Assembly (NCBI GenBank): GCA_025934395.1
Contig: JAICYC010000002.1
Location: 8,420 to 72,419 of the forward strand
Direction: 5' to 3'
Source of the DNA: Solirubrobacteraceae bacterium
GTDB lineage: Bacteria; Actinomycetota; Thermoleophilia; Solirubrobacterales; Solirubrobacteraceae
DNA: 64,000 nucleotides
Numbering within the stretch: position 1 is the first letter of the stretch; the number at the start of each line of letters is the position of its first letter. The notes under the pieces are model-generated. The model searched no databases. It worked only from the letters and a program-made list of their open reading frames with translations, and had not been told where the DNA came from. The position numbers were made by a program, and so were the translations under genes. This document shows positions 1 through 64,000 of the stretch, piece after piece.

Positions 1-135
1 GTGCAGCTGCTCGTCGCCGGTGATGTCGACCTCCTCGAGCTCGAAGCGCAGCTCCTCGCGCAGCTCGCCCAGCGCGGCGAGCGCATCGGCGCACAGATGG
101 CAGCCCGGCGCGGTGTACACCGTCACGACGCTCAC
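1..135 (-). CDS. glutaredoxin-like thioredoxin-fold protein (DUF836-like); first 45 codons only, continues past the window start
   Basis: Not in the ORF track because it is under 60 aa in this window. My minus-strand translation from GTG at 135 gives VSVVTVYTAPGCHLCADALAALGELREELRFELEEVDITGDEQLH. It has a CxxC (CHLC) after a beta-strand, typical of small glutaredoxin-like proteins. GTGA start/stop overlap with tsaD. Confidence 0.55.
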   Translation of the reverse strand, partial: MSVVTVYTAPGCHLCADALAALGELREELRFELEEVDITGDEQLH

Positions 136-1229
136 CGGGGCCGCTCGCCGGGCTGCCCCTGCTCGCCAGGCCGCCCCTGCTCGCCGGGCTGCCACCGCTC
201 ACCGGAGGCGTATGCGTCGAGCCCGAGGTACGCGGGGTGCGCGAGCGCGGGAGCGAACCGCGCCGCGCTCGCGATCATCGCGGCGTTGTCGGTGCAGAGC
301 GCGCGCTCCGGCACGTGCACCTCCGCGTCGAGCTCCTGCAGGCGCGCGCGCAGGACGCCGTTCGCCGCCACGCCGCCGCCCACCGCCAGGCGGCGCAGGC
401 CGGTGTGCTCCAGCGCGCGGCCGCACCGGTCCACGAGCGCGTCCACGATCGCCGCCTGGTAGGAGGCGGCGAGGTCGCTCGCCCGATCGGCCGCAGCCTG
501 CTCGCCGAGCTCGCGCATCTTGTACAGCAGCGCGGTCTTCAGCCCCGCGAAGCTGAAGTCGAGGCTCTCGAGGAAGCGCTGGCGCCCGGGGCCGCGGCCG
601 CGCGCCCGGTCCCCGCGCGAGCCGGGGAACACGAACGCGTCGCGGTCACCGTCGGCGGCGAGCCGTTCGAGCGCGAGCCCGCCCGGATAGCCGAGCCCGA
701 GCATCCGCGCGCCCTTGTCGAACGCCTCACCGGCAGCGTCGTCGAGCGTGCTCCCCAGCACCTCGTATCCGTGGTGCTCGCGCACCAGCGCCAGCAGCGT
801 GTGCCCACCGCTTGCGATCAGGCACACGAACGGCGGCTCGAAGGGCGCGGCGCTGCCGTCGGCTGCGCGCAGGACGTTCGCAGCGACGTGCCCCTGCAGG
901 TGATCCACAGCGGCGAACGGGAGCGCGCGCGCGGCGGCGAGCGACTTCCCGGTGGAGAGCCCCACCAGCAGCGCCCCCACGAGCCCCGGGCCCTGCGTTG
1001 CGGCGAGGAGGTCGATCGCCGACAGCTCGCAGCCCGCGCGCTCGAGCGCGCTGTCCACGACCACGTTCACCAGCTCCAGGTGGTGGCGCGAGGCGATCTC
1101 GGGGACCACGCCGCCGAAGCGATCGTGCGCCTCCTGCGAGGAGATCACGTTGGAGCGGATCGTGCCGTCGGCGTCGATCACCGCTGCGCACGTGTCGTCG
1201 CAGCTGGTCTCCAGCGCGAGGATCGCCAT
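132..1229 (-). CDS. tsaD: tRNA N6-adenosine threonylcarbamoyltransferase TsaD (Kae1/Gcp family)
   Basis: 365-aa ORF. N-terminus MAILALETSCDDT, His pair in AVDHLQGH, GGVAAN near the C-terminus. Last gene of a tsaE-tsaB-rimI-tsaD cluster. Atypical C-terminal tail GERWQPGEQGRPGEQGQPGERPR. Confidence 0.95.
   Translation of the reverse strand: MAILALETSCDDTCAAVIDADGTIRSNVISSQEAHDRFGGVVPEIASRHHLELVNVVVDSALERAGCELSAIDLLAATQGPGLVGALLVGLSTGKSLAAARALPFAAVDHLQGHVAANVLRAADGSAAPFEPPFVCLIASGGHTLLALVREHHGYEVLGSTLDDAAGEAFDKGARMLGLGYPGGLALERLAADGDRDAFVFPGSRGDRARGRGPGRQRFLESLDFSFAGLKTALLYKMRELGEQAAADRASDLAASYQAAIVDALVDRCGRALEHTGLRRLAVGGGVAANGVLRARLQELDAEVHVPERALCTDNAAMIASAARFAPALAHPAYLGLDAYASGERWQPGEQGRPGEQGQPGERPR
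143..205 (-). repeat. 18-bp in-frame tandem repeat (about 3.5 copies) encoding PGEQGx hexapeptides at the tsaD 3' end
   Basis: Plus-strand units are GCTCGCCGGGCTGCCCCT, GCTCGCCAGGCCGCCCCT, GCTCGCCGGGCTGCCACC and a partial GCTCACCGG. The period of 18 nt equals 6 codons. Confidence 0.8.
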
Positions 1230-1244
1230 CGCCGAGCGGCCCTC

Positions 1245-1772
1245 CTAGACGGGGCCGGGATCGGGGACGTCCGCGAGCGACCCTTCGAGCGTGGCGGGCG
1301 TGCGCCACATCACGAGCGCGTCCTCGCCGTTGTCCTGGTAGTAGCGCCGCCGCGTGCCCGCCGCACGGAACCCTTCACGCTCGTAGAGGTGGATCGCAAC
1401 GGCGTTGGAGCGGCGCACCTCCAGCGTGTAGCGCGCCGCTGGATCGTCCACGCGCGCGTACAGCTCGGCGAGCAGCGCGCTCGCGAGGCCGCGGCGCTGG
1501 TGGACGAGGTCCACGGCGACGTTCATCACGTGCCACACCGTGTCGTAGCGCGAGCAGATCAGGTAGCCGACGAGCCGGTCCTCGGACACGGCAGCAAGGC
1601 AGATGCCGGTCTGCTTGGACATCTCCAGCACGAACATCGCCAGCGACCACGGCGTGGGGAACACGCGGCGCTCGATCCCGATCACCTGCGGCAGGTCCGG
1701 GTAGCGCAGGCTGCGGATCTCGACCGCGTCGGGGTCGGGCTGCTCGGTCTCGATGATCGGTCTCTGGGCCAA
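1245..1772 (-). CDS. rimI: ribosomal-protein-alanine N-acetyltransferase RimI (GNAT)
   Basis: 175 aa. Contains IERRVFPTPWS and the acetyl-CoA motif VHQRRGLASALL. Lies between tsaB and tsaD. Confidence 0.85.
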   Translation of the reverse strand: MAQRPIIETEQPDPDAVEIRSLRYPDLPQVIGIERRVFPTPWSLAMFVLEMSKQTGICLAAVSEDRLVGYLICSRYDTVWHVMNVAVDLVHQRRGLASALLAELYARVDDPAARYTLEVRRSNAVAIHLYEREGFRAAGTRRRYYQDNGEDALVMWRTPATLEGSLADVPDPGPV

Positions 1773-1785
1773 CGCCGGATCGTCC

Positions 1786-2532
1786 TCAGGTGCCGCGCGG
1801 GGCGGTGCGCTCCAAGGCTAGCTCGGCGTCGGGCCGACGGCGATAGTCGGGGACGACCGTCGCGGCGGCGTCAGCGCCGACGCCGAGGCGGCAGACGGCT
1901 GCGGCGGTGACCCGGTGCAGCTGGTCATCGTCGCCGGGCACCCGCACGCCAGTGGCCTCCACGTGGGAGCGGTAGCGCACGGCGCCGTCGCCCACGGCGA
2001 CCCACCCCTCCCCCGCCGCGCCGCCCTCGCCGCGCGGGGAGCCAGGAGAGCCGGGCAGGGCGCAGCGGCTCAGCACCTCGCGCAGCCGCTCCGGTGCGAC
2101 GGCGGCGGGAGGCGCGAGCTCGACCGGCCCGCCACCCCCTGCGCCGAACGCGGCCGCGAACACCTCTCCGCGGCGCGCGTCGATCACGGCGAGCACGCGC
2201 CCGCTCGCGAGCGCAGGCTCCGCGAGCGCGACGAGGCTGCCCACCCCGACGAGCCCCAGGTCGCGCGACTGCGCGAGCGCGCGGGCGGTGGCGACCCCCA
2301 CGCGAAGGCCCGTGAACGTGCCGGGGCCGACCCCCACCGCGATCCGGCGCAGCTCCGGCCACCCGAGTCCGGCGTCCGCGAGCAGCGACTCCGCCAGCGC
2401 GAGCAGGCGGGTGGCGTGCCCGGGATGCGCACCCGCGGGCGGGTCATCGCGCGCTTCGCTCACGGCGCCGCCGGGGAGCAGCAGCGCGACCGAGGTGCCA
2501 CTCGTCGAGGTGTCGATGCCGAGCACCGTCAC
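1786..2532 (-). CDS. tsaB: tRNA threonylcarbamoyladenosine biosynthesis protein TsaB (YeaZ)
   Basis: 248 aa. N-terminus MTVLGIDTSTSGTSVAL and GPGTFTGLRVG motif. GTGA overlap with the tsaE stop. Confidence 0.9.
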   Translation of the reverse strand: MTVLGIDTSTSGTSVALLLPGGAVSEARDDPPAGAHPGHATRLLALAESLLADAGLGWPELRRIAVGVGPGTFTGLRVGVATARALAQSRDLGLVGVGSLVALAEPALASGRVLAVIDARRGEVFAAAFGAGGGGPVELAPPAAVAPERLREVLSRCALPGSPGSPRGEGGAAGEGWVAVGDGAVRYRSHVEATGVRVPGDDDQLHRVTAAAVCRLGVGADAAATVVPDYRRRPDAELALERTAPRGT

Positions 2533-2990
2533 CCTTTCTTCTCCTCATCGAGGTCGTCGTCGGGAGTGAGGTGCTCGACGCGGACGGTCCGGCGGTCGCC
2601 GCCGGCGTGCTCGAGCGTCACGGCGATCCGCGCGCCGGCCAGCTCGGCCTCGCCGTCGGGCGGCCACTCCACGAACGCGATGCGGCCCGGCCCGAGGTAG
2701 TCGGCGAGCAGGTCGGGCTCCTCGCCGTCGAGGGCCCCGAGGCGGTAGAGGTCGAGGTGCGAGACGAGCGGCCCCGTGCCGCGGTAGCGGTTGCCGATCG
2801 CGAACGTGGGGCTGGTGACGGGGTCGCTCACGCCGAGCGCCCTCGCTGCGCCGCGCACGAGCGTGGTCTTGCCCGCGCCGAGCTCGCCGCGCACGAGCAC
2901 CACGTCGCCGTCGCGCAGTCCCTCCGCGAGGCTCGCGCCGAGCGCTTCGGTCTCCTCGGGGCCGGCGGTGTCGATGCTGCGTGCTGGCAC
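2529..2990 (-). CDS. tsaE: tRNA threonylcarbamoyladenosine biosynthesis ATPase TsaE (YjeE)
   Basis: 153 aa. P-loop GELGAGKTTLVRG, SPTFA, LYRL. GTG start. Confidence 0.9.
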   Translation of the reverse strand: MPARSIDTAGPEETEALGASLAEGLRDGDVVLVRGELGAGKTTLVRGAARALGVSDPVTSPTFAIGNRYRGTGPLVSHLDLYRLGALDGEEPDLLADYLGPGRIAFVEWPPDGEAELAGARIAVTLEHAGGDRRTVRVEHLTPDDDLDEEKKG

Positions 2991-2996
2991 GCCGTG

Positions 2997-3002
2997 AATC
3001 TA
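2997..3002 (-). promoter_or_regulatory. candidate -10 hexamer TAGATT, 6 nt upstream of the tsaE GTG (possible leaderless transcript)
   Basis: Minus strand reads TAGATT-CACGGC-GTG. No Shine-Dalgarno sequence between them. No convincing -35. Confidence 0.35.
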
Positions 3003-3078
3003 GAGCGTCGCGCGGGTCTCGGCCCGTGGGTGTGAGCGGCGTCCCCCGCATCCCCGTCAACGCGTCCCGGAGCAGGGC

Positions 3079-3122
3079 AAAAAAATGACCGGCCCGCGGG
3101 AGAATGGGGGCGCGGGCCGGTC
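3079..3122 (-). terminator. intrinsic terminator: 12-bp perfect stem plus T-tract
   Basis: Stem GACCGGCCCGCG / CGCGGGCCGGTC (3087-3098 and 3111-3122) with a 12-nt loop. On the minus strand it is followed by ATTTTTTTG (3079-3086). It lies about 145 nt downstream of the udg stop and upstream of tsaE. Confidence 0.75.
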
Positions 3123-3264
3123 GGTTACTCCTGGAGGGATGGAGACAGGTTCTGCATCGGCCATTCGGGCCGCAGACTTTAGAACCTGGTCACAATTTTT
3201 CGACGCGCTCCCAGAAACCCCTTCTTTGCAGGGAAATCCTGTGCAGACGCGGGTGGACGTTCGT

Positions 3265-3996
3265 CTAGAACAGGCCGAGCTGATCGGCCTCGGCGACCGC
3301 CGCGGCGGCTGCCTCCCCCGGCTCGGGCGCGCGCGCGGCGATCTCCGGCTCCGGCTCGGCAAGCATCTCCAGCGGCTCCGGCTGGGGCGGCGCGCCGAGC
3401 GTGAGCAGCTCCGGGATCCGGCTGAAGTCCTCGCGCAGCGTCTCGAGCATCCGCGGCGTGTAGAGCGCAGCGGCCGGATGGAAGATCGGATACAGCCGCA
3501 CCGCGCGGTGCCCGAGCAGGATCACCTCCGGACGGCCGTGCAGGCGCGTGATCCCCGTGGGGTCCTCGCGCAGTAGCTTCGTGGAGAAGTTGCCGAGCGT
3601 GCAGATCACCGTGGGCTGGATCAGCTCCACCTGACGCAGCAGGTAGCCCTTGCAGTTCTCGATCTCGATCGGCTGGGGATCGCGGTTGCCGGGGGGGCGG
3701 CACTTGAGCGTGTTCGCGATGAACACGTCCGTCCTCTGGAGTCCGATCTCGCCGAGCAGCGTCTCGAGCAGCTTCCCGGCCCTGCCCACGAACGGCACGC
3801 CCTGCTCGTCCTCGCTCGCGCCGGGCGCCTCGCCGATGAACATCAGGTCCGCGTCGGCGTTGCCCGCCCCGAACACCACGGTCCTGCGCGTGGCGGCGAG
3901 CTCGGCGCAGCGCACGCATGCCTGCGCCTCGCGGAACAGCCCCTTCAGGGCCTCGCGCCGCTCGCTCGCTGAGGTGTCGGTGGCTCCGGACGCCAT
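3265..3996 (-). CDS. udg: uracil-DNA glycosylase, family 4 (Fe-S type)
   Basis: The real protein is the C-terminal 243 aa of the 739-aa track ORF, starting at MASGATDTS (ATG at 3994-3996). Motifs [27 protein letters not shown] and HPAA. The upstream part of the track ORF is antisense to the carboxylase gene. Confidence 0.9.
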
Positions 3997-4086
3997 GCGG
4001 CTGATGCTACGGCCTGCGGGCGAGACCCAAACGCGAGCGACCGCAGGCGACGCTCGCAAAATGCGCGCATCGGCGATGATCTCGCG

Positions 4087-5907
4087 ATGGCCGCTCCGCC
4101 CGAGCTCGACGTGACCGCGCCGTTCGCGGGTGTGGTCGTGGCGATTCCCCACACCAGCGAGGAGCACGTCGGCGAGGGCGCGCCCGTGGTGGTGCTCGAG
4201 GCGATGAAGATGGAGCACGAGGTGGTTGCGCAGGAAGCGGGCGTGGTGGGTCGTCTCGCGGTCTCGATAGGAGATGAAGTGGAGGAGGGGCAGCTGCTGC
4301 TCACGCTTCTCCCCGGCGGCGAGCGGGCCCGCACCTCCGTGCAGCGTGGCGACGAGCACGATCAGGGCGAGCGTGCCGACCTCGCCGCGGTGATCGAGCG
4401 CCACGCGGTCGGGCTCGACGCGGCGCGCCCCGACGCGGTGGCGCGGCGGCGCGAGCGCGGCAGGCGGACCGCGCGCGAGAACCTCGCGGAGCTGCTCGAC
4501 GAGGGCAGCTTCGTCGAGTACGGGCCGCTGCTGATCGCCGCCCAGGAGCAGCGGCGCTCGCGCGAGGAGCTGATCGCGCGCACGCCCGCCGACGGGCTCG
4601 TGGGCGGCGTCGGCGAGATCGAGGGGCGCAGGTGCGTGGCGATGTCCTACGACTACACGGTGCTCGCGGGCACGCAGGGGATGCGCAACCACAACAAGAA
4701 GGACCGTCTGTTCGAGCTCGCCGAGCACCGCCGCCTGCCCGTGGTGCTGTTCGCGGAGGGCGGCGGGGGCCGGCCCGGCGACGTCGACATGCCGATCGTC
4801 GCCGGGCTCGACTGCCGCGCTTTCGAGTTCTTCGCGGGCCTGTCGGGACTGGTGCCGCTGGTGGGGATCGCCTCGGGCTACTGCTTCGCGGGCAACGCCG
4901 CGCTGCTCGGCTGCTGCGACGTGGTGATCGCCAGCGAGGACGCCTCGATCGGGATGGGCGGCCCCGCGATGATCGAGGGCGGCGGGCTGGGGGTGTTCGC
5001 GCCCGAGGACGTCGGGCCGATCGAGATACAGGACGCCAACGGCGTGGTGGACGTCCGCGTGGCCGACGACCACGAGGCGGTCGCCGCCGCCAAGCGCTAC
5101 CTCTCCTACTTCATCGGGCCGCACGAGGCGCGCCCGGCGGGCGAGAAGGAGCGCCTGCGCACCCTGATCCCCGAAGCGCGCAAGCGCGTGTACGAGATCC
5201 GCCCGATCGTGCACGCCCTGTTCGACGAGGGCTCGGTGATGGAGCTCCGCGCAGGCTTCGCCGCGGGGATGCTCACCGCGCTCGCCCGTCTCGACGGCAG
5301 GCCGCTGGGCGTGATCGCCAACGACCCCACCCACCTCGGCGGCGCGATCGACGCGGACGGCGCCGACAAGGCTGCGCGCTTCATGCAGCTGTGCGATGCG
5401 TTCGCGCTCCCGGTGCTGTTCCTGTGCGACACGCCCGGCTTCATGGTGGGCCCCACCTCCGAGCGCACCGCCACCGTGCGCCACTTCGCGCGGATGTTCG
5501 TCACGGGCGCGAGCCTGTCCGTGCCCACGGGCACGATCGTCCTGCGCAAGGGCTACGGGCTCGGCGCCCAGGCGATGGCGGGCGGCGGCTTCCGCGCGCC
5601 GCAGTTCACGATCGCGTGGCCCACCGGCGAGTTCGGCGGGATGGGCCTGGAGGGCGCCGTGCGGCTGGGAATGCGCCGCGAGCTCGACGCCGTTTCGGAC
5701 GAGGCGGAGCGCGAGGAGCTGTTCGAGCGGATGGTCGCGCTCGCCTACGAGCGCGGGCGCGGAATGAACATGGCCGCCTACGGCGAGATCGACGACGTGA
5801 TCGACCCCGCCGACTCGCGGCGGTGGATCGCAACGCTGTTCGACGGGAGCGAGGGCGACTGGCGCGCGAGCCCGGGCAAGCGGCGGCCGATGGTGGACGC
5901 GTGGTGA
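4087..5907 (+). CDS. biotinyl-domain / carboxyltransferase fusion protein (acyl-CoA carboxylase beta-like)
   Basis: 606 aa. The N-terminal ~75 aa form a biotinyl-lipoyl domain with the EAMKMEHEV biotinylation motif. The rest aligns by eye with AccD/PccB-type carboxyltransferases (GGARMQEG-like region [11 protein letters not shown]; two crotonase-like halves). Confidence 0.8.
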
Positions 5908-6095
5908 GCCGCCCTTCCTGACCCCCCGATCGTCCCAACTGCAGCGGGGCGACGGCCAGGCCCTTCCCTACACGCTGGGCCGTATGTATCATCGGTTCCA
6001 GGCCGTCACCGAGCCCGGCTCGGGATGGACCGCAGAGCCGCGTTGACGTGCATCTGAGGTCGCGCCGGTATCCGAAGGGAACTGGACCGAATCCG

Positions 6096-7055
6096 ATGGA
6101 GCAACCAACTCCCCGACGCCCGCAGGGCCTTGCGGTCGTGCGCTCGGTCGCCGAGCTGCGCAAGCGCGTCGCGGATGCCCGGGCGGCCGATCTGGACGTG
6201 GGCCTCGTCCCGACGATGGGCGCGCTCCACGAGGGCCACCTGTCGCTGATCCGCCGTGCCCGCGAGCGCTCGGGCCTGGTGGTGGTGAGCCTGTTCGTGA
6301 ACCCGTCGCAGTTCAACGAGAGCGCCGACCTCGAGCGCTACCCGCGCGACGAGCGCCGCGACGCGGAGCTGGCCGAGGCGGCCGGGGCGGACATCCTGTT
6401 CGCGCCGAGCGTCGCGGAGGTCTACCCGCACGGCTACGCCACGAGCGTGGAGGTCGACGGGCCGCTCACCTCGCGCCTGGAGGGCGCCTCGCGCGGTGCT
6501 GCACACTTCCGCGGCGTCACCACCGTGGTCGCGAAGCTGCTCGGGATGGTCGCACCCGACGTGGCGTACTTCGGACAGAAGGACGCACAGCAGGTGCTGG
6601 TGGTGCGGCGGATGGTCTCCGACCTGAACCTCCCCGTGCGGATCGAGGCGCTCCCGACCGTGCGCGAGCGCGACGGCCTCGCCCTGTCGAGCCGCAACGC
6701 GCTGCTGTCGGCCGATGAGCGCAAGCGCGCGCTGGGCCTCTCGGCTGCGCTGGCCGTAGCGCGCGAGCGCGCCGGATCGGGCGAGCGCTCGGCGGGCGCG
6801 ATCCTCGCCGCCGCGCGCGCGACGCTGGCAGAGGCGGGCTTGGAGCCCGAGTACTGCGAGCTGGTGGACCCCGACACGCTCGAGCCCGTGGAGGCGCTCG
6901 ACCACGACGCGCTGCTCGCGCTGGCCGCGCGGGTGGGCGCGGTGCGGCTGATCGACAACGCAATCCTGCGGCCCGCGCTCGTTCCTGCCGGACACGGCGA
7001 GCGGGGACGCTCCGAACAGCTTCCCGAGGGGGTGGCGACCACATGCAGCGGGTGA
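6096..7055 (+). CDS. panC: pantoate--beta-alanine ligase
   Basis: Contains [14 protein letters not shown] and FVNPSQF. Start chosen at ATG 6096 (MEQPT); an alternative GTG at 6048 exists. The 3' end overlaps the panD start. Confidence 0.9.
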
Positions 7056-7426
7056 TGCTCAAGTCGAAGATCCACCGGGCGACGGTGACCGACTCGGACC
7101 TGCACTACGTGGGATCGATCACGATCGACCCCGACCTGCTCGAGGCGGCTGACATCCTCGAGCACGAGCAGGTGCACGTGGTGGACGTGGACAACGGTGC
7201 CCGCTTCGAGACGTACACGATCGCGGGCGAGCGCGGCTCGGGCGCGATGTGCGTCAACGGCGCAGCCGCGCGGCTCGTCCATCGCGGCGACACGATCATC
7301 GTCATCTCCTACGGCACCTACGACGAGGCCGACCTCGAGCGCTACGAGCCGCGCGTGGTCCACGTCGAGGCCCACACCAACCGCATCATCACGATCGACG
7401 ACGAGGTGGCGACCCTGCTCACGTAG
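7043..7426 (+). CDS. panD: aspartate 1-decarboxylase (pyruvoyl-dependent)
   Basis: 127 aa. [12 protein letters not shown] and the self-cleavage site YVGSITID. Confidence 0.95.
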
Positions 7427-7459
7427 GGCGTCAACCGCGCTCAGAGAGGAGACAGTCAC

Positions 7460-8362
7460 ATGTCCAGCCATCCCACTGTGCACGCGCCGGCGGACCCGGG
7501 CCGCCTTCCCACGACGCTCCCGGGGCTGATCGAGAAGAAGCGGCTCGGCGACCCGATCGTGATGGTGACCGCCTACGACTACCCGAGCGCACGCGCTGCG
7601 GAGGCTGCCGGCGTGGACCTCGTGCTCGTGGGCGACTCCGCTGCGACCACGATGCTCGGCTACAACGCGACCACGCCCGTGGACCTCGACGACATGCTCG
7701 TGCTCGCGCGCGCGGTGCGCCGCGGCCTGTCGTGTCCGCTGATGATCGGCGACCTGCCGTTCGGCTCCTACGAGGTCTCCGACGAGCAGGCGATCACCAC
7801 CGCGCTGAGGATGGTCAAGGAGGCCGGCGCAGAGGCGGTCAAGCTCGAGGGCGGCAACGACGCGTCCGTGCGCCGCGCGCGTGCGATCGCCGGCGCGGGC
7901 ATCCCGGTGATGGGTCACGTGGGCCTCACGCCGCAGACGAGCACCGCGCTCGGCGGCTGGAAGGCCCAGGGCCGCACCGCGGCGGCGGCGTCGCGCATCG
8001 GCAGCGAGGCGCTGGCCCTGCAGGACGCGGGCGTGTTCGCGATCGTGTTCGAGGCGATCCCCGCAGCGGTCACCGAGGAGCTGATGCCGCTGATCGACGT
8101 GCCCGTGATCGGGATCGGCGCGGGCGCCGCGACCGACGGGCAGGTGCTCGTGTTCCATGACCTGCTCGGCATCCGCGACGGCCTCGGGCCGCGGTTCGTC
8201 AAGCGCTACGCCAACATCCAGCAGGAGATGAACGACGGCGTGCGCGCGTTCGCCGAGGACGTACGCACGCGCCGCTACCCCGGTCCCGAGCACTGCTACT
8301 CGGTCGACCCGGGAGAGCTCGCAGAGCTGCAGGGGCAGCTCGCGGGCCGCAGCGCGAGCTGA
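7460..8362 (+). CDS. panB: 3-methyl-2-oxobutanoate hydroxymethyltransferase
   Basis: 300 aa. MVTAYDYPSA, LVGDSAATTMLGY, KLEGG. Confidence 0.95.
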   Translation: MSSHPTVHAPADPGRLPTTLPGLIEKKRLGDPIVMVTAYDYPSARAAEAAGVDLVLVGDSAATTMLGYNATTPVDLDDMLVLARAVRRGLSCPLMIGDLPFGSYEVSDEQAITTALRMVKEAGAEAVKLEGGNDASVRRARAIAGAGIPVMGHVGLTPQTSTALGGWKAQGRTAAAASRIGSEALALQDAGVFAIVFEAIPAAVTEELMPLIDVPVIGIGAGAATDGQVLVFHDLLGIRDGLGPRFVKRYANIQQEMNDGVRAFAEDVRTRRYPGPEHCYSVDPGELAELQGQLAGRSAS

Positions 8363-8460
8363 GCGTTTCGGGAGCGTCCGCGCGGGGTATCCGGGGCGAG
8401 GCGCTTCCGCCGCATGCGAGCGCTTCCCCCGTCGTCAATCTCGAGGAGTGCTCAAACACG

Positions 8461-9339
8461 ATGAGACGTTCGTGCAGATCCCTGCTGCTCGCAGCCCCCC
8501 TCGCGCTCGTGCTCGCGGCGGCGCCCGCCACCGCGTCGGCGTGGGCGCCGGCCGGCAGCGCCACGATCCACCCCGGCGTGATGACGTTCACAGGCGGGCC
8601 GTCGTTCCTCGAAGGCGCGGGCCAGTGCACGGCCAACTTCGTGTTCACCGACTCCGCGGGCAACGTGTACCTCGGCCAGGCCGCCCACTGCTCCTCCACC
8701 GGCAGCGACACCGAAACCAACGGGTGCAGCACGAAATCCCTGGCACTCGGCACGCCGATCTACTCCGGCGACATCGTCAACGGGGGCGTCCAGAGAGGCA
8801 CCGAGATCGGCACGCTCGCCTACAACTCGTGGATCGCGATGCAGGGCGCGCACGAGACCGACCCGAACACGTGCGCGTTCAACGACCTCGCGCTGATCAA
8901 GATCCTGCCGTCTCAGGTGGCCAACGTGAACCCCACGATCCCGTTCTGGGGCGGGCCCGACGGGATCGCCCCGGGCGCGTCGAGCACCGGCGAACAGGTC
9001 TACACGTACGGCAACTCGATCCTGCGCCTCGGCGTCTCGGTGCTGAGCCCCAAGACCGGCGTGAGCCTCGGCGACCAGGAAGAATCGGGCGGCTGGAGCC
9101 AGCAGCTCTACACGGTGTCTCCCGGCATCCCCGGCGACTCCGGGAGCGCGTACCTGAACGCCTCCGGCCAGGCACTCGGGGTGCTCTCCACGGTCGAGTT
9201 CGCGCCGCTGCCCGCAGCCAACGGCGTGGGCACGCTGCCGAAGGAGCTCGCATACGCGAACGCGAGCACCGGCCTCGGGCTGCAGGTCGCGAGCGGCACC
9301 ACCGCGTTCAGCGGCCTTCCGGTCCCACCGGCCGAATAG
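8461..9339 (+). CDS. secreted S1-family (streptogrisin/chymotrypsin-like) serine protease
   Basis: Signal peptide MRRSCRSLLLAAPLALVLAAAPATASA. Catalytic triad contexts AAHC, NDLALIKI and GDSGSA. Confidence 0.8.
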   Translation: MRRSCRSLLLAAPLALVLAAAPATASAWAPAGSATIHPGVMTFTGGPSFLEGAGQCTANFVFTDSAGNVYLGQAAHCSSTGSDTETNGCSTKSLALGTPIYSGDIVNGGVQRGTEIGTLAYNSWIAMQGAHETDPNTCAFNDLALIKILPSQVANVNPTIPFWGGPDGIAPGASSTGEQVYTYGNSILRLGVSVLSPKTGVSLGDQEESGGWSQQLYTVSPGIPGDSGSAYLNASGQALGVLSTVEFAPLPAANGVGTLPKELAYANASTGLGLQVASGTTAFSGLPVPPAE

Positions 9340-9382
9340 CGCTCCGGCGGGCCCGCACGGCCGCGCGCCGACCCCACCCCAC

Positions 9383-9413
9383 AGCGCCCCGGTCGCCCAC
9401 CGGCCGGGGCGCT
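9383..9413. terminator. GC-rich hairpin between convergent genes (candidate factor-independent terminator without a U-tract)
   Basis: AGCGCCCCGG ... CCGGGGCGCT forms a 10-bp perfect stem, 44 nt after the protease stop. Only TT follows it. Confidence 0.35.
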
Positions 9414-9452
9414 TCGCGCCCGCCTGCGCCTGCCTCGCGGAGCCGCTGGGCG

Positions 9453-10106
9453 CTACGCGAGCGGCTCGCCGTAGCGCTCGGCGAACGCGAACTCCGCCAC
9501 CGGTTTGCGCGCGAGCTTCGTCGGCCACGGCTCGGCAGGGTGGCCCACGCCCACGTGTGCCGCGACCGCGACGTCGTCGGGGATCGCGAGCAGCTCGCGC
9601 ACCTCCGCCTCGGCGGGCACGAGCAGCGTGGTCATCGCAGCCGCCAGGCCCTCGCCGCGGAGCGCGAGCAGCAGGTTCTGCACGAACGGGTAGATCGATG
9701 CACCACCGACGATGCTCGTGCGCGGGAGGTCGGCGTCGGTGACAGCGAGGTCCGAGAGCTGCACGCCGATCACGAGATGCACGGGTACCTCGGCGAGGCG
9801 CTCGGCGTACTCGTCGGCGCGCCGCACCATCCGCACCCGCACCGGGTCGAACGACCCGGGGTCGGCGAGCATCTGCGCAGCGCCCGTGAGCTCGGTGTAC
9901 GCACGCCAGCGTGGCAGGTAGAGCTCGGCGAGCTTCGCGCGGAGCCCGCCGTCGCGCACGACCACCACGCGCCAGCCCTGGCGGTTGCCGCCGCTCGGCG
10001 CGAAGCGCGCGTTCTCGAGCGCGGCCTCGATCGCCTCGGTCGCGACGGGCTCGTCGCTGAAACGGCGGCTCGTGGGCGTGCAGCGCATCGCCTCGAACAG
10101 GTCCAT
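9453..10106 (-). CDS. nitroreductase family protein
   Basis: 217 aa. N-terminus MDLFEAMRCTPTSRRFSDEPV and APSGGNRQGW, typical of the NADH oxidase/flavin reductase fold. Confidence 0.8.
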   Translation of the reverse strand: MDLFEAMRCTPTSRRFSDEPVATEAIEAALENARFAPSGGNRQGWRVVVVRDGGLRAKLAELYLPRWRAYTELTGAAQMLADPGSFDPVRVRMVRRADEYAERLAEVPVHLVIGVQLSDLAVTDADLPRTSIVGGASIYPFVQNLLLALRGEGLAAAMTTLLVPAEAEVRELLAIPDDVAVAAHVGVGHPAEPWPTKLARKPVAEFAFAERYGEPLA

Positions 10107-10165
10107 GGCGCGCAGACTATTTGACGTTCGCGGAGCCGAGCACCGCGCGCTCCGATCGGGGGCCG

Positions 10166-10786
10166 CTAGCGCTCGACGCGGCGCACGACCTTCGCGGGCG
10201 CACCCACCGCGATCGAGAACGGCTCGATGTCCGATGTCACGACACTGCCCGCGCCGATCACGCAGCGCTCACCGATCGTGACGCCGCTCGTGACCACGAC
10301 GTTCGCGCCGAGCCAGCAGTTCTCGCCGATCCGCGTGGGCCCCTTGCTCGTGAAGCCCTGCCAGGTGATCGGGAGATCGGGATCGTCGAACCGGTGCGCG
10401 GCATCGGAGACGAAGCAGCCGTTGGCGAGCATGCAGTGCGAGCCGATCTCCACGAGCTCGTGCGCGGCGATCATCACGTTGCGGTTCAGGAACGTGCCCT
10501 CACCGATCCGCACCCGTGCCTCCCCGGGCGCGGTGATCCACACGCCCGGCTCGAACAGCGCGCCCTCGCCCACCGCGAGGCGTCCCTCGCGCAGCGCCTC
10601 GAGCACGTTGCCCTCCAGCGGCCAGCGCGCGAACGCGCCCCGGCGCATCAGCTCCCAGTGGATGCGCACGCGGTTCCACGGCAGCGAGTTGCGCTCGTAC
10701 CAGCGCCACTTCTGCGCCCACAGGCGAGCGGCCGCCGCGAGGGCACGGGGGTCCGCGGTCGTCTCGGGCCGGGGCGTGCCGGTCAT
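10166..10786 (-). CDS. hexapeptide-repeat (left-handed beta-helix) acyl/acetyltransferase
   Basis: 206 aa. Imperfect hexapeptide repeats: IGEGTFLNRNVMI, IGSHCMLANGCFV, IGENCWLGANVVV, IGERCVIGAGSVV. Confidence 0.8.
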   Translation of the reverse strand: MTGTPRPETTADPRALAAAARLWAQKWRWYERNSLPWNRVRIHWELMRRGAFARWPLEGNVLEALREGRLAVGEGALFEPGVWITAPGEARVRIGEGTFLNRNVMIAAHELVEIGSHCMLANGCFVSDAAHRFDDPDLPITWQGFTSKGPTRIGENCWLGANVVVTSGVTIGERCVIGAGSVVTSDIEPFSIAVGAPAKVVRRVER

Positions 10787-10861
10787 CCGGGCAGCTTCGC
10801 ACGCAGCCCGGGCGTGCGCCGAGGCGACCCCCGGCAGCCGAGAGCGCTGCGCGCCGCGACG

Positions 10862-13800
10862 CTACGCGGCGGCGGCGAGCTTCGCGCGGCGCTTGCGCGG
10901 CGCGGCGCGCACCTTCGCAGCAGGCTCCACCAGCTCGGCGAGGAACTGCCCCGTATGCGACTCGGGCACCGCCGCGACCTCCTCGGGCGTGCCGGTGGCG
11001 ATCGCGAGGCCGCCCTCCTCCCCACCCTCGGGCCCCATGTCGATGATCCGGTCGGCGCTCTTGATGATGTCGAGGTTGTGCTCGATCACGACCACGCTGT
11101 TGCCGGCGTCGACGAGTCGCTGCAGCACCTCGAGCAGCCGCTGCACGTCGGCGAAGTGCAGCCCGGTGGTGGGCTCGTCGAGGATGTAGAGCGTCCTCCC
11201 GGTCGCGATCTTCGACAGCTCGGTGGCGAGCTTCACGCGCTGCGCCTCGCCGCCGGAGAGCGTGGTGGCGGGCTGGCCGAGGCGGATGTAGCCCAGACCC
11301 ACCGCGTGCAGCGTCTCCAGGCGCCGCCGGATCTTCGGGATGTGCTCGAAGAACCTCAGGGCCTCCTCGACCGGCATGTCGAGCACGTCGGCGATGCTCC
11401 TGCCCTTGAACTTCACCTCGAGCGTCTCGCGGTTGTAGCGCTTGCCGTGGCACTGTTCGCACGGCACGTACACGTCGGGCAGGAAGTGCATCTCGATCTT
11501 GATCTGCCCGTCGCCACGGCACACCTCGCAGCGCCCGCCCTTGACGTTGAAGCTGAAGCGCCCCGGCTTGTACCCGCGCGCCCGCGCCTCCTGGGTCTTG
11601 GAGAAGAGGTCGCGGATCACGTCGAACAGGCCCGTGTAGGTGGCGGGGTTCGAGCGCGGCGTGCGGCCGATCGGCGACTGGTCGACCTGGATGATCTTGT
11701 CGAGCTGCTCGAGACCGTGCACGGAGCGATGCGCGCCCGCGCGGCGGCGCTCGCGGTGCAGGCGGTTGGCGACCGCCTTGAACAGCACGTCGTTGACGAG
11801 CGTCGACTTGCCCGACCCGGACACACCCGTGACGCACGTGAGGACCCCGAGCGGGACGTTCACGTCGATCCCCCGCAGGTTGTGCTGCGCCGCACCCACG
11901 ATCTCCACGTAACCGCTCGGCACGCGCCGCCGCTCGGGCACCTCGATCCGCCGCGTGCCCGCGAGGTACTGGCCCGTGAGCGAATCGGCCACGCGCTGCA
12001 CCTCGACGGCCGTTCCCTCCGCGACGATCCGCCCGCCGTGCTCGCCCGCGCCGGGCCCGAGGTCGACGAGGTGGTCGGCCGCGCGCATCGTCTGCTCGTC
12101 GTGCTCGACCACGATCACCGTGTTGCCGAGGTCGCGCAGCCGCTCGAGCGTGGCGATCAGCTTCGCGTTGTCGCGCTGGTGCAGCCCGATCGAGGGCTCG
12201 TCGAGGATGTAGAGCACGCCCACCAGCGACGAGCCGATCTGGGTGGCGAGCCGGATCCGCTGGGCCTCGCCACCGGAGAGCGTCGTCGCGGCGCGCTCCA
12301 TCGACAGGTACCCGATCCCCACGTTCTCGAGGAACCGCAGGCGCTCGGAGATCTCGCGCAGGATCAGCCGCGCGACGTGACGGTCGGTCTCCGACAGCTC
12401 CACATCCTCGATCCACTCGAGCGCGCGCCGAGCCGACAGCGCGCAGAAGTCCTCGATGCGCGTGCCCGCCACGAGCACCGCGCGCGACTCCGCGCGCAGG
12501 CGCGCGCCGCCGCACAGCGGACACGGTCGCAGCGACATGTACTCCTCGATGCGCTCGCGGCTCCAGTCCGAATCGGTCTCGCGGTGGCGCCGCTCGAGGC
12601 TGTGTACGACGCCCTCGAAGCGCGTCGCGTACGTGCGACGCCGGCCGTAGCGGTTGCGGTAGGTGACCTGCACCGGCACGCCGCCCGTGCCGTACAGGAA
12701 GACGTCGCGCTGGTCGTCGTCGAGGTCCTCCCAGGGCGCGTCGAGGTCGATGCCGTAGCGCTCGGCGAGCGCCTCGGTGACCTGCTCGTAGTAGTTGGAG
12801 CTGCTCGCCGCCCACGGCGCGATCGCGCCCTGGGAGATCGACAGCTCGGGGTTCGGGACGACGAGCTCGGGGTCGATCTCCATCTGCGAGCCGAGGCCCG
12901 TGCAGCGCTCGCAGGCTCCGTGGGGTGAGTTGAACGAGAAGATCCGCGGCTCGAGCTCGACGAGCGAGGGCCCGTGCACCGGGCACGCGAAGCGCTCCGA
13001 GAACGTGTAGATCGTGCCCTCCCCGGGCTTCTCCCCCGGCACGATCTGCGCGGCGGCGGCCCGCGGGCCCTTCGCCCCCTTCGCCCCGCTCGGCGCCGGC
13101 TCGCCCAGCCCGCGCGCGCCCTCCTCCTCGTCCTGGGCGCCACGGCCCGCGCCCACGATCTCGACCTCGACCAGGCCGTCGGCAAGGCCGACCGCGGTCT
13201 CGATCGAGTCCGCGAGACGCTTGCGCACCTCGTGGCGCATCACGAGGCGGTCGACCACGACCGAGACGTCGTGCTTGTAGCGCTTGTCGAGCACGATCGA
13301 CTCCTCGAGCATGCGCACGCGATCGTCGATCTTCACGCGCGCGTACCCGTCGGCGCGCAGCTCGTCGAGCAGCTTCCCGTACTCCCCCTTGCGCCCCCGC
13401 ACGACCGGCGCGAGCACCATGAACCGCGTAGCCTCCGCGAGCTCCATCACCTGGTCGATGATCTGCTCCGCAGACTGGCCCACGATCGGCCGCCCGCAGA
13501 TGGGGCAGTGCGGCTTGCCCACGCGCGCCCACAGCAGCCGCAGGTAGTCGTAGATCTCGGTGACGGTGCCCACGGTCGAGCGCGGGTTGCGCGAGGTCGT
13601 CTTCTGGTCGATCGAGATAGCCGGCGAGAGCCCCTCGATCGAGTCCACGTCGGGCTTGTCCATCTGACCGAGGAACTGGCGCGCGTATGCCGACAGGGAC
13701 TCCACGTAGCGCCGCTGCCCCTCGGCGTAGACGGTGTCGAAGGCGAGGCTCGACTTGCCGGAGCCGGACAGCCCGGTGATCACCGTGAGGGCGTCGCGCG

Positions 13801-13873
13801 GGAGCGAGAGCGAGATGTCCTTCAGGTTGTGCTCGCGCGCGCCGGAGATGACGATCTTGTCGCTGGTGGCCAT
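10862..13873 (-). CDS. uvrA: excinuclease ABC subunit A
   Basis: 1003 aa. Two ABC modules ([14 protein letters not shown] and [10 protein letters not shown]), Zn-finger cysteines and LSGGEAQR twice. Confidence 0.97.
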
Positions 13874-13882
13874 CGCTGCGCC

Positions 13883-13888
13883 ATTCTA
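13883..13888 (-). promoter_or_regulatory. candidate uvrA -10 hexamer TAGAAT
   Basis: Minus strand reads GAACATCTGTTCGCAGTCG-TAGAAT-GGCGCAGCG-ATG. The -10 lies 9 nt from the start codon, which implies a very short or absent leader. Confidence 0.45.
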
Positions 13889-13904
13889 CGACTGCGAACA
13901 GATG

Positions 13905-13918
13905 TTCGGGTCCGCCGC
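13905..13918. promoter_or_regulatory. LexA (SOS) box CGAAC-N4-GTTCG upstream of uvrA
   Basis: Perfect palindrome CGAACAGATGTTCG. It matches the Gram-positive/actinobacterial GAAC-N4-GTTC consensus and lies 32 nt upstream of the uvrA ATG, abutting the -10. Confidence 0.75.
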
Positions 13919-13959
13919 CGCGGGAGCGCCGCCGCACGGGGCGCAACGCGCGGAGCGCG

Positions 13960-14397
13960 CTACAGCTCGAGCGCCATGTCGTACCGGTCGAGCCCCGGGG
14001 CGTAGCCGCCGGGCGTGTGCTTCGTGACCACGAACCCGAAGCGCTCGAAGAACGGCCGGCTGTGCTGGCTGGTGTCCATCCGCACGCGGTGCGCGCGCGG
14101 GTCCGCGGCGATCCGGTCGAGCCGCTCCCGGAGCAGCAGCGAGCCGAGGCCGCCGCGGTGCAGGTCGCGCCGGACCATCCCCCACGTGAGCACCGCCACC
14201 CCCTCGGCGTCCACGTCGAAGCCACCGCACGCCACCACCTCGTCGTCGTCGAGAACCACGAGGTAGGTGCCGGGCAGCTCCGCGAGGAACCTCTCGAAGT
14301 CCGCCACCTCCTCCTCGGCGAAGAACTCCGGGGCGTTGCTCGCCATCACGGCCACGCACGCCGCGGTGTGGGCGGGCTCGAACGCGACGATGCGCAC
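13960..14397 (-). CDS. GNAT family N-acetyltransferase
   Basis: 145 aa. Acetyl-CoA motif RRDLHRGGLGSLLL and C-terminal FFERFGF. Confidence 0.8.
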   Translation of the reverse strand: MRIVAFEPAHTAACVAVMASNAPEFFAEEEVADFERFLAELPGTYLVVLDDDEVVACGGFDVDAEGVAVLTWGMVRRDLHRGGLGSLLLRERLDRIAADPRAHRVRMDTSQHSRPFFERFGFVVTKHTPGGYAPGLDRYDMALEL

Positions 14398-14421
14398 GGG
14401 CGCGGGCGCGGGCGCCCCGGC

Positions 14422-15366
14422 CTACCCTTCGATCGCTGCGTAGACCTCGTCGATCAGCGTCTCGCGGTCGGCGAGGTGGAAGTTCTCCTGCAGGTAGCGC
14501 TCCGTGTCGGCACGCGACTCGCCGTTGAGGGCCATGTTGAGCGCGATCAGGCGCGCCCCGTCGAGGTCCTCCGCGTCCGCGGGCGGCGCGGGCGCCGCGG
14601 GAGCCTGCTCGGGGGCGGGCCCCGCGGGCGCGGGTTCCGGGGCGGGCGGCGCGTGTGCCTGTTCGGGGGCGGATGCCGCGGGCGGCGGTTCCGGGGCGGG
14701 CGCCGCATGCGCCTGTTCGGGGGCGGACGCGGCGGGTGCCTGCTCCGGGACGGGCGCCGCGCGGGGTGGCATCGGGGGCAGCGGAGGCTGCGGCGCTGAC
14801 ATCGCGCTCACGAGCTCGGCGTCGAAGTCGCCCGCCACGGGCGCGACGGGCGCTTGCGGCGGCGACGCGAGCGCTCGCCCGGCGGCGGCGTCGTAGAGCT
14901 CGGCCATGTTCGTCTCGACGGCGGAGAGGTCGCCGGCGAGGCGGCCTGCGCCGGCGCGCAGGCTGTCCACGAGCGCGCGCACCTCGGTGTCCATCCCGCC
15001 GACCCGCTCGAGCAGCGTGTTGGCGACCTGGGCCACAGCGGTGACGTGGGCGCGCGCCTTGTCGAGCGCCTCGCGCCTGATGCTCTCCGCGTCGTTGTCC
15101 GCCGCTTCGCGTACATGCCGCGCGTTGTCGAACGCCTGACGCTCGATCTCCGAGGCGGCCTGCTCGGCGGCCTCGACGATCGTCTGCACGTGCATCCCGG
15201 TGCTCGAGGCGAGCGAGGCGTCGGTGCCGCCGCTGAGCACCTTGCGCTGGAGCTCCTCGATCTGCACTGCAAGCGTCCGCAGATGCGCGTCGACCGCAAC
15301 GGGGTCGTACCCGCGCCTGGCGATCGGGAAGTCCTTGCGTTCGACTGCCTGGCGGTCGAGCTCCAC
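14422..15366 (-). CDS. DivIVA-domain protein with a Pro/Ala-rich repetitive C-terminal half
   Basis: Start chosen at GTG 15366 (VELDRQAVERKDFPIARRGYDPVAVDAHL is the DivIVA N-terminal signature). A coiled-coil-like region is followed by PEQA(P/H)A...PAPEP repeats. The upstream part of the track ORF overlaps uvrB and is R/P-rich. Confidence 0.7.
   Translation of the reverse strand: MELDRQAVERKDFPIARRGYDPVAVDAHLRTLAVQIEELQRKVLSGGTDASLASSTGMHVQTIVEAAEQAASEIERQAFDNARHVREAADNDAESIRREALDKARAHVTAVAQVANTLLERVGGMDTEVRALVDSLRAGAGRLAGDLSAVETNMAELYDAAAGRALASPPQAPVAPVAGDFDAELVSAMSAPQPPLPPMPPRAAPVPEQAPAASAPEQAHAAPAPEPPPAASAPEQAHAPPAPEPAPAGPAPEQAPAAPAPPADAEDLDGARLIALNMALNGESRADTERYLQENFHLADRETLIDEVYAAIEG
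14601..14741 (-). repeat. 54-bp imperfect tandem repeat (about 2.6 copies) within the DivIVA-domain gene
   Basis: Units start at 14634 and 14688 (GTTCCGGGGCGGGCG(G/C)CGC(G/A)TG(T/C)GCCTGTTCGGGGGCGGA...), with a partial copy from about 14601. The period is 18 codons. Confidence 0.7.
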
Positions 15367-15376
15367 GCGCGGGATC

Positions 15377-17515
15377 CTAGCTCGGGGCCCTGTCGGTCTC
15401 GCGCCCGGCCGAGGCCCTGCGGCGGTGGCCTGGGCCGTCCTCGCGCTCGCCGTCCGGCTCGGCGCCGGCCTCACCGGCGGCCCGGGGAGCGTGTGCGTCG
15501 GCGGCGTTGATCTCCTGCAGGTCACGGCGCAGCTCGCGCAGCTCGTCGCGGACCTGCGCTGCGTACTCGAACCGGAGGTCCTCGGCCGCGGCGAGCATCT
15601 CCTCCTCGAGCTCCACGGCCATGCGTTCGAGCTCGCCCCTCGGCATCTCGGCGCCGTTGCCCTCGACCGCGCCGCGGCGGCGCCGGCGTTTGCGCCCGCG
15701 CGGAACCTTCGACTCCGACTGCAGGAAGTCGGCGATGTCGGAGATCCCCTTGACGATCGTCGCGGCGGTGATCCCGTGCTCCTCGTTGTAGGCGAGCTGG
15801 ATCTCGCGGCGGCGGTCCGTCTCGGAGATCGCCGCGCGCATCGCCCTGGTCTCCTTGTCGGCGTACATCAGCACGGTGCCGCCGACGTTGCGCGCCGCGC
15901 GGCCGATCGTCTGGATCAGCGAGGTCTCGCCGCGCAGGAAGCCCTCCTTGTCGGCATCGAGGATCGCGACGAGCGAGACCTCGGGGAGGTCCAGGCCCTC
16001 GCGCAGCAGGTTCACGCCGACGAGCACGTCGTACTCGCCGAGGCGCAGGTCGCGGATGATCTGGATGCGTTCGAGCGTGTCCACCTCCGAGTGCAGGTAG
16101 CGCGTCTTGAACCCCATCTCGAGCAGGTACTGGGAGAGGTCCTCGCTCATCTTCTTGGTGAGCGTGGTGACCAGCACGCGCTCGTCGCGGTCCACGCGCG
16201 CGCGCACCTCGTTCATCAGGTCGTCGATCTGGTTGCGCGTCTCGCGGACCTGCACGATCGGGTCGACGATCCCGGTGGGACGCACGATCTGCTCCACCAC
16301 CCGCCGGGACTGGGTGCGCTCGTACTCGCCGGGCGTGGCGGAGACGAACACCATCTGCGGCGTGATCGAGAGGAACTCGTTGAAGGTCTGCGGGCGGTTG
16401 TCGAGCGCGCTCGGCAGGCGGAAGCCGTAGTCGACGAGCGTCTGCTTGCGGGAGCGGTCGCCCTCGAACATGCCGCCGATCTGCGGCACCGTCTGGTGCG
16501 ACTCGTCGATGAAGCACACGAGGTCGTCGGGGAAGTAGTCGATCAGGCAGTAGGGCCGCTCACCGGGCTTGCGGCCGTCGAGGATGCGCGAGTAGTTCTC
16601 GATCCCCGAGCAGAAGCCCACCTCGCGCAGCATCTCCATGTCGTACTGGGTGCGCTGGCGCAGCCGGTGCGACTCGAGCTGCTTGCCTTCGGACTCGAGC
16701 ACCGCGCAGCGCTCGTTGAGCTCGCGGCCGATCTCCTCCACGGCGTTCTCGATCGTGCCCTCCTTGACCGTGTAGTGGGTCGCGGGCCAGATCGCCACGT
16801 GCTCGAGGTCGTCGGCGATCAGCTCGCCGGTGAGCGGGTCGAAGTGCTGCAGCCGCTCCACCTCGTCGCCGAAGAACGTCGCGCGGAACGCCGTCTCGGC
16901 GTACGCGGGGAACACCTCTAGCGTCTCGCCGCGCACCCGGAACGTGCCGCGCGAGAGCACCTGGTCGTTGCGGGTGTACTGGATCGAGACGAGCTTGTGC
17001 AGGAGCCGGTCGCGGTCGAGCAGCTCGCCGCGCTTGAGGATCTGCATGTTCATCTCGTAGGTCTGCGGCGAGCCGAGGCCGTAGATGCACGACACCGAGG
17101 CCACCACGATCACGTCGCGGCGCGCGAACACCGCTGCGGTGGCTGCGTGGCGGAGCCGGTCCACCTCCTCGTTGATCGCCGAGTCCTTCTCGATGTAGAG
17201 GTCGCGGCTCGGCACGTACGCCTCGGGCTGGTAGTAGTCGTAGTAGGAGACGAAGTACTCGACCGCGTTGTCCGGGAAGAACGTCCGGAACTCGTTGCAC
17301 AGCTGCGCGGCGAGCGTCTTGTTGTGCGCGATCACGAGCGTGGGCCGCTGCAGCTCCTCGATCACGCCCGCCATCGTCATCGTCTTGCCGGTGCCGGTCG
17401 CGCCGAGCAGCGTCTGCGCGCGCTGGCCTTCGTTGACGCCCTCGGCGAGCTCGGTGATCGCGCGCGGCTGGTCGGCGGTGGGGGTGAAGACGGCGTCGAG
17501 CTTGAAGTCCGGCAT
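15377..17515 (-). CDS. uvrB: excinuclease ABC subunit B
   Basis: 712 aa. [12 protein letters not shown] box, helicase C motifs, and a C-terminal UVR domain ([21 protein letters not shown]). Confidence 0.97.
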
Positions 17516-17573
17516 CGGCCCGACCTACGTTAGCCCCTCCGCGGGCGCTCCTGAGACGGCCCCGGGCGGTCGC

Positions 17574-18146
17574 TCAGATCCCCAGCTCCTCGGCGTACGT
17601 CGCCCGGTAGAGCTGCTGGGCGGCGAGCACGCGGCGCACGTATTCGCGCGTCTCGGGGAACGGGATCGCGCTCGCCGGCAGCGAGTGGCCACCCGCGTTC
17701 GCATGCGCCACCCAGTTGTCCACGTTCGCGAGCCCGCCGTTGTAGGCGGCCACCGCGAGCATCTCGTCGCCGTGGTAGTGGTCGAGCAGGTAGCGCAGGT
17801 AGTAGCTGCCGTAGGAGATGTTCACGCGCGGCGTGGCGAGGTCGCTGGCGTGGAAGCGCGTGCCGCCGGACAGGTGCGCGAGGTAGTACGCGGTGGCGGG
17901 CAGGATCTGCATCAGCCCCTGCGCGCCCGCCGTCGAGGGGTGCGGTTCGAATTTGCTCTCCGCGTAGATCACCGCTGCGATCAGCGCCGGGTCGAGGTGC
18001 TTCGCGGCAGCCTGTTCGCGGATCACGTCAGCGTTGGTGAGCGGCAGCGACTTGCGCGCGGCCTGGTTGACGCCGAGCGCGACCACCCCCAGCAGGAGCG
18101 CGATCGCGCCGAGCGCGACGACCGTGCCGAGCTTGCGCGTCCTCAT
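17574..18146 (-). CDS. membrane-anchored lytic transglycosylase (SLT domain)
   Basis: Start at ATG 18146 (MRTRKLGTVVALGAIALLLGVV is an N-terminal TM anchor). Catalytic context AVIYAESKF, plus GLMQI and AYNGG. ATGA overlap with the coaE stop. The longer track ORF N-terminus is antisense noise. Confidence 0.85.
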   Translation of the reverse strand: MRTRKLGTVVALGAIALLLGVVALGVNQAARKSLPLTNADVIREQAAAKHLDPALIAAVIYAESKFEPHPSTAGAQGLMQILPATAYYLAHLSGGTRFHASDLATPRVNISYGSYYLRYLLDHYHGDEMLAVAAYNGGLANVDNWVAHANAGGHSLPASAIPFPETREYVRRVLAAQQLYRATYAEELGI

Positions 18147-18739
18147 CTCCTCAGCTTGGCAAGAACCGCCGACAGCTCGCGCTCCAGGTCCGCTTCGGTG
18201 CCGTCGTTGCGCACCACGTAGGTGGCGCGCCCGGCCTTCTCCTCCTGGGAGAGCTGGCGCGCGGCGCGCTCGTCCACGACCGCGTGGCCGCGTGCCGCGG
18301 CGCGGCTCGCACGGACGGCCTCGTCGGCGAGCACCGCGATCGTCGCGTCGTAGATCCCGTCCAAACCCGCCTCGAACAGCAGCGGGACCTCCACCACGGC
18401 AGCTGGCGGAGCGGGCTCCTGCGCGCGCGCCGCCTCCAGCCACTCGGCCACACGCGCCCCCACGAGCGGCCAGATCAGCTGCTCCAGCCACGCGCGGTCC
18501 TCCGAGGTGGCGAACGCGCGCTCCGCCAGCGCCGCGCGGTCCACCGTCCCCCCCGGCGCCACCGTCTCGCCGAAGCGCTCCACGACCGCATCTCGCAGCT
18601 CCGCCTTTCCGTAGAGCTCGTGGACGACCGCATCGCTCGAGATCGTCGCCGCGCCGAGCCGCTGCAGAGCGGCGAGCGCGGTCGACTTGCCCGCGCCGAG
18701 ACCGCCGGTCAGCCCGACGAACGGGACTGCTGAACCCAT
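18143..18739 (-). CDS. coaE: dephospho-CoA kinase
   Basis: 198 aa. P-loop GLTGGLGAGKST. Confidence 0.9.
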   Translation of the reverse strand: MGSAVPFVGLTGGLGAGKSTALAALQRLGAATISSDAVVHELYGKAELRDAVVERFGETVAPGGTVDRAALAERAFATSEDRAWLEQLIWPLVGARVAEWLEAARAQEPAPPAAVVEVPLLFEAGLDGIYDATIAVLADEAVRASRAAARGHAVVDERAARQLSQEEKAGRATYVVRNDGTEADLERELSAVLAKLRR

Positions 18740-18766
18740 CGCCTCACCACGCGCTCGCGCGCGCGG

Positions 18767-20221
18767 TCAGTCCTGCGAGGACGGCTCGGCCGCGAGCTCG
18801 GGCTCGGAGGCCGTATCGCCGGCTGCGCCGGCGCCGTTCTCTGCGGTCGCCTCGGGAGCGGGCTCCGCCGCCGCGTCCGCCTCGGCTGCCTCGGGCGCAG
18901 GGGGGGCCTCGGGCTCCGGCGCTGCAGCGGGGGCCTCGGGGGCAGCGGCAGCCTCGGGCTCGGGCGCAGCAGCGGGAGCGGCAGCCTCGGCCTCGGGCGC
19001 AGCAGCGGGAGCGGCGTCCTCGGTGGGCCCGGCTTCCTCGGTGGGCGCGGCTTCCTCGGCGGCCGGCTCGGAGCCGTCGCTCGGGCGCGACACCGGCAGG
19101 ATCTGGTCCTCGACGCGCTTTGCTGAGAGCGACAGCCTGCGCCGCTCGGAGTCGATCTCGAGGATCTTCACGCGGATCTCGTCGCCTGGGTGCACGATCT
19201 CGCGGGGGCTCTCGACGTGGTGCGGCGCGAGCTCGGAGATGTGCACGAGGCCCTCGACGCCGTCGAGTATCTCCACGAAGGCGCCGAACGTGACCACCTT
19301 GGTGACCTTGCCGGCGAGCTCGTCGCCGACGCTGTAGGTGTCGACGATCCGCTGCCAGGGGTCTTCCTGGGTCTGCTTCAGGCCGAGCGAGATGCGCTGG
19401 CGGTCGCGGTCGATGTCGAGCACCTTCACCTTCACGGTGTCGCCGATCGAGAGCACCTCGCTGGGGTGGTTGACGTGCGACCACGAAAGCTCGGAGATGT
19501 GGATCAGGCCGTCGATGCCGTCGAGGTCGACGAACGCGCCGAAGTCCACGATGTTGGAGATCTGCCCTTCGACCACGAGCCCGGGCTGCAGCCGGTCGAG
19601 GATCTGCTGGCGCACCTCCTTGCGCTCCTCCTCGAGCACGGCACGGCGCGAGAGCACGACGTTGTTGCGCGAGCGGTTGAGCTCGATCACCTTCGTCTCG
19701 ATCTTCGTGCCCATGTACTCGTCGAGGTTGGGCACGCGGCGGATGTCCACGAGCGACGCGGGCAGGAAGCCGCGCACGCCGAGGTCGATGATCAGGCCGC
19801 CCTTGACGACCTCGATCACGGTGCCCTCGACGGGCTCGCCCGACTCGGCTGCGGTTTCGATCCGGCGCCACGCCTTCTCGAAGCGCGCGCGCTGCTTGGA
19901 CATGATCAGGCGGCCGTCCTGGTCCTCCTTGGTGAGGACGATCGCGTCGACCTCCTCGCCGAGGTGCACCTCGTCGTTCGGGTCGACGGCCTTGCGGATC
20001 GACAGCTCGTTGGCGGGAATGACGCCCTCGGACTTGTAGCCGATGTCGACGAGGACCTCGTCCTTGTCGATCCGCACCACGTGGCCCGTGACGACCTCGC
20101 CCTCCTCGATCGTGCGGAACGTGGCGTCGTAGTTGGGGACGATCTGGCCGTCCACCTCCAGCAGCAGCCCGTTCGACCCGTCCACCACGCGAGCCTGGGG
20201 GTTCTCGATCACCGTTTGCAC
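18767..20221 (-). CDS. rpsA: 30S ribosomal protein S1 with an acidic Pro/Glu/Ala-rich C-terminal extension
   Basis: 484 aa. Four recognisable S1 OB-fold repeats (e.g. GEVVTGHVVRIDKDEVLVDIGYKSEGVI, GTVIEVVKGGLIIDLG, VEGQISNIVDFGAFVDL, LAGKVTKVVTFGAFVEI). GTG start. Confidence 0.95.
   Translation of the reverse strand: MQTVIENPQARVVDGSNGLLLEVDGQIVPNYDATFRTIEEGEVVTGHVVRIDKDEVLVDIGYKSEGVIPANELSIRKAVDPNDEVHLGEEVDAIVLTKEDQDGRLIMSKQRARFEKAWRRIETAAESGEPVEGTVIEVVKGGLIIDLGVRGFLPASLVDIRRVPNLDEYMGTKIETKVIELNRSRNNVVLSRRAVLEEERKEVRQQILDRLQPGLVVEGQISNIVDFGAFVDLDGIDGLIHISELSWSHVNHPSEVLSIGDTVKVKVLDIDRDRQRISLGLKQTQEDPWQRIVDTYSVGDELAGKVTKVVTFGAFVEILDGVEGLVHISELAPHHVESPREIVHPGDEIRVKILEIDSERRRLSLSAKRVEDQILPVSRPSDGSEPAAEEAAPTEEAGPTEDAAPAAAPEAEAAAPAAAPEPEAAAAPEAPAAAPEPEAPPAPEAAEADAAAEPAPEATAENGAGAAGDTASEPELAAEPSSQD
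18952..19017 (-). repeat. 33-bp tandem duplication in the rpsA 3' tail
   Basis: CCTCGG(G/C)CTCGGGCGCAGCAGCGGGAGCGGC(AG/GT) occurs twice, encoding AAAPAAAPE(P/A)E. Confidence 0.7.
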
Positions 20222-20259
20222 CCGCCGAAGCGTAGCGCAGCCGTATCATTGCGAGGCAC

Positions 20260-21441
20260 ATGCCTGTGCGAGCGACCAAGCGCGGCGCCGAGCGCACGCG
20301 GCTCGATCGCGACTGCGACGTGCTCGTGTGCGGGGCGAGCTTCGCCGGCCTGGCGGTTGCCAGGGAGCTCGCGGGTAGCGGCGCGCGGGTGCTGGTCGTG
20401 GATCGCTACGAGGTGGGCGAGCGTCAGACCTCCGCGTGCGCGATGCCGACCGTGTGGCTGTCGGCGCTGGAGCTGATGGGCACCCTCCGGCAGACGTTCC
20501 ACGAGATCGTCGTGCACACGCGCTTTCGCACCTCGCGGTGGAGCCTCCCGTGGTCGTTCTCGACATTCGACTACGGCGAGCTGTGCGCGGCGATGTACGC
20601 GCAGGCCGACTGCTCCGATCTCGAGTTCGAGACCGCAACTGTGACCGGACGCGAGGGCACCGACGTGCACACCGACCGCGGCGTGCTGCGGGCCCCGCTC
20701 GTGGTGGACGCGCTCGGGTGGCGGCGCGTGCTCTCGAACGGCGCCGCGATCCAGCCGCCGAACGCGCGCCTCTCGCGCGGCCTGGAGGTCCACCCGCCCG
20801 GCGAGGGCAGCGAGATGGAGCTGTGGATCGACACCCGCTACATCCGCTCCGGCTACTCGTGGAGCTTCCCCGCGCGGGACGAGCTGCGCGTGGGCGTGGG
20901 CTCGTTCTGGCCATCGCACCACGTCAAGGACCCCACGGTGCGCCTCGCCGCGGACCTCGGCCTGCCGCCGCAGGGCTATCAGGGCAACTGGATCCCTCAT
21001 CAGCTCAGGCGCGCCACCGAGGACGGCGTGTTCTTCGCGGGTGACTCCGCGGGCCATTGCCTGCCTGTCACCGCCGAGGGGATCCGCACCGCCCTGTACT
21101 TCGGCCTCGCGTGCGGGCGCGAGCTGCGTGGCGTGCTCGACGGGACCCGCAGCCGCGCGGAGGCGCTTGCGCGATACGCCGCCTTCTCGGACGCCCACGC
21201 GCTGAAGTTCAACCTGCTGCTGGGCGTCCAGCGGCTCGTCGGGCAGATGACGCCCACGCGCGCGCTCGACGCGGCGATCCGCGCGTTCGAGAGCCGGCGC
21301 CTGTCGGCATGGGCGTTCGCCCACTACCTCGCGATCGCGCCGCCGTCGTTCGTGGGCGGCGGACCCGCCTCGACTTCCGCGAGCGCCTCCGCGAACCGCC
21401 GGATGCCCTCGTCGATCGCCGGCTCGGCCAGGTTGGCGTAG
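20260..21441 (+). CDS. FAD-dependent oxidoreductase (geranylgeranyl-reductase-like family)
   Basis: 393 aa. Dinucleotide fold DVLVCGASFAGLAVARELAGSGARVLVVD and FFAGDSAGHCLPVTAEGI. The last ~118 nt overlap the convergent MocR gene, so the true 3' end is uncertain. Confidence 0.75.
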   Translation: MPVRATKRGAERTRLDRDCDVLVCGASFAGLAVARELAGSGARVLVVDRYEVGERQTSACAMPTVWLSALELMGTLRQTFHEIVVHTRFRTSRWSLPWSFSTFDYGELCAAMYAQADCSDLEFETATVTGREGTDVHTDRGVLRAPLVVDALGWRRVLSNGAAIQPPNARLSRGLEVHPPGEGSEMELWIDTRYIRSGYSWSFPARDELRVGVGSFWPSHHVKDPTVRLAADLGLPPQGYQGNWIPHQLRRATEDGVFFAGDSAGHCLPVTAEGIRTALYFGLACGRELRGVLDGTRSRAEALARYAAFSDAHALKFNLLLGVQRLVGQMTPTRALDAAIRAFESRRLSAWAFAHYLAIAPPSFVGGGPASTSASASANRRMPSSIAGSARLA

Positions 21442-22778
21442 CCGAGCACGAAGCGGTCGTCCACGTCGCGCACCTCGACGTAGCCGTAGCCGACCGGGTA
21501 CACACCCACCGAGCGCGCGGCCGCCGCGCGCATCACCGCCAGCCCGGGCACCGGCGCGGGCAGGCGCGCGATCGCGTGCAGGCCCGCCGCGACCCCCTCG
21601 ACCCTCGTGCCGGGGATGTGCGTGTGCAGCGCGCGTGCGAGCGCGTCGCGCCGCGCGCGGTAGCGGCGGCGCGCGGCCCGCAGGTGGCTGTCGTACGCGC
21701 CGCTCTCCAACAGCCGCGCCAGCGCAAGCTGGTCGAGCGTGGCGGACCCGTGGTCGGCGAGCATCTTCAGCTCGGCGACCCGATCGACGAGCCGGGCGGG
21801 CAGCACCATCCACCCCACCCGCAGCGCCGGTGCGAGCGTCTTGCTGATCGTCCCGGTGTAGACGACGAGCTCCGGCGCGAGCCCCTGCATCGCCCCGAGC
21901 GGTGCGCGGTCGTAGCGATACTCCGCGTCGTAGTCGTCCTCGATCACGAAGCGTCCATCCTCGGCGGCCCACGCGAGCAGCTCCGCGCGGCGCGCGGGCG
22001 CGAGCGCCACCCCCGTCGGCGACTGGTGCGCGGGCGTGACGAGCGCGGCTGCGATCCGGCCGCTGCCCCGTTCGAGGGCCGCGAGCTCGCTCACGCTGAA
22101 GCCCTGCTCGTCCACGGGCACGCCCACCGGCAAGGCGCCGTTGGCAGCGAGGATCGTTCGGTGCACGGGCAGGCACGGGTCCTCCACCGCGAGGCGCTCG
22201 CCGGGGATCGCCTGCGCCAGCAGCGCGAACGCCTGCGCTGCGCCCGCGCAGATCACGATCGCGTCGGGCTCGGCGACGACGCCGCGCACCCGACGCAGGT
22301 GCTCGGCGATCGCGGTGCGCAGCTGCGGCGCGCCGCGCGGGTCCGGATAGCCGAGCGCCCTGTCGGGAACCTCGCGCAGCGTCTCGCGCAGCACGCGCAG
22401 CCAGCGGCGGCGCGGGAACGACGCGAGGTCGGGGTTGCCCGGGAAGAAGTCGAACTGCAGCGCGGGCAGCTCGGGGACCCGCTCCGCGGCAGCGGCGCCG
22501 CTCGCGGCTCCGGCGACGAACGTGCCCGAGCCTCCGCGCGCGCTGAGATAGCCCTCGGCGAGCAGCTGGGCGTACGCGTCCACGACCAGCCGGCGTGAGA
22601 CGCCCAGGTCGCCCGCCAGCGCACGCGTCGCGGGAAGTCGGCTCCCGGGGGCGAGCCGCCTGGAGCGGACGGCCTCGCGGAGGCCGTCCTCGAGCTGCGC
22701 GCGCAGCGGCGCGCGCGCGCCTCGATCGAGCGCGATCAGCAGCTCCGGCCCTGAATTGGTACCCGTTTCCACGCCCAA
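21324..22778 (-). CDS. MocR/GabR/PdxR-type regulator (GntR wHTH fused to a fold-type-I aminotransferase-like domain)
   Basis: 484 aa. The N-terminal RLPATRALAGDLGVSRRLVVDAYAQLLAEGYL is a GntR HTH. The C-terminal domain has a PLP-lysine context, YTGTISKTLAPALRVGW. TTG start (alternative GTG 6 nt downstream). Confidence 0.9.
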   Translation of the reverse strand: MGVETGTNSGPELLIALDRGARAPLRAQLEDGLREAVRSRRLAPGSRLPATRALAGDLGVSRRLVVDAYAQLLAEGYLSARGGSGTFVAGAASGAAAAERVPELPALQFDFFPGNPDLASFPRRRWLRVLRETLREVPDRALGYPDPRGAPQLRTAIAEHLRRVRGVVAEPDAIVICAGAAQAFALLAQAIPGERLAVEDPCLPVHRTILAANGALPVGVPVDEQGFSVSELAALERGSGRIAAALVTPAHQSPTGVALAPARRAELLAWAAEDGRFVIEDDYDAEYRYDRAPLGAMQGLAPELVVYTGTISKTLAPALRVGWMVLPARLVDRVAELKMLADHGSATLDQLALARLLESGAYDSHLRAARRRYRARRDALARALHTHIPGTRVEGVAAGLHAIARLPAPVPGLAVMRAAAARSVGVYPVGYGYVEVRDVDDRFVLGYANLAEPAIDEGIRRFAEALAEVEAGPPPTNDGGAIAR

Positions 22779-22826
22779 AGTGGTCCTTTACCTTGACACC
22801 ACATCACCATATCGTGGGGTACCAAT
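22755..22826. promoter_or_regulatory. 10-bp perfect inverted repeat ATTGGTACCC ... GGGTACCAAT in the divergent MocR / membrane-protein control region
   Basis: Arms at 22755-22764 and 22817-22826, 52 bp apart. Each contains the palindrome GGTACC and each sits at or near one of the two divergent start codons. Confidence 0.4.
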
Positions 22827-23283
22827 GAGCGCCACCGCACAGCCGGCCGAGATCGCCGCAGCGCAGGTCGAGTCGCGTGCGCTGCTGGCGGGGCTCTGGA
22901 TCTTCGCGGCCTACAACATCGCGCTCGCGCTGTTCCTGGCGATCGCGCCCCACGCGTTCTACAGGTCGCTGGGGCCGTTCGGCGCGTACAACCGCCACTA
23001 CGAGGGAGACACGGCCACCTTCGTCGCCGCGTTCGCCCTGGGCTTCCTGGTCGCGGTGCGCCGTCCGGGATGGCGCGTGCCGATCCTCGCGCTCTCGACC
23101 GTCCAGTTCGCGCTGCACAGCGTGAACCACCTCGTCGACATCGCCCACGCGCACCCCGCCTGGACCGGCTACTTCGACTTCTTCGTCCTGCTCGCCTCCA
23201 CCCTGCTGCTCGCCTGGCTGCTGAACATCGCGGTGGCCGAGGCGCGCGGCGCTTCCCCGAGACCGCAAGGAGCCAACCGATGA
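22825..23283 (+). CDS. small integral membrane protein (about 4 TM), function unknown
   Basis: Start chosen at ATG 22825 (MSATAQPAEIAA). Hydrophobic segments LLAGLWIFAAYNIALALFLAI, FVAAFALGFLVAV, ILALSTVQFALHSV and FFVLLASTLLLAWLL. ATGA overlap with the next gene. Confidence 0.6.
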   Translation: MSATAQPAEIAAAQVESRALLAGLWIFAAYNIALALFLAIAPHAFYRSLGPFGAYNRHYEGDTATFVAAFALGFLVAVRRPGWRVPILALSTVQFALHSVNHLVDIAHAHPAWTGYFDFFVLLASTLLLAWLLNIAVAEARGASPRPQGANR

Positions 23284-23981
23284 CCCGCATCGCAGCACCT
23301 GCCAAGCCCGGCCTGCTCGTCAAAGCGACGCTCCGCTCGGCGCGCCGCACGACCGCCAAGATGACCGCCCGGGAGACCGAGTCGATGATCGAGCCGCTGG
23401 AGGCGTTCGCGCACACGCCCGGGCTCCTGCTCGGATACGGCATGCTCGAGCTGGCCAACCAGCGGGCGAGCAAGCTGCCGAAGCGGCTCAAGGAGCTGGT
23501 GGTACTGAAGGCGGCAACGCTGATGGGCTGCGAGTACTGCATGGACATCGGCTCTGCGATCGCGCGCCGCAGCGGCCTCAGCGACGAGCAGCTGCTCGCG
23601 CTGCCGCGCTACCGCGAGTCGGGCCTGTTCGACGAGCTCGAAGTCCTCGCGCTGGACTACGCGGTGGCGATGTCGCGGACGCCCGTGACCGTGCCGGATG
23701 AGCTGTTCGAGGCGCTGCGCGAGCGGCTCGGTGACGCGGGACTGGTCGAGCTCACGCAGCTGATCGCGCTGGAGAACTACCGCTCGCGCTTCAACATGGC
23801 GCTCGAGATCGGCTCGGCGGGCTTCAGCGAGGGCATGGTGTGCGCGATCTCCGACCCCGCCGCGGCCGCCGGCGAGGGCGCTCCGCCCCTCGCCGGCCAG
23901 GGCGCGCACCGCGCCGCCGGCACTCCGCCCGCGCCCGCTGCGAGGGCGGGGAACGGCGCAGCAGCCACCCACGCGGCATGA
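23280..23981 (+). CDS. carboxymuconolactone decarboxylase (AhpD-like) family protein
   Basis: Start at ATG 23280 (MTRIAAPAKPGL). AhpD-like CxxC in KAATLMGCEYCMDIG. Ala/Pro-rich C-terminal tail. Confidence 0.75.
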   Translation: MTRIAAPAKPGLLVKATLRSARRTTAKMTARETESMIEPLEAFAHTPGLLLGYGMLELANQRASKLPKRLKELVVLKAATLMGCEYCMDIGSAIARRSGLSDEQLLALPRYRESGLFDELEVLALDYAVAMSRTPVTVPDELFEALRERLGDAGLVELTQLIALENYRSRFNMALEIGSAGFSEGMVCAISDPAAAAGEGAPPLAGQGAHRAAGTPPAPAARAGNGAAATHAA

Positions 23982-24910
23982 GGGTCTTCATCGCAGGGGC
24001 CACCGGCGCGATCGGGCGCCAGCTCGTGCCGATGCTGGTGACGGACGGGCACGAGGTGACCGGGATGACGCGCTCGCCCGAGCGCGCCGCCGAGCTCGAC
24101 GCGCTCGGCGCGAGGGGCGTGGTCGCCGACGCGCTCGACGCGGGTGCGGTCCGCGAGGCGGTCGCAGCCGCGGCGCCGGAGGTGCTCGTCCACCAGCTCA
24201 CCGCGCTGCCGCAGCGGATCGACCCGCGCAAGGTCGAGCGCGACTTCGAGCTCAACGACCGCCTGCGCAGCGAGGGCACCCACATCCTCGTCGAGGCCGC
24301 GCAGGCTGCGGGCACGCGCCGGGTCGTGGCGCAGAGCATCGCGTTCATGTACGAGCCGGGCCCGGCCGGCACGATCCACGCCGAGCAGGACCCGCTGCTG
24401 CAGAGCCCGCCGCCGTCGTTCGCCCGCAGCGCGAACGCCGTGGCCGAGCTCGAGCGCACGGTGCTCGCGGCGAACGGCGTGGTGCTCAGGTACGGGTACT
24501 TCTACGGGCCCGGCACCGCGCTCTCGGGCGGCGGATCGACGGGACAGGACCTGCGCAGGCGCCGCTTCCCGATCGTCGGGCGGGGCACGGGCGTGTGGTC
24601 GATGATCCACATCCGCGACGCCGCGCGCGCGACGGCAGCGGCGCTCACCAACGGTGCGAGCGGCGTCTACAACATCGTCGACGACGACCCCGCGCCGGTG
24701 TCGGAGTGGCTGCCTGCCCTCGCGTCTGCGGTCGGCGCGCCGAAGCCGATGCGCGTTCCCGCGTGGATCGCGCGGCTCGCCGCGGGCGAGTACGGCGTGC
24801 AGGTGATGACGCGCGCCCAGGGCGCATCCAACGCGCGCGCCCGCGCGGAGCTCGGTTGGACGCCCGAGTTCCCGAGCTGGCGCGAGGGGTTCGCGGCCGA
24901 CCTAGGCTGA
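23978..24910 (+). CDS. NAD(P)-dependent epimerase/dehydratase (extended SDR) family protein
   Basis: Start at ATG 23978 (MRVFIAGATGAIGRQLV is a Rossmann GxxGxxG). ATGA overlap with the preceding gene. Confidence 0.8.
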   Translation: MRVFIAGATGAIGRQLVPMLVTDGHEVTGMTRSPERAAELDALGARGVVADALDAGAVREAVAAAAPEVLVHQLTALPQRIDPRKVERDFELNDRLRSEGTHILVEAAQAAGTRRVVAQSIAFMYEPGPAGTIHAEQDPLLQSPPPSFARSANAVAELERTVLAANGVVLRYGYFYGPGTALSGGGSTGQDLRRRRFPIVGRGTGVWSMIHIRDAARATAAALTNGASGVYNIVDDDPAPVSEWLPALASAVGAPKPMRVPAWIARLAAGEYGVQVMTRAQGASNARARAELGWTPEFPSWREGFAADLG

Positions 24911-25375
24911 GCTGGGCTCCGGCCCCATCACCTCGGCGGCTCGCTTGGCCATCTCTGCCTCGGAGACGTCTTCGGTGTGCGTGGCGATGTCCCAGCGATG
25001 TCCGAACGGGTCTTCGAGCTGACCGGCGCGGTCGCCGTAGAAGCGGTCCTCCAGCTCGCGGACGACCTTCGCACCCGCGGCGGTCGCACGTTCGAAGGCG
25101 CCGTCGACGTCATCGACGTACACGTACATCATCACCGGGTGCTCACCGATCCTGCGCGGGGCGCGCACACCCATCTCCGGGTTCTCGTCCGCGAGCATCA
25201 GGACCGAGTCGCCGATGCCCAGCTCGGCGTGGCCGATGCGCCCACCGGGAGCGGGCATGCGCAGGCGCTCTGTCGCCCCGAACACCTCGCCGTAGAACCT
25301 GATCGCCGCCTCGGCGTCGTCGACGATCAGGTAGGGCATGAGCCGGGGGTAGCCGTCGGGGACCGGGCTCGTCAT
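24902..25375 (-). CDS. VOC (glyoxalase/bleomycin-resistance, PhnB-like) family protein
   Basis: 157 aa. MPYLIVDDAEAAIRFYGEVFGA, IGHAELGIGDSVLMLADE, DPFGHRWDI. Confidence 0.8.
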   Translation of the reverse strand: MTSPVPDGYPRLMPYLIVDDAEAAIRFYGEVFGATERLRMPAPGGRIGHAELGIGDSVLMLADENPEMGVRAPRRIGEHPVMMYVYVDDVDGAFERATAAGAKVVRELEDRFYGDRAGQLEDPFGHRWDIATHTEDVSEAEMAKRAAEVMGPEPSSA

Positions 25376-25480
25376 CGCGTCTGACCTCCTGTTCGAGCGT
25401 CCTCGCGGCCCGCGAGGCTCCCGCCGAGGCGGGCCGCCACATCTCCCGAAAAGGTAGCGCGGCGCTCCGCGAGGCCTGCG

Positions 25481-25921
25481 CTACTTGCGCACCACGAGCA
25501 GCACCCCACCAACGAGCAGCGCGAGCCCGAGAATCCGCTGCGCCCCCACCTGAGTGCGCGCAACCCCGAGCAGCCCGAAGCGGTCGATCACGACCGACAT
25601 CGCCAGCTGGCCGAGGATCACGACCGCGGTCAGCCCACTCGCGCCGAGCGTTCGCACGGCGAGCAGCGCAACCGTCACGTACACCGCGCCGAGGGCCCCG
25701 CCCACGAGCGCCCACCACGGCGCGCGCCCGACGTGGCCCAGTCCCCCCCACCCTTTCCAGAACGCAGCCACCGCCAGCAGCACGACCGTGCCGACGATGA
25801 ACGAGAACGTGGCCGCCTGAGCGGACCCGATGTGCTTCCCCAGACGCGAGTTGATGGGCGCCTGCATCGCGACGAGCATCCCCGCCCCAGCCCCCAGGAT
25901 CACAGCAAGCGCCCGGCTCAC
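25481..25921 (-). CDS. DMT-superfamily membrane protein (YdcZ/DUF606-like)
   Basis: 146 aa with 4-5 TM. QAPINSRLGKHIG signature. Confidence 0.7.
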   Translation of the reverse strand: MSRALAVILGAGAGMLVAMQAPINSRLGKHIGSAQAATFSFIVGTVVLLAVAAFWKGWGGLGHVGRAPWWALVGGALGAVYVTVALLAVRTLGASGLTAVVILGQLAMSVVIDRFGLLGVARTQVGAQRILGLALLVGGVLLVVRK

Positions 25922-26020
25922 ATCAACTCCCCCGGCTCAGACCCCGCGCCCGCACGCAACCGGCCGTCCCGGGGAAGACCGCGAGTCCGGCGCACACCCC
26001 ACCCCGACCAGGGCACCAGC

Positions 26021-26186
26021 GGCGTGACGGGGCGCGCGGGATGCCGGCAGCAGCGCGAGCCACGGCAAAGCTCCCCAGACCAGCCCGCGAGCCCCGCGGG
26101 CGCGCGGGCCGGCCGCCCCCGGGGCCGCGGCGGCGTGACGGGGCGGGCGGGGTGGCGCCGGGCAAGCGAGCCGCAGCGAAGCTGCC
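26021..26186. repeat. two imperfect ~55-bp direct repeats in the polA-downstream intergenic region
   Basis: Both copies start with GGCGTGACGGGGCG (26021 and 26132) and continue with similar G-rich sequence ...GCGAGCC(A/G)C(G/A)GC(A/G)AAGCT. They are 111 bp apart. Confidence 0.5.
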
Positions 26187-26192
26187 GCTCGC
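26166..26192 (-). terminator. candidate polA terminator hairpin
   Basis: GCGAGCCGCAGC-GAA-GCTGCCGCTCGC forms 11 of 12 pairs, 27 nt after the polA stop. Only TT follows on the minus strand. Confidence 0.4.
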
Positions 26193-26218
26193 GCGAACGG
26201 CCCCACCCCACCCGCCCC

Positions 26219-28861
26219 TCACTTCGCATCGAGCCAACTGCGCCCCGCCCCGATATCCACCCCCAGCGGCGGCTCGCGCGGCTCCCAGACCCCGACCATC
26301 TCGCGCTCGATCAGCTCGCGCGCGGCGTCGACCTCGGCGGGCGGCCCTTCGAACAGCAGCTCGTCGTGGATCGTGAGCAACAGCCGTGTGCTCAGCCCCG
26401 AGGCGGCGAGCGCCGCATGCGTTCGCACCATCGCGAGCTTGATGATGTCCGCCGCGGTGCCCTGGATCACGGTGTTGACCGCGAGCCGTTCCCCGAGCGT
26501 GCGCGTCTGGTAGTTCCGGGCGCGCAGCTCGGGCACCTGGCGGCGCCGTCCCCACAGCGTGGTGACGTAGCCCTCCTCCTTGGCGCGCTCCACCGTCTCG
26601 ACCATGAACCGCGCGACCTGCGGGAACCGCTCGAGATAGGCGTCGATGAACTCCTTGGCCTCCTCGCGGGGGATGTTGAGCCGGTCGGCGAGCCCGAAGT
26701 CGGACAGCCCGTAGACGATCCCGTAGTTGATCATCTTCGACTTCGAGCGCATGCCCGGGTCGATCTGGTGCGGCTCCACGTTGAACACGCGCGAGGCGGT
26801 GGCGGTGTGCACGTCCTCGCCGCGCTCGAAGATCTCCATCAGCACGTCCTCGCCGGCGGCGTGCGCGAGCACGCGCAGCTCGATCTGGGAGTAGTCGGCG
26901 GAGATCAGCACACACCCCTCCTCGGCCTCGAAGCAGCCGCGGATCTCGCGTCCGAGCTCGGTCCGGATGGGGACGTTCTGCATGTTGGGGTTGGTGCTCG
27001 ACAGCCGCCCCGTCTGCGCGACCGCCTGCAGGAACGTGGTGTGGATCCGCGAGCGCTCGTCCACCAGCTCGGGCAGCACGTCGAGGTAGGTCTTGATCAG
27101 CGTCGAGAGCTCGCGCCAGCGCTCGATCGCGGGCACGATCTCGTGCTCCTCGCGGATCGCCTGCAGGACCCGCGCGTCTGTGGAGTAGCCCGTCTTGCCG
27201 CGGCGCTTGCGCGAGAGGCCGAGGCGCTCGAACAGGATCTCGCCGAGCTGCTGCGGGGAGCCGATCAGGAACTCCTCTCCCGCGAGCGTGAAGATCCGTC
27301 GTTCGAGCTCGTCGATCTCGGCATGCACGCGCTCGGTGATGCCGGCGAGGCGCTCCACGTTCAGATGCACGCCGAGCTGCTCCATGTCACGCAGCACGCT
27401 CACGAGCGGCAGCTCGATCTCGTCCATCAGCGCACGCAGGCCGCGCTCGTCGATCTGCTCGCGCTGCCAGTCCGCCAGCGCCCCGAGCATCACCGCGTCG
27501 GCGGCCAGCGGGTCCTCGAGGTCGCTCGCGAGCCCGCGCTCTTCGCAGAGCTCCGCGAACGGGTAGCCCCTCCGGGCGGGCTCGAGCAGGTAGGCGCCGA
27601 GCAGCGTGTCGTGGGCGATGGTGGGCGGCACGAGCCCGAGCGCCTTGACGTCGTGCGCGACCACGGGGCGCTCACCCGCGGCCGTGGCGACGTCCTCGGG
27701 GCGCTCGCACGCGCCGCTGAGCACCTCGCCCGCGGCGGCGGCAGCGAACCGCCACTGCGGTCCTTCGGCGAACAGCTCGCCCTCGGGCGCCTCGGTGGCG
27801 CGCGCGACCAGCGCAAGCTCGGACTCCGCGGTGCCGAGGCGCGCGATGTCGGCGGGGGCGCCGCTGCGGGCGCGCGCTGTGAGCGTGACGTCGGCGGTCG
27901 GCGCGGGGGCGGCGAGATCGGCGTCGCCGAGGGCTTCCTCCAGGCGCCGCAGGGGGTCGCGCAGCTCGAACTCGCGGAACACCTCCCGCAGCCGCGAGCG
28001 GTCGGGTTCACGCGCGGCCTCGCCGGCGATGTCCAGCTCCACGTCGAGGTTGCGCTTGACGGTGGCGAGCTGCTTGGAGACGCGCGCGTCCTCGGCATGC
28101 ACGGCGAGGTTCTCTTTGCGCTTGGCCCCTTTGATGTCCTCGACGTGGGCGAGCACGTCCTCGAGGCCCCCGAAGCTCTGCAGCAGCTCGCTGGCGGTCT
28201 TGTCGCCGATGCCGGGGATCCCGGGGATGTTGTCCGAGGTGTCCCCCTTCAGGCCGTAGAAGTCGGGGATCAGCTCCGGCGGGATCCCGTAGCGGTCGAT
28301 CACCGCCTGGCGGTCGTAGATCTTCGTCTCGGTGATCCCCCGCGCGGTGGCCATCACCTTCACCACGCCCGCGTCGTCGATCAGCTGGAAGACGTCGCGG
28401 TCTCCGGTGACGATCATCGTGGGCACGGGCGGGTCGGACGCGAGCGCCAGCTCGGCGAGCGACGCGATCACGTCGTCGGCCTCGTAGCCCTCCAGCCGCA
28501 CGTTGCGGTAGCCGAAGGCCTCCACGAGCGGTTCCATCGCGGGCCACTGCTGCTTGAGCAGGTCCGGGCGCGAGCGGCGGGAGGCCTTGTACTCGGGGTA
28601 AAGCTCGCTGCGTCCCGAGGTGCCCGCGTCCCACGCGACCACCGTGGGGCACACGCCGTAGTCGGTCACGATCTTCACGAGCATCGAGGCGAACCCGAAG
28701 ATCGCGTTCGTGGGCACCCCCGTGGACGTGGCGATCGACTCCGGCAGAGCGAAGAACGCCCGGTAGACGAGGCTCGGCCCGTCGATCAGGAACAGCCGCC
28801 GCCCGTCGCTGCCGAACGGCCTGACCTCGACGTCGGCGACGGCTGTGCTCTGCGGGGTCAC
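26219..28861 (-). CDS. polA: DNA polymerase I
   Basis: 880 aa. 5'-nuclease N-terminus LIDGPSLVYRAFFAL, DYSQIELRVLAH (motif A), QGTAADIIK, HDELLFE. Confidence 0.97.
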   Translation of the reverse strand: MTPQSTAVADVEVRPFGSDGRRLFLIDGPSLVYRAFFALPESIATSTGVPTNAIFGFASMLVKIVTDYGVCPTVVAWDAGTSGRSELYPEYKASRRSRPDLLKQQWPAMEPLVEAFGYRNVRLEGYEADDVIASLAELALASDPPVPTMIVTGDRDVFQLIDDAGVVKVMATARGITETKIYDRQAVIDRYGIPPELIPDFYGLKGDTSDNIPGIPGIGDKTASELLQSFGGLEDVLAHVEDIKGAKRKENLAVHAEDARVSKQLATVKRNLDVELDIAGEAAREPDRSRLREVFREFELRDPLRRLEEALGDADLAAPAPTADVTLTARARSGAPADIARLGTAESELALVARATEAPEGELFAEGPQWRFAAAAAGEVLSGACERPEDVATAAGERPVVAHDVKALGLVPPTIAHDTLLGAYLLEPARRGYPFAELCEERGLASDLEDPLAADAVMLGALADWQREQIDERGLRALMDEIELPLVSVLRDMEQLGVHLNVERLAGITERVHAEIDELERRIFTLAGEEFLIGSPQQLGEILFERLGLSRKRRGKTGYSTDARVLQAIREEHEIVPAIERWRELSTLIKTYLDVLPELVDERSRIHTTFLQAVAQTGRLSSTNPNMQNVPIRTELGREIRGCFEAEEGCVLISADYSQIELRVLAHAAGEDVLMEIFERGEDVHTATASRVFNVEPHQIDPGMRSKSKMINYGIVYGLSDFGLADRLNIPREEAKEFIDAYLERFPQVARFMVETVERAKEEGYVTTLWGRRRQVPELRARNYQTRTLGERLAVNTVIQGTAADIIKLAMVRTHAALAASGLSTRLLLTIHDELLFEGPPAEVDAARELIEREMVGVWEPREPPLGVDIGAGRSWLDAK

Positions 28862-28942
28862 GCCTGAGCACTCTACGAGGGACGCCCGGCGGCTGATACC
28901 TCCCTAAGATCCCCTCCCCACGCAACGAGGAGCAACCACCCC

Positions 28943-30442
28943 GTGAGCGCCACGCCAAGCGCCCAATACCGGCTCACCATCCGCATTCGACTCGACGACG
29001 CGCAGGGCCTGCTCGGCCATGTCACGAGCGCGATCGGCGACGCCGGGGGCGTCGTGGGGGCGATCGACGTGGTCGAGACCGCTGCGGAGCACAGCGTGCG
29101 CGACATCGTCGTGGACGCCTCCGACAGCGACCACTGGGAACAGCTGATCACCGCGATCGACGCGATCGAGGGCGCGACGGTGATCGACACCACCGACCGC
29201 ACGTTCATGCTGCACCTGGGGGGCAAGATCGAGCAGCACAACCGCCACCCGCTGAAGACGCGCGACGACCTTTCGATGGTCTACACGCCCGGTGTGGCGC
29301 GCGTGTGCCTGGCGATCGCCGAGGACGCCGACAAGGCGTTCCAGTACACGATCAAGCGCAACACGGTGGCGGTCGTCTCCGACGGCAGCGCCGTGCTGGG
29401 GCTCGGCGACATCGGCCCGAAGGCGGCGATGCCCGTGATGGAGGGCAAGTGCTGCCTGTTCAAGGAGTTCGCGGGCGTGGACGCGTTCCCGATCTGCCTG
29501 GAGACGGGCGACCCCGACGAGATCGTGCGCACGGTCAAGCTGATCGCACCGGCGTTCGGCGGGATCAACCTCGAGGACATCTCCGCACCGCGCTGCTTCG
29601 AGATCGAGGACCGCCTGAAGTCGGAGCTCGAGATCCCGGTCTTCCACGACGACCAGCACGGCACGGCGGTGGTGGTGATGGCCGCCCTCCTGAACGCGGT
29701 GAAGCTCACGGGCCGGCGCCTGGAGGACCTGCGCGTGTTGATCATCGGGCTCGGTGCGGCGGGCGTGGCGGTCACGAAGATCCTGCTCGCTGCGGGGGTG
29801 AGCGACATCATCGGCGCTGACTCGCGCGGCGCGGTGCACCGCACGCGCGAGGACTACCTCGACGGGACGATGAACTCGGCCAAGCGCTGGCTGGCGGACA
29901 CGACCAACCCAAACGGGCTCGCCGGCGCCCCGGCGGACCTGATGGAGGGGATCGACCTCCTGATCGGCCTCTCCGGCGCCCGGGCGATGCCCCCGCAGGC
30001 GCTCGAGGGGATGGCGCCCGACGCGATGGTGTTCGCGATGGCGAACCCCAACCCGGAGGTGAGCCCCGAGGAGGCGGCTCCGTACGTCCGGATCATGGCC
30101 ACGGGGCGCTCGGACTACCCCAACCAGATCAACAACGTGCTGTGCTTCCCGGGCATCTTCCGCGGCGCGCTAGACGTGCGCTCGCCCGCGATCACGGAGG
30201 AGATGAAGATGGCCGCGGCGCATGCGATCGCGGCGATCGTGGACGACGAGGAGTTGCGCGAGGACTACATCATCCCCTCGGTGTTCAACCGCGAGGTTGC
30301 GCCCGCGGTGGCGGCGGCGGTGGCCGAGCAGGCCCGCGCGGCCGGGACCGCGCTGGCCGGCCAGGAGCTGGGGTTCGCGGCGGGCGAGACCCTCGCGGGC
30401 GCCCCGGCGGGCGCCCCCCAGATCGGCGACGGGGTCGGGTGA
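28943..30442 (+). CDS. NAD(P)-dependent malic enzyme with an N-terminal ACT domain
   Basis: 499 aa. ACT-like first ~75 aa, then YTPGVA, GLGDIGP, FHDDQHGTA, GLGAAGVA. Confidence 0.9.
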   Translation: MSATPSAQYRLTIRIRLDDAQGLLGHVTSAIGDAGGVVGAIDVVETAAEHSVRDIVVDASDSDHWEQLITAIDAIEGATVIDTTDRTFMLHLGGKIEQHNRHPLKTRDDLSMVYTPGVARVCLAIAEDADKAFQYTIKRNTVAVVSDGSAVLGLGDIGPKAAMPVMEGKCCLFKEFAGVDAFPICLETGDPDEIVRTVKLIAPAFGGINLEDISAPRCFEIEDRLKSELEIPVFHDDQHGTAVVVMAALLNAVKLTGRRLEDLRVLIIGLGAAGVAVTKILLAAGVSDIIGADSRGAVHRTREDYLDGTMNSAKRWLADTTNPNGLAGAPADLMEGIDLLIGLSGARAMPPQALEGMAPDAMVFAMANPNPEVSPEEAAPYVRIMATGRSDYPNQINNVLCFPGIFRGALDVRSPAITEEMKMAAAHAIAAIVDDEELREDYIIPSVFNREVAPAVAAAVAEQARAAGTALAGQELGFAAGETLAGAPAGAPQIGDGVG

Positions 30443-30455
30443 GCGGCACCCGTCG

Positions 30456-31379
30456 ATGAGCGCGCGGCGGGTCACGATCACCGGCGCGACGGGACTGCTG
30501 GGCCCGCGCGTGCTCGCGGCCCTGCAGGAGCAGGGCACCGAGGTCACCGTGCTGACGCGCGCGCCGGAGCGCGCGCGCTCGAAACTCGGCAGCGACGTCG
30601 AGGCGGTCCGCTGGGACCCGCTGAGCGAGGCGGCGCCGGAGCGGGCGCTGGCGGGGCGCGACGCGCTCGTGCACCTCGCGGGCGAGCCGGTGGCGCAGCG
30701 CTGGACGAGCCGCGCGCAGACGGCGATCCGCGAGAGCCGCGTGCGTGGCACGGCGAACCTCGTTGCGGGCATCGAGGCATGCGCGGAGCGACCCGCTGCG
30801 CTCGTGCACGCCTCCGGGATCGGGTACTACGGCGCGCGTGGCGATGAGCCGATCGACGAGGACGTGGCCGCCGGGCGGGACTTCCTGGCGGGAGTGTGCG
30901 TGGAATGGGAGGCCGAGGCGGCGCGTGCGGGCGAGCTCGGCGTGCGCACCGTGGCGGTTCGCACCGGTGTGGTGCTCGACGCGCACGGCGGCGCGCTGGC
31001 GAAGATGCTGCCCCCCTTCCGGATGGGCGTGGGCGGCCCGGTTGCGGGCGGGCGCCAGTACATCGCCTGGATCCACGAGCAGGACTACGTGGGCCTGCTG
31101 CTGGCTGCGATCGAGGGCGAGCAGTGGCGCGGGCCCGTGAACGCGTCCGCTCCCGAGCCGGTGACGAACGCGGTGTTCTCGCGCGAGCTCGGCCGCGTGC
31201 TGCGCCGTCCCGCGGTGCTGCCCGTACCAGGCTTCGCGATGCGTGCGCTCTACGGCGAGATGGCGAGCATCATCACCACGGGGGTCCGCGCGGTGCCCGC
31301 CAAGGCCCTCGTGCTCGGCTACGAGTTCACCCACCCCCAGCTGCCCGAGGCGCTGCGCTCGGCCCTCGGGCGCGACTAG
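30456..31379 (+). CDS. TIGR01777/YfcH-type epimerase family protein (SDR fold plus DUF1731)
   Basis: Start at ATG 30456 (MSARRVTITGATGLLG). C-terminal GYEFTHPQL motif, typical of this family. Confidence 0.8.
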   Translation: MSARRVTITGATGLLGPRVLAALQEQGTEVTVLTRAPERARSKLGSDVEAVRWDPLSEAAPERALAGRDALVHLAGEPVAQRWTSRAQTAIRESRVRGTANLVAGIEACAERPAALVHASGIGYYGARGDEPIDEDVAAGRDFLAGVCVEWEAEAARAGELGVRTVAVRTGVVLDAHGGALAKMLPPFRMGVGGPVAGGRQYIAWIHEQDYVGLLLAAIEGEQWRGPVNASAPEPVTNAVFSRELGRVLRRPAVLPVPGFAMRALYGEMASIITTGVRAVPAKALVLGYEFTHPQLPEALRSALGRD

Positions 31380-31396
31380 CGCCGGCGGCGGGACGT

Positions 31397-33337
31397 TCAG
31401 GCGAGGGCGGGCACCGCGGGTGCGGTGCCCGCGACCGCAGCGCGCTCGGACTCGATGATCACGCGGCAGGGCCGCTTGGCGAGCAGGTAGGCGGCGGTGG
31501 GCCCGATCCCCCGCTCGCCCGCGGGCGCGTGAATCGTGGACCAGTAGATCACGTCGCAGTGCACGCGCTGTGCTTCCTCGACGAGCGCTGCGCCGGGATT
31601 GCGCGTGCGGATCAGCCCCGTGCGCACCTGGATCCCGAGGCGCCGCGCCTGGATCCGCGCGCTCTCGAGCACGGAGCGGCCCTGCGCCTCCTCCTCCTCG
31701 AGCCCCGACTCCAGCGAGAGCTGGCGCGGGACGGGGAGCACGAAGATCGCGTACACCACCCCCTCCTCGCCGATCAGCCTGGCGGCGCCGCGCAGCGCCG
31801 CGGCGCTGACGTCCGCGCCGAAGATCGGGACGAGCGCGGTCCTGTACTCGAGCTCCTGGAAGTCCTCCGGACGCTCGGGCCGCGGCAGCCGGTAGGAGAG
31901 CCAGGGGTCGAGCTGCTGTTGGCGCCTGTAGAGGAAGTAGCCGGCCATCCCCAGGACCATCCAGGGGATGCCCACGTACTTGGCCTCGGGGTGCAGCACG
32001 GTGACGGCCACCCATGCGGCTGCGGTGCCGATGCCCCCGATCACGGCGGTCAGCGGGATCGTGCATCCGCGGATGTGTACGCCCCATCCGGTTGCGTAGG
32101 GCCGCTCGCGGCCGGGGTCCTTCACACGCAGCGCCACGATCGCGGCGTGCGCGGTGGTGAACGACAGCATCGCCCCGAACGAGTAGAGGTTGCCGAGCAC
32201 TTCGGTGTTGCCGTAGACGATCAACGTGCACGCGAGCAGCGAGAAGAACACGAGCGTGAACCAGGGCGTGCGGTAGACCGGGTGCAGCGCGGAGAACAGG
32301 CGCGGGAGCTGGCGGTGCTCGGCGAGCGACCACGACAGCCGCGAGATGCCGATCATGCCCGCGTTGGTGGCGATGAAGAGGATCGTCGCTGCGAGCACCC
32401 CCACGTAGAGCTGGACCCCTTTCAGGAGGGCGCCGTGCAGGCCCATGTGCGAGATCACGCCGAGGATCGGGTCGTTTTCGTAGAAGTGCCCGAGCGCGGT
32501 GGCGAAGCCCGGTTGGCCGAACGACTGTTTGAGCTCAGCGCTGTACCCGACGCCGTGATGGACCACGGGGAGCGCTGAGAGCGCGACGACCGAGATGCCC
32601 GCGTACACGCCGAGCACGGCGAGCACGACGAGGTTGACCGCCCTGGGCACCTGCGTGCCGGGGTCCTTGGACTCCTCGGCCATGTTGGCGACGGTCTCGA
32701 TGCCCGTGTAGGCGAGCATCGCCAGGGACAGCGCGAAGATCAGCTCGCTCCAGGTTGGGACGGTGCCGAGGTGGACCTGGTGGATCAGGAGGGCCGGGTT
32801 CAGGACGAGGAACACGCCCAGGCCCACGAGCAGCACCTGCGTGCTCAGGTCCACCACCGCGAGGATGAAGTTGAGCTTCGCCGACTCGCCGAGGCCGCGG
32901 ATGTTCAGCGCTGCGAGCGCCGCCACCACGATCAGCCCGCCGAAGATGTCGTCTGGGTTGTGGTTGAGCGCGTGCAGCCCCGGAAACGCGCTCAGGTAGT
33001 GCGGCACGAAGAACGCGGAGATCGCGATCGTGAGGATGTAGTCGAGGCTCAGCGCCCACCCTGCGAAGAACGACACCACGTCGTTGAACGCGTGGCGCGC
33101 GAACGACGATGAGCCGCCCGCTTCGGGGTACATCGACGCGCCCTCCGCGTACGTCTTGGCGGTCAGCGCGAAGAGGCCGCCCGCAAACAGGAAGACCAGG
33201 GGCGTGAGGCCCAGGGCGTGCGCGGCGACGAGGCCGAGCGCGTAGTAGATCGACGAGCCCACGTTGCCGTAGGCGGTGGCGAACATCCCTGCGGTGCCCA
33301 CCGACTTGCGAAGGCCGCGTTCGCTCAGACGAGCCAC
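31397..33337 (-). CDS. APC-superfamily transporter with a C-terminal universal-stress-protein (Usp) domain, paralog 1
   Basis: 646 aa. About 12 TM (FATAYGNVGSSIYYALG, YPEAGGSSSFARHAF). The C-terminal ~140 aa are Usp-like (ALVPIFGADVS...NPGAALVEEAQRVHCDVIYWSTIH...RPCRVIIE). GTG start. Confidence 0.85.
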   Translation of the reverse strand: MARLSERGLRKSVGTAGMFATAYGNVGSSIYYALGLVAAHALGLTPLVFLFAGGLFALTAKTYAEGASMYPEAGGSSSFARHAFNDVVSFFAGWALSLDYILTIAISAFFVPHYLSAFPGLHALNHNPDDIFGGLIVVAALAALNIRGLGESAKLNFILAVVDLSTQVLLVGLGVFLVLNPALLIHQVHLGTVPTWSELIFALSLAMLAYTGIETVANMAEESKDPGTQVPRAVNLVVLAVLGVYAGISVVALSALPVVHHGVGYSAELKQSFGQPGFATALGHFYENDPILGVISHMGLHGALLKGVQLYVGVLAATILFIATNAGMIGISRLSWSLAEHRQLPRLFSALHPVYRTPWFTLVFFSLLACTLIVYGNTEVLGNLYSFGAMLSFTTAHAAIVALRVKDPGRERPYATGWGVHIRGCTIPLTAVIGGIGTAAAWVAVTVLHPEAKYVGIPWMVLGMAGYFLYRRQQQLDPWLSYRLPRPERPEDFQELEYRTALVPIFGADVSAAALRGAARLIGEEGVVYAIFVLPVPRQLSLESGLEEEEAQGRSVLESARIQARRLGIQVRTGLIRTRNPGAALVEEAQRVHCDVIYWSTIHAPAGERGIGPTAAYLLAKRPCRVIIESERAAVAGTAPAVPALA

Positions 33338-33343
33338 GCCTCA

Positions 33344-33349
33344 ACGCTA
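33344..33349 (-). promoter_or_regulatory. candidate -10 hexamer TAGCGT, 6 nt upstream of the GTG of transporter paralog 1 (possible leaderless mRNA)
   Basis: Minus strand reads TAGCGT-TGAGGC-GTG. No SD. Confidence 0.35.
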
Positions 33350-33359
33350 GGCTCGCCCC

Positions 33360-33409
33360 CGTCAAGCTCTCGTCAAGAATCGCCCGGCGGCTGTGAAGAT
33401 CTCGTCAAG
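33360..33409 (-). promoter_or_regulatory. two pairs of 11-bp-phased direct heptamer repeats (CTTGACG / CTTCACA); candidate OmpR/KdpE-family binding sites
   Basis: Plus-strand CGTCAAG at 33360, 33371 and 33403, and TGTGAAG at 33392. Within-pair spacing is exactly 11 bp. All lie in the 73-bp gap between the regulator stop and the transporter start. Confidence 0.45.
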
Positions 33410-33410
33410 G

Positions 33411-34091
33411 TCAGACGGCGAAGCGGTACCCGATGCCCGAGTCGGTGCGGATGAACGGCCGCGGGCTCTGGCCGGGCTGCAGCTTGCGGCGGAGGTTGGC
33501 GATGTGGGTGCGCAGCAGCGAGGTTGCGTCGGCGTGCTCGGGCCCCCATACCTCGATCAGGAGCTGGCTGTGGGTGAGCAGCAGCCCGCGGTTGACCGCG
33601 AGCACCCGCAGCAGCGAGAACTCGATCGGCGTCAGGTGGACCTCGGCGCCGTCGAGCCACACCGCATGGGCGGCGACGTCGATCACGAGCCCGTCGACCT
33701 CGACCCGGGGCTCGGAGACGCCGCGCCGCGCTCGGCGCAGAGCGGCCCGGACGCGCGCGATCAGCTCGCCCGGCGCAAACGGCTTGGTGACGTAGTCGTC
33801 GGCGCCACGCTGCAGCGCCTCGATCTTGATCGCCTCCTCGTCGATCGCGGACAGCACGAGGATCGGCAGCTCGCTCCACTCGCGCAACCGCGCGCACACC
33901 TCGATCCCGTGCACGTCGGGCAGCATCAGGTCGACGATCGCCAGATGGGGTCGCGCCAGCGCGGCCCGGTCGAGCGCCTCCTCGCCCGTCTCGGTCATGA
34001 CCACGGTGAAGCCGGCCTCCTCGAGCACCAGCCGCAGTGCCCGGCGTATCTGGGGATCGTCGTCGCAGACGAGGACCCGCTCCCCGGCCAT
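33411..34091 (-). CDS. OmpR/PhoB-family response regulator, KdpE-like
   Basis: Start at ATG 34091 (MAGERVLVCDDDPQIRR), 226 aa. Phospho-Asp context AIVDLMLPD, VTKPF, and winged helix LTPIEFSLL...GIGYRF. ATGA overlap with the kinase stop. Confidence 0.9.
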   Translation of the reverse strand: MAGERVLVCDDDPQIRRALRLVLEEAGFTVVMTETGEEALDRAALARPHLAIVDLMLPDVHGIEVCARLREWSELPILVLSAIDEEAIKIEALQRGADDYVTKPFAPGELIARVRAALRRARRGVSEPRVEVDGLVIDVAAHAVWLDGAEVHLTPIEFSLLRVLAVNRGLLLTHSQLLIEVWGPEHADATSLLRTHIANLRRKLQPGQSPRPFIRTDSGIGYRFAV

Positions 34092-35566
34092 CAGCGGGCC
34101 CCGGCGGCACCGGCCGCCAGGGGAGCGCCGACCGGCTCGGAGTCCGGGTCCCCGAGCGGCAGCTCGATCACCATGCTCGTGCCCTGCCCGGGCACCGACT
34201 CGACGGCGATGCGCCCGCCGTTGGCCTCGATGAAGCCCTTGGCGATCGCGAGCCCCAGCCCCGACCCGTGGTGCTCCTGGTCGGCACCGGGCGCGCGGTA
34301 GAAGGGCAGGAACACGCGCTCCCACTCGCTGCGCGCGATCCCCGGGCCGCGGTCGACGACGAGCACGCGCACGCGGCCTCCCTGCTGTGTCGCGCCCCCC
34401 GTGGCAGCGAGCGCCCGTGCACGTACGGCCACGGGCTCTCCCCCGGAGTGCCGCGCAGCGTTCTCGAGGACGTTGGCGAAGGCCCGCTCGAGCTGGACGG
34501 CGTCGCCGCGGATCGACGGCAGCTCGGGGTCGATGCTCAGCCGGAAGCCATCCGCGCCCCCCACGTGCGCGATCGCCTCGTGGACGACCTCCTCCAGGGA
34601 GTAGGACCCGACGCGTGGCTCGTGCGTGCCGGCCTGCAGCACGGACAGGTCGAGCAGCTTCTCGATCAGCAGCGAGAGGCGTGTGGCGGCGTCGGTGACG
34701 AGGTCTCGCACCTCTCCCACGCGCGCCTCCTCGGCACGCGCCGGGTCGAGCGTCCCCGCTGCGGAGAGGATCGCGGTGACGGGCGTGCGCAGGTCGTGCG
34801 AGACGGACCGGAGCACCGCTGTCTTCAGCTCGTCGCTTCGCCGCAGCGCTGCCGTCTCGACGACCTCGGCCCCGAGGCGCTCCCGGTGCAGCGCTGCGGC
34901 GAGGATCGAGACGAGCGAAGGGACGAGCCGGGCCCGCGTCCACGCGAGCTGGTGCGGGGAGGTGCCGGCCGGCACGAGCAGCGTCCCGAGCGGCTCGCCG
35001 TCGGCCTCCAGCGGGATTGCGGCCTCGCCTGCGCCTGCGCCTGCGGCGGCGTGCGGGGCGAGCAAGATCGCGGCGTGCTCGGCGCCGAGCGCCTCGGCGA
35101 CCCGCTGGGCGGCGACGGGAAGCGCGTCCTGCAGCTGCATCGCGCCGAGCAGCAGCCGCGCGAGCTCCGCGGACAGATCGGCCTCGCGGCGGCGCTGGTC
35201 CGCCTCGCGGGCATGCGTGCGCGCCAGGTCGGCGATCAGGCCCGTCGCCGCGGCGGCGACGACGAGCGCTGCGAGCCCCGTCCAGTCGCGACCGTCGGAG
35301 ATGGCGAGCCGGCCCGTTGGCGGCAGGTGGAAGAAGCCGAATGCGAGCGCGCTCAGCACGGCGCTTGCTACGCCCAGCCGCATCCCCCAGAACATCGAGA
35401 CGAGCACCACGACGGGCAGGTACACGACGCCGAGCGACTCGACGGGCGCGGCATGGCGCAGGGGATAGATGGCGAGCGTGGCCGCGGCGAGGCCGCCGGC
35501 CATCGCGAGCGCGCCGAGCAGGAGCGGCGGGCGGCGCGCGCGCAGCAGCACAGCACGGTCGATCAT
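34091..35566 (-). CDS. sensor histidine kinase, KdpD C-terminal-half type (DUF4118 membrane module, GAF-like, HisKA, HATPase); lacks the KdpD N-terminal and Usp domains
   Basis: 491 aa. Starts directly with four hydrophobic helices (LLLGALAMAGGLAAATLAI...). H-box SVSHDLRTPVTAI, N/G boxes NVLENAARHS and GSGLGLAIAKG. Confidence 0.85.
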   Translation of the reverse strand: MIDRAVLLRARRPPLLLGALAMAGGLAAATLAIYPLRHAAPVESLGVVYLPVVVLVSMFWGMRLGVASAVLSALAFGFFHLPPTGRLAISDGRDWTGLAALVVAAAATGLIADLARTHAREADQRRREADLSAELARLLLGAMQLQDALPVAAQRVAEALGAEHAAILLAPHAAAGAGAGEAAIPLEADGEPLGTLLVPAGTSPHQLAWTRARLVPSLVSILAAALHRERLGAEVVETAALRRSDELKTAVLRSVSHDLRTPVTAILSAAGTLDPARAEEARVGEVRDLVTDAATRLSLLIEKLLDLSVLQAGTHEPRVGSYSLEEVVHEAIAHVGGADGFRLSIDPELPSIRGDAVQLERAFANVLENAARHSGGEPVAVRARALAATGGATQQGGRVRVLVVDRGPGIARSEWERVFLPFYRAPGADQEHHGSGLGLAIAKGFIEANGGRIAVESVPGQGTSMVIELPLGDPDSEPVGAPLAAGAAGAR

Positions 35567-35617
35567 GCTGTCAATGATGCTCCAATCGGCGGCGCGGGAC
35601 GGCGCGCGCAGCAGCGA

Positions 35618-37525
35618 TCAGACAGGTGCCGCCACGGGCCGCGCCTCGGTGCGGTTGCTGTCGGTCTCGATGATCACGCGGCACGGCCGCTTGCCGAGCA
35701 GATACGTGGCCGTCGGCCCGATCCCCCGCTCTCCCGCGGAGGCGTGGATGGTGGACCAGTAGATGATCTCCGCCCGCGCGGTGCGCGCCTCCTCGACGAG
35801 TGCTGCGCCGGGGTTGCGGGTACGGATCAGGTCGGTGTGGATCCGGATGCCCGCGCGTTTGGCCTGGATACGGGCGCTCTCCAGCACGGACCGCCCCTGG
35901 GCCTCCTGCTCCTCGAGGCCCGCGTCGAGCGACAGCTGGCTCGGCACGGGCAGCACGTAGACCGCGTACACCAGCCCGTCTTCGCCGATCAGCTTGGAGG
36001 CGCGGGAGAGCGCCTCGGCGCTCACGTCGTCGCCGAAGATCGGGACGAGCGCGGTGCCGTATTCGAGCGCATGGAAATGCTCGGGACGCTGCGCCCGCTC
36101 GAGCTTGGTGGTCGTGCGAAGGTCCAGTCCCTGCGAGCGGCGGTAGACGATGTAGACCACGATCCCCAGCGCGAGCCAGAACACACCGGCCGAGGCGACG
36201 TCGACGTGCAGCGCGGTGACAGCCAGGAACGCGACGCCCGTGCCGACGACGCCGAGCAGCGCGAACAGGGGTAGCTCGTGTCCGCGCCATCGCAGGGTTC
36301 CCGGACCCCGGTACGGGCGTTGTTGCTCGGGCTGGGTGATGCGCAATCGGATCACCGCGAGGTGCGCGATCGTGAACGACAGCATCGCGCCGAACGCGTA
36401 CATGTTCCCCAGGAACGTGGCCTTGCCCGGGATGATCGTCAGACAGGCGATGCCGCCGAAGGTCAGGATCCCGATCCACGGCGTGCTGAAGCGAGGATGC
36501 AGCCGGCTGAGCGCGCCGGGGAGCTGCCGGTGCAGGCCCATCGAGTAGACGAGCCGCGACACGCCGATGATCCCCGCGTTGGCGGCGATGAACAGGATGG
36601 TGGCGGCGAGCAGCCCGACGTAGACCTCGCCGGCGCCCTGCAACGGGCCGAGGTGCAGGTGCTTGACGATCCCGAGCACGGGGTCTCCCGCGTAGCCGCC
36701 GTGGGACTCTTCGGTGCCGAGCAGCGTCGTGTACCTGCCGTTGGCCCCGCGCGTCACGGGCAGCGAGGAGAGGGCGACCATCGGCAGCAGCGCGTAGATC
36801 GCGAACACCGCGATCACCACGTAGCGGATCGAGCGTGGCACGGTGCGCGTCTCGTCGCGTGCCTCCTCGGCCATGTTGGAGATCGTCTCGATCCCCGTGT
36901 AGGCGATCATCCCGATCGGGATCGCGATCAGGAAGTCCTTCCACGTCGGTGCGGCGCCCAGGTGCACGTTGTCGACGAGCACGTGCGGCGAGAGCACCAG
37001 GAAGATGCCGAGCCCGACGAGCAACAGCTGCGTGGCGAAGTCGGTGACCGCCAGCACGACGTTCAGCGCGGCGGCCTCTTTGACGCCGACGACGTTGATC
37101 ATCGAGAGGATCACGACGATCCCCGCGCCGAACAGCACGTCGCCGGGGCCGTGCTGGAGGGCGGGCCAGAACAGCCCGCCGAGGTAGTGCGGCACGAAGA
37201 ACGCGGAGATCGCGACCGTGATCGTGTAGTTGAGCATCTGCGCCCAACCCGCGAAGAACGACCAGAACTCGTTGAACGCATGGCGCGCGAAGCTGGAGGA
37301 CCCGCCCGCCTCGGGGTACATCGCGGTGGCCTCGGCGTACGTGGCGGCGGTCAGGTAGAAGATGCCGCCGGTGATCAGGAAGACGATCGGGGTCAGCCCG
37401 AGCGCGTAGGAGGCGACCAGCCCGAGGGCGTAGTAGATCGAGGAGCCGACGTTTCCGTACGCCGTGGCGAACAGCCCCGACACGCCCACCGTGCGGCGCA
37501 ATCCATGCTGGGTGAGGCGAGCCAT
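35618..37525 (-). CDS. APC-superfamily transporter with a C-terminal Usp domain, paralog 2
   Basis: 635 aa. Collinear with and visibly alignable to paralog 1 over nearly the full length (MARL(S/T)..GLR..VG..G(M/L)FATAYGNVGSSIYYALGLVA...). Confidence 0.85.
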   Translation of the reverse strand: MARLTQHGLRRTVGVSGLFATAYGNVGSSIYYALGLVASYALGLTPIVFLITGGIFYLTAATYAEATAMYPEAGGSSSFARHAFNEFWSFFAGWAQMLNYTITVAISAFFVPHYLGGLFWPALQHGPGDVLFGAGIVVILSMINVVGVKEAAALNVVLAVTDFATQLLLVGLGIFLVLSPHVLVDNVHLGAAPTWKDFLIAIPIGMIAYTGIETISNMAEEARDETRTVPRSIRYVVIAVFAIYALLPMVALSSLPVTRGANGRYTTLLGTEESHGGYAGDPVLGIVKHLHLGPLQGAGEVYVGLLAATILFIAANAGIIGVSRLVYSMGLHRQLPGALSRLHPRFSTPWIGILTFGGIACLTIIPGKATFLGNMYAFGAMLSFTIAHLAVIRLRITQPEQQRPYRGPGTLRWRGHELPLFALLGVVGTGVAFLAVTALHVDVASAGVFWLALGIVVYIVYRRSQGLDLRTTTKLERAQRPEHFHALEYGTALVPIFGDDVSAEALSRASKLIGEDGLVYAVYVLPVPSQLSLDAGLEEQEAQGRSVLESARIQAKRAGIRIHTDLIRTRNPGAALVEEARTARAEIIYWSTIHASAGERGIGPTATYLLGKRPCRVIIETDSNRTEARPVAAPV

Positions 37526-37641
37526 CGCGCGGAGGGTACACGGCGCGGTGCATGCAAAATCCCATTCAGGGCAGTCGCCCGTGAAGGATCGAGCCGTATG
37601 ATCCCGACGACCTGGATTGCCAGGGGGGACATTCAGACGCT

Positions 37642-38118
37642 ATGGAAACGGCGCGACGTGAAAACTACGACTCAGGTGAGGACTTCGTTCTCGAATACGG
37701 GGAGCTGCGCTTCACGTTCAACGAGAACGACTTCTCCGAACGCTGCGAGCAGGCCGCGCTGAAGCTCGGGTTCGTCGGCGGCCGCCTCGGCGAGGAGGAG
37801 CTGGAAGACCTCGTGAATCTCGCTGTGAACGGCGAGATCATCGACCCCGCTTCGGGGCTCGGCGAACACGTCAACGACTGCTGGCCCGAGCTGATCGGCC
37901 CGGCGGAGCGCTCGCTCGTCCACTGGTTGAGGCGCCTCGTGTTCCGCGGCGCCTGGCTCGACCAGCGCGTCAAGGAGGGCGAGCTGAGCGTCACATTCGA
38001 CGAACGCACGGGCAGCTTCGCCTACATCCAGCCCGCCCACTCCGGGGCGAGCGGCCAGGGCGAGCCGATCGAGCTCGCGCCCGAGCCGAGCTGGAACCGC
38101 GTCGCCTACCGGCGCTGA
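37642..38118 (+). CDS. hypothetical acidic protein, no family recognised
   Basis: 158-aa ORF with non-artefactual composition (E/D/L/F-rich, not R/A/P-rich). It sits in a locally less GC-rich patch. I recognise no motif. Confidence 0.5.
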   Translation: METARRENYDSGEDFVLEYGELRFTFNENDFSERCEQAALKLGFVGGRLGEEELEDLVNLAVNGEIIDPASGLGEHVNDCWPELIGPAERSLVHWLRRLVFRGAWLDQRVKEGELSVTFDERTGSFAYIQPAHSGASGQGEPIELAPEPSWNRVAYRR

Positions 38119-38187
38119 GCAGGGCGCGCTGCCCGGCGGAGTCCTGGCGGTGACTCACACGCGCTTTGCGAGCTCGGCGACGTCGCT

Positions 38188-38715
38188 TCAGACATAGCGA
38201 AGCTTGGCCGGCGTCCCGTTGAGCCGCCCGGGGACGCCTCCGGGTGGCGTGACCGGTGCACGCTCCACACGCAGGCCCCCGCGGGCGCCGTAGAACGGCT
38301 GGGCGCCCACGTTCTGCTCGAGCACCCAGCGGTACAGGCCGGTGGCCGGCGTCCGCTCGCTGACGGCGGCGGCCACGCGCGCGAGCAGCTGCGTGCCGAT
38401 CCCCTCGCGCCTGCTGGCGAGGCGGACGTGCATGTTGTCGAGCAACGCACCCCACCGGGCGTCCTCCTCGAAGTAGGCGTTGGCGAATCCGGCGAGCGCG
38501 TGGTCCTCGTCCTCGGCGAGGACGGTGCAGCGACGCGGCTCGCTCTCGGCGAGCCGCGTCGTCCAGACCGCCAGACGGTCCGTCTCGACGTCGCCGTCCA
38601 GGAAGGCGTCCGAGTAGGCGCCGCGGTAGTGGCGGCGCCAGGAGTCGGCGTGCAGCGCAGCGACAGCGGGCGCGTCGGCGGGCTTCGCCTGACGAAAGCG
38701 AACATCCCCGCGCAG
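38188..38715 (-). CDS. GNAT family N-acetyltransferase; start codon unresolved (possible CTG start, or frameshift/pseudogene)
   Basis: The track shows only the last 85 aa (TTG at 38445). Reading the same frame upstream without a stop gives LRGDVRFRQAKPADAPAVAALHADSWRRHYRGAYSDAFLDGDVETDRLAVWTTRLAESEPRRCTVLAEDEDHALAGFANAYFEEDARWGA-LLDNMHVRLASRREGIGTQLL, a complete GNAT fold. There is no in-frame ATG/GTG/TTG before 38445. An ATG at 38705 is in another frame. Confidence 0.6.
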   Translation of the reverse strand: MRGDVRFRQAKPADAPAVAALHADSWRRHYRGAYSDAFLDGDVETDRLAVWTTRLAESEPRRCTVLAEDEDHALAGFANAYFEEDARWGALLDNMHVRLASRREGIGTQLLARVAAAVSERTPATGLYRWVLEQNVGAQPFYGARGGLRVERAPVTPPGGVPGRLNGTPAKLRYV

Positions 38716-38720
38716 AACGC

Positions 38721-40112
38721 TCAGTCGGCTGCCTCCAGCGCGGACGCGCGGGCCTGCGCGATCGCGCGGGCGCCGTCCTCGCCGACGAGCAGCTCGGCGC
38801 GCAGGGTGCCGCCGGCGAGCAGGTCGAGGATCGGCTCACGGCCGGTCGACGCGAGCGCGGGGTCCAGCGCGATCACCGTGGTCTCGCCTCCCACGGGCGC
38901 GGACGCTGTTGCGATCACCGTGAGCGAGCCGCCCTCGCGCAGGTTGCGGGCGGCGGCGAGCACCTTGCGCGCGGCGCCGGCGCCGAGGGCGTCGAGGCTG
39001 TCGATCAGCACAACGGCGTTCGAGCCGCGCGCGGCGAGCCGCTTGGCCGACTCGACCGCGCGCTCGACGGCCTGGCCCTGGGCGTCGCCCGAGGCGGCGA
39101 AGCTGAGGGCGGCTGCGGGCGCCGGCGTGGCCTCGGCCCATTCGGCGATCTCCTCGGGCCGGGCGCCGGCGAGCACGATGCTGAGCTCGAGGTCCTCGCG
39201 GTCGCGCAGGGCGGCTACGAGCGCACGCAGCGTCTCGGTCTTGCCCGCGCCGCGCGGGCCGACGATCGTGGCGCGCGAGCCGAGGCCGAGCGGCGTGAGC
39301 CACTCGATCGCCTCCAGCGTGGGGTTGCCCGCCCGCGCCCCCTGCGGCGATCCGAGCGCGAGACGCTCGGTGGGCCATGCCACCGGGAGGTCCTCGTAGC
39401 GCGAGCCGTCGGAGACGCTGTCAGCGGACTGGTCGTTGATCGTGTCGATGCGGACGAGCGAGGGGTAGCGCTCGGAGCGCCGCGGCGTGCGGACGGGCCC
39501 GGTGACGCGATCGCCGCTGACGAGCTCGCAGCGGCGCACCTGGGCTGCGGAGATGTAGACGTCCTCGTCGGAGGCCTCCGGCGGATCGACGCGCAGGAAC
39601 GCAGACCCGTTGCCGAGCACCTCGACGACGCCCTCGGCGACGCGCTGGTCCTCGCCCTCGCCGGGGCGTCCCCGGCCGCCGCGCTCGCCCGCCTGACCCT
39701 GTTTGGCCGAGCTGCCCGAGCGAGCGCGCGAGCGGCCGCCGCGCCTGCGCCCCTGGCTGGGCTCGGCGTCGTCGTCCTCCTCGCCGTCGCGTTGCGGCGC
39801 GTCACCATCCTGGTGGGAGGACGCCGCGGCGGGCGCCTCCTCGGCGGAGGCATCGTCATCGGCCTCGCCCCGTCCTCCGCGTCGCGGCCGGCGACGGCGC
39901 AGCCGGGTGCGGCGTTCGCTGCCGTCCTCCTCGGCGGCGTCGTCGGCGTCGCCGTCGGAGGCGGCCTCCAAGGACGGCTCTCCGAGGATCGCGTCGATGA
40001 GGTCGGCCTTGCGCAGGCGCCGGAACCCCTCCATGCCGATCTGGTCGGCGATCGCGTGGAGGTCTGCGAGCGGGCTCGCCTCGAGCTCGCTGCGGTCGAG
40101 TGCTGCTGGCAT
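38721..40112 (-). CDS. rho: transcription termination factor Rho homologue with a divergent, shortened ATPase half
   Basis: Start at ATG 40112, preceded by AAGGAG. 463 aa. Rho_N (LADLHAIADQIGMEGFRRLRKADLIDAIL), R/G/D/E-rich insert, CSD-like RNA-binding domain (GVVEVLGNGSAFLRV...YISAAQVRRCELVSGDRVTG), P-loop GPRGAGKT, LIDS, GGSLTVIATA. Confidence 0.8.
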   Translation of the reverse strand: MPAALDRSELEASPLADLHAIADQIGMEGFRRLRKADLIDAILGEPSLEAASDGDADDAAEEDGSERRTRLRRRRPRRGGRGEADDDASAEEAPAAASSHQDGDAPQRDGEEDDDAEPSQGRRRGGRSRARSGSSAKQGQAGERGGRGRPGEGEDQRVAEGVVEVLGNGSAFLRVDPPEASDEDVYISAAQVRRCELVSGDRVTGPVRTPRRSERYPSLVRIDTINDQSADSVSDGSRYEDLPVAWPTERLALGSPQGARAGNPTLEAIEWLTPLGLGSRATIVGPRGAGKTETLRALVAALRDREDLELSIVLAGARPEEIAEWAEATPAPAAALSFAASGDAQGQAVERAVESAKRLAARGSNAVVLIDSLDALGAGAARKVLAAARNLREGGSLTVIATASAPVGGETTVIALDPALASTGREPILDLLAGGTLRAELLVGEDGARAIAQARASALEAAD

Positions 40113-40206
40113 GGGTGACTCCTTCTGGGGCTTGGGTGGTTGGCGTCCCGCCGCGTTGGACAGCGGTACCGGAGCGGCACAGGCGGGCACCCGGAACGCG
40201 CTCAGC

Positions 40207-41106
40207 CTAGCGTGTGTGGCGGAGGCCCTCTGAGAGACGCAGGTCGCGCTCGACGGCGGCGCCGCCGTCCAGCGCGGAGCGCACGGCGAGGAAGTCGGCC
40301 GCGGCGGCGACGTCGTGGAGCCTGAAGATGTGCGCGCCGTGCTCGACTCCGAACGCGAGCGCGGCGAGCGTGCCCGCAAGCCGGTCGCGCGGGCCGCGCC
40401 CCGTGAGCGCGCCGATGAAGTCCTTGCGCGAGACGGCGAGCAGCAGCGGTCGTCCGAGATCGTGCAGGGCATCGACCCCGGCTAGCAGCTCGATCGTCTG
40501 GGCGGGAGTCTTGGCGAAGTCGGGGCCGGGATCCAGGATCAGCTGCTCGGGCGCGAGCCCGTGCGCGCATGCGAGCTCGATCCGCCCGGCGAGGAACTCG
40601 CGCACCTCCCCCACCACGTCGTTGTAGAGGTCGGGATCCTGGCGCCGTTCGCGCGGCGCCGCGGCGGTGTGCATGAGCACGAGCGCGGCGCCGGTCTGCG
40701 CGCACACCTCGGCGAGCTCGGGGTCGCGCAGCCCGCTGACGTCGTTGACGATCGCTGCGCCCGCATCGATCGCTGCGCGCGCGACGCCGGGCTTGTAGGT
40801 GTCGATCGAGACGAGCGCGCCGAGCTCCCCCGCGACGCGCTCGACGAGCGGCACCACGCGCTCGATCTCCTCCTCGGCGCCCACCGGCGGCAGGTCGGTG
40901 CGGGCCGACTCGCCGCCGACGTCGATCACGTCCGCGCCAGCGCCGAGCAGCTCCCGCGCGAGCTCGACACGCTGCTGCAGCGACGCGCGCTCGCCGCCGT
41001 CGCTGAACGAGTCGGGGGTGGCGTTGACGATCCCCATCAGCCACGGGTGCTCGCCGAGCGTGAGCGTGCGCCCGCGGGCGCGGAGCTCCCGCACGGGCGC
41101 GCTCAC
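40207..41106 (-). CDS. folP: dihydropteroate synthase
   Basis: Start chosen at GTG 41106 (GTGA overlap with the glpD stop). GIVNATPDSFSDGG, DVGGES, NDVSG. Confidence 0.9.
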   Translation of the reverse strand: MSAPVRELRARGRTLTLGEHPWLMGIVNATPDSFSDGGERASLQQRVELARELLGAGADVIDVGGESARTDLPPVGAEEEIERVVPLVERVAGELGALVSIDTYKPGVARAAIDAGAAIVNDVSGLRDPELAEVCAQTGAALVLMHTAAAPRERRQDPDLYNDVVGEVREFLAGRIELACAHGLAPEQLILDPGPDFAKTPAQTIELLAGVDALHDLGRPLLLAVSRKDFIGALTGRGPRDRLAGTLAALAFGVEHGAHIFRLHDVAAAADFLAVRSALDGGAAVERDLRLSEGLRHTR

Positions 41107-42896
41107 GCTGCCGGCTCGGGCGCCCGCGAGGCGTCCATGGCGGGGGCACCGAGCAGCCCCTCCGCGTCGGCCTCGGCGGCGAACCGCTCGAGCTCGACTG
41201 CGGTGCGGGCGGCGTCCCATCCCAGCTCGCGCGCGAGGGTGTGGGCGACCCGTTCGACAGCGTCCGGCGCGGAGCCGGCGCCCGCGTCGAGGCCGTCGGT
41301 GAGCGCGCGCGCCCGCAGCAGGCCGAGCCGGGTGCGGCGCAGGAGCACGTCGCCGATGCTCCGCGCCTGCTCACGGCGCGCTGCGAGCGCCACCTCGGCG
41401 AGCAGGTCGGGGGCGCCGGGCACGATCGGCTGGGCGAGCTCACCACGCTCACGCGCGAGCGCGAGCACATCCTGGGCGGCGTGGCCGTAGCGCGCAGCGA
41501 GCGCGGCGTACGCGTCGGGCGCGACGCCCTCCACACGCGGCAGCTCCTCGACGGAGACGGGCTCGCCGAGCGGGATTTCGTGGGTCCGGCACGGCGCCTC
41601 GCGCGCGTCGCGCTCGACGATCCGGTCGACGGTCATCTTGGCCATTCGCCGGAACGTGGTGAGCTTGCCGCCCGTGATCGTGATCATCCCCGAGGAGGTC
41701 TCGTACAGCTCGGCCTTGCGCGAGATGTCGACGGACTTCTTCGGGTCGCCGGTGGAGATCAGCGGCCGCACGCCCGCGTACGCGCCCGTGAGCTGATCGG
41801 TTCCCAGCGCGGTGCCGAAGAACTCGTTGACGGCATCGAGCAGGTAGCCCACGTCCTCCTCGGAGGGACGGATGTGGTCGAGCGGGCCCTCGTAGTCGTT
41901 GTCGGTGGTGCCCACGAGCGCGTGCCCGAGCCATGGCAGCGCGAAGATCGAGCGACCCGAGCCCGCGGGGACGATCGCACCGCCGACGAGCGGCAGCTGC
42001 TCGTGGGGGATCGTCACGTGCGTGCCGCGGCTCGGGCGGATCCGTGGCAGCTCGGCCTCGTCGTGGAGCTCCTGCGGGCGCAGCTCGTCCGCCCACACGC
42101 CGGTTGCGTTGACGACGTTGGCAGCGCGGACCTCGATCAGGGCGCCGCTCTCGGCGTCCCGCGCCTGCACGCCGCGGGCGGTCCCGTCGGCCTCGAGCAG
42201 CCCCACGACGTCGACGCGGTTCGCGCACACCGCGCCGAACCGCTCGGCCTCGCCGAGCACCGTCAGCACGAGTCGGGCGTCGTCGGTCTGGCAGTCGTAG
42301 AAGAGGTAGCCGCTGGTGGGCTCGCGCGGCGCGAGCGCGGGGAGCAGCTCGAGCACCTCCTCCCCGCTGATCACGCGATGGCGCTCGGGGCTCCAGGACT
42401 CGCTCGCCTCGCCGGCGCCGTTGGCGGCGGGCGGCTCGGCCGCGTCGCGCTCCTTCTGCGCGGCGCGCCCGCCCGTGCCCTTCGGGTTGCGGCGTCCACG
42501 CCGCGCGCGGCGCCCGCGCTCGACGGACATCACGTCGTAGAGGTTCAGGCCCACTCCCACGAGCCGGTCGGGGCGCGCGCCGTCGAAGGCGGGCACGACG
42601 AGCGGCAGCGGGCGCACGAGGTGCGGCGCCAGCGAGACGAGCAGCCGGCGCTCCAGCAGCGCCTCGCGCACGAGCCCGAGGTCGAAGTTCTGCAGGTAGC
42701 GCAGCCCGCCGTGCACGAGCTTGCTCGACCGGCTGGAGGTGCCCGACGCGAAGTCCGCGCGCTCCAGGAGCGCCACGCTGTAGCCGCGCGATGCGGCGTC
42801 GAGGGCGACCCCCGCACCGGTGATCCCGCCGCCGACGACCAGCACGTCGAACTCGTCGCGCTCCAGGGCGGCCAGCGCCTGGCTACGTTCGATCAC
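41103..42896 (-). CDS. glpD: FAD-dependent glycerol-3-phosphate dehydrogenase
   Basis: 597 aa. DVLVVGGGITGAGVALDAASRG, SSRSSKLVHGGLRYL. Contains a basic/low-complexity insert (RRARRGRRNPKGTGGRAAQKERDAAEPP...). Confidence 0.9.
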   Translation of the reverse strand: MIERSQALAALERDEFDVLVVGGGITGAGVALDAASRGYSVALLERADFASGTSSRSSKLVHGGLRYLQNFDLGLVREALLERRLLVSLAPHLVRPLPLVVPAFDGARPDRLVGVGLNLYDVMSVERGRRARRGRRNPKGTGGRAAQKERDAAEPPAANGAGEASESWSPERHRVISGEEVLELLPALAPREPTSGYLFYDCQTDDARLVLTVLGEAERFGAVCANRVDVVGLLEADGTARGVQARDAESGALIEVRAANVVNATGVWADELRPQELHDEAELPRIRPSRGTHVTIPHEQLPLVGGAIVPAGSGRSIFALPWLGHALVGTTDNDYEGPLDHIRPSEEDVGYLLDAVNEFFGTALGTDQLTGAYAGVRPLISTGDPKKSVDISRKAELYETSSGMITITGGKLTTFRRMAKMTVDRIVERDAREAPCRTHEIPLGEPVSVEELPRVEGVAPDAYAALAARYGHAAQDVLALARERGELAQPIVPGAPDLLAEVALAARREQARSIGDVLLRRTRLGLLRARALTDGLDAGAGSAPDAVERVAHTLARELGWDAARTAVELERFAAEADAEGLLGAPAMDASRAPEPAA

Positions 42897-42945
42897 GCGT
42901 GGAGTTTCGCAGAGGCGCCAGCGCGCCCCGCGCTCGCCACCGGCG

Positions 42946-44451
42946 TCAGATCTGTGCGAGCTCCGCGGCGATCTCGCTCACCGCGGACTTGGCGTCCCCG
43001 AACAGCATCGAGGTCTTGGGGTCGTAGTAGAGCTCGTTTTCGATGCCCGCGAAGCCGGGGTTCATGGAGCGCTTGATCACGATCACCGAGTGGCTGTCGG
43101 AGACCTCGAGGATCGGCATCCCGTAGATCGGCGATGAGGGCGTGTTCTTGGCAGCGGGGTTGGTGACGTCGTTGGCGCCGATCACGAGCGAGACGTCGGT
43201 GCGCTGGAACTCCGGGTTCGCGTCGTCCATCTCCTTGAGCTGGTCATAGGGGACGTCCGCCTCGGCGAGCAGCACGTTCATGTGGCCGGGCATGCGCCCC
43301 GCGACCGGGTGGATCGCGTAGCTGACGTCGACCTGCCGTTTCTCGAGCTCCTTGGTGAGCTCGCGCACGGCGTGCTGGGCCTGGGCGACCGCCATCCCGT
43401 ATCCGGGCACGATCACGACGCGGCTCGCATACGCGAGTTGGATCGCCGCGTCCTGGGCGCTCGTCGATTTGACGGTCCCGGCGTGCTCGCCGGCGCCCTC
43501 GGCGCCCGCCACCGCACCGCCGCCGCCGAAGCCGCCCGCGATGATCGCGGGGATCGAGCGGTTCATCGCGACCGCCATCAGGTTCGTGAGGATCGATCCG
43601 GAGGCGCCAACGATCATGCCCGCGACGATCAGCGCGGGGTTGTTCAGCGCGATCCCGGTCGCGGCGGCGGACAGGCCCGTGAAGGCGTTCAGCAGCGAGA
43701 TCACCACGGGCATGTCGGCGCCGCCGATCGGCAGCACCACCGCGTTGCCGAGCAGCGCGGCCACGATCAGCATCCCGATGAACAGCAGTTCGGAGTGGGC
43801 ACCGGCGATCAGGTCGATCCCGGCAGCCAGCGCGAGCACGACGAGCAGGCCGTTGACCGCCTGCTGGGCGGACCCCAGCGAGATCGGGCGGCCGGGGATC
43901 ACTTCCTGGAGCTTGCCGAACGCGATGTTCGAGCCCCAGAAGGAGATCGAGCCGACGATCGCGGCGAACACGGAGAAGATGGCCACGTACGTGGGCACGG
44001 CGGCGAAGCCGACCGCGTGGCCGACCGAGATGCTTTCCCCGCCGGCGCCCACGACCTGGTGAACCGTCCGCGAGACCGTGTGTTCCCCGTAGGTGGATCC
44101 GTGGTGGCGGAACTCGACCCACGAGATCAGCGCCACCGCGCCGCCGCCGACGCCGTTGAACAGCGCCACCATCTGCGGCATCGCGGTCATCTTGACGTTG
44201 CGCGCCGCGGGTATGCCGACGGCCGTGCCGAGCGCGATCCCGAGCGCGATCAGACCCCAGTTCCCCTCGCCCCGATCGAGCAGCGTGGCCACCACCGCGA
44301 TCGCCATCCCGACCGCGGCGATGCGGTTGCCCCGCACGGCAGTGGTGGGCCCGGCGAGGCCGCGCAGGCCCTGGATGAAGAGGGCGAACGCGATGATGTA
44401 GAGGACGTAGATGAAGCTTTCGCTCTGCAGGAAGGAGGTGGCGAGGATCAC
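42946..44451 (-). CDS. pntB: NAD(P) transhydrogenase subunit beta
   Basis: 501 aa. Membrane N-terminal half and dIII domain (GYGMAVAQAQH, HPVAGRMPGHMNVLLAEA). Confidence 0.95.
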   Translation of the reverse strand: MILATSFLQSESFIYVLYIIAFALFIQGLRGLAGPTTAVRGNRIAAVGMAIAVVATLLDRGEGNWGLIALGIALGTAVGIPAARNVKMTAMPQMVALFNGVGGGAVALISWVEFRHHGSTYGEHTVSRTVHQVVGAGGESISVGHAVGFAAVPTYVAIFSVFAAIVGSISFWGSNIAFGKLQEVIPGRPISLGSAQQAVNGLLVVLALAAGIDLIAGAHSELLFIGMLIVAALLGNAVVLPIGGADMPVVISLLNAFTGLSAAATGIALNNPALIVAGMIVGASGSILTNLMAVAMNRSIPAIIAGGFGGGGAVAGAEGAGEHAGTVKSTSAQDAAIQLAYASRVVIVPGYGMAVAQAQHAVRELTKELEKRQVDVSYAIHPVAGRMPGHMNVLLAEADVPYDQLKEMDDANPEFQRTDVSLVIGANDVTNPAAKNTPSSPIYGMPILEVSDSHSVIVIKRSMNPGFAGIENELYYDPKTSMLFGDAKSAVSEIAAELAQI

Positions 44452-44774
44452 GCGTGCCCCTCCTCGTCCTCGGCCTTCGGCTTCGGCTTGGACTTGAACA
44501 TCTCGAGCATGCGGTCGGTCACGAGGAAGCCGCCGACGATGTTGATCGTCCCGAACGCCACCGCGATCACGAGCAGGATCTTCGAGAGGGCGCCGAGTTC
44601 GGCGAGCCCGAGCAGCAGCAGCCCACCGAGCAGCACGATCCCGTGGATCGCGTTCGTGCCCGACATCAGCGGCGTGTGCAGCGTGTTGGGCACCTTCGAG
44701 ATCACCACGAAGCCGATGAAGCCCGCGAGCACGAGGATCGCGAGGTTGGTGGTGAGCACGCTCGCGAGGATCAC
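44448..44774 (-). CDS. pntAB: NAD(P) transhydrogenase subunit alpha part 2 (membrane)
   Basis: Start chosen at GTG 44774 (GTGA overlap with the pntAA stop), 108 aa. LHTPLMSGTNAIHGIV. Confidence 0.85.
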   Translation of the reverse strand: MILASVLTTNLAILVLAGFIGFVVISKVPNTLHTPLMSGTNAIHGIVLLGGLLLLGLAELGALSKILLVIAVAFGTINIVGGFLVTDRMLEMFKSKPKPKAEDEEGHA

Positions 44775-45904
44775 GCCGCCGCCGCCTCGAGCGCGGCCCT
44801 CGCGCCCTCGTGGACGACCTGACCCTCGCGCACCACGCATGCCCCCTTGACGATCTCGTCCTCGAAGTCGAGCTGCATGCTGCCGTCCTCGGCCACGAAC
44901 AGCTCCAGCAGGGCGAGCACGTTGCGCGCGAACAGCTGCGAGGAGTGCTCCGCCATCGCCGCGGGAAGGTTGAGCGGCGAGACGATCTTCACGTCGTGGC
45001 GCACGACCGTCTGGCCCGGCTCGGTGAGCTCGCAGTTGCCCCCCGCCTCGCCGGCGAGGTCGACGATCACCGACCCCGGCGTCATGCCCTCGACCGCCTC
45101 CGCGGTGACGAGCCGCGGCGCCGGGCGGCCCGGCACGAGCGCGGTCGTGATCACCACGTCGAAGCCCTTGATCGCGTCGGTGAGCGCCTGCTGCTGCTGG
45201 GCGCGCTCCTGCTCGGTCAGCTCGCGTGCATAGCCGCCCTCACCAGCGGCTTCCACGCCGAGGTCGAGCCAGGCGGCGCCGAGCGACTCGACCTGCTCTG
45301 CCACCTCGGGACGCACGTCGTAGCCGGTCGTGCGCGCGCCGAGGCGCTTCGCGGTGGCGAGCGCCTGCAGGCCCGCCACCCCGACCCCCAGCACGAGCAC
45401 CTTCGCGGGCGGGATCGTGCCCGCGGCGGTCATCAGCATCGGGTAGAACCGGCCCATCTCCTCCGCGCCGAGCAGCGCCGCGCGGTAGCCGGCCACGTTG
45501 CTCTGGGAGGACAGCGCGTCCATCGACTGGGCGCGCGTGATGCGGGGGATCGCCTCCATCGCGAACGCGGTGGCGCCCGCGTCGGCGAGCGCGCGCGTGG
45601 TGGTGGAGCTCGTGAGCGGCGCCAGGAAGCCCACCAGCACCGATCCGGACCCGAGCGAGCGGATCTGCTCGGGGTCGGGCGGAGCGATCGTGACGACCAC
45701 GTCGCTGCCCCACACCCGGGCGGGGTCCGCGCTCACCTCCGCTCCCGCGTCGATGAACGCCTCGTCGGTCAACAGCGCGTCCTCGCCCGCGCCGCTCTGG
45801 ACGACGACGTCGAGGCCCTTGGCGCGCAGCTTGCCCACGACCTCCGGCACAAGCGCCACCCTGTGCTCGCCGGCGGCGGTCTCCTTCGGTACTCCGATCC
45901 TCAT
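44771..45904 (-). CDS. pntAA: NAD(P) transhydrogenase subunit alpha part 1 (alanine-dehydrogenase-like dI)
   Basis: Start chosen at ATG 45904 (MRIGVPKETAAGEHRVALVPE); an alternative ATG lies at 45931. LGVGVAGLQA Rossmann motif. Confidence 0.9.
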   Translation of the reverse strand: MRIGVPKETAAGEHRVALVPEVVGKLRAKGLDVVVQSGAGEDALLTDEAFIDAGAEVSADPARVWGSDVVVTIAPPDPEQIRSLGSGSVLVGFLAPLTSSTTTRALADAGATAFAMEAIPRITRAQSMDALSSQSNVAGYRAALLGAEEMGRFYPMLMTAAGTIPPAKVLVLGVGVAGLQALATAKRLGARTTGYDVRPEVAEQVESLGAAWLDLGVEAAGEGGYARELTEQERAQQQQALTDAIKGFDVVITTALVPGRPAPRLVTAEAVEGMTPGSVIVDLAGEAGGNCELTEPGQTVVRHDVKIVSPLNLPAAMAEHSSQLFARNVLALLELFVAEDGSMQLDFEDEIVKGACVVREGQVVHEGARAALEAAAA

Positions 45905-45969
45905 TGAGGTGCGAGAACGTATCCGATCCATGGGATGGGGCGCGGCCCGGTCTGCGAGACTGGCCTTCG

Positions 45970-46584
45970 ATGACCGTCAACCTCACCCGGATCTACACGC
46001 GCCTGGGCGACGGCGGCGAGACGCATCTGGGGGACATGAGCAGGGTGTCCAAGGTGCACCCCCGGGTGGAGGCGTACGGCACCGTTGACGAGCTGAACGC
46101 CGCGGTGGGGGTGGCGCTGTGCACGCCCGGCCTGCCCGCCCGCTTCTCCGAGTGGCTCGCGCGCGTGCAGAACGACCTGCTCGACGTGGGCGCGGACCTG
46201 TCGGTCCCGGAGCAGAGCGAGGCAGACAGGGCGAAGGAGCGCACGCGCCTGCGCGTCACGCCCGACTACACCGCGTGGCTCGAGCAGGCCTGCGACGAGG
46301 TCAACGCCACGCTCGAGCCGCTGCGCTCGTTCGTGATCCCCGGGGGCACGCCTGCTGGGGCCCAGCTGCACGTGTGCCGCACCGTCTGCCGCCGCGCGGA
46401 GCGGCGCACGATCGCGATCGGCCCGGACGCGAGCGGTGAGGCGGTGCGGTACCTGAACCGGCTCTCCGACCTGCTGTTCATCCTCAGCCGCGCGGTCAAC
46501 GCCCAGGCGGAGGGCAGCGGCTCGGCCGAGCCGCTGTGGGCGCCGGGCGCCCACGCCGACTCGGCGAAGCCCGAGGACGGCTGA
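45970..46584 (+). CDS. pduO: PduO-type ATP:cob(I)alamin adenosyltransferase
   Basis: Start at ATG 45970 (MTVNLTRIYTRLGDGGETHL), followed by EAYGTVDELNAAVG and RRAER. 204 aa. Confidence 0.85.
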   Translation: MTVNLTRIYTRLGDGGETHLGDMSRVSKVHPRVEAYGTVDELNAAVGVALCTPGLPARFSEWLARVQNDLLDVGADLSVPEQSEADRAKERTRLRVTPDYTAWLEQACDEVNATLEPLRSFVIPGGTPAGAQLHVCRTVCRRAERRTIAIGPDASGEAVRYLNRLSDLLFILSRAVNAQAEGSGSAEPLWAPGAHADSAKPEDG

Positions 46585-46595
46585 GGGCGGCGCCG

Positions 46596-47306
46596 CTAGG
46601 CCGCGGGCGCGCTCTGCGCGGGAGCGGCGTCCGGCGCGAGTCGGTCCCACAGACGCACGGCGAGCACCGCGAGCGCAGCCCACAGCGTTCCGAGCAGGTA
46701 GCCGCCGAGCACGTCGCTCGGCATGTGCCAGGCGAGCACGACCATGGAGAACCCGACCGCCGCTGCGTAGGAGAGCCCGAGCGCGATCGCAGCGCGCCGC
46801 CACGCGCCCGCGGGGGCGACGAGCACGGCGCACAGCACGAGCACGGTCGCCGCGGTGGCGTGCCCGCTGGGCCACGACGCGCGCCCGAGGTAGGTCCCGC
46901 CCACTGCGTCGTGGGGCAGCGCGAGCGCCGGCTTGAGCTTCTCCGCTGACCACGGCGCGAGCGCGAGCACCGCAGCGACCGCGAGCGCGAGCCGCGCGCG
47001 GCCCCGCGCGAGCGCGGTGAGCACGAGCGCGGTGCCCCACATCACGAACAGCAGCGGTTCGAGCAGGTGCAGCAGGAAGCTTCCGACGGATTCGATCGCG
47101 GGGCGGTTCAGGCGCGTGAGGTCGTGGAGCGCGACCGCGTCTTTCCACTTCACCGCGGCGGACTGGTCGGCTGCGAGCCACACCAGCACGAGCGCGGCGA
47201 GGCATACGACGGCCACGACGAGCGGGCGCCAGAGGCCGGGCACGGGGCGTCGCGGGTCCGGCCTACGCGGCGCGACCCGTGCAGCGGGATAGGTGTGCCC
47301 GTCCAT
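46596..47306 (-). CDS. PAP2-superfamily membrane phosphatase
   Basis: 236 aa, multi-TM. PAP2 motifs KxxxxxxRP-like, WPSGHATAA and WHMPSDVLGG. Confidence 0.8.
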   Translation of the reverse strand: MDGHTYPAARVAPRRPDPRRPVPGLWRPLVVAVVCLAALVLVWLAADQSAAVKWKDAVALHDLTRLNRPAIESVGSFLLHLLEPLLFVMWGTALVLTALARGRARLALAVAAVLALAPWSAEKLKPALALPHDAVGGTYLGRASWPSGHATAATVLVLCAVLVAPAGAWRRAAIALGLSYAAAVGFSMVVLAWHMPSDVLGGYLLGTLWAALAVLAVRLWDRLAPDAAPAQSAPAA

Positions 47307-47351
47307 GGGTGAAGGGTAGAGGCGGCGATAAACGCCGTCGAAAGCTCCTGC

Positions 47352-49025
47352 TCACGGTGGCGCGACCGGCAGCGGCCGTTCGGTCAGGCCGGTGAGCGCC
47401 TGCGCGGTCACCCAAACGGGCGTCTGCGCGCCGGTTGCCGAGTAGCGCACGCTCCCGCCCGGGGTGAGGAGCGTCCGCAGGTAGGCGACCGGCGAGCGGC
47501 TGCCCGCGCGGGTCACGCGCGAGGCGATGCGACCTGCGGCCACGAGCCCCTGGATCGCCCACGCGGTGGACTGCGCGTTGGAAGCGCCGCCGCGCTGCTG
47601 GGGAAAGCCGCCGTCGGGACGCTGGCTGCCCCGCAGGTAGCGCACGCTCGCGCCCAGTGCAGCGGGACGCGTGCCGGCTGCTCTGAGCGCCTGCAGGACC
47701 GCGCCGGTGTCGTCGATGTCGCTGGGCCCGCCGCGCGGGCCGTAGCCGTAGCCGCCGTCGGTGTTGCGCTGGCGCGCGAGCCAGCGCGCCGCCGCTCTCA
47801 CCACGGGATCGTGCTGTGGGCGTCCCGCTGCACGCAGCGCGAGCACAGCGAACGCGGTGATGTTGGTGAGGTGGGCGAAGCTGCCGTCCGATGAGCGGGA
47901 CGCGAGCAGCCGCCCCTCCAGGTCGGCGCCGCCCGCAGCGCCCGGCAGCGTGCCTGCGGGTACGCCGGATGCGCGCAGGGCGAGCATCGTGCGCTCGATG
48001 TCGCCCGCGCCGTGGAGCGAGCCGGCTTCGGCACGCAGCGCGTCCAGCAGCGTGTGGCCTTCACGGAGGAGGCTGAGGGGGCGGCGGCCCGCGGCGGCGA
48101 GCCCGATCGCCGCCCACGCGGTGTACAGCTCGCTGCTCGGTTGGCCCACCGCCGGCCCGAACCCCCCGTCGGCGTTCTGGGCGCCGGCGAGGTAGGCGAG
48201 CTCCGGGGCCGAGGACACGCGCGCTCCCGTCGCGCCGTTGGCGCCCGCGGCCAGGCGGGCGCTGGCGCCCGCCGGGTGCGGGCCTTCGAGCAGCGCGACC
48301 GCGCCGAGCGCGATCGCGGTCGCCGCCGCGCCGGCGCCGAGCCAGCCGAGCGCCACGCTCGCGGGCGTGCGCGCCGTCGCAGCCGCAGGGACGGGCGGGG
48401 CGCGCAGGGCGGCGCCCGCCGGCACCCACGTGACGTCCATCCGCAGGCGCGCGCGCGCGAGGATCCGCGCGAGCTCGGGCCCGAAGGCGAGGCCGAACAG
48501 CAGGCTTGCGACCGTGTCGGTGATGTCGTACGGCAGGCCCTGGCCCGCAACCGCGATCAACGCGGCGCTGCTGTGGCTCGCGCCGAGCGTCCACGTGTAG
48601 ACGTTCATCACCTCCTTGGCGCCGAGCGCGGTGAGCGCGCAGCCGACCCCGAGCCCGACCCGGCCGAGGCGGCCGCGCGTGGGCCCCGCGATCGCTGCAC
48701 CGGCGAGACCGACGAGCCCCCAGGCGGCCATCTGCCACGGCGTGTAGGGACCCTGGCCGAGCATGAAGTTCGATACGAGCATCCCCAGCGCGCCCACGGT
48801 GAACCCGGGGATCGGCCCGAGCGCGTAGCCCGCGACGAACGTGATCGCGGTGATCGGCTTGACGTCGGGAAGGGCCGCGAACGCGTCGCGCCCGAGCGCG
48901 GCGAGCGCGGTCATGACGGCGACCACGGCGACCATCCGCGCGGACGGGCGCCTGCGCTCGTAGGCCAGCCAGCCCGTGCCGAGCACGACCGCGACGACCG
49001 CGAACGAGGCCAGCGGCCAGCTCAC
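47352..49025 (-). CDS. ECF-transporter S-component-like membrane module fused, via an extra TM helix, to a prenyltransferase/terpene-cyclase-like alpha/alpha-toroid repeat domain
   Basis: Start chosen at GTG 49025 (GTGA overlap with the ATPase stop), 557 aa. The N-terminal ~200 aa have 6 hydrophobic helices (KPITAITFVAGYALGPIPGFTVG, GQGPYTPWQMAAWG). Then an Ala/Pro linker and a 7th TM (VALGWLGAGAAATAIALGAVALL). Then repeats NADGGFG, SSDGSFA, NTDGGYGYG and RPDGGFP, each followed by ..A(W/F)A(I/V)..L.AAG. Confidence 0.75.
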   Translation of the reverse strand: MSWPLASFAVVAVVLGTGWLAYERRRPSARMVAVVAVMTALAALGRDAFAALPDVKPITAITFVAGYALGPIPGFTVGALGMLVSNFMLGQGPYTPWQMAAWGLVGLAGAAIAGPTRGRLGRVGLGVGCALTALGAKEVMNVYTWTLGASHSSAALIAVAGQGLPYDITDTVASLLFGLAFGPELARILARARLRMDVTWVPAGAALRAPPVPAAATARTPASVALGWLGAGAAATAIALGAVALLEGPHPAGASARLAAGANGATGARVSSAPELAYLAGAQNADGGFGPAVGQPSSELYTAWAAIGLAAAGRRPLSLLREGHTLLDALRAEAGSLHGAGDIERTMLALRASGVPAGTLPGAAGGADLEGRLLASRSSDGSFAHLTNITAFAVLALRAAGRPQHDPVVRAAARWLARQRNTDGGYGYGPRGGPSDIDDTGAVLQALRAAGTRPAALGASVRYLRGSQRPDGGFPQQRGGASNAQSTAWAIQGLVAAGRIASRVTRAGSRSPVAYLRTLLTPGGSVRYSATGAQTPVWVTAQALTGLTERPLPVAPP

Positions 49026-50671
49026 GTGGGCGCTCCGGTGATCAGCGGATCCTGCGCGCGCGGGCGGCGGCGCGCCAGCACCTCCGCGCCCTCCTCCGGC
49101 AGCAGCGCGCCGCCCGCTCCGCCGAGGATGCGCGCGGTCTCGGTGGCGAAGTACCAGCCTCCCGCGAGCAGCTCGGCGGAGCTCCCGTCGGCGATCACGC
49201 GACCGTCGGCGAGGAGCACCGCGCGTGCGGCGCATGCTGCGGCGAACTCCGGGTCGTGCGTTGCGACGATCACGGCGGTGCCGGCGCGCGCGCGGGCGCG
49301 CAGCTCCGTGGCGAGCGCGGCCTTGGCGGCGCGATCCATTCCCCGCGTGGGCTCGTCGAGCGCGAGCAGCGCGGGCTCCTCGCCGCCCGTGACGATCGCG
49401 AGCGCGAGACGCTGGCGCTCACCGCCGGAGAGGTCGCGCGGGTTGCGCTCGGCCGCCCACGCCAGCCCGGCCCGCTCGAGCGCCTGCGCGGGTGCCTCCT
49501 CGCCGGCGCGCTCGTGGACGAAGTAGTCGCCGGGATTCTGCAGCAGCAGCGCCACGCGCCCGCCGCTCTCCACGCGCCCCCGCGTCGGCGCCAGCAGGCC
49601 GGCCGCGTGACGCAGGAGCGTCGACTTGCCCGCGCCGTTGCGGCCCATCAGCGCGATCGTCTCGCCGGGGGCGACGGCGAGGTCGACGCCGCGCAGGATC
49701 GCGGGGCCGTCGCGCAGCTCGTGCCACACGCCGCGAACACGCAGCGCGAGCGGCGCGTGCCCACGGCGACCGCGCGGGCGTGTGCGCGGTGGCGCTGCGC
49801 CCGCGCCCGCGGACCCGCTAGCGGGCGTGCCGGGGTCGCCGAGCAGGCCCGCGCGGCGCAGCGCGCTGCGCGCCTGGCGCACGCCGGCGGGGACCTCGGG
49901 CACGCCGGCGAGCTCGAACAGCCTCGCAGCGGGGGTCTGCAGCGACGGCGCCGCCTCCGCTGCCCACCGCAGGAACGCGGCGGGGTCGCCGTCGCATGCC
50001 ACGCGCCCGCGCTCGAGCGCGATCACGCGGTCGGCGGCAGAGAGCACGCGCTCGAGGCGGTGCTCGGAGATCACCACCGCTATCTCCCACTCTTGGTTGA
50101 GCCGGCGCAGGAGGCCGATCAGCTCGTCGCCGGCGACGGGGTCGAGCTGGGAGGTGGGCTCGTCGAGCAGCACCACCTGCGGACGCCCCACGAGCGCCGC
50201 GCCGAGCGCGACGCGCTGCTGCTCGCCCCCGGAGAGCTCGTGGGTGCTGCGGTCGAGCAGGCCGTCGATCCCGAGCGCGAGCGCAACCTCCTCGACGCCC
50301 CGGGCGACCGTGGCGGCGCCGTGGCCGCGGCTCTCGAGTCCGAGCGCGAGCTCCGCGCGGACGGTGCTCATCACCAGCTGTGTCTCGGGATCCTGGAACA
50401 GCACCCCTGCGACCTCGCCGAGGCGCGCCGGGCCGTGCTCGCGCGTGTCGAGCCCCGCGAGCGTCACCGATCCGGCGAACGTGCCGCCGTGGAAGTGGGG
50501 AACGAGCGCACAGGCGGCGCGCAGGAGCGTGGACTTGCCGTGGCCCGAGAGCCCCGCGAGCAGACAGAACTCGCCGGGATGGATGTCGAGGTGGACGTCT
50601 TGGAGCGCAGGCTCGGCGGCGCCCGGGTAGCGATACCCGACGCCCCTGAACGACAGCAGAGGCGCGCTCAA
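49022..50671 (-). CDS. fused tandem ECF/ABC ATPase (EcfA-EcfA')
   Basis: Start chosen at TTG 50671 (TTGA overlap with the ecfT stop), 549 aa. Two Walker A motifs (GLSGHGKST, GRNGAGKST), two signatures (LSGGEQQR, LSGGERQR) and two Walker B motifs (LLDEPT, ALDEPT). Confidence 0.9.
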   Translation of the reverse strand: MSAPLLSFRGVGYRYPGAAEPALQDVHLDIHPGEFCLLAGLSGHGKSTLLRAACALVPHFHGGTFAGSVTLAGLDTREHGPARLGEVAGVLFQDPETQLVMSTVRAELALGLESRGHGAATVARGVEEVALALGIDGLLDRSTHELSGGEQQRVALGAALVGRPQVVLLDEPTSQLDPVAGDELIGLLRRLNQEWEIAVVISEHRLERVLSAADRVIALERGRVACDGDPAAFLRWAAEAAPSLQTPAARLFELAGVPEVPAGVRQARSALRRAGLLGDPGTPASGSAGAGAAPPRTRPRGRRGHAPLALRVRGVWHELRDGPAILRGVDLAVAPGETIALMGRNGAGKSTLLRHAAGLLAPTRGRVESGGRVALLLQNPGDYFVHERAGEEAPAQALERAGLAWAAERNPRDLSGGERQRLALAIVTGGEEPALLALDEPTRGMDRAAKAALATELRARARAGTAVIVATHDPEFAAACAARAVLLADGRVIADGSSAELLAGGWYFATETARILGGAGGALLPEEGAEVLARRRPRAQDPLITGAPT

Positions 50672-51573
50672 GGCTCGATCCCCCGGCGATCCGCGAACGG
50701 CAGCACGATCGCGGCGAGCAGCGCCGCCGCGATCGCGACGGTCCCGAGGCCGAAGGCGGCACGGATCTCGGGGTAGGCGTCGAAGCGCGCAGCGCCCCCT
50801 CCTGCCGCCCACGGGGCCCGCGCGAGGATCGACAGCGCGAGCACCGCCACCGCGGAGGCAAGGAACGCGAGATCGTGGCGGGAGAGGGGCGCGCGGCGCC
50901 GCTGCGAGCGGCCCGCGCCCGCGAAGCCGCGCACCTCCAGCGTGGCGGCGACATCGGCGGCGCGGTCCAGCGAGCCGGCGACGACCGCCCGCACGAGCGC
51001 CACGCGCCCGCGGGCCCCTCCCGGCGCGCCGCCGGGCCGCGTGCGCTGCGCCTCCGCCAGGCGCTGCGCGTCGGCGGCGAGCACGGGGATCAGGCGCGTG
51101 GCGAGCGAGGCTGTGAGCGCCGAGCGGAACGAGACCCTGCGCACGAGGCGCAACGTCTCATCGGGGTCGACGGCGAGGCTGGCGAGCGTGGTGACGAGCA
51201 CCACGAGCATCACCTTCAGCGCGATCACCGCGCCGTAGACGACAGCCTCCACCGTGAGGTTGCCCTGTCCGAACGGGCCGAGGTCGCCGAGCCGCGCGAA
51301 CACCGTGAGGCCGTCGCGCGAGACGAGCACGTTGACGAGGACGATCGGCACCCACACGATCGCGGCGAGGCGCAGCGCGCGCAGGAGCGCGCGGCCGACG
51401 CCCGCGCCCGCTCCCGCGGCGAGCACCCCGGCGAACAGCGCTGCGAGCACGACCGGGTGGTAGAGCAGCACGGCGGCCGTGGTGATCGACAGGACCCACG
51501 CCACGCCCACGGTCGCCCGCGCCGCGTGCAGGGGGCTCGCGAGACGCCGGTAGAAGAGGCTCGTGCTGCGCAT
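50668..51573 (-). CDS. ecfT: ECF transporter transmembrane (T) component, CbiQ/EcfT family
   Basis: 301 aa, multi-TM. Coupling-helix-like ALTASLATRLIP...AEAQRTR (Ala-Arg-Gly-type region). Confidence 0.8.
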   Translation of the reverse strand: MRSTSLFYRRLASPLHAARATVGVAWVLSITTAAVLLYHPVVLAALFAGVLAAGAGAGVGRALLRALRLAAIVWVPIVLVNVLVSRDGLTVFARLGDLGPFGQGNLTVEAVVYGAVIALKVMLVVLVTTLASLAVDPDETLRLVRRVSFRSALTASLATRLIPVLAADAQRLAEAQRTRPGGAPGGARGRVALVRAVVAGSLDRAADVAATLEVRGFAGAGRSQRRRAPLSRHDLAFLASAVAVLALSILARAPWAAGGGAARFDAYPEIRAAFGLGTVAIAAALLAAIVLPFADRRGIEP

Positions 51574-51577
51574 CCGG

Positions 51578-52546
51578 TCAGCCTCCCACGACGGGCAGGG
51601 GCCAGGTGCGACCGGCCGCGGCAGCGAGCGCGAAGCGCCCGCCGAGCGCGGCGGCCGTGAACGAGCGAGCTGCGAGGGCGACCCCGGCCGGGTCGGTACC
51701 GGTGACGAGCCACACGGGCGCTTCCCCTTCGCGCATGGTGGCGGCGATCAGCCCGGCGCCCGCTTCGAGCGTGCGCACGACGCGGCCGTCGGCGTCGAGC
51801 AGCACCAGCGCGTGGCCGCCCGCGGCGAAGCGGGCGTAGACGCCGCTCGCGCGCGGGCCGCCGAGCAGCGCCTGCGCAGCCGGTTCGGCCCCGACCGTCG
51901 CGAACGCTGCAACGAGCACGCGCAGGGTGTGCCCGGCAGGGCCGCCCCCTGGCGCCGAGATCGCAGCGGGCACGCCGAGCCGGTGAAGCTCGGCATCGAC
52001 CGCACGGCAGGCGCTGCCGCTCACCGATTCGCATTCGATCCGCACCGGCAGGCGCTTGCCGCCGGTGCCGTTGAGGAACGGCTCGGGGAACGATCCCACC
52101 ACCGCGGGGATGTGCTCGGTCTGGCTCCAGTCGTGCAGATCCCACCACACGTGGTCTCCGGGGTGGAGGTCTGTCTCGGCCGCGCCCTCGGACGCCTCGA
52201 CGCCGTTGACGTAGTAGAACCAGTCCGCCGGCTCGCCGTCTCGGTGTCCGCCCGCGATGCCGTCGATGCTCTGCACGAAGCCCCCCGCGAAGCGCGTCTG
52301 CACGCGCGCGTTGCGCATCAGCAGGCTCATGACCGTTTCCGACCCGGCGACCTTCGGGCTCGTGCTCCCGCGCAGCGTGCCGGTGCCGAAATCGCGTGTG
52401 ACGAGCAGCTTCACGGCGGTGGGAGCGGGGCCCGCGCCGAGGCCACACCCCGCGAGCGCCGGTGCGGCCAGCACGGCGAGCGCGACAGCTGTCGCCGCTC
52501 CGGCGCGCGCGCGCCACATGGCCGGTGTTGTGCGTCCCGGGCTCAC
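51578..52546 (-). CDS. lipoprotein with a DUF4430 (transcobalamin C-terminal-like) domain
   Basis: 322 aa, GTG start. Lipobox LAGC (AAPALAGCG). DUF4430-like block TVMSLLMRNARVQTRFAGGFVQSIDGIAGG....DWFYYVNGVEASEGAAETDLHPGDHVWW. The C-terminal ~170 aa are unassigned. Confidence 0.75.
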   Translation of the reverse strand: MSPGRTTPAMWRARAGAATAVALAVLAAPALAGCGLGAGPAPTAVKLLVTRDFGTGTLRGSTSPKVAGSETVMSLLMRNARVQTRFAGGFVQSIDGIAGGHRDGEPADWFYYVNGVEASEGAAETDLHPGDHVWWDLHDWSQTEHIPAVVGSFPEPFLNGTGGKRLPVRIECESVSGSACRAVDAELHRLGVPAAISAPGGGPAGHTLRVLVAAFATVGAEPAAQALLGGPRASGVYARFAAGGHALVLLDADGRVVRTLEAGAGLIAATMREGEAPVWLVTGTDPAGVALAARSFTAAALGGRFALAAAAGRTWPLPVVGG

Positions 52547-53292
52547 CCCACCGTGACCGCGACGGGGAACGCGGGGACCATCCCGGCGCGCGTGGCGCTC
52601 ACGCGGTAGCGGCCGGGCGTGGAGGGCGCGAGGAGCGTCGCGCGGCCGTTGGCCGCGGTGGTGGCGCGCCGCCCGCCGAGCGAGACGGTCGCGCCGGCGA
52701 CCGGCCGGCCGCGGCCTTCGTTGTCGTAGCCGTAGACCGTCGCGCTGAGCGGTCGCCCGCGACGGGCGTTCGGCGCTGACACTTCGAGCGTGCGCTCACA
52801 GCCGCCCGCGGATGCTTCGCACCAGAACCACAGCACCCGCGCACCGGGATACAGCAGGCGCCCGTTGCCCTTCGAGCCGGTCGGATCGCCCGCGCCGGTG
52901 CTGCCCGCTGCACCCCCCACCTTGTACTCCCAGCCGTTCTGCCCGCGATTGCGCTCGCCGCCGAGCGTGTACACGAACAGCTCGGCGGCGCTCGCGGTCG
53001 AGGCACCACAGTGGCCGTAGTCGCGGAGGGCGAACGCGGGGCCGCCGGTGGCGCGCAGGTCGGCGAGGACCGCGAGCGGCGTGGCTGCGGCGACCGAGCA
53101 GCTGCGCCCCGACACGCTGACGGTGGCCGCCGACGCGGCGATCGTGCGGGCGGGCGCGAAGATCGCACCGCCGCGGCCGACCACCATCACCTGCACGGCG
53201 GGCACCGAGGCGGCGGGGGCAGGCGCGGGCACGAGCACGAGCACGCCCGCAAGCGCCGCGATCGTCCCCGCACAGACCTTTCGGGCGGTCAT
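52543..53292 (-). CDS. exported DUF4430-domain protein with a C-terminal Ig-like/CarboxypepD_reg-like domain
   Basis: 249 aa with a signal peptide. Block TPLAVLADLRATGGPAFALRDYG......FVYTLGGERNRGQNGWEYKVGG...LLYPGARVLWFW. C-terminal GATVSLGGRRATTAANGRATLLAPSTPGRYRVSATRAG. Confidence 0.7.
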   Translation of the reverse strand: MTARKVCAGTIAALAGVLVLVPAPAPAASVPAVQVMVVGRGGAIFAPARTIAASAATVSVSGRSCSVAAATPLAVLADLRATGGPAFALRDYGHCGASTASAAELFVYTLGGERNRGQNGWEYKVGGAAGSTGAGDPTGSKGNGRLLYPGARVLWFWCEASAGGCERTLEVSAPNARRGRPLSATVYGYDNEGRGRPVAGATVSLGGRRATTAANGRATLLAPSTPGRYRVSATRAGMVPAFPVAVTVG

Positions 53293-53296
53293 CGGA

Positions 53297-54484
53297 TTAC
53301 CGGACGTAGAACACGACGCGGGAGGTGCCGCGCGCGAGCGTCGTGTGGTTCCCGGCGCTGTCGCCCGCCGTGACGTCGAGCACGTAGCGGCCGGGCTTCA
53401 GCGCGGAGGGCAGCAGGTAGGAGAAGGTGCCGCTGCTCGCCACCGGGAAAGTGCTGCCGCGCCCGCAGCGGATGCGCACGAAGCGGGCGCTGGTCGCATC
53501 GAAGGTCCAGCAGCGGCCTCGATGGCTGCGCCGCAGCTCGAGGCTCACCGAGGTGACCGGGCTGTGCGTGAGGATCGTGCCCGCGAGCAGGCGCGGCGCC
53601 CCGCCACGGCTGTACACGCGCCCGTTGGCGGGGCCGCTCACGTTCGCCACGAGCGCATAGGGCCCGGTGTACGCCTTGCCCGATGCCCCCCCGAGCACAC
53701 CGTTCGCGGTGCCGGAACCCGTGCGGGCGCCCGAGCCCCCCGCCGCGGTGCCGCAGTTGCCGTCGCTGCCGTTGTGGACGCAGACCGTGAACGGACGCGA
53801 CGGCGCATCGCCCGCCCGGGTCACGCGCAGCGTGACCGTGCCGGTGCCGGTGAGCGTGAGCGTCGCCACGCCGCTCGCGGCGGTGGACGCGCTCGCACCC
53901 CCGCCCGACACGGTCGCCCCCGCGATCGGGGCGGGCGTTCCCTGACCCGCTTCCGCGAACGCTTCCGGCGCGGTGTGCACCGCGCTCACCGCAACGTTGA
54001 ACGGCGAGCCCGCCTGGACCACCGCGGGCGCTTCGGTGACGACGAGCGGCAGCACCGTCGGGGCGAAGAACGGTTCGGGCTCGTGGTCGGCGACCATCAG
54101 CACTTCGTCGCCTTCGCTGAGCATGTCGGTGCAGATCCCCCCGCCCCATTTGTAGTTGACCCACTCCGCCCACGTGTCCGATTCGTGCGCGAATTCGTGC
54201 GTCTCGCCGAGCAGCGTCTGGGTGAAGTCGCCGCCCGCGCCGAACGCCTCGCCGTGGTCCCAGTTGCCGGCCGCCGCGAGGTTGATCGCAGCAGCGACGC
54301 TGTTCGCGGGACAGCCGCTGACGGGCTCGGGTTCATTGAGCGTCACGGTCGTGGCGGGCAGCAGCGTCGCCGCTTCGCCCTCGACGCGAACCGTCACGGT
54401 CGGACCGGCGAGGGCGCTGGACGCGAACAGCGCGAGCACGACGACAGCGACGCACAGCGCCAGAGAGGAGGTCCTTGCAGTCAT
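53297..54484 (-). CDS. exported protein: N-terminal DUF4430-like domain plus two Ig-like beta-sandwich regions
   Basis: Start at ATG 54484 (MTARTSSLALCVAVVVLALFASSALA is a signal peptide), 395 aa. Block VTVRVEGEAATLL...NSVAAAINLA...GDFTQTLLGE...TWAEWVNYKWGGGICTDMLSEGDEVLMV. First gene after the riboswitch. Confidence 0.7.
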   Translation of the reverse strand: MTARTSSLALCVAVVVLALFASSALAGPTVTVRVEGEAATLLPATTVTLNEPEPVSGCPANSVAAAINLAAAGNWDHGEAFGAGGDFTQTLLGETHEFAHESDTWAEWVNYKWGGGICTDMLSEGDEVLMVADHEPEPFFAPTVLPLVVTEAPAVVQAGSPFNVAVSAVHTAPEAFAEAGQGTPAPIAGATVSGGGASASTAASGVATLTLTGTGTVTLRVTRAGDAPSRPFTVCVHNGSDGNCGTAAGGSGARTGSGTANGVLGGASGKAYTGPYALVANVSGPANGRVYSRGGAPRLLAGTILTHSPVTSVSLELRRSHRGRCWTFDATSARFVRIRCGRGSTFPVASSGTFSYLLPSALKPGRYVLDVTAGDSAGNHTTLARGTSRVVFYVR

Positions 54485-54522
54485 GTGAGCCAACCCCTTT
54501 CCACGAGGGTCTTGTGGGCTTG

Positions 54523-54686
54523 GGTCGGAGGCAGGTCTCCTGGCTCCCGGGCCTACCCTCCGCGCCTTCCCGCTCCGTCGTGGACGGATCAGTGGCCGCG
54601 CACCTGCGGTGCGCATGCGTCTGGCATCCCCGGTCACAGTGGCGGGTCCGCGCCGGATTTGCACCGGCTTCCCTACGCCACCGACC
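54523..54686 (-). promoter_or_regulatory. cobalamin (adenosylcobalamin) riboswitch aptamer
   Basis: Minus strand reads GGTCGG-TGGCGTAGGGAAGCCGGTGCAAATCCGGCGCGGACCCGCCACTGTGACCGGGGA...GCGGCCACTGATCC...GAGCGGGAAGGCGCGG...GGGAGCCAGGAGACCTGCCT-CCGACC. It contains the conserved GGGAA/GGTG.AA.TCC/CCCGC.ACTGT core, GCCACTG, GGGAAGGC and the B12 box AGCCAGGAGACCTGCC. P1 is GGTCGG/CCGACC. It ends 38 nt before the ATG at 54484. Confidence 0.92.
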
Positions 54687-54702
54687 TAGAACTGGCGGGA
54701 TT

Positions 54703-55074
54703 CTACCCGGCGGGCTCGCGCGACGACGCTCGGCGAGCGCCAGGAGAGCGCGTAGCGGACGCCTCCACGGTCGCCTTCAGGCGCGCGAGTCGCGTGTCCC
54801 ACGTGTGCTGCGTCTCGGTCAGCCAGCTCGCCGCCGGCACGAGCGCCCGCTCGCGCAGCCGGTAGCGGACCTCGCGGCCGGGGCCCGGCGCGCGTTCGAT
54901 CAGGCCCGCGCCGTCGAGGGTCGCGAGATGCTTGGCGACCGCCTGGCGGGAGATGGGCAGCGCGGCGGTGAGCGCCGGCACGCTGGTCGTGCCGTCGCGC
55001 AGGAGAGCCTGCACCATCGTCCGCCGCGTGGGGTCCGCGAGCGCAGCGAACACCGGCCCGATCGGATCGCTCAA
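54703..55074 (-). CDS. ArsR/SmtB-family transcriptional regulator
   Basis: Start chosen at TTG 55074 (TTGA overlap with the upstream stop), 123 aa. FAALADPTRRTMVQALLRDGTTSVPALTAALPISRQAVAKHLATLDGAGLI is a wHTH. Confidence 0.8.
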   Translation of the reverse strand: MSDPIGPVFAALADPTRRTMVQALLRDGTTSVPALTAALPISRQAVAKHLATLDGAGLIERAPGPGREVRYRLRERALVPAASWLTETQHTWDTRLARLKATVEASATRSPGARRASSREPAG

Positions 55075-55367
55075 GCTGCCACCATCGCGAACGACGCCGA
55101 CAGCGACGCGAGCGGCAGTGCGGGCTCGGTCTCGGTGACGATCACGCGCGATCCCGCGGGCACCGAAACGATCCGGAAGTCCACCGTGGAGGTCACGCCG
55201 TCGTCGTCCCGCCAATGCCATACGAGACGGTGGTGGGGCTCGAAGCTCTCGATCTCGACCGCAGGCGCGTCGTCGCCGAGCCACCGGCCTCTCCCCTCCT
55301 CCGTCACGAGCGCATCCCACACGTCCTCGGGCGGCGCGTCGATGTCCACTTCGCGAACCACACCCAT
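55071..55367 (-). CDS. SRPBCC (AHSA1/START-like) domain protein
   Basis: MGVVREVDIDAPPEDVWDAL... Start moved to the second ATG (55367) because AAGGAG directly abuts the first ATG (55373) and is 6 nt from the second. Confidence 0.7.
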   Translation of the reverse strand: MGVVREVDIDAPPEDVWDALVTEEGRGRWLGDDAPAVEIESFEPHHRLVWHWRDDDGVTSTVDFRIVSVPAGSRVIVTETEPALPLASLSASFAMVAA

Positions 55368-55380
55368 ATTCATCTCCTTT

Positions 55381-55427
55381 TGACAACCGATTGGTTGCTA
55401 TCGTTCTGTGACAACCATCTAGTTGTC
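55381..55427. promoter_or_regulatory. two palindromic operator-like sites sharing TGACAACC, in the divergent SRPBCC-arsR / clpP intergenic region
   Basis: CAACC-GATT-GGTTG (55384-55397) and GACAAC-CATCTA-GTTGTC (55410-55427). The direct repeat TGACAACC occurs at 55381 and 55409, 28 bp apart. The region is locally AT-richer. Confidence 0.5.
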
Positions 55428-55441
55428 GAAAGGATAGCGCC

Positions 55442-56080
55442 ATGCCCCTGATTCCGATGGTCGTCGAGCAGAGCGCGCGCGGCGAGCGCTCGTTCGACAT
55501 CTACTCCCGCCTGCTGAACGAGCGGATCGTGTTCATCGGCACCCCCGTCGACGACCAGGTCGCCAACCTCGTCGTCGCGCAGCTGCTGCACCTCGAGAGC
55601 GAGGACCCCGAGAAGGACGTCTCCCTGTACATCAACTCGCCCGGTGGAGTCGTGTACTCGGGGCTCGCGATCTACGACACCATGCAGTTCATCAAGCCCG
55701 ACGTGCAGACGATCTGCTTCGGCGTCGCAATGAGCATGGGGTCGCTGCTGCTCGCCGGAGGCGCCGCAGGCAAGCGCGCCGCGCTGCCCAACAGCCGCAT
55801 CCTCATCCACCAGCCCTCAGGCGGCTTCGAGGGCCAGGCCGCCGATATCGAGATCCACGCGCGCGAGACGCTCGAGCTGCGCCGCCACATCGACGAGATC
55901 TACGCGCGCCACACCGGGCAGTCGCTCGAACGCGTTCACGACGACATGGATCGTGACCGCTACTTCACCGCCGAGCAGGCGCGGGAGTACGGGCTGGTCG
56001 ATCGCGTGATCAGCGCGCACGAGGTCGTGCGGACGGCTACGGGGTTCAGGCCCGCACCCGCGACGGCCTCGGTGCAGTAG
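55442..56080 (+). CDS. clpP: ATP-dependent Clp protease proteolytic subunit
   Basis: 212 aa. [18 protein letters not shown], catalytic Ser in GVAMSMGS, His in ILIHQPSGG, Asp in [17 protein letters not shown] upstream. Confidence 0.95.
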
Positions 56081-56180
56081 CCGGCGAGCGGTGCCGGACG
56101 GGCGGCAGCGAGCGGACGGGCGGGCGGGGCGCGGCGCGGCAGTGCAGACTATCGTCAGACGAGGTTCGCGCCGATAAACT

Positions 56181-56194
56181 GTCGTGATCACGAC
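56181..56194. promoter_or_regulatory. 14-bp perfect palindrome GTCGTGATCACGAC upstream of the antitoxin gene (candidate TA autoregulatory operator)
   Basis: Lies 22 nt upstream of ATG 56216 and overlaps the spacer and -35 position of the TAGGAT -10 candidate. Confidence 0.5.
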
Positions 56195-56203
56195 GAGCGC
56201 TGT

Positions 56204-56209
56204 TAGGAT
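56204..56209 (+). promoter_or_regulatory. candidate -10 hexamer TAGGAT, 6 nt upstream of the antitoxin ATG (possible leaderless mRNA)
   Basis: TAGGAT-ACGAGC-ATG. No SD. Confidence 0.35.
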
Positions 56210-56215
56210 ACGAGC

Positions 56216-56554
56216 ATGAGCCTTGCCTTTGCCGAAGAGGCGATCCACATCCGTGACACGGGACATCTGTCGGACCGGGAGATCGCGCGTGCCACCGGCG
56301 CCGCTCCGAGCACCGTGCGCGAATGGCTCTCGCGGCGCAGCTCACCGAGCGGCGCACGGGCCGAGCGGGTCGCCGAGCTGTCATCGATCGTCGAACGGCT
56401 CGCGCTGGTTCTGCGGCCGAGCTACATCCCGGTGTGGATGAACAAGCCGATCCCCGCGCTCGATGACGACAAGCCGATCGACCGGATCGCCCAGGGCGAC
56501 TACCGAGCGGTTGCCCAACTCATCTCGGGCCTAGAGGACCCGGGCGCAACCTGA
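56216..56554 (+). CDS. Xre-like/DUF2384 antitoxin (MbcA/ParS type)
   Basis: 112 aa. HTH DREIARATGAAPSTVREWL, then a C-terminal DUF2384-like block WMNKPIPALDDDKPIDRI. Immediately precedes a RES-domain gene. Confidence 0.8.
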   Translation: MSLAFAEEAIHIRDTGHLSDREIARATGAAPSTVREWLSRRSSPSGARAERVAELSSIVERLALVLRPSYIPVWMNKPIPALDDDKPIDRIAQGDYRAVAQLISGLEDPGAT

Positions 56555-56555
56555 C

Positions 56556-57083
56556 GTGGCGCTCGACCTGCCCGCGATCCATGTTCGCGGGCGGCGTTGG
56601 GTCAGACACGCGGTGCCTGGCGCCGCAGCGCTGCCGGTGCGGGAACCGCCACCCGACAACCGCTGGCAGCGAGGAGCGGCCGTGGACGCCCTGTACCTCG
56701 CGGACAGCGAGGCAACGCTGTGGGCCGAGTGGTACCGCCACCTCGCCGAGCGTGCTGTTCCACCGCTCGCGCAGATGCCGCGTGCGCCGTGGACCTGGCT
56801 CGTCGACGTCGAGGTGGCCGACCTCTCCACGGCTGAGCGCCTCTCCACCGCATCGCTGATGCCACCCACGCCGGGGCAAGCGAGCTGGCGGCCCTATCAG
56901 CGCGTCGGAGAGCGGCTTGCGCGCGAGGGCTGGATCGGGCTCCTCGCACCGAGCGCTGCTCACCCGGCCGGGCGGGTCCTCTGTCTGTTTCGGGAGGGCA
57001 GCACAGTGCGCGGAGCGTCGCCAGTGGGCCGTCCGCGCACGATCAAAGCCCCTCCCGCGCCGCCGAGGGGACTCCGCACCTGA
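56556..57083 (+). CDS. RES-domain toxin (MbcT/ParT type NAD+-targeting enzyme family)
   Basis: 175 aa, GTG start 1 nt after the antitoxin stop. R..E..S contexts DNRWQRG, YLADSEATLWAEW and LLAPSAAHP. Confidence 0.8.
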   Translation: MALDLPAIHVRGRRWVRHAVPGAAALPVREPPPDNRWQRGAAVDALYLADSEATLWAEWYRHLAERAVPPLAQMPRAPWTWLVDVEVADLSTAERLSTASLMPPTPGQASWRPYQRVGERLAREGWIGLLAPSAAHPAGRVLCLFREGSTVRGASPVGRPRTIKAPPAPPRGLRT

Positions 57084-57096
57084 GGCGGCCACACCG

Positions 57097-58344
57097 CTAG
57101 GCGCCGACGGCGGCGAGATCTGCGTCGCCGTCGGCGAGCTTCGCCCGGTCCTGCTCCCCCAACGCGGCGCCCGAGGTCATCAGCCGTCGCGCGTGCTCCA
57201 GGTCGTCTGAGCGCCCCACCGTGAGCGCGGCCTTCAGCATCCCGCCGCTCAGGTACCAACGCGTGAAGGACCCGTCCTGGTGGGTGCCGCGCAGGATCTC
57301 CTCATCCCAGTCGTAGGCGGGGCCGACGTACTCCAGTTCGCCCCAGTCTGCGAGCACGGAGTAGAAGTACGGCACCGTTTCGTGCGGCACGTCGCGACCG
57401 AGCATGTTGAGCGCAGCGGTCTTGCCGTGGTTGAACGCCACGTCCCAGTGCTCGATGCGGACGTGGGCGCCACCGTGCACCGGCGACTCGTACTCGCAGA
57501 TGTCGCCCGCCGCAAAGACGTTCTCCGCTGACGCCCGCAGGCGCGAGTCACAGCGCACTCCCCCGCGCTCGCCGATCTCGAGGCCCGCGCGCTGCGCGAG
57601 CCCCACGTCGGGCGTCACGCCGGCCCCGACCACCACCGCGTCCGCCTTCAGCTCGTGGCCGTTGCGGGTCACGACCGCTGACACGCTGCCGTTGCCGTCG
57701 AACCGCTCGAGCTCGTCCTCCGCGTAGAAGGTCACGCCGTGCTCCTCCAGCTGGCCGCGGAAGAACTCACCCGCGGCGGAGCCGAAGCTGCGTTCGAACG
57801 GCTGCTTCTCCTGCATCACCACCGAGCAGCGCTTGCCGAGCTTCGCGAGCGACGCGGCCACCTCGCAGCCGATGTAGGAGCCGCCGATCAGCACCACCTC
57901 CTGCGCGTCCTTCACGCCCTCGCGGATCGCATCCGCGTTGCCCAGCGTACGGAGGTAGTGGATCTGCTGCAGATCGCAGCCCTCCACGTTCAGGCGACGC
58001 ACGTTCGCGCCCGTCGCGAGCAGCAGCTTGCCGAACCCCACCTCCTCCTTCGTGGAGAGCTTCGCCGTACGCGCGTCGAGGTCCACCGCGGTCACGCTCG
58101 TGCGGGTCAGCAGCTCGATGCGCTGCTCGTCCCACCACTCGTTCGGCCGGAAGAACGCCTCCTCGCGCTGCTCCTCACCGCGGAGGTAGCCCTTGGAGCA
58201 CTCCGGGCGGTTGTACGGCGGGTCGGGCTCGCGGCCCACCACGAGGATGTCGCCGTCCGCTCCTTCCTCGCGCAGCCAGCGGGCGCAGTTGCCGCACGCG
58301 AGGCCACCTCCGATGAGCAGGAAATCGACGCTGCGGTCGGCCAT
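57097..58344 (-). CDS. FAD-dependent pyridine nucleotide-disulfide oxidoreductase (ferredoxin/rubredoxin reductase-like)
   Basis: 415 aa. FLLIGGGLACG, VVLIGGSYIGCEVA, AAGDIC, plus a reductase C-terminal dimerisation domain. Confidence 0.85.
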   Translation of the reverse strand: MADRSVDFLLIGGGLACGNCARWLREEGADGDILVVGREPDPPYNRPECSKGYLRGEEQREEAFFRPNEWWDEQRIELLTRTSVTAVDLDARTAKLSTKEEVGFGKLLLATGANVRRLNVEGCDLQQIHYLRTLGNADAIREGVKDAQEVVLIGGSYIGCEVAASLAKLGKRCSVVMQEKQPFERSFGSAAGEFFRGQLEEHGVTFYAEDELERFDGNGSVSAVVTRNGHELKADAVVVGAGVTPDVGLAQRAGLEIGERGGVRCDSRLRASAENVFAAGDICEYESPVHGGAHVRIEHWDVAFNHGKTAALNMLGRDVPHETVPYFYSVLADWGELEYVGPAYDWDEEILRGTHQDGSFTRWYLSGGMLKAALTVGRSDDLEHARRLMTSGAALGEQDRAKLADGDADLAAVGA

Positions 58345-58392
58345 GGCTTGACCCTACCCGCCTTGGGCCCTCTTCGCGCAGCACCCCGCCCG

Positions 58393-59487
58393 TCACAGGC
58401 CGGGAGGATGGCGCACCGACCACCGAGCCCACGTGGGGATCCCGTCGAGCACACGCCACCGCGGGCCGTCTTCGGTGCGGTTCGGGCCCACGTCGGTTCC
58501 GTTGTGGCTCGTGTCCAGCCTCAGGCCCGCGATCACGACGAACACATGCGGCGTGGGAGCGTCGGCGGCGTAGATCGTCACCCATCGGCCGGGCCCGGGG
58601 GCGCCCCAGTGGACGTAGTCCTGCGCGAGCGGATTGTCTCGGAGTATTTCCGAGATCGGCCTGAGGCCGGCGCGGTAGAGCACGTAGCTCACCGTGCTCG
58701 AGCAATCCTCTTCGGACGCACCCCGCGGGTCGGGGTGCCCGCCCGGGCCGTACCGAAGCGACTGCAGCTCGTTGCCCGCAACGACCATCGCCTGCACGAC
58801 CGAGGGCACCCCCGCCGGAACCATCGCCACGTGGCCGTCACCCGGCGCGAGCGCTGCACGTTCGCCCGCCACGAACTCCACCGGCGAGCTCGTCGCACCC
58901 GCGAACGCGTCGCTCCCCGCCGCCGTCGGCGCTCGCGCCGCCGCAGACGAGGTGTACCTGGCGGCCCACGCTTCAACCTCTTCCGCGTACCACGTCGCGT
59001 GGTTGTAGGCGAGCAACGCAGCGCGGTCGTCCCGGGGCGCGCCGGATGCGTGCAGGTAGCGCGCGGCCCCGTAGATCGCGTCCGCGGGATCCCAGCGGTC
59101 GGCCCTGCCGTCACCGTCGCCATCGATCCCGTACCGCGCCCACGTGCTCGCGAGGAACTGCATCGGACCGCCCGCACCGGCGCCGTTGACCGCGCCCTCC
59201 TGCGTGCACGACGGGTCGGGGTCGCGGCCGTGGTCGCACTCGACCTTGCCCACGCCCGCCAGCAGCGCCCAGCTGATCCCGAAACGCGTGGCGGCGCTGC
59301 GGTACAGAGCCTGGTACTCAGGCGGTATGTCCGACAGCGCAAGTCGCGAGGGGCTCGGCGCACCTGGATCGGACGGCGACTGCGTGCCGATCGACCCCGC
59401 CACAGCAACGAGCGCTCCCGCGAGCAACGCTGCCACGCAGATCATCGTGCCGAGGACCAGCGGGCCGACCACGCCCAGCGCGGGCAC
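58393..59487 (-). CDS. cell-wall hydrolase: TM anchor, SLT-type lytic transglycosylase domain and NlpC/P60-like Cys peptidase domain
   Basis: Start tentatively at GTG 59487 (VPALGVVGPLVLGTMICVAALLAG); upstream alternatives would overlap the preceding gene. SLT block WALLAGVGKVECDHG...GPMQFL...AIYGAARYL. Peptidase block EEDCSSTVSYVLYRAG...HVFVVIAG. Confidence 0.75.
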   Translation of the reverse strand: MPALGVVGPLVLGTMICVAALLAGALVAVAGSIGTQSPSDPGAPSPSRLALSDIPPEYQALYRSAATRFGISWALLAGVGKVECDHGRDPDPSCTQEGAVNGAGAGGPMQFLASTWARYGIDGDGDGRADRWDPADAIYGAARYLHASGAPRDDRAALLAYNHATWYAEEVEAWAARYTSSAAARAPTAAGSDAFAGATSSPVEFVAGERAALAPGDGHVAMVPAGVPSVVQAMVVAGNELQSLRYGPGGHPDPRGASEEDCSSTVSYVLYRAGLRPISEILRDNPLAQDYVHWGAPGPGRWVTIYAADAPTPHVFVVIAGLRLDTSHNGTDVGPNRTEDGPRWRVLDGIPTWARWSVRHPPGL

Positions 59488-59539
59488 CCCCGGCGCACCA
59501 GCCGCGAGCGTCAGCCGCCTGCTCGTCGGCGCGGGGTGC

Positions 59540-62239
59540 TCAGTCGTAGCCGTTCCCGAGCTGCCGTTTGCGGCCTTCCTGGACCTCCCACGCGTCTTCC
59601 AGGACAGCCCTCGGGGTTTCGGGCCGGCGCCGGCGCCGCGCCGCACCCGTCGAGCCGATCGGCCCATCGGCGGACCGGTCGGCCGCCGGGCCGCCGGCAC
59701 CGTCGTGCGGCGTGCGAGACGCGTCCCTCGACGGGCCCTCCCGACGGTTCACCGACTGCGGCGGCGCGCCCTCCGAGCGCCGCACCCGCTCGCGACCGCC
59801 CGCACCGGGCCGACGACCGTGCGCCCCAGCCTGCGCTGAGGAGCTCGAGCTGACCAGATCGCCGCGCATGTCTGTGAGCTGCCGCCGGTGCGCCAGCTCC
59901 CGATCGATCTGCGCGCGGATCTCGCGTTGCCGGTCAGCGGTCAGGTGTTCGTATTCGCGGCGTCCGAGCCCAGCGAGCGAGGCGAGCCCCGCGTAGTCGC
60001 GCCTCCTCGCGCGATGTCCCGCCTCGGCGCGACCTGCCGCGGGGAGCGCAGCCTGCGAGTCGAGATAGGCGGAACGCGTCGCCGATCGCGACCCTCGCGC
60101 GGGGCGCGCGCGGCCAGCGCCGCCGCCGGGACCGGGCTCGCGCGCGGGGTCGTGGCGGGCAACGGCCCGTGCAGCTGAGAGCTCCGACTGCACGCTCGCG
60201 ATCGCGCGCTCCAAGCGCTCCCCGCGCACCTCGAGCGCCACTCTGCGACGAACGTCACCGCGGGACTGTGCGCGATGCTGCTCCTGCCTGATGCGTGCGA
60301 GGCGAGCCTTCAGCGCATCGACTCGCCGCGTGGCGTTCGGCGCGCCCGCCACGATCGCGCGCGCAGCGTTCTCGTCCGCATCGAGGGATCTGCGCGCCTG
60401 GTCATCGAGCTCGTTCGCGAGCGCCGGCGCGGATTCCCGCCCGGCCCGCGTCACCGGCGCCCCGGCGCCCGCCAGCGGCGTCGGTTCCGCTGCGCTCTTC
60501 TGCGCGCGACGACGCTCCCGTATGGCCTGCGCGGCGCGCTGCACGCGACTGCCGCCGAGCAGAGCGTCGCGTGTCTGCCGAAGGACGGACGCGTTGTGCG
60601 CCGCCCCCGGACGCTCCTGTGGCCTGACGAGCGAGTAGGCGAGGCCGCGCCGGAGGAACGCGATCCACCAGAACGCCGACGTCAGGAGCCACTGGATCCA
60701 CCATCCCACCGCGTTCATGTGCTGGATCGCAGCGCCGACGGCGAACACCACGCCGAGCAGGAACGCGAACACGACCTTGCCGACGAGCGCGCCGAGCAGA
60801 TGCGTCGCCCAACGTCGGAACAGCTCGCGGCCGACGCTTCCGAAGGCGGGCGCCAGCGCGATCGCCGGCGTGAGGAACAGCAGGAACAGGCTGTACAGGG
60901 CAGCGCCGAGCAGCCGCACGGCGATGAGGCCGATCAACAGGCCCATGCCGAGGAACCCCGCCGCGATCATCACCAGCCCGCCGAACCGAGCCCAGGTGCC
61001 ACCGTTCGTCCTGAATTCCGCCTGCGCCGCGGTGGGCCCGCGACAGTTGGTCGCTTCCGAGCTCGCACACAGCACCCGCAGCAACGTCCCTGTTTTGCTG
61101 ATCGAGTTCCGGGCCCATCCGTTCGCGGGCAGCGCGAGGAACACCTGCGCGTTGCTGCGAGCGCTGCGCAGGAGTTTCGCGCTCGTGCGCAGCGACTTCA
61201 CCTCGGCGGAGTTCCCCCCGGCGCACGGCAGCAGGTTGGGCGATTCGGGCTTGCAGGCCGAGAGGAGCAGCTCGGTGCCTGCGATCGCGAGGCCCGCCCG
61301 GTGCATGCGAGGGTCCAGACGCGACGGTTCGCGGCACCACGCGACGTCGCCGAACTCGAGATAGCACCACGGGCCTTCGACCGCGGTCGCGAACACCCCA
61401 CCGAGCCCCGCCGAGAGCGCGCTCCCCGACCGAGCAGGCGAGCCCTTTGCCGCGGCGGCGAGGGCCCCGAGGCTGGCTTCGTTGGCCCACGCGCCGACCG
61501 CGCCCACGGTGCCGACCGGATCCGCGATCACCCACAGCGAGCACGCGATCATCGACAGCGCGGCGAGCGCGTGCGCGACGCTCTCTGCGACGCGCCGCTT
61601 GATCAGGCCGTTGTACGTCGTCAGCACACTCGCGACCGCGAGCGCGAGCGCCAGCCCGGGGACCGTGAGGCTCGCCTGCATCTGCCGCAGCCCAGAGCCG
61701 ATGCTGCCGCCACCGATGCTGTCGAGCAGGTCGAGGGTGAACGCCCACTCGAGCATCACCAGCAACGCGTGGACGATCCACACGATCGCCATCCATGCGG
61801 GCGCGATCAGGATGTCCTGCACAGCGCTGAGCAGTCCTCCTTCGCTCAGCCCCAGGAACCCCGTGTCGATGTGTACGTCGACGCCGTAATCGCCCGTGGG
61901 ATCCGGCGCGGGCGCGAAACCCGACGCTTCGCAGTTGCGCGCATCGGCGGCTCCGCGTTCGACGCCGATCGCACCGGGCGCACACAGGGGGCTCGTCAGC
62001 CCGTTGCCCGCGAGCGGGTCGACGGCGTCGCCGCCGCTCGGTTCCTGAGGTGGCGTCTGCGCGCCCGCCAGCGGTGGACCGGAAGGCGCGGTGGTGCCCG
62101 ACGGCGGTGTCCTCGAGCGCGCGGGAGGCGAATCCGCGACCGGCCTTCCCGGCTGAGGCGCCGCGCCTGCGCCGGTCGCGCTCGCCGCGAGCAGGCCCGC
62201 CGCGACGAGCATCGTCGAGACCGCCGTGCGTCTGCTCAC
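59540..62239 (-). CDS. TrbL/VirB6-like polytopic membrane protein with a long Arg/Ala/Glu-rich C-terminal tail
   Basis: 899 aa, GTG start (GTGA overlap with the upstream stop). Signal peptide, Pro-rich segment, at least 6 hydrophobic helices between about aa 150 and 540, then a ~350-aa charged low-complexity tail. Confidence 0.65.
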   Translation of the reverse strand: MSRRTAVSTMLVAAGLLAASATGAGAAPQPGRPVADSPPARSRTPPSGTTAPSGPPLAGAQTPPQEPSGGDAVDPLAGNGLTSPLCAPGAIGVERGAADARNCEASGFAPAPDPTGDYGVDVHIDTGFLGLSEGGLLSAVQDILIAPAWMAIVWIVHALLVMLEWAFTLDLLDSIGGGSIGSGLRQMQASLTVPGLALALAVASVLTTYNGLIKRRVAESVAHALAALSMIACSLWVIADPVGTVGAVGAWANEASLGALAAAAKGSPARSGSALSAGLGGVFATAVEGPWCYLEFGDVAWCREPSRLDPRMHRAGLAIAGTELLLSACKPESPNLLPCAGGNSAEVKSLRTSAKLLRSARSNAQVFLALPANGWARNSISKTGTLLRVLCASSEATNCRGPTAAQAEFRTNGGTWARFGGLVMIAAGFLGMGLLIGLIAVRLLGAALYSLFLLFLTPAIALAPAFGSVGRELFRRWATHLLGALVGKVVFAFLLGVVFAVGAAIQHMNAVGWWIQWLLTSAFWWIAFLRRGLAYSLVRPQERPGAAHNASVLRQTRDALLGGSRVQRAAQAIRERRRAQKSAAEPTPLAGAGAPVTRAGRESAPALANELDDQARRSLDADENAARAIVAGAPNATRRVDALKARLARIRQEQHRAQSRGDVRRRVALEVRGERLERAIASVQSELSAARAVARHDPAREPGPGGGAGRARPARGSRSATRSAYLDSQAALPAAGRAEAGHRARRRDYAGLASLAGLGRREYEHLTADRQREIRAQIDRELAHRRQLTDMRGDLVSSSSSAQAGAHGRRPGAGGRERVRRSEGAPPQSVNRREGPSRDASRTPHDGAGGPAADRSADGPIGSTGAARRRRRPETPRAVLEDAWEVQEGRKRQLGNGYD

Positions 62240-64000
62240 GTCCGCGGCGGGGTGGTCGAGAACGCGCGCAGGATCTCCGGCACCACGACCTCCACCTGGA
62301 TCGCCTCGACCCGCCCGCGGTGATCGCGGAACAGGCAGCGGCCCGCCTCCATCTCCAGCAGGACACGGCGAAGGTGAGGGTCGCTCCCGTCGAGCCCCAG
62401 CAGCGAGAGGGCGCGACCCGCCTCCGAGTCCGATCGCATTCCGAAGACGAACGTGGAGCCGATCAGGTTGGCGAGCGACTCACGCTCACCCACGACGGCA
62501 TCGGTCACGAGCTGCGTGCTGATGATCGGCACCGCCAGCTCGGAGCGCCCCATCCGCTGGAGGTGCATCAACAGCGTCCTTCCCACCGGATCTGCGAGCA
62601 GCCGCCAGCCCTCGTCGAACGAGAAGACCTTCAGGCGGGAACGCTCGACGCTCATCAGGTGCGCCGCGAACATCGCGATCAAGCGCACGATCTGCTCGCC
62701 GACGCGCTCCGCCTGGGAGTAGTCCGCCCGCGGCACCGACGGATCCGGTGCAGGGAGGTCGCGGATCGGCAGGTATGTCACCTGTCGCTCGCCGAGCGCA
62801 GGCGGTGCGGTTCGGGCGTCGGCGAAGCCCAGCTGCGTCAGGCCCGATCGCGAGTAGATCGCAAGCGTCTCGCCCACCTGCATCTCCACGGGATCGCCCT
62901 GCACGAGCGCGTCCACCACATCTCCGCAGCTCGGCTGGGCCGAGCGGGACACCACGCGATCCACCGCAGCGAGCACCGCGGTCTCCCACGCAGCATCGGC
63001 CCGACCGGGCAGCAGGTCGCGCAGGAACGAGACCGCCGCGTCCTGCCGGAGATGCGAAGGCGCCACACGAAGCGGGTCGAGAAGCCCTCGCAGTGCAGGG
63101 TCTGGACGGAGCGTCACGCACTCCACGTGCGGCGCCACCTCGTCGAGCCGGTGAAACGCGTGGTCGCCCTTCGGGTCGCAGTCGATCACCCGCGCGCCGA
63201 GGAGAAACGCCTCGTAGAGAAGCTTCTGAGCGAGCGTCGTCTTGCCCGAACCGAGCGCGCCCACGCTGAGGATCGTCGTGTTGCGATCGTTCGCCGAGCC
63301 GTCGCGCAGGTCGAACAGCATCGGCTGACGCGACCCCGACAGCGAGTGGCCGAGGTAGAAGCCGCGGTCGGATCCCGCGGCGTGCGTGGCGGTCGGCATC
63401 ATCGCCGCCACCTGCTCGCTGGTGAGGATCGCGTCGTAGCCGCTCACCCTCGAGCGTTGTGCGGGCAGCTGCTGGAGGAACAGCTCCAGCTGGTCCCCCG
63501 GCGGCCGGTACAGACGCACCTCACCGTACGCGCGCCTGCACAACTCGACCCTGCGCTCCAGCTCGTCCTCGTCGCGGGCCGCAACCGCGAGGCTGATGGT
63601 CGTGCGCAGCAGCGGGGGACGGTTCGAGGCTTGCAGGTACGCCACGAGGTCGCGGGCCTCCTCGGTGCGCTCGATCCCGAGATCGGTCACACCCTGATCG
63701 CCGTCGGACTCCGCACGCGCGATCTGATCGGCGTCCTGGATGCGCCTTCGCGCGATACGCAACGCGAGCCCGTTGGGCAGGTAGCGCGCGCACAGCGCCA
63801 CGTCCACGCCGAAGTCGAGACGTTCGGGCGGCCTGAACATCCACTCCGCGTGCGCACCCGGGAACTGGTCGCGATCGGGAAGGGCGCCCATGACGAGCAT
63901 CGCCTGCCAGCTCCTGCCGAGCTCGGAGTCGATCTGCAGCGCGCGGCGCGTCTCCTTGACGGTGCCCTCCGCCCAGCGCATCACGTCCGCTTCGAGCGGG
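62236..64000 (-). CDS. VirB4/TraE-like conjugative-transfer ATPase (N-terminus possibly beyond the window)
   Basis: At least 582 aa. Walker A SVGALGSGKTT, Walker B-like KVFSFDEGW, and a motif-rich C-terminal half typical of T4SS VirB4-type ATPases of Gram-positive elements. The frame stays open to position 64000. Confidence 0.75.
   Translation of the reverse strand, partial: PLEADVMRWAEGTVKETRRALQIDSELGRSWQAMLVMGALPDRDQFPGAHAEWMFRPPERLDFGVDVALCARYLPNGLALRIARRRIQDADQIARAESDGDQGVTDLGIERTEEARDLVAYLQASNRPPLLRTTISLAVAARDEDELERRVELCRRAYGEVRLYRPPGDQLELFLQQLPAQRSRVSGYDAILTSEQVAAMMPTATHAAGSDRGFYLGHSLSGSRQPMLFDLRDGSANDRNTTILSVGALGSGKTTLAQKLLYEAFLLGARVIDCDPKGDHAFHRLDEVAPHVECVTLRPDPALRGLLDPLRVAPSHLRQDAAVSFLRDLLPGRADAAWETAVLAAVDRVVSRSAQPSCGDVVDALVQGDPVEMQVGETLAIYSRSGLTQLGFADARTAPPALGERQVTYLPIRDLPAPDPSVPRADYSQAERVGEQIVRLIAMFAAHLMSVERSRLKVFSFDEGWRLLADPVGRTLLMHLQRMGRSELAVPIISTQLVTDAVVGERESLANLIGSTFVFGMRSDSEAGRALSLLGLDGSDPHLRRVLLEMEAGRCLFRDHRGRVEAIQVEVVVPEILRAFSTTPPRT

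Follow-up and report, generated by a model that had tools for sequence, protein, structure and literature searches.

Three exported DUF4430-type proteins as putative corrinoid-capture partners of an ECF-type importer in a Solirubrobacteraceae bacterium

Within the window (the whole stretch of 64,000 nucleotides that was analysed, from a soil actinobacterium), three neighbouring minus-strand genes, termed ORFs A, B and C, probably encode extracytoplasmic corrinoid-capture proteins of a dedicated ECF-type B12 importer under the control of a cobalamin riboswitch. The sequence-only reading had placed these genes at their exact coordinates and had described three exported DUF4430-type proteins with different added modules, a description borne out by the sequence, by profiles and by a model of ORF A. 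By analogy with transcobalamin, the system is best read as a "split transcobalamin" corrinoid-capture front end for the ECF importer. The link to corrinoids that had been proposed is strengthened by the cobalamin riboswitch, by the CbrT-like ECF importer with its toroid domain and by an adjoining PduO adenosyltransferase gene.

An operon behind a cobalamin riboswitch

A six-gene operon lies behind the riboswitch. ORFs A, B and C are its genes 1-3; genes 4-6 encode, in this order, EcfT, an EcfA-A' fusion and a CbrT-like S component joined to an alpha/alpha-toroid domain in one protein:

54513..54697, minus strand: cobalamin riboswitch aptamer (Rfam RF00174), operon leader
53297..54484, minus strand: ORF A, 395 aa, first gene after the riboswitch
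52543..53292, minus strand: ORF B, 249 aa
51578..52546, minus strand: ORF C, 322 aa from the GTG at 52546 or 313 aa from the ATG at 52519
50668..51573, minus strand: ECF transporter T component, CbiQ family (Pfam PF02361, 70.8 bits)
49022..50671, minus strand: fused EcfA-EcfA' ATPase (Pfam ABC_tran twice, 154 bits)
47352..49025, minus strand: S component and toroid (Pfam ECF-ribofla_trS, 31 bits; SQHop_cyclase_C, 45 bits)
46596..47306, minus strand: PAP2-family phosphatase (weak NCBIfam PAP2-type matches)
45904..46584, plus strand: PduO-type ATP:cob(I)alamin adenosyltransferase (NCBIfam TIGR00636 PduO_Nterm)

The riboswitch covers the full RF00174 model (1-189) and scores 77.4 bits (gathering score 31.5; E=2.4e-17), and its 3' end lies 29 nt from the ATG of ORF A, with a GGAAAGGGG ribosome-binding site within the gap. 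The six genes are translationally coupled, start and stop codons overlapping or lying 4 nt apart throughout: the GTG start of ORF C at 52546 overlaps the ORF B stop (GTGA), the EcfT ATG lies 4 nt past the ORF C stop, the probable TTG start of EcfA-A' at 50671 overlaps the EcfT stop (TTGA) and the GTG start of the S/toroid gene at 49025 overlaps the ATPase stop (GTGA). The PAP2-family gene, 46 nt 3' of the S/toroid gene, is possibly a seventh member. The PduO gene (175 bits for TIGR00636 against a cut-off of 108) is convergent with the operon.

The ATPase also matches NCBIfam ECF_ATPase_1 and ECF_ATPase_2 (~250 bits). The S/toroid protein consists of a CbrT-like S component (residues ~1-200), an extra transmembrane helix (~222-246) and the alpha/alpha-toroid domain. 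Against the PDB, the S component gave a weak but specific match to the S component of ECF-CbrT (6fnp_A, E=1.4e-3), and the toroid domain matched squalene-cyclase-type domains (E=1e-14); this domain, compared here with terpene cyclases only, is squalene-cyclase/prenyltransferase-like. From the topology of the protein, it would be extracytoplasmic.

Three DUF4430-type proteins with different extensions

The three proteins were divided into the following parts, signal peptides and lipobox being judged by eye from the sequence:

54407..54484, minus strand: ORF A predicted signal peptide, residues 1-26 (MTARTSSLALCVAVVVLALFASSALA/GP)
54074..54406, minus strand: ORF A N-terminal domain, residues 27-137, divergent DUF4430/transcobalamin-beta-like fold
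53774..54049, minus strand: ORF A middle domain, residues 146-237, CarboxypepD_reg-like/Ig-like beta-sandwich
53300..53653, minus strand: ORF A C-terminal domain, residues 278-395, Big_13-like bacterial Ig-like beta-sandwich
52783..53208, minus strand: ORF B DUF4430-type domain, residues 29-170 (from orthologues and profiles)
52546..52782, minus strand: ORF B C-terminal CarboxypepD_reg-like beta-sandwich, residues 171-249 (Pfam PF13620)
52445..52519, minus strand: ORF C predicted lipoprotein signal peptide, lipobox L22-A23-G24-C25 (MWRARAGAATAVALAVLAAPALAG/C)
52133..52339, minus strand: ORF C DUF4430 domain (PF14478), residues 61-129 in the 313-aa numbering
51581..52114, minus strand: ORF C C-terminal domain, residues 136-313, ~178 aa, strongly conserved

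Each protein has exactly one hydrophobic segment, which is N-terminal. The cysteines of the mature proteins are all invariant and even in number, which fits extracytoplasmic disulfides: ORF A has 6, ORF B has 4 and ORF C, not counting the lipobox Cys, has 2.

ORF C is predicted to be a lipoprotein with a canonical DUF4430 domain and a C-terminal domain. The LAGC lipobox that had been proposed agrees with the consensus [LVI][ASTVI][GAS]C, is preceded by two Arg residues and a hydrophobic core, and has G24 and C25 invariant among 39 orthologues. A direct hmmscan matched PF14478 at E~1e-13 (~51.8 bits against a cut-off of 23.8) over profile positions 2-71 of 72; 39/39 orthologues matched PF14478 as well. 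The C-terminal domain carries the conserved motifs VVGSFPEPFLNG..GKRLPVR.EC, GVYARF and VTGTD and the C163/C171 pair. It had no Pfam or NCBIfam match above threshold (short, sub-threshold TruB_C matches appeared in 8/39 orthologues), no significant match in a PDB profile search and no similarity by hhalign to the extensions of ORFs A and B.

ORF A, predicted to be secreted, contains no anchor motif in its sequence; its family comprises 987 proteins at E<=1e-3, all from Solirubrobacteraceae and annotated as hypothetical. The ORF A signal segment (residues 8-26, mean Kyte-Doolittle 2.65) is followed by a signal-peptidase-I-type ALA/GP site kept across the family, with A24, A26 and P28 conserved or invariant, and residues 7-25 form one helix in the model. 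Then come the divergent DUF4430 domain, the CarboxypepD_reg-like beta-sandwich, a disordered Gly/Ser/Ala-rich linker and the Big_13-like beta-sandwich. The N-terminal domain, whose invariant residues include C58, C118, W75-D76, W105 and W108 (H77 being nearly invariant), was not matched by PF14478 in a direct hmmscan, nor were any of 39 close orthologues. Matches in register with it were obtained in 58/83 distant relatives (best E 1.4e-8). A diverse profile of the domain aligned by hhalign with the ORF C family (93% probability, E=3.5e-7) and with ORF B (79%, E=1.6e-5, 105 columns); between the shallow family profiles of A and C, hhalign found nothing. The AlphaFold model of residues 27-137 (pLDDT 81.6, pTM 0.77) has the topology bb-a-bbb-b. 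In a Foldseek search with this model, the best 17 PDB matches were haptocorrin (4kki), transcobalamins and 3u7z, at weak E-values (4e-3 to 0.1, none <=1e-3) and TM scores of 0.4-0.66, 3u7z giving TM 0.59/0.66 and an rmsd of 4.2 Å. Combined, distant relatives, profiles and predicted fold assign the domain to the DUF4430/transcobalamin-beta type.

ORF B is likewise predicted to be secreted; its signal peptide is followed by a DUF4430-type domain with a long Gly-rich insert and by the CarboxypepD_reg-like domain. Invariants of the DUF4430-type domain include C65, C95, C158, C165 and a W121-x-Y123-K-V motif. PF14478 was not matched by ORF B in a direct hmmscan. Among its orthologues, 29/38 matched at E<=1 (best 1.1e-5), one of them (P0236) with 26.2 bits, over the cut-off of 23.8, and hhalign with ORF C (E=1.5e-4) aligned the F-V-x-S-I-x-G...W-x-Y-x-V...G-D-x-V-W core, in which the Asp of G-D-x-V-W is replaced by Ala in ORF B. 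By orthologues and profiles, this domain is thus assigned to the DUF4430 type.

The sequence-only reading had named as its refutation a failure of searches to recover DUF4430 in two or more of the proteins. Taken literally, the direct hmmscan was without DUF4430 for two of the three: the family was recovered directly in ORF C and only via relatives and profiles in ORFs A and B.

The extensions agree with what had been described, namely one CarboxypepD_reg-like domain in B, two beta-sandwiches in A and, in C, a domain without a family match. Residues 194-247 of ORF B matched PF13620 at E=4.5e-6 (27.4 bits, below the cut-off of 32.3). The ORF A middle domain matched it at E=0.03, with matches in 29/39 orthologues, and was modelled as a beta-sandwich (pLDDT 88-97). 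By sequence comparison the two are homologous (hhalign 96.9%, E=2e-10; BLASTP E=1e-7 in this region). The Big_13-like domain, absent from ORF B, matched PF19077 at E=3.7e-4 (21.4 bits, below the cut-off) and in 34/39 orthologues; its model is all-beta (pLDDT 84-95). Full-length ORF A gave Foldseek matches to Ig/FN3 adhesins.

The N-terminal domains are the most conserved parts of ORFs A and B. Pairwise BLASTP between these domains was not significant for A and C or for A and B, in keeping with the ancient divergence, rather than recent duplication, that had been claimed; B and C gave E=8e-4.

Conservation of the locus and a proposed route of corrinoid capture

Conservation was followed across 79 distinct related loci in which both A and C were called; nearly all carry the label Solirubrobacterales. 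All of them have the riboswitch, A and the lipoprotein C, the last two forming a constant pair, and an nhmmer comparison of related loci placed a riboswitch homologue 5' of the orthologue of ORF A in 81 of 81. ORF B is an accessory, dispensable gene, present in 27/79 distinct related loci and absent from about two thirds. A and B have a common architecture and are one polypeptide in two lineages, which favours their acting jointly over three independent specialists. The order A-(B)-C-T-AA'-S/toroid-PAP2, with PduO nearby, is kept in ~80 species; nearly all related loci have PAP2 (annotated in locus L001) 3' of the S gene and on its strand, and the PduO adjacency extends to the distant loci L082 and L083. 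In the same setting, a more distant locus encodes two DUF4430 proteins, one of 231 aa with an Ig domain and one of 310 aa.

We know of no bacterial DUF4430 protein for which ligand binding has been shown. In the mechanism that we propose, the riboswitch would turn the importer operon off when B12 is plentiful, and transcobalamin would be present in separate pieces: the DUF4430 domain would bind the corrinoid and, once loaded, dock on the toroid domain carried by the S component. This docking step is modelled on human transcobalamin, whose alpha and beta domains, when expressed separately, assemble ligand-dependently, only around cobalamin (PMC5599065). The corrinoid would then be passed to the S component, imported by ATP hydrolysis and adenosylated by PduO. 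Lipoprotein C, present in every locus, may be the membrane-proximal partner of the toroid; A, with its optional and sometimes fused paralogue B, may be a released or wall-level scavenger, the Ig-like domains of A and B serving as spacers or docking modules. These individual roles are conjecture, and specialisation for different corrinoids and a relay from the wall to the membrane, both suggested earlier, are guesses.

It is less likely that lipoprotein C alone binds the ligand, A and B being envelope or scaffold proteins in which degenerate DUF4430 domains no longer bind it and Ig-like domains serve to keep the complex in the wall or to shield it. The loss of a direct Pfam match in A and B, the Asp to Ala change in B, the adhesin-like Ig domains of both and the dispensability of B would fit such a division. 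However, conservation in A and B is highest in the N-domains, where Trp, Cys and Asp residues are invariant and a His is nearly so; the A domain retains the fold in the model, and A is found in all loci as the first gene after the riboswitch.

That the importer takes up heme or another non-corrinoid tetrapyrrole, scavenged by the DUF4430 proteins, is improbable. Deletion of a homologous operon in Lactobacillus sakei, the one relative studied genetically, lowered heme uptake, and docking put heme between its alpha-like and beta-like proteins (bioRxiv 10.1101/864751). Here, however, the cobalamin riboswitch is present in the window and in every related locus searched, the conserved neighbour is a PduO adenosyltransferase, the S component resembles CbrT and no heme-related gene was seen within the operon.

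Import of cobalt for B12 synthesis, with the DUF4430 proteins as extracytoplasmic metal-binding accessories, is also improbable. In its favour, cobalt transporters are often under B12 riboswitches, the T component belongs to the CbiQ family and the PDB entry 3u7z bears the label 'putative metal binding protein'. Against this, CbiM and CbiN are absent, the matches of the S component are to vitamin-type S components and to CbrT, the pairing of toroid and DUF4430 parallels the two halves of transcobalamin, and PduO acts on complete corrinoids. Finally, a chance resemblance, with A and B as unrelated beta-rich proteins sharing a short motif, could be argued from the non-significant BLASTP and the empty comparison of shallow profiles, but is hardly credible, being contradicted by the in-register HMM links, the hhalign results with the diverse A profile, the specific PDB fold matches and the conserved synteny.

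Comparison with known systems

The split-transcobalamin reading can be set beside several known systems. In Gram-negative bacteria, BtuF and BtuG/BtuH-type proteins also capture B12 outside the cytoplasm for a transporter, BtuG and BtuH being surface lipoproteins. Their folds, of the class III periplasmic binding protein and beta-propeller types, are unrelated to the DUF4430 proteins described here, and the transporters that they serve are BtuCD and BtuB rather than of the ECF type. ECF-CbrT of Lactobacillus delbrueckii, a proven B12 importer (PDB 6fnp; PMC5997447), is likewise of the ECF type, with a B12-specific S component where the present operon has a CbrT-like S domain; it works without an extracytoplasmic binding protein and its S component is without a toroid domain.

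Among structures of matching size, the ORF A N-domain is closest to RUMGNA_00854 of Ruminococcus gnavus (3u7z), a stand-alone single-domain structural-genomics target without an Ig-like or C-terminal extension. RUMGNA_00854 is placed in one CATH superfamily with the beta domains of transcobalamin, haptocorrin and intrinsic factor, in which a beta-hairpin contacts cobalamin (PMC13385337). These eukaryotic carriers (PDB 2bb5, 2pmv, 4kki) share the DUF4430 beta-domain fold, at 11-15% sequence identity, and are the best fold matches of ORF A. They also have an alpha/alpha-toroid partner domain (the toroid here was matched to terpene cyclases) and likewise comprise three diverged paralogues within one organism. 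They differ in that a single soluble chain contains both alpha and beta domains, whereas here these are divided between polypeptides of which one is membrane-integral, and in that delivery occurs by receptor-mediated endocytosis where here it would be to an ECF transporter. Unlike in these carriers, Pfam Cobalamin_bind (PF01122) was not detected here.

The closest precedent is the ECF-like system lsa1836-1840 of L. sakei (Verplaetse et al., bioRxiv 10.1101/864751), in which an ECF module (S, fused A-A' and T) is encoded with separate exported transcobalamin-beta-like and alpha-like proteins. Common to both are an ECF module encoded with a DUF4430-type exported protein and a transcobalamin-alpha-like/prenyltransferase-like toroid, and the idea that the two pair up outside the cell as a binding unit that feeds the S component. 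In L. sakei, from the Bacillota, a single beta-like protein is accompanied by a free alpha-like one and the system is assigned to heme, whereas the present one, from the Actinomycetota, has three beta-like proteins with different extensions, a toroid fused to the S component, a cobalamin riboswitch and an adjoining PduO gene.

A cobalamin riboswitch and a six-gene ECF operon

The window has a G+C content of ~72-78%. Judging by the database names attached to identical or near-identical proteins, it belongs to Solirubrobacteraceae (Actinomycetota). It contains, on its minus strand, three neighbouring genes (ORFs A, B and C) for exported DUF4430-type proteins, followed by the genes of an ECF importer. 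A full-length cobalamin riboswitch aptamer directly precedes ORF A. The span given in the sequence-only reading (51578-54484) coincides exactly with ORFs A to C.

Features of the predicted operon and its leader
54697..54513, minus strand: cobalamin riboswitch aptamer, full-length (RF00174, 77.4 bits, E=2.4e-17)
54484..53297, minus strand: ORF A, 395 aa
53292..52543, minus strand: ORF B, 249 aa
52546 (GTG) or 52519 (ATG)..51578, minus strand: ORF C, 322 or 313 aa
51573..50668, minus strand: ECF T component, CbiQ family (Pfam CbiQ, 70.8 bits)
50671..49022, minus strand: fused EcfA-A' ATPase (ABC_tran twice; ECF_ATPase_1 and ECF_ATPase_2, ~250 bits)
49025..47352, minus strand: S/toroid protein, 557 aa (ECF-ribofla_trS, 31 bits, cut-off 26.7)

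The riboswitch ends 29 nt before the ATG of ORF A, and the genes that follow are separated by 4 nt or overlap. The stop codon of ORF A and the ATG of ORF B are 4 nt apart, as are the stop codon of ORF C and the ATG of the T-component gene. The stop codon of ORF B overlaps the GTG of ORF C (GTGA), the TTG of the EcfA-A' gene overlaps the stop of the T gene (TTGA) and the GTG start of the S/toroid gene at 49025 overlaps the stop of the ATPase gene (GTGA); a listed start at 49235 is an over-extension. Because of this tight packing and the upstream riboswitch, ORFs A, B and C are assigned as genes 1-3 of a six-gene B12-regulated ECF operon; they are predicted to be co-transcribed and translationally coupled with the importer, under control of the cobalamin riboswitch. 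The riboswitch, absent from the sequence-only reading, turns the locus from a mere set of DUF4430 proteins into a B12-regulated operon.

ECF transporters are ABC-type importers that function without a soluble substrate-binding protein. At this locus the genes for the T component, for both ATPase domains and for the S component stand side by side with translational coupling, which places the importer among the Group I (dedicated) ECF transporters. The S/toroid protein consists of an ECF S component, an extra hydrophobic helix (residues ~222-246) and an alpha/alpha toroid of the squalene-cyclase / prenyltransferase type. Its S component gave a weak phmmer match to CbrT (6fnp_A; E=1.4e-3, 21 bits, residues 28-114), its toroid matched SQHop_cyclase and Prenyltrans with no match to PF01122, and the protein gave a partial NCBIfam match below cut-off to the 'SCO2321 family membrane protein' (99.8 bits).

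Genes flanking the predicted operon
55071-55373, minus strand: small AHSA1/SRPBCC-like ORF
55442-56080, plus strand: ClpP protease (PF00574, 276 bits), between the promoter side of the operon and the toxin-antitoxin pair
56216-56554, plus strand: Xre/MbcA/ParS-type antitoxin (PF09722 at 23.2 bits, just below cut-off, plus HTH_3)
56556-57083, plus strand: RES-domain toxin (PF08808, 38 bits)
46596-47306, minus strand: PAP2-family phosphatase
45904-46584, plus strand: PduO-type ATP:cob(I)alamin adenosyltransferase (TIGR00636, 175 bits)

The PAP2 gene starts 46 nt downstream of the S/toroid gene, keeps this position in nearly all related loci and may be a seventh member of the operon. The PduO gene is convergent with the operon and its adjacency is kept even in two distant loci, L082 and L083. 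Genes of the pntA/pntB transhydrogenase type (AlaDH/PNT, from translations; 42946-45931, minus strand) adjoin PduO, and do so likewise in loci L001 and L082. The antitoxin and RES-domain genes form a toxin-antitoxin pair (56216-57083, plus strand).

DUF4430-type domains in the three exported proteins

In proteins of the transcobalamin family, DUF4430 forms the C-terminal domain (PMC4350170); the DUF4430 domain and the structure 3u7z belong to one CATH superfamily, and the beta-hairpin of this domain contacts cobalamin (PMC13385337). The Pfam family PF14478 has a gathering score of 23.8 bits and corresponds to the fold class CATH 2.170.130.30. ORF C matched PF14478 directly (51.8 to 51.9 bits, E=1e-13, profile positions 2-71 of 72), as did all 39 of its 39 orthologues.

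The other two proteins were not recognized in a plain Pfam scan. The ORF B protein of the window had no PF14478 match at E<=1. Among its orthologues (54-78% identical to B), 29 of 38 matched at this threshold, with a best E value of 1.1e-5, and one of them, P0236, exceeded the gathering score (26.2 bits) on the stretch LFVYSLGG...GWEYKV. When the N-domains (the DUF4430-type domains) of the B and C families were compared with hhalign, they aligned with E=1.5e-4 over the core F-V-x-S-[IL]-x-G ... W-x-Y-x-V ... G-[DA]-x-[VI]-[LW]-W. The N-domain of ORF B also aligned over 105 columns with a diverse A-type profile (79% probability, E=1.6e-5). In HMM searches of PDB sequences, neither the B nor the C family profile gave a significant match. 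The orthologue and profile matches support the predicted homology of ORF B to DUF4430, at a level below the threshold for direct Pfam membership.

For ORF A, neither the protein itself nor any of 39 close orthologues matched PF14478 in a Pfam scan, and thus none reached the gathering score. Comparisons of shallow family profiles were of little help: A against C (Neff about 2) gave no alignment with hhalign, and the N-domains of A and B alone aligned with E=0.007 only. As the shallow alignments were too weak for A against C, a more diverse A profile was needed, and a profile of residues 27-137 was searched against 1.84 billion representative proteins, which returned 338 matches at E<=1e-3. PF14478 was found at E<=1 in 58 of 83 distant relatives (26-47% identical to A; best E=1.4e-8). 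In ten of these relatives inspected singly, the Pfam match lay inside the region covered by the A profile and in register with it, and five of the ten exceeded the gathering score. The realigned A-type N-domain profile (Neff about 4) aligned with the C-family DUF4430 domain with a probability of 93% and E=3.5e-7.

The fold of ORF A was analyzed from models. A Foldseek search with the full-length model was swamped by Ig/FN3 matches and uninformative on the N-domain, which was therefore remodelled alone. The AlphaFold model of residues 27-137 (pLDDT 81.6, pTM 0.77) consists of two strands, a helix and four strands. Its 17 best PDB matches comprised haptocorrin (4kki), transcobalamins, the isolated transcobalamin beta domain (5np4/5no0) and 3u7z, a stand-alone bacterial protein grouped by CATH with these beta domains, the last with the highest TM scores (0.59/0.66). 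Probabilities ranged from 0.66 to 1.0 and E values from 4e-3 to 0.1, none being <=1e-3; intrinsic factor ranked 25th and was followed by generic ubiquitin-like beta-grasp proteins. Despite these modest scores, the specificity of the list of fold matches, together with the chain of HMM matches, makes the assignment convincing, and the model predicts a transcobalamin-beta fold for the N-domain of ORF A.

The motif G-N-W-D-H-G at residues 73-78 of ORF A, within the N-domain (54074-54406, minus strand), is located in the loop after the helix and is invariant or nearly so. It is accompanied by the invariant residues W105 and W108 and by the Cys pair C58/C118. That its His could be a cobalt ligand is a speculation.

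Combined, the sequence matches and the model indicate that all three ORFs probably encode homologous DUF4430-type domains, canonical in C, borderline in B and divergent in A. The ORF A family is a divergent DUF4430 subfamily outside the current Pfam model, and its members, labelled 'hypothetical protein' throughout, can now be annotated as such. The sequence-only reading had placed a DUF4430 domain in each of the three proteins. Taken literally, an hmmscan against PF14478 that leaves A and B unmatched contradicts it; this outcome was reversed by the deeper evidence, and the claim stands directly for C and through orthologues, profiles and, in the case of A, the modelled fold for the other two. 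A chance resemblance of A, B and C is countered by the same transitive, profile and fold evidence.

Export signals, extension modules and distribution

Signal peptides and the lipobox were judged from the sequence. A, B and C each have one hydrophobic segment, which is N-terminal, and no second one. ORF A begins with MTAR, followed by 19 hydrophobic residues and ALA|GP, with the cleavage region kept throughout the A family; ORF B begins with MTARK, followed by a hydrophobic core and a Pro/Ala-rich c-region (PAPAPAAS) in which the cleavage site is less clear. These features predict Sec export with a signal peptidase I site for both proteins, and no C-terminal anchor was found in either of them. 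The N-terminus of ORF C consists of MWRAR, a hydrophobic core and the lipobox L-A-G-C (MWRARAGAATAVALAVLAAPA-LAGC). This lipobox, of the form [LVI][ASTVI][GAS]C, ends the signal peptide, as in substrates of Lgt and Lsp, and none of 39 orthologues deviates at its G24 or C25. All cysteines of the mature proteins are likewise invariant: C58, C118, C235, C244, C325 and C340 in ORF A, C65, C95, C158 and C165 in ORF B, and the pair C163 and C171 in ORF C. Invariant cysteines in even numbers are as expected for disulfide-bonded extracytoplasmic proteins.

Beyond the N-domain, the three proteins differ. The C-terminus of ORF B is a CarboxypepD_reg-like beta-sandwich (27.4 bits, below cut-off), and the middle domain of ORF A is homologous to it (hhalign E=2e-10, BLASTP E=1e-7). 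ORF A continues with a low-confidence linker rich in Gly, Ser and Ala and then a Big_13-like beta-sandwich; both of its beta-sandwiches were modelled at pLDDT ~85-97. In some distant relatives of the A/B type, the Ig-like domain also matched DUF4198 (30.9 bits, below cut-off) and DUF7382, for example at residues 166-219 of P0505. ORF C ends in a different domain:

51581-52114, minus strand: C-terminal domain of ORF C, ~178 aa, highly conserved, with an invariant Cys pair

Nothing matched this domain in Pfam, NCBIfam or PDB sequences, apart from sub-threshold TruB_C matches over 30 residues in 8 of 39 ORF C orthologues, which were judged uninformative. A and B, which are paralogues, share an architecture (DUF4430 plus Ig-like), and C represents another. 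In pairwise BLASTP comparisons of the three proteins, only the Ig-like domain shared by A and B and a marginal match between the cores of B and C were detected. A recent tandem duplication was rejected because of this deep divergence, the conservation of each family and the differing architectures. The picture drawn from the sequence alone, with an export signal on each protein, one LAGC lipoprotein with an unassigned C-terminal domain, one protein with a single Ig-like domain, one with two beta-sandwich-like regions and a divergence too deep for recent duplicates, was thus borne out.

Relatives of ORF A were found in 148 species (pattern scan, one genome per species). All but one of the 80 loci retrieved were labelled Solirubrobacterales or Solirubrobacteraceae, and a riboswitch homologue was located just upstream of the A gene in 81/81 loci (nhmmer E 1e-18 to 1e-29). 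Their genes are arranged as A-(B)-C-T-AA'-S/toroid-PAP2, with PduO convergent. A and C are constant across the related loci L002-L081. Of the 79 distinct loci with called A and C genes, 27 contain B; elsewhere the C frame begins directly after A. The distribution of B is patchy among the close as well as the distant A clades, with scores of ~400 bits in either, which suggests an ancient accessory gene with repeated losses. Two relatives are A-B fusions, P0375 (637 aa) and P0383 (611 aa), with a fusion locus at 1889-3724 of L083; in these fusions a short basic linker replaces the signal peptide of B. Such Rosetta-stone fusions are a hint that A and B act together in a heteromeric manner. The distant metagenomic locus L082 encodes two DUF4430 proteins, one of 231 aa with an Ig domain and one of 310 aa, together with CbiQ, AA' and S/toroid, beside PduO. 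Judging from this locus and the related loci, an ECF/toroid module generally goes with two DUF4430 proteins, one of the Ig type and one of the C type, and the window holds a three-protein elaboration of this design.

Possible mode of action and relation to known systems

The genomic context points to corrinoids as the putative ligands of A, B and C: it combines the riboswitch, PduO and an S component that matches, weakly but specifically, CbrT of a proven ECF-type B12 importer (PMC5997447). [quoted passage not shown] We propose that a DUF4430 domain would capture a corrinoid outside the cell and that the loaded domain would dock on the toroid, which would sit above the S component; from there the corrinoid would drop into the S component, be imported and then be adenosylated by PduO. 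S components normally have an N-in/C-in topology, so that the extra helix following it would place the toroid outside. Since C is membrane-tethered and always present, it would be the likeliest direct partner of the toroid; A would be placed farther out, together with B where that optional and sometimes fused protein occurs, and the two would be scavengers or a heteromer. The interpretation offered from the sequence alone is thereby supported in part: support is strong for the corrinoid context, and the fusions hint that A and B cooperate, but functional specialisation, the individual roles of A, B and C, the relay and any differences in ligand preference are conjecture.

Other functions were considered. 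It is possible that A and B are non-binding scaffolds, as both carry adhesin-like domains and the motif Asp is Ala in B; however, their N-domains are the most conserved parts of the two proteins. Heme uptake has been reported for a Lactobacillus sakei homologue (bioRxiv 10.1101/864751), but the riboswitch, which occurs in 81/81 loci, and the adjacent PduO gene speak against heme as the substrate here. Cobalt uptake, which the CbiQ-like T component and the deposition of 3u7z as a 'putative metal binding protein' might suggest, is argued against by the absence of CbiM/CbiN and by the vitamin-type S component.

A broader extension of corrinoid capture by A, B and C, which we consider improbable as a whole, would make the operon equivalent, in modular bacterial form, to the entire animal B12-carrier system. 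Three diverged beta-domain proteins would in turn serve a single transporter-fixed toroid; these proteins would differ in location (released, released and membrane-tethered) and perhaps in corrinoid selectivity, and a relay from A/B to C and on to the toroid/S component would proceed by ligand-dependent alpha-beta assembly. If this were true, ECF transporters, defined as working without a soluble binding protein, could use extracytoplasmic ones, and the two domains joined in transcobalamin, intrinsic factor and haptocorrin would have existed in bacteria as separate parts that interact.

The locus provides a testable case for binding-protein-assisted ECF transport and for the idea that a split form of the animal transcobalamin/intrinsic factor/haptocorrin fold serves bacteria in corrinoid capture. 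The outcome would bear on the competition for scarce corrinoids among monoderm soil bacteria, on the origin of animal B12 carriers and on the annotation of DUF4430 genes beside ECF modules in other bacteria. In the literature searched, bacterial DUF4430 is almost absent: eight papers mention the name and none characterises it. No paper was found that connects cobalamin riboswitches with ECF transporters and prenyltransferase-like domains.

Among described systems, the closest is the lsa1836-1840 operon of L. sakei, which encodes ECF S, A-A' and T components together with an exported transcobalamin-beta-like and a transcobalamin-alpha-like protein (bioRxiv 10.1101/864751); the comparison rests on that description and not on sequences. 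Both systems combine an ECF module, an exported DUF4430 protein and a toroid protein in one operon. They differ in that the window, which is from another phylum, encodes three beta-like proteins of two architectures where L. sakei has one, has its toroid fused to the S component and carries an explicit cobalamin riboswitch. In the transcobalamin/intrinsic factor/haptocorrin family, an alpha6/alpha6 barrel and a beta domain are present in one chain, whereas in the window they are on separate chains: no toroid domain was found in A, B or C by Pfam or in the structure model of ORF A. As no chain contains both domains and PF01122 is not matched, the system of the window is not a member of this family; it may nevertheless work like a split transcobalamin.
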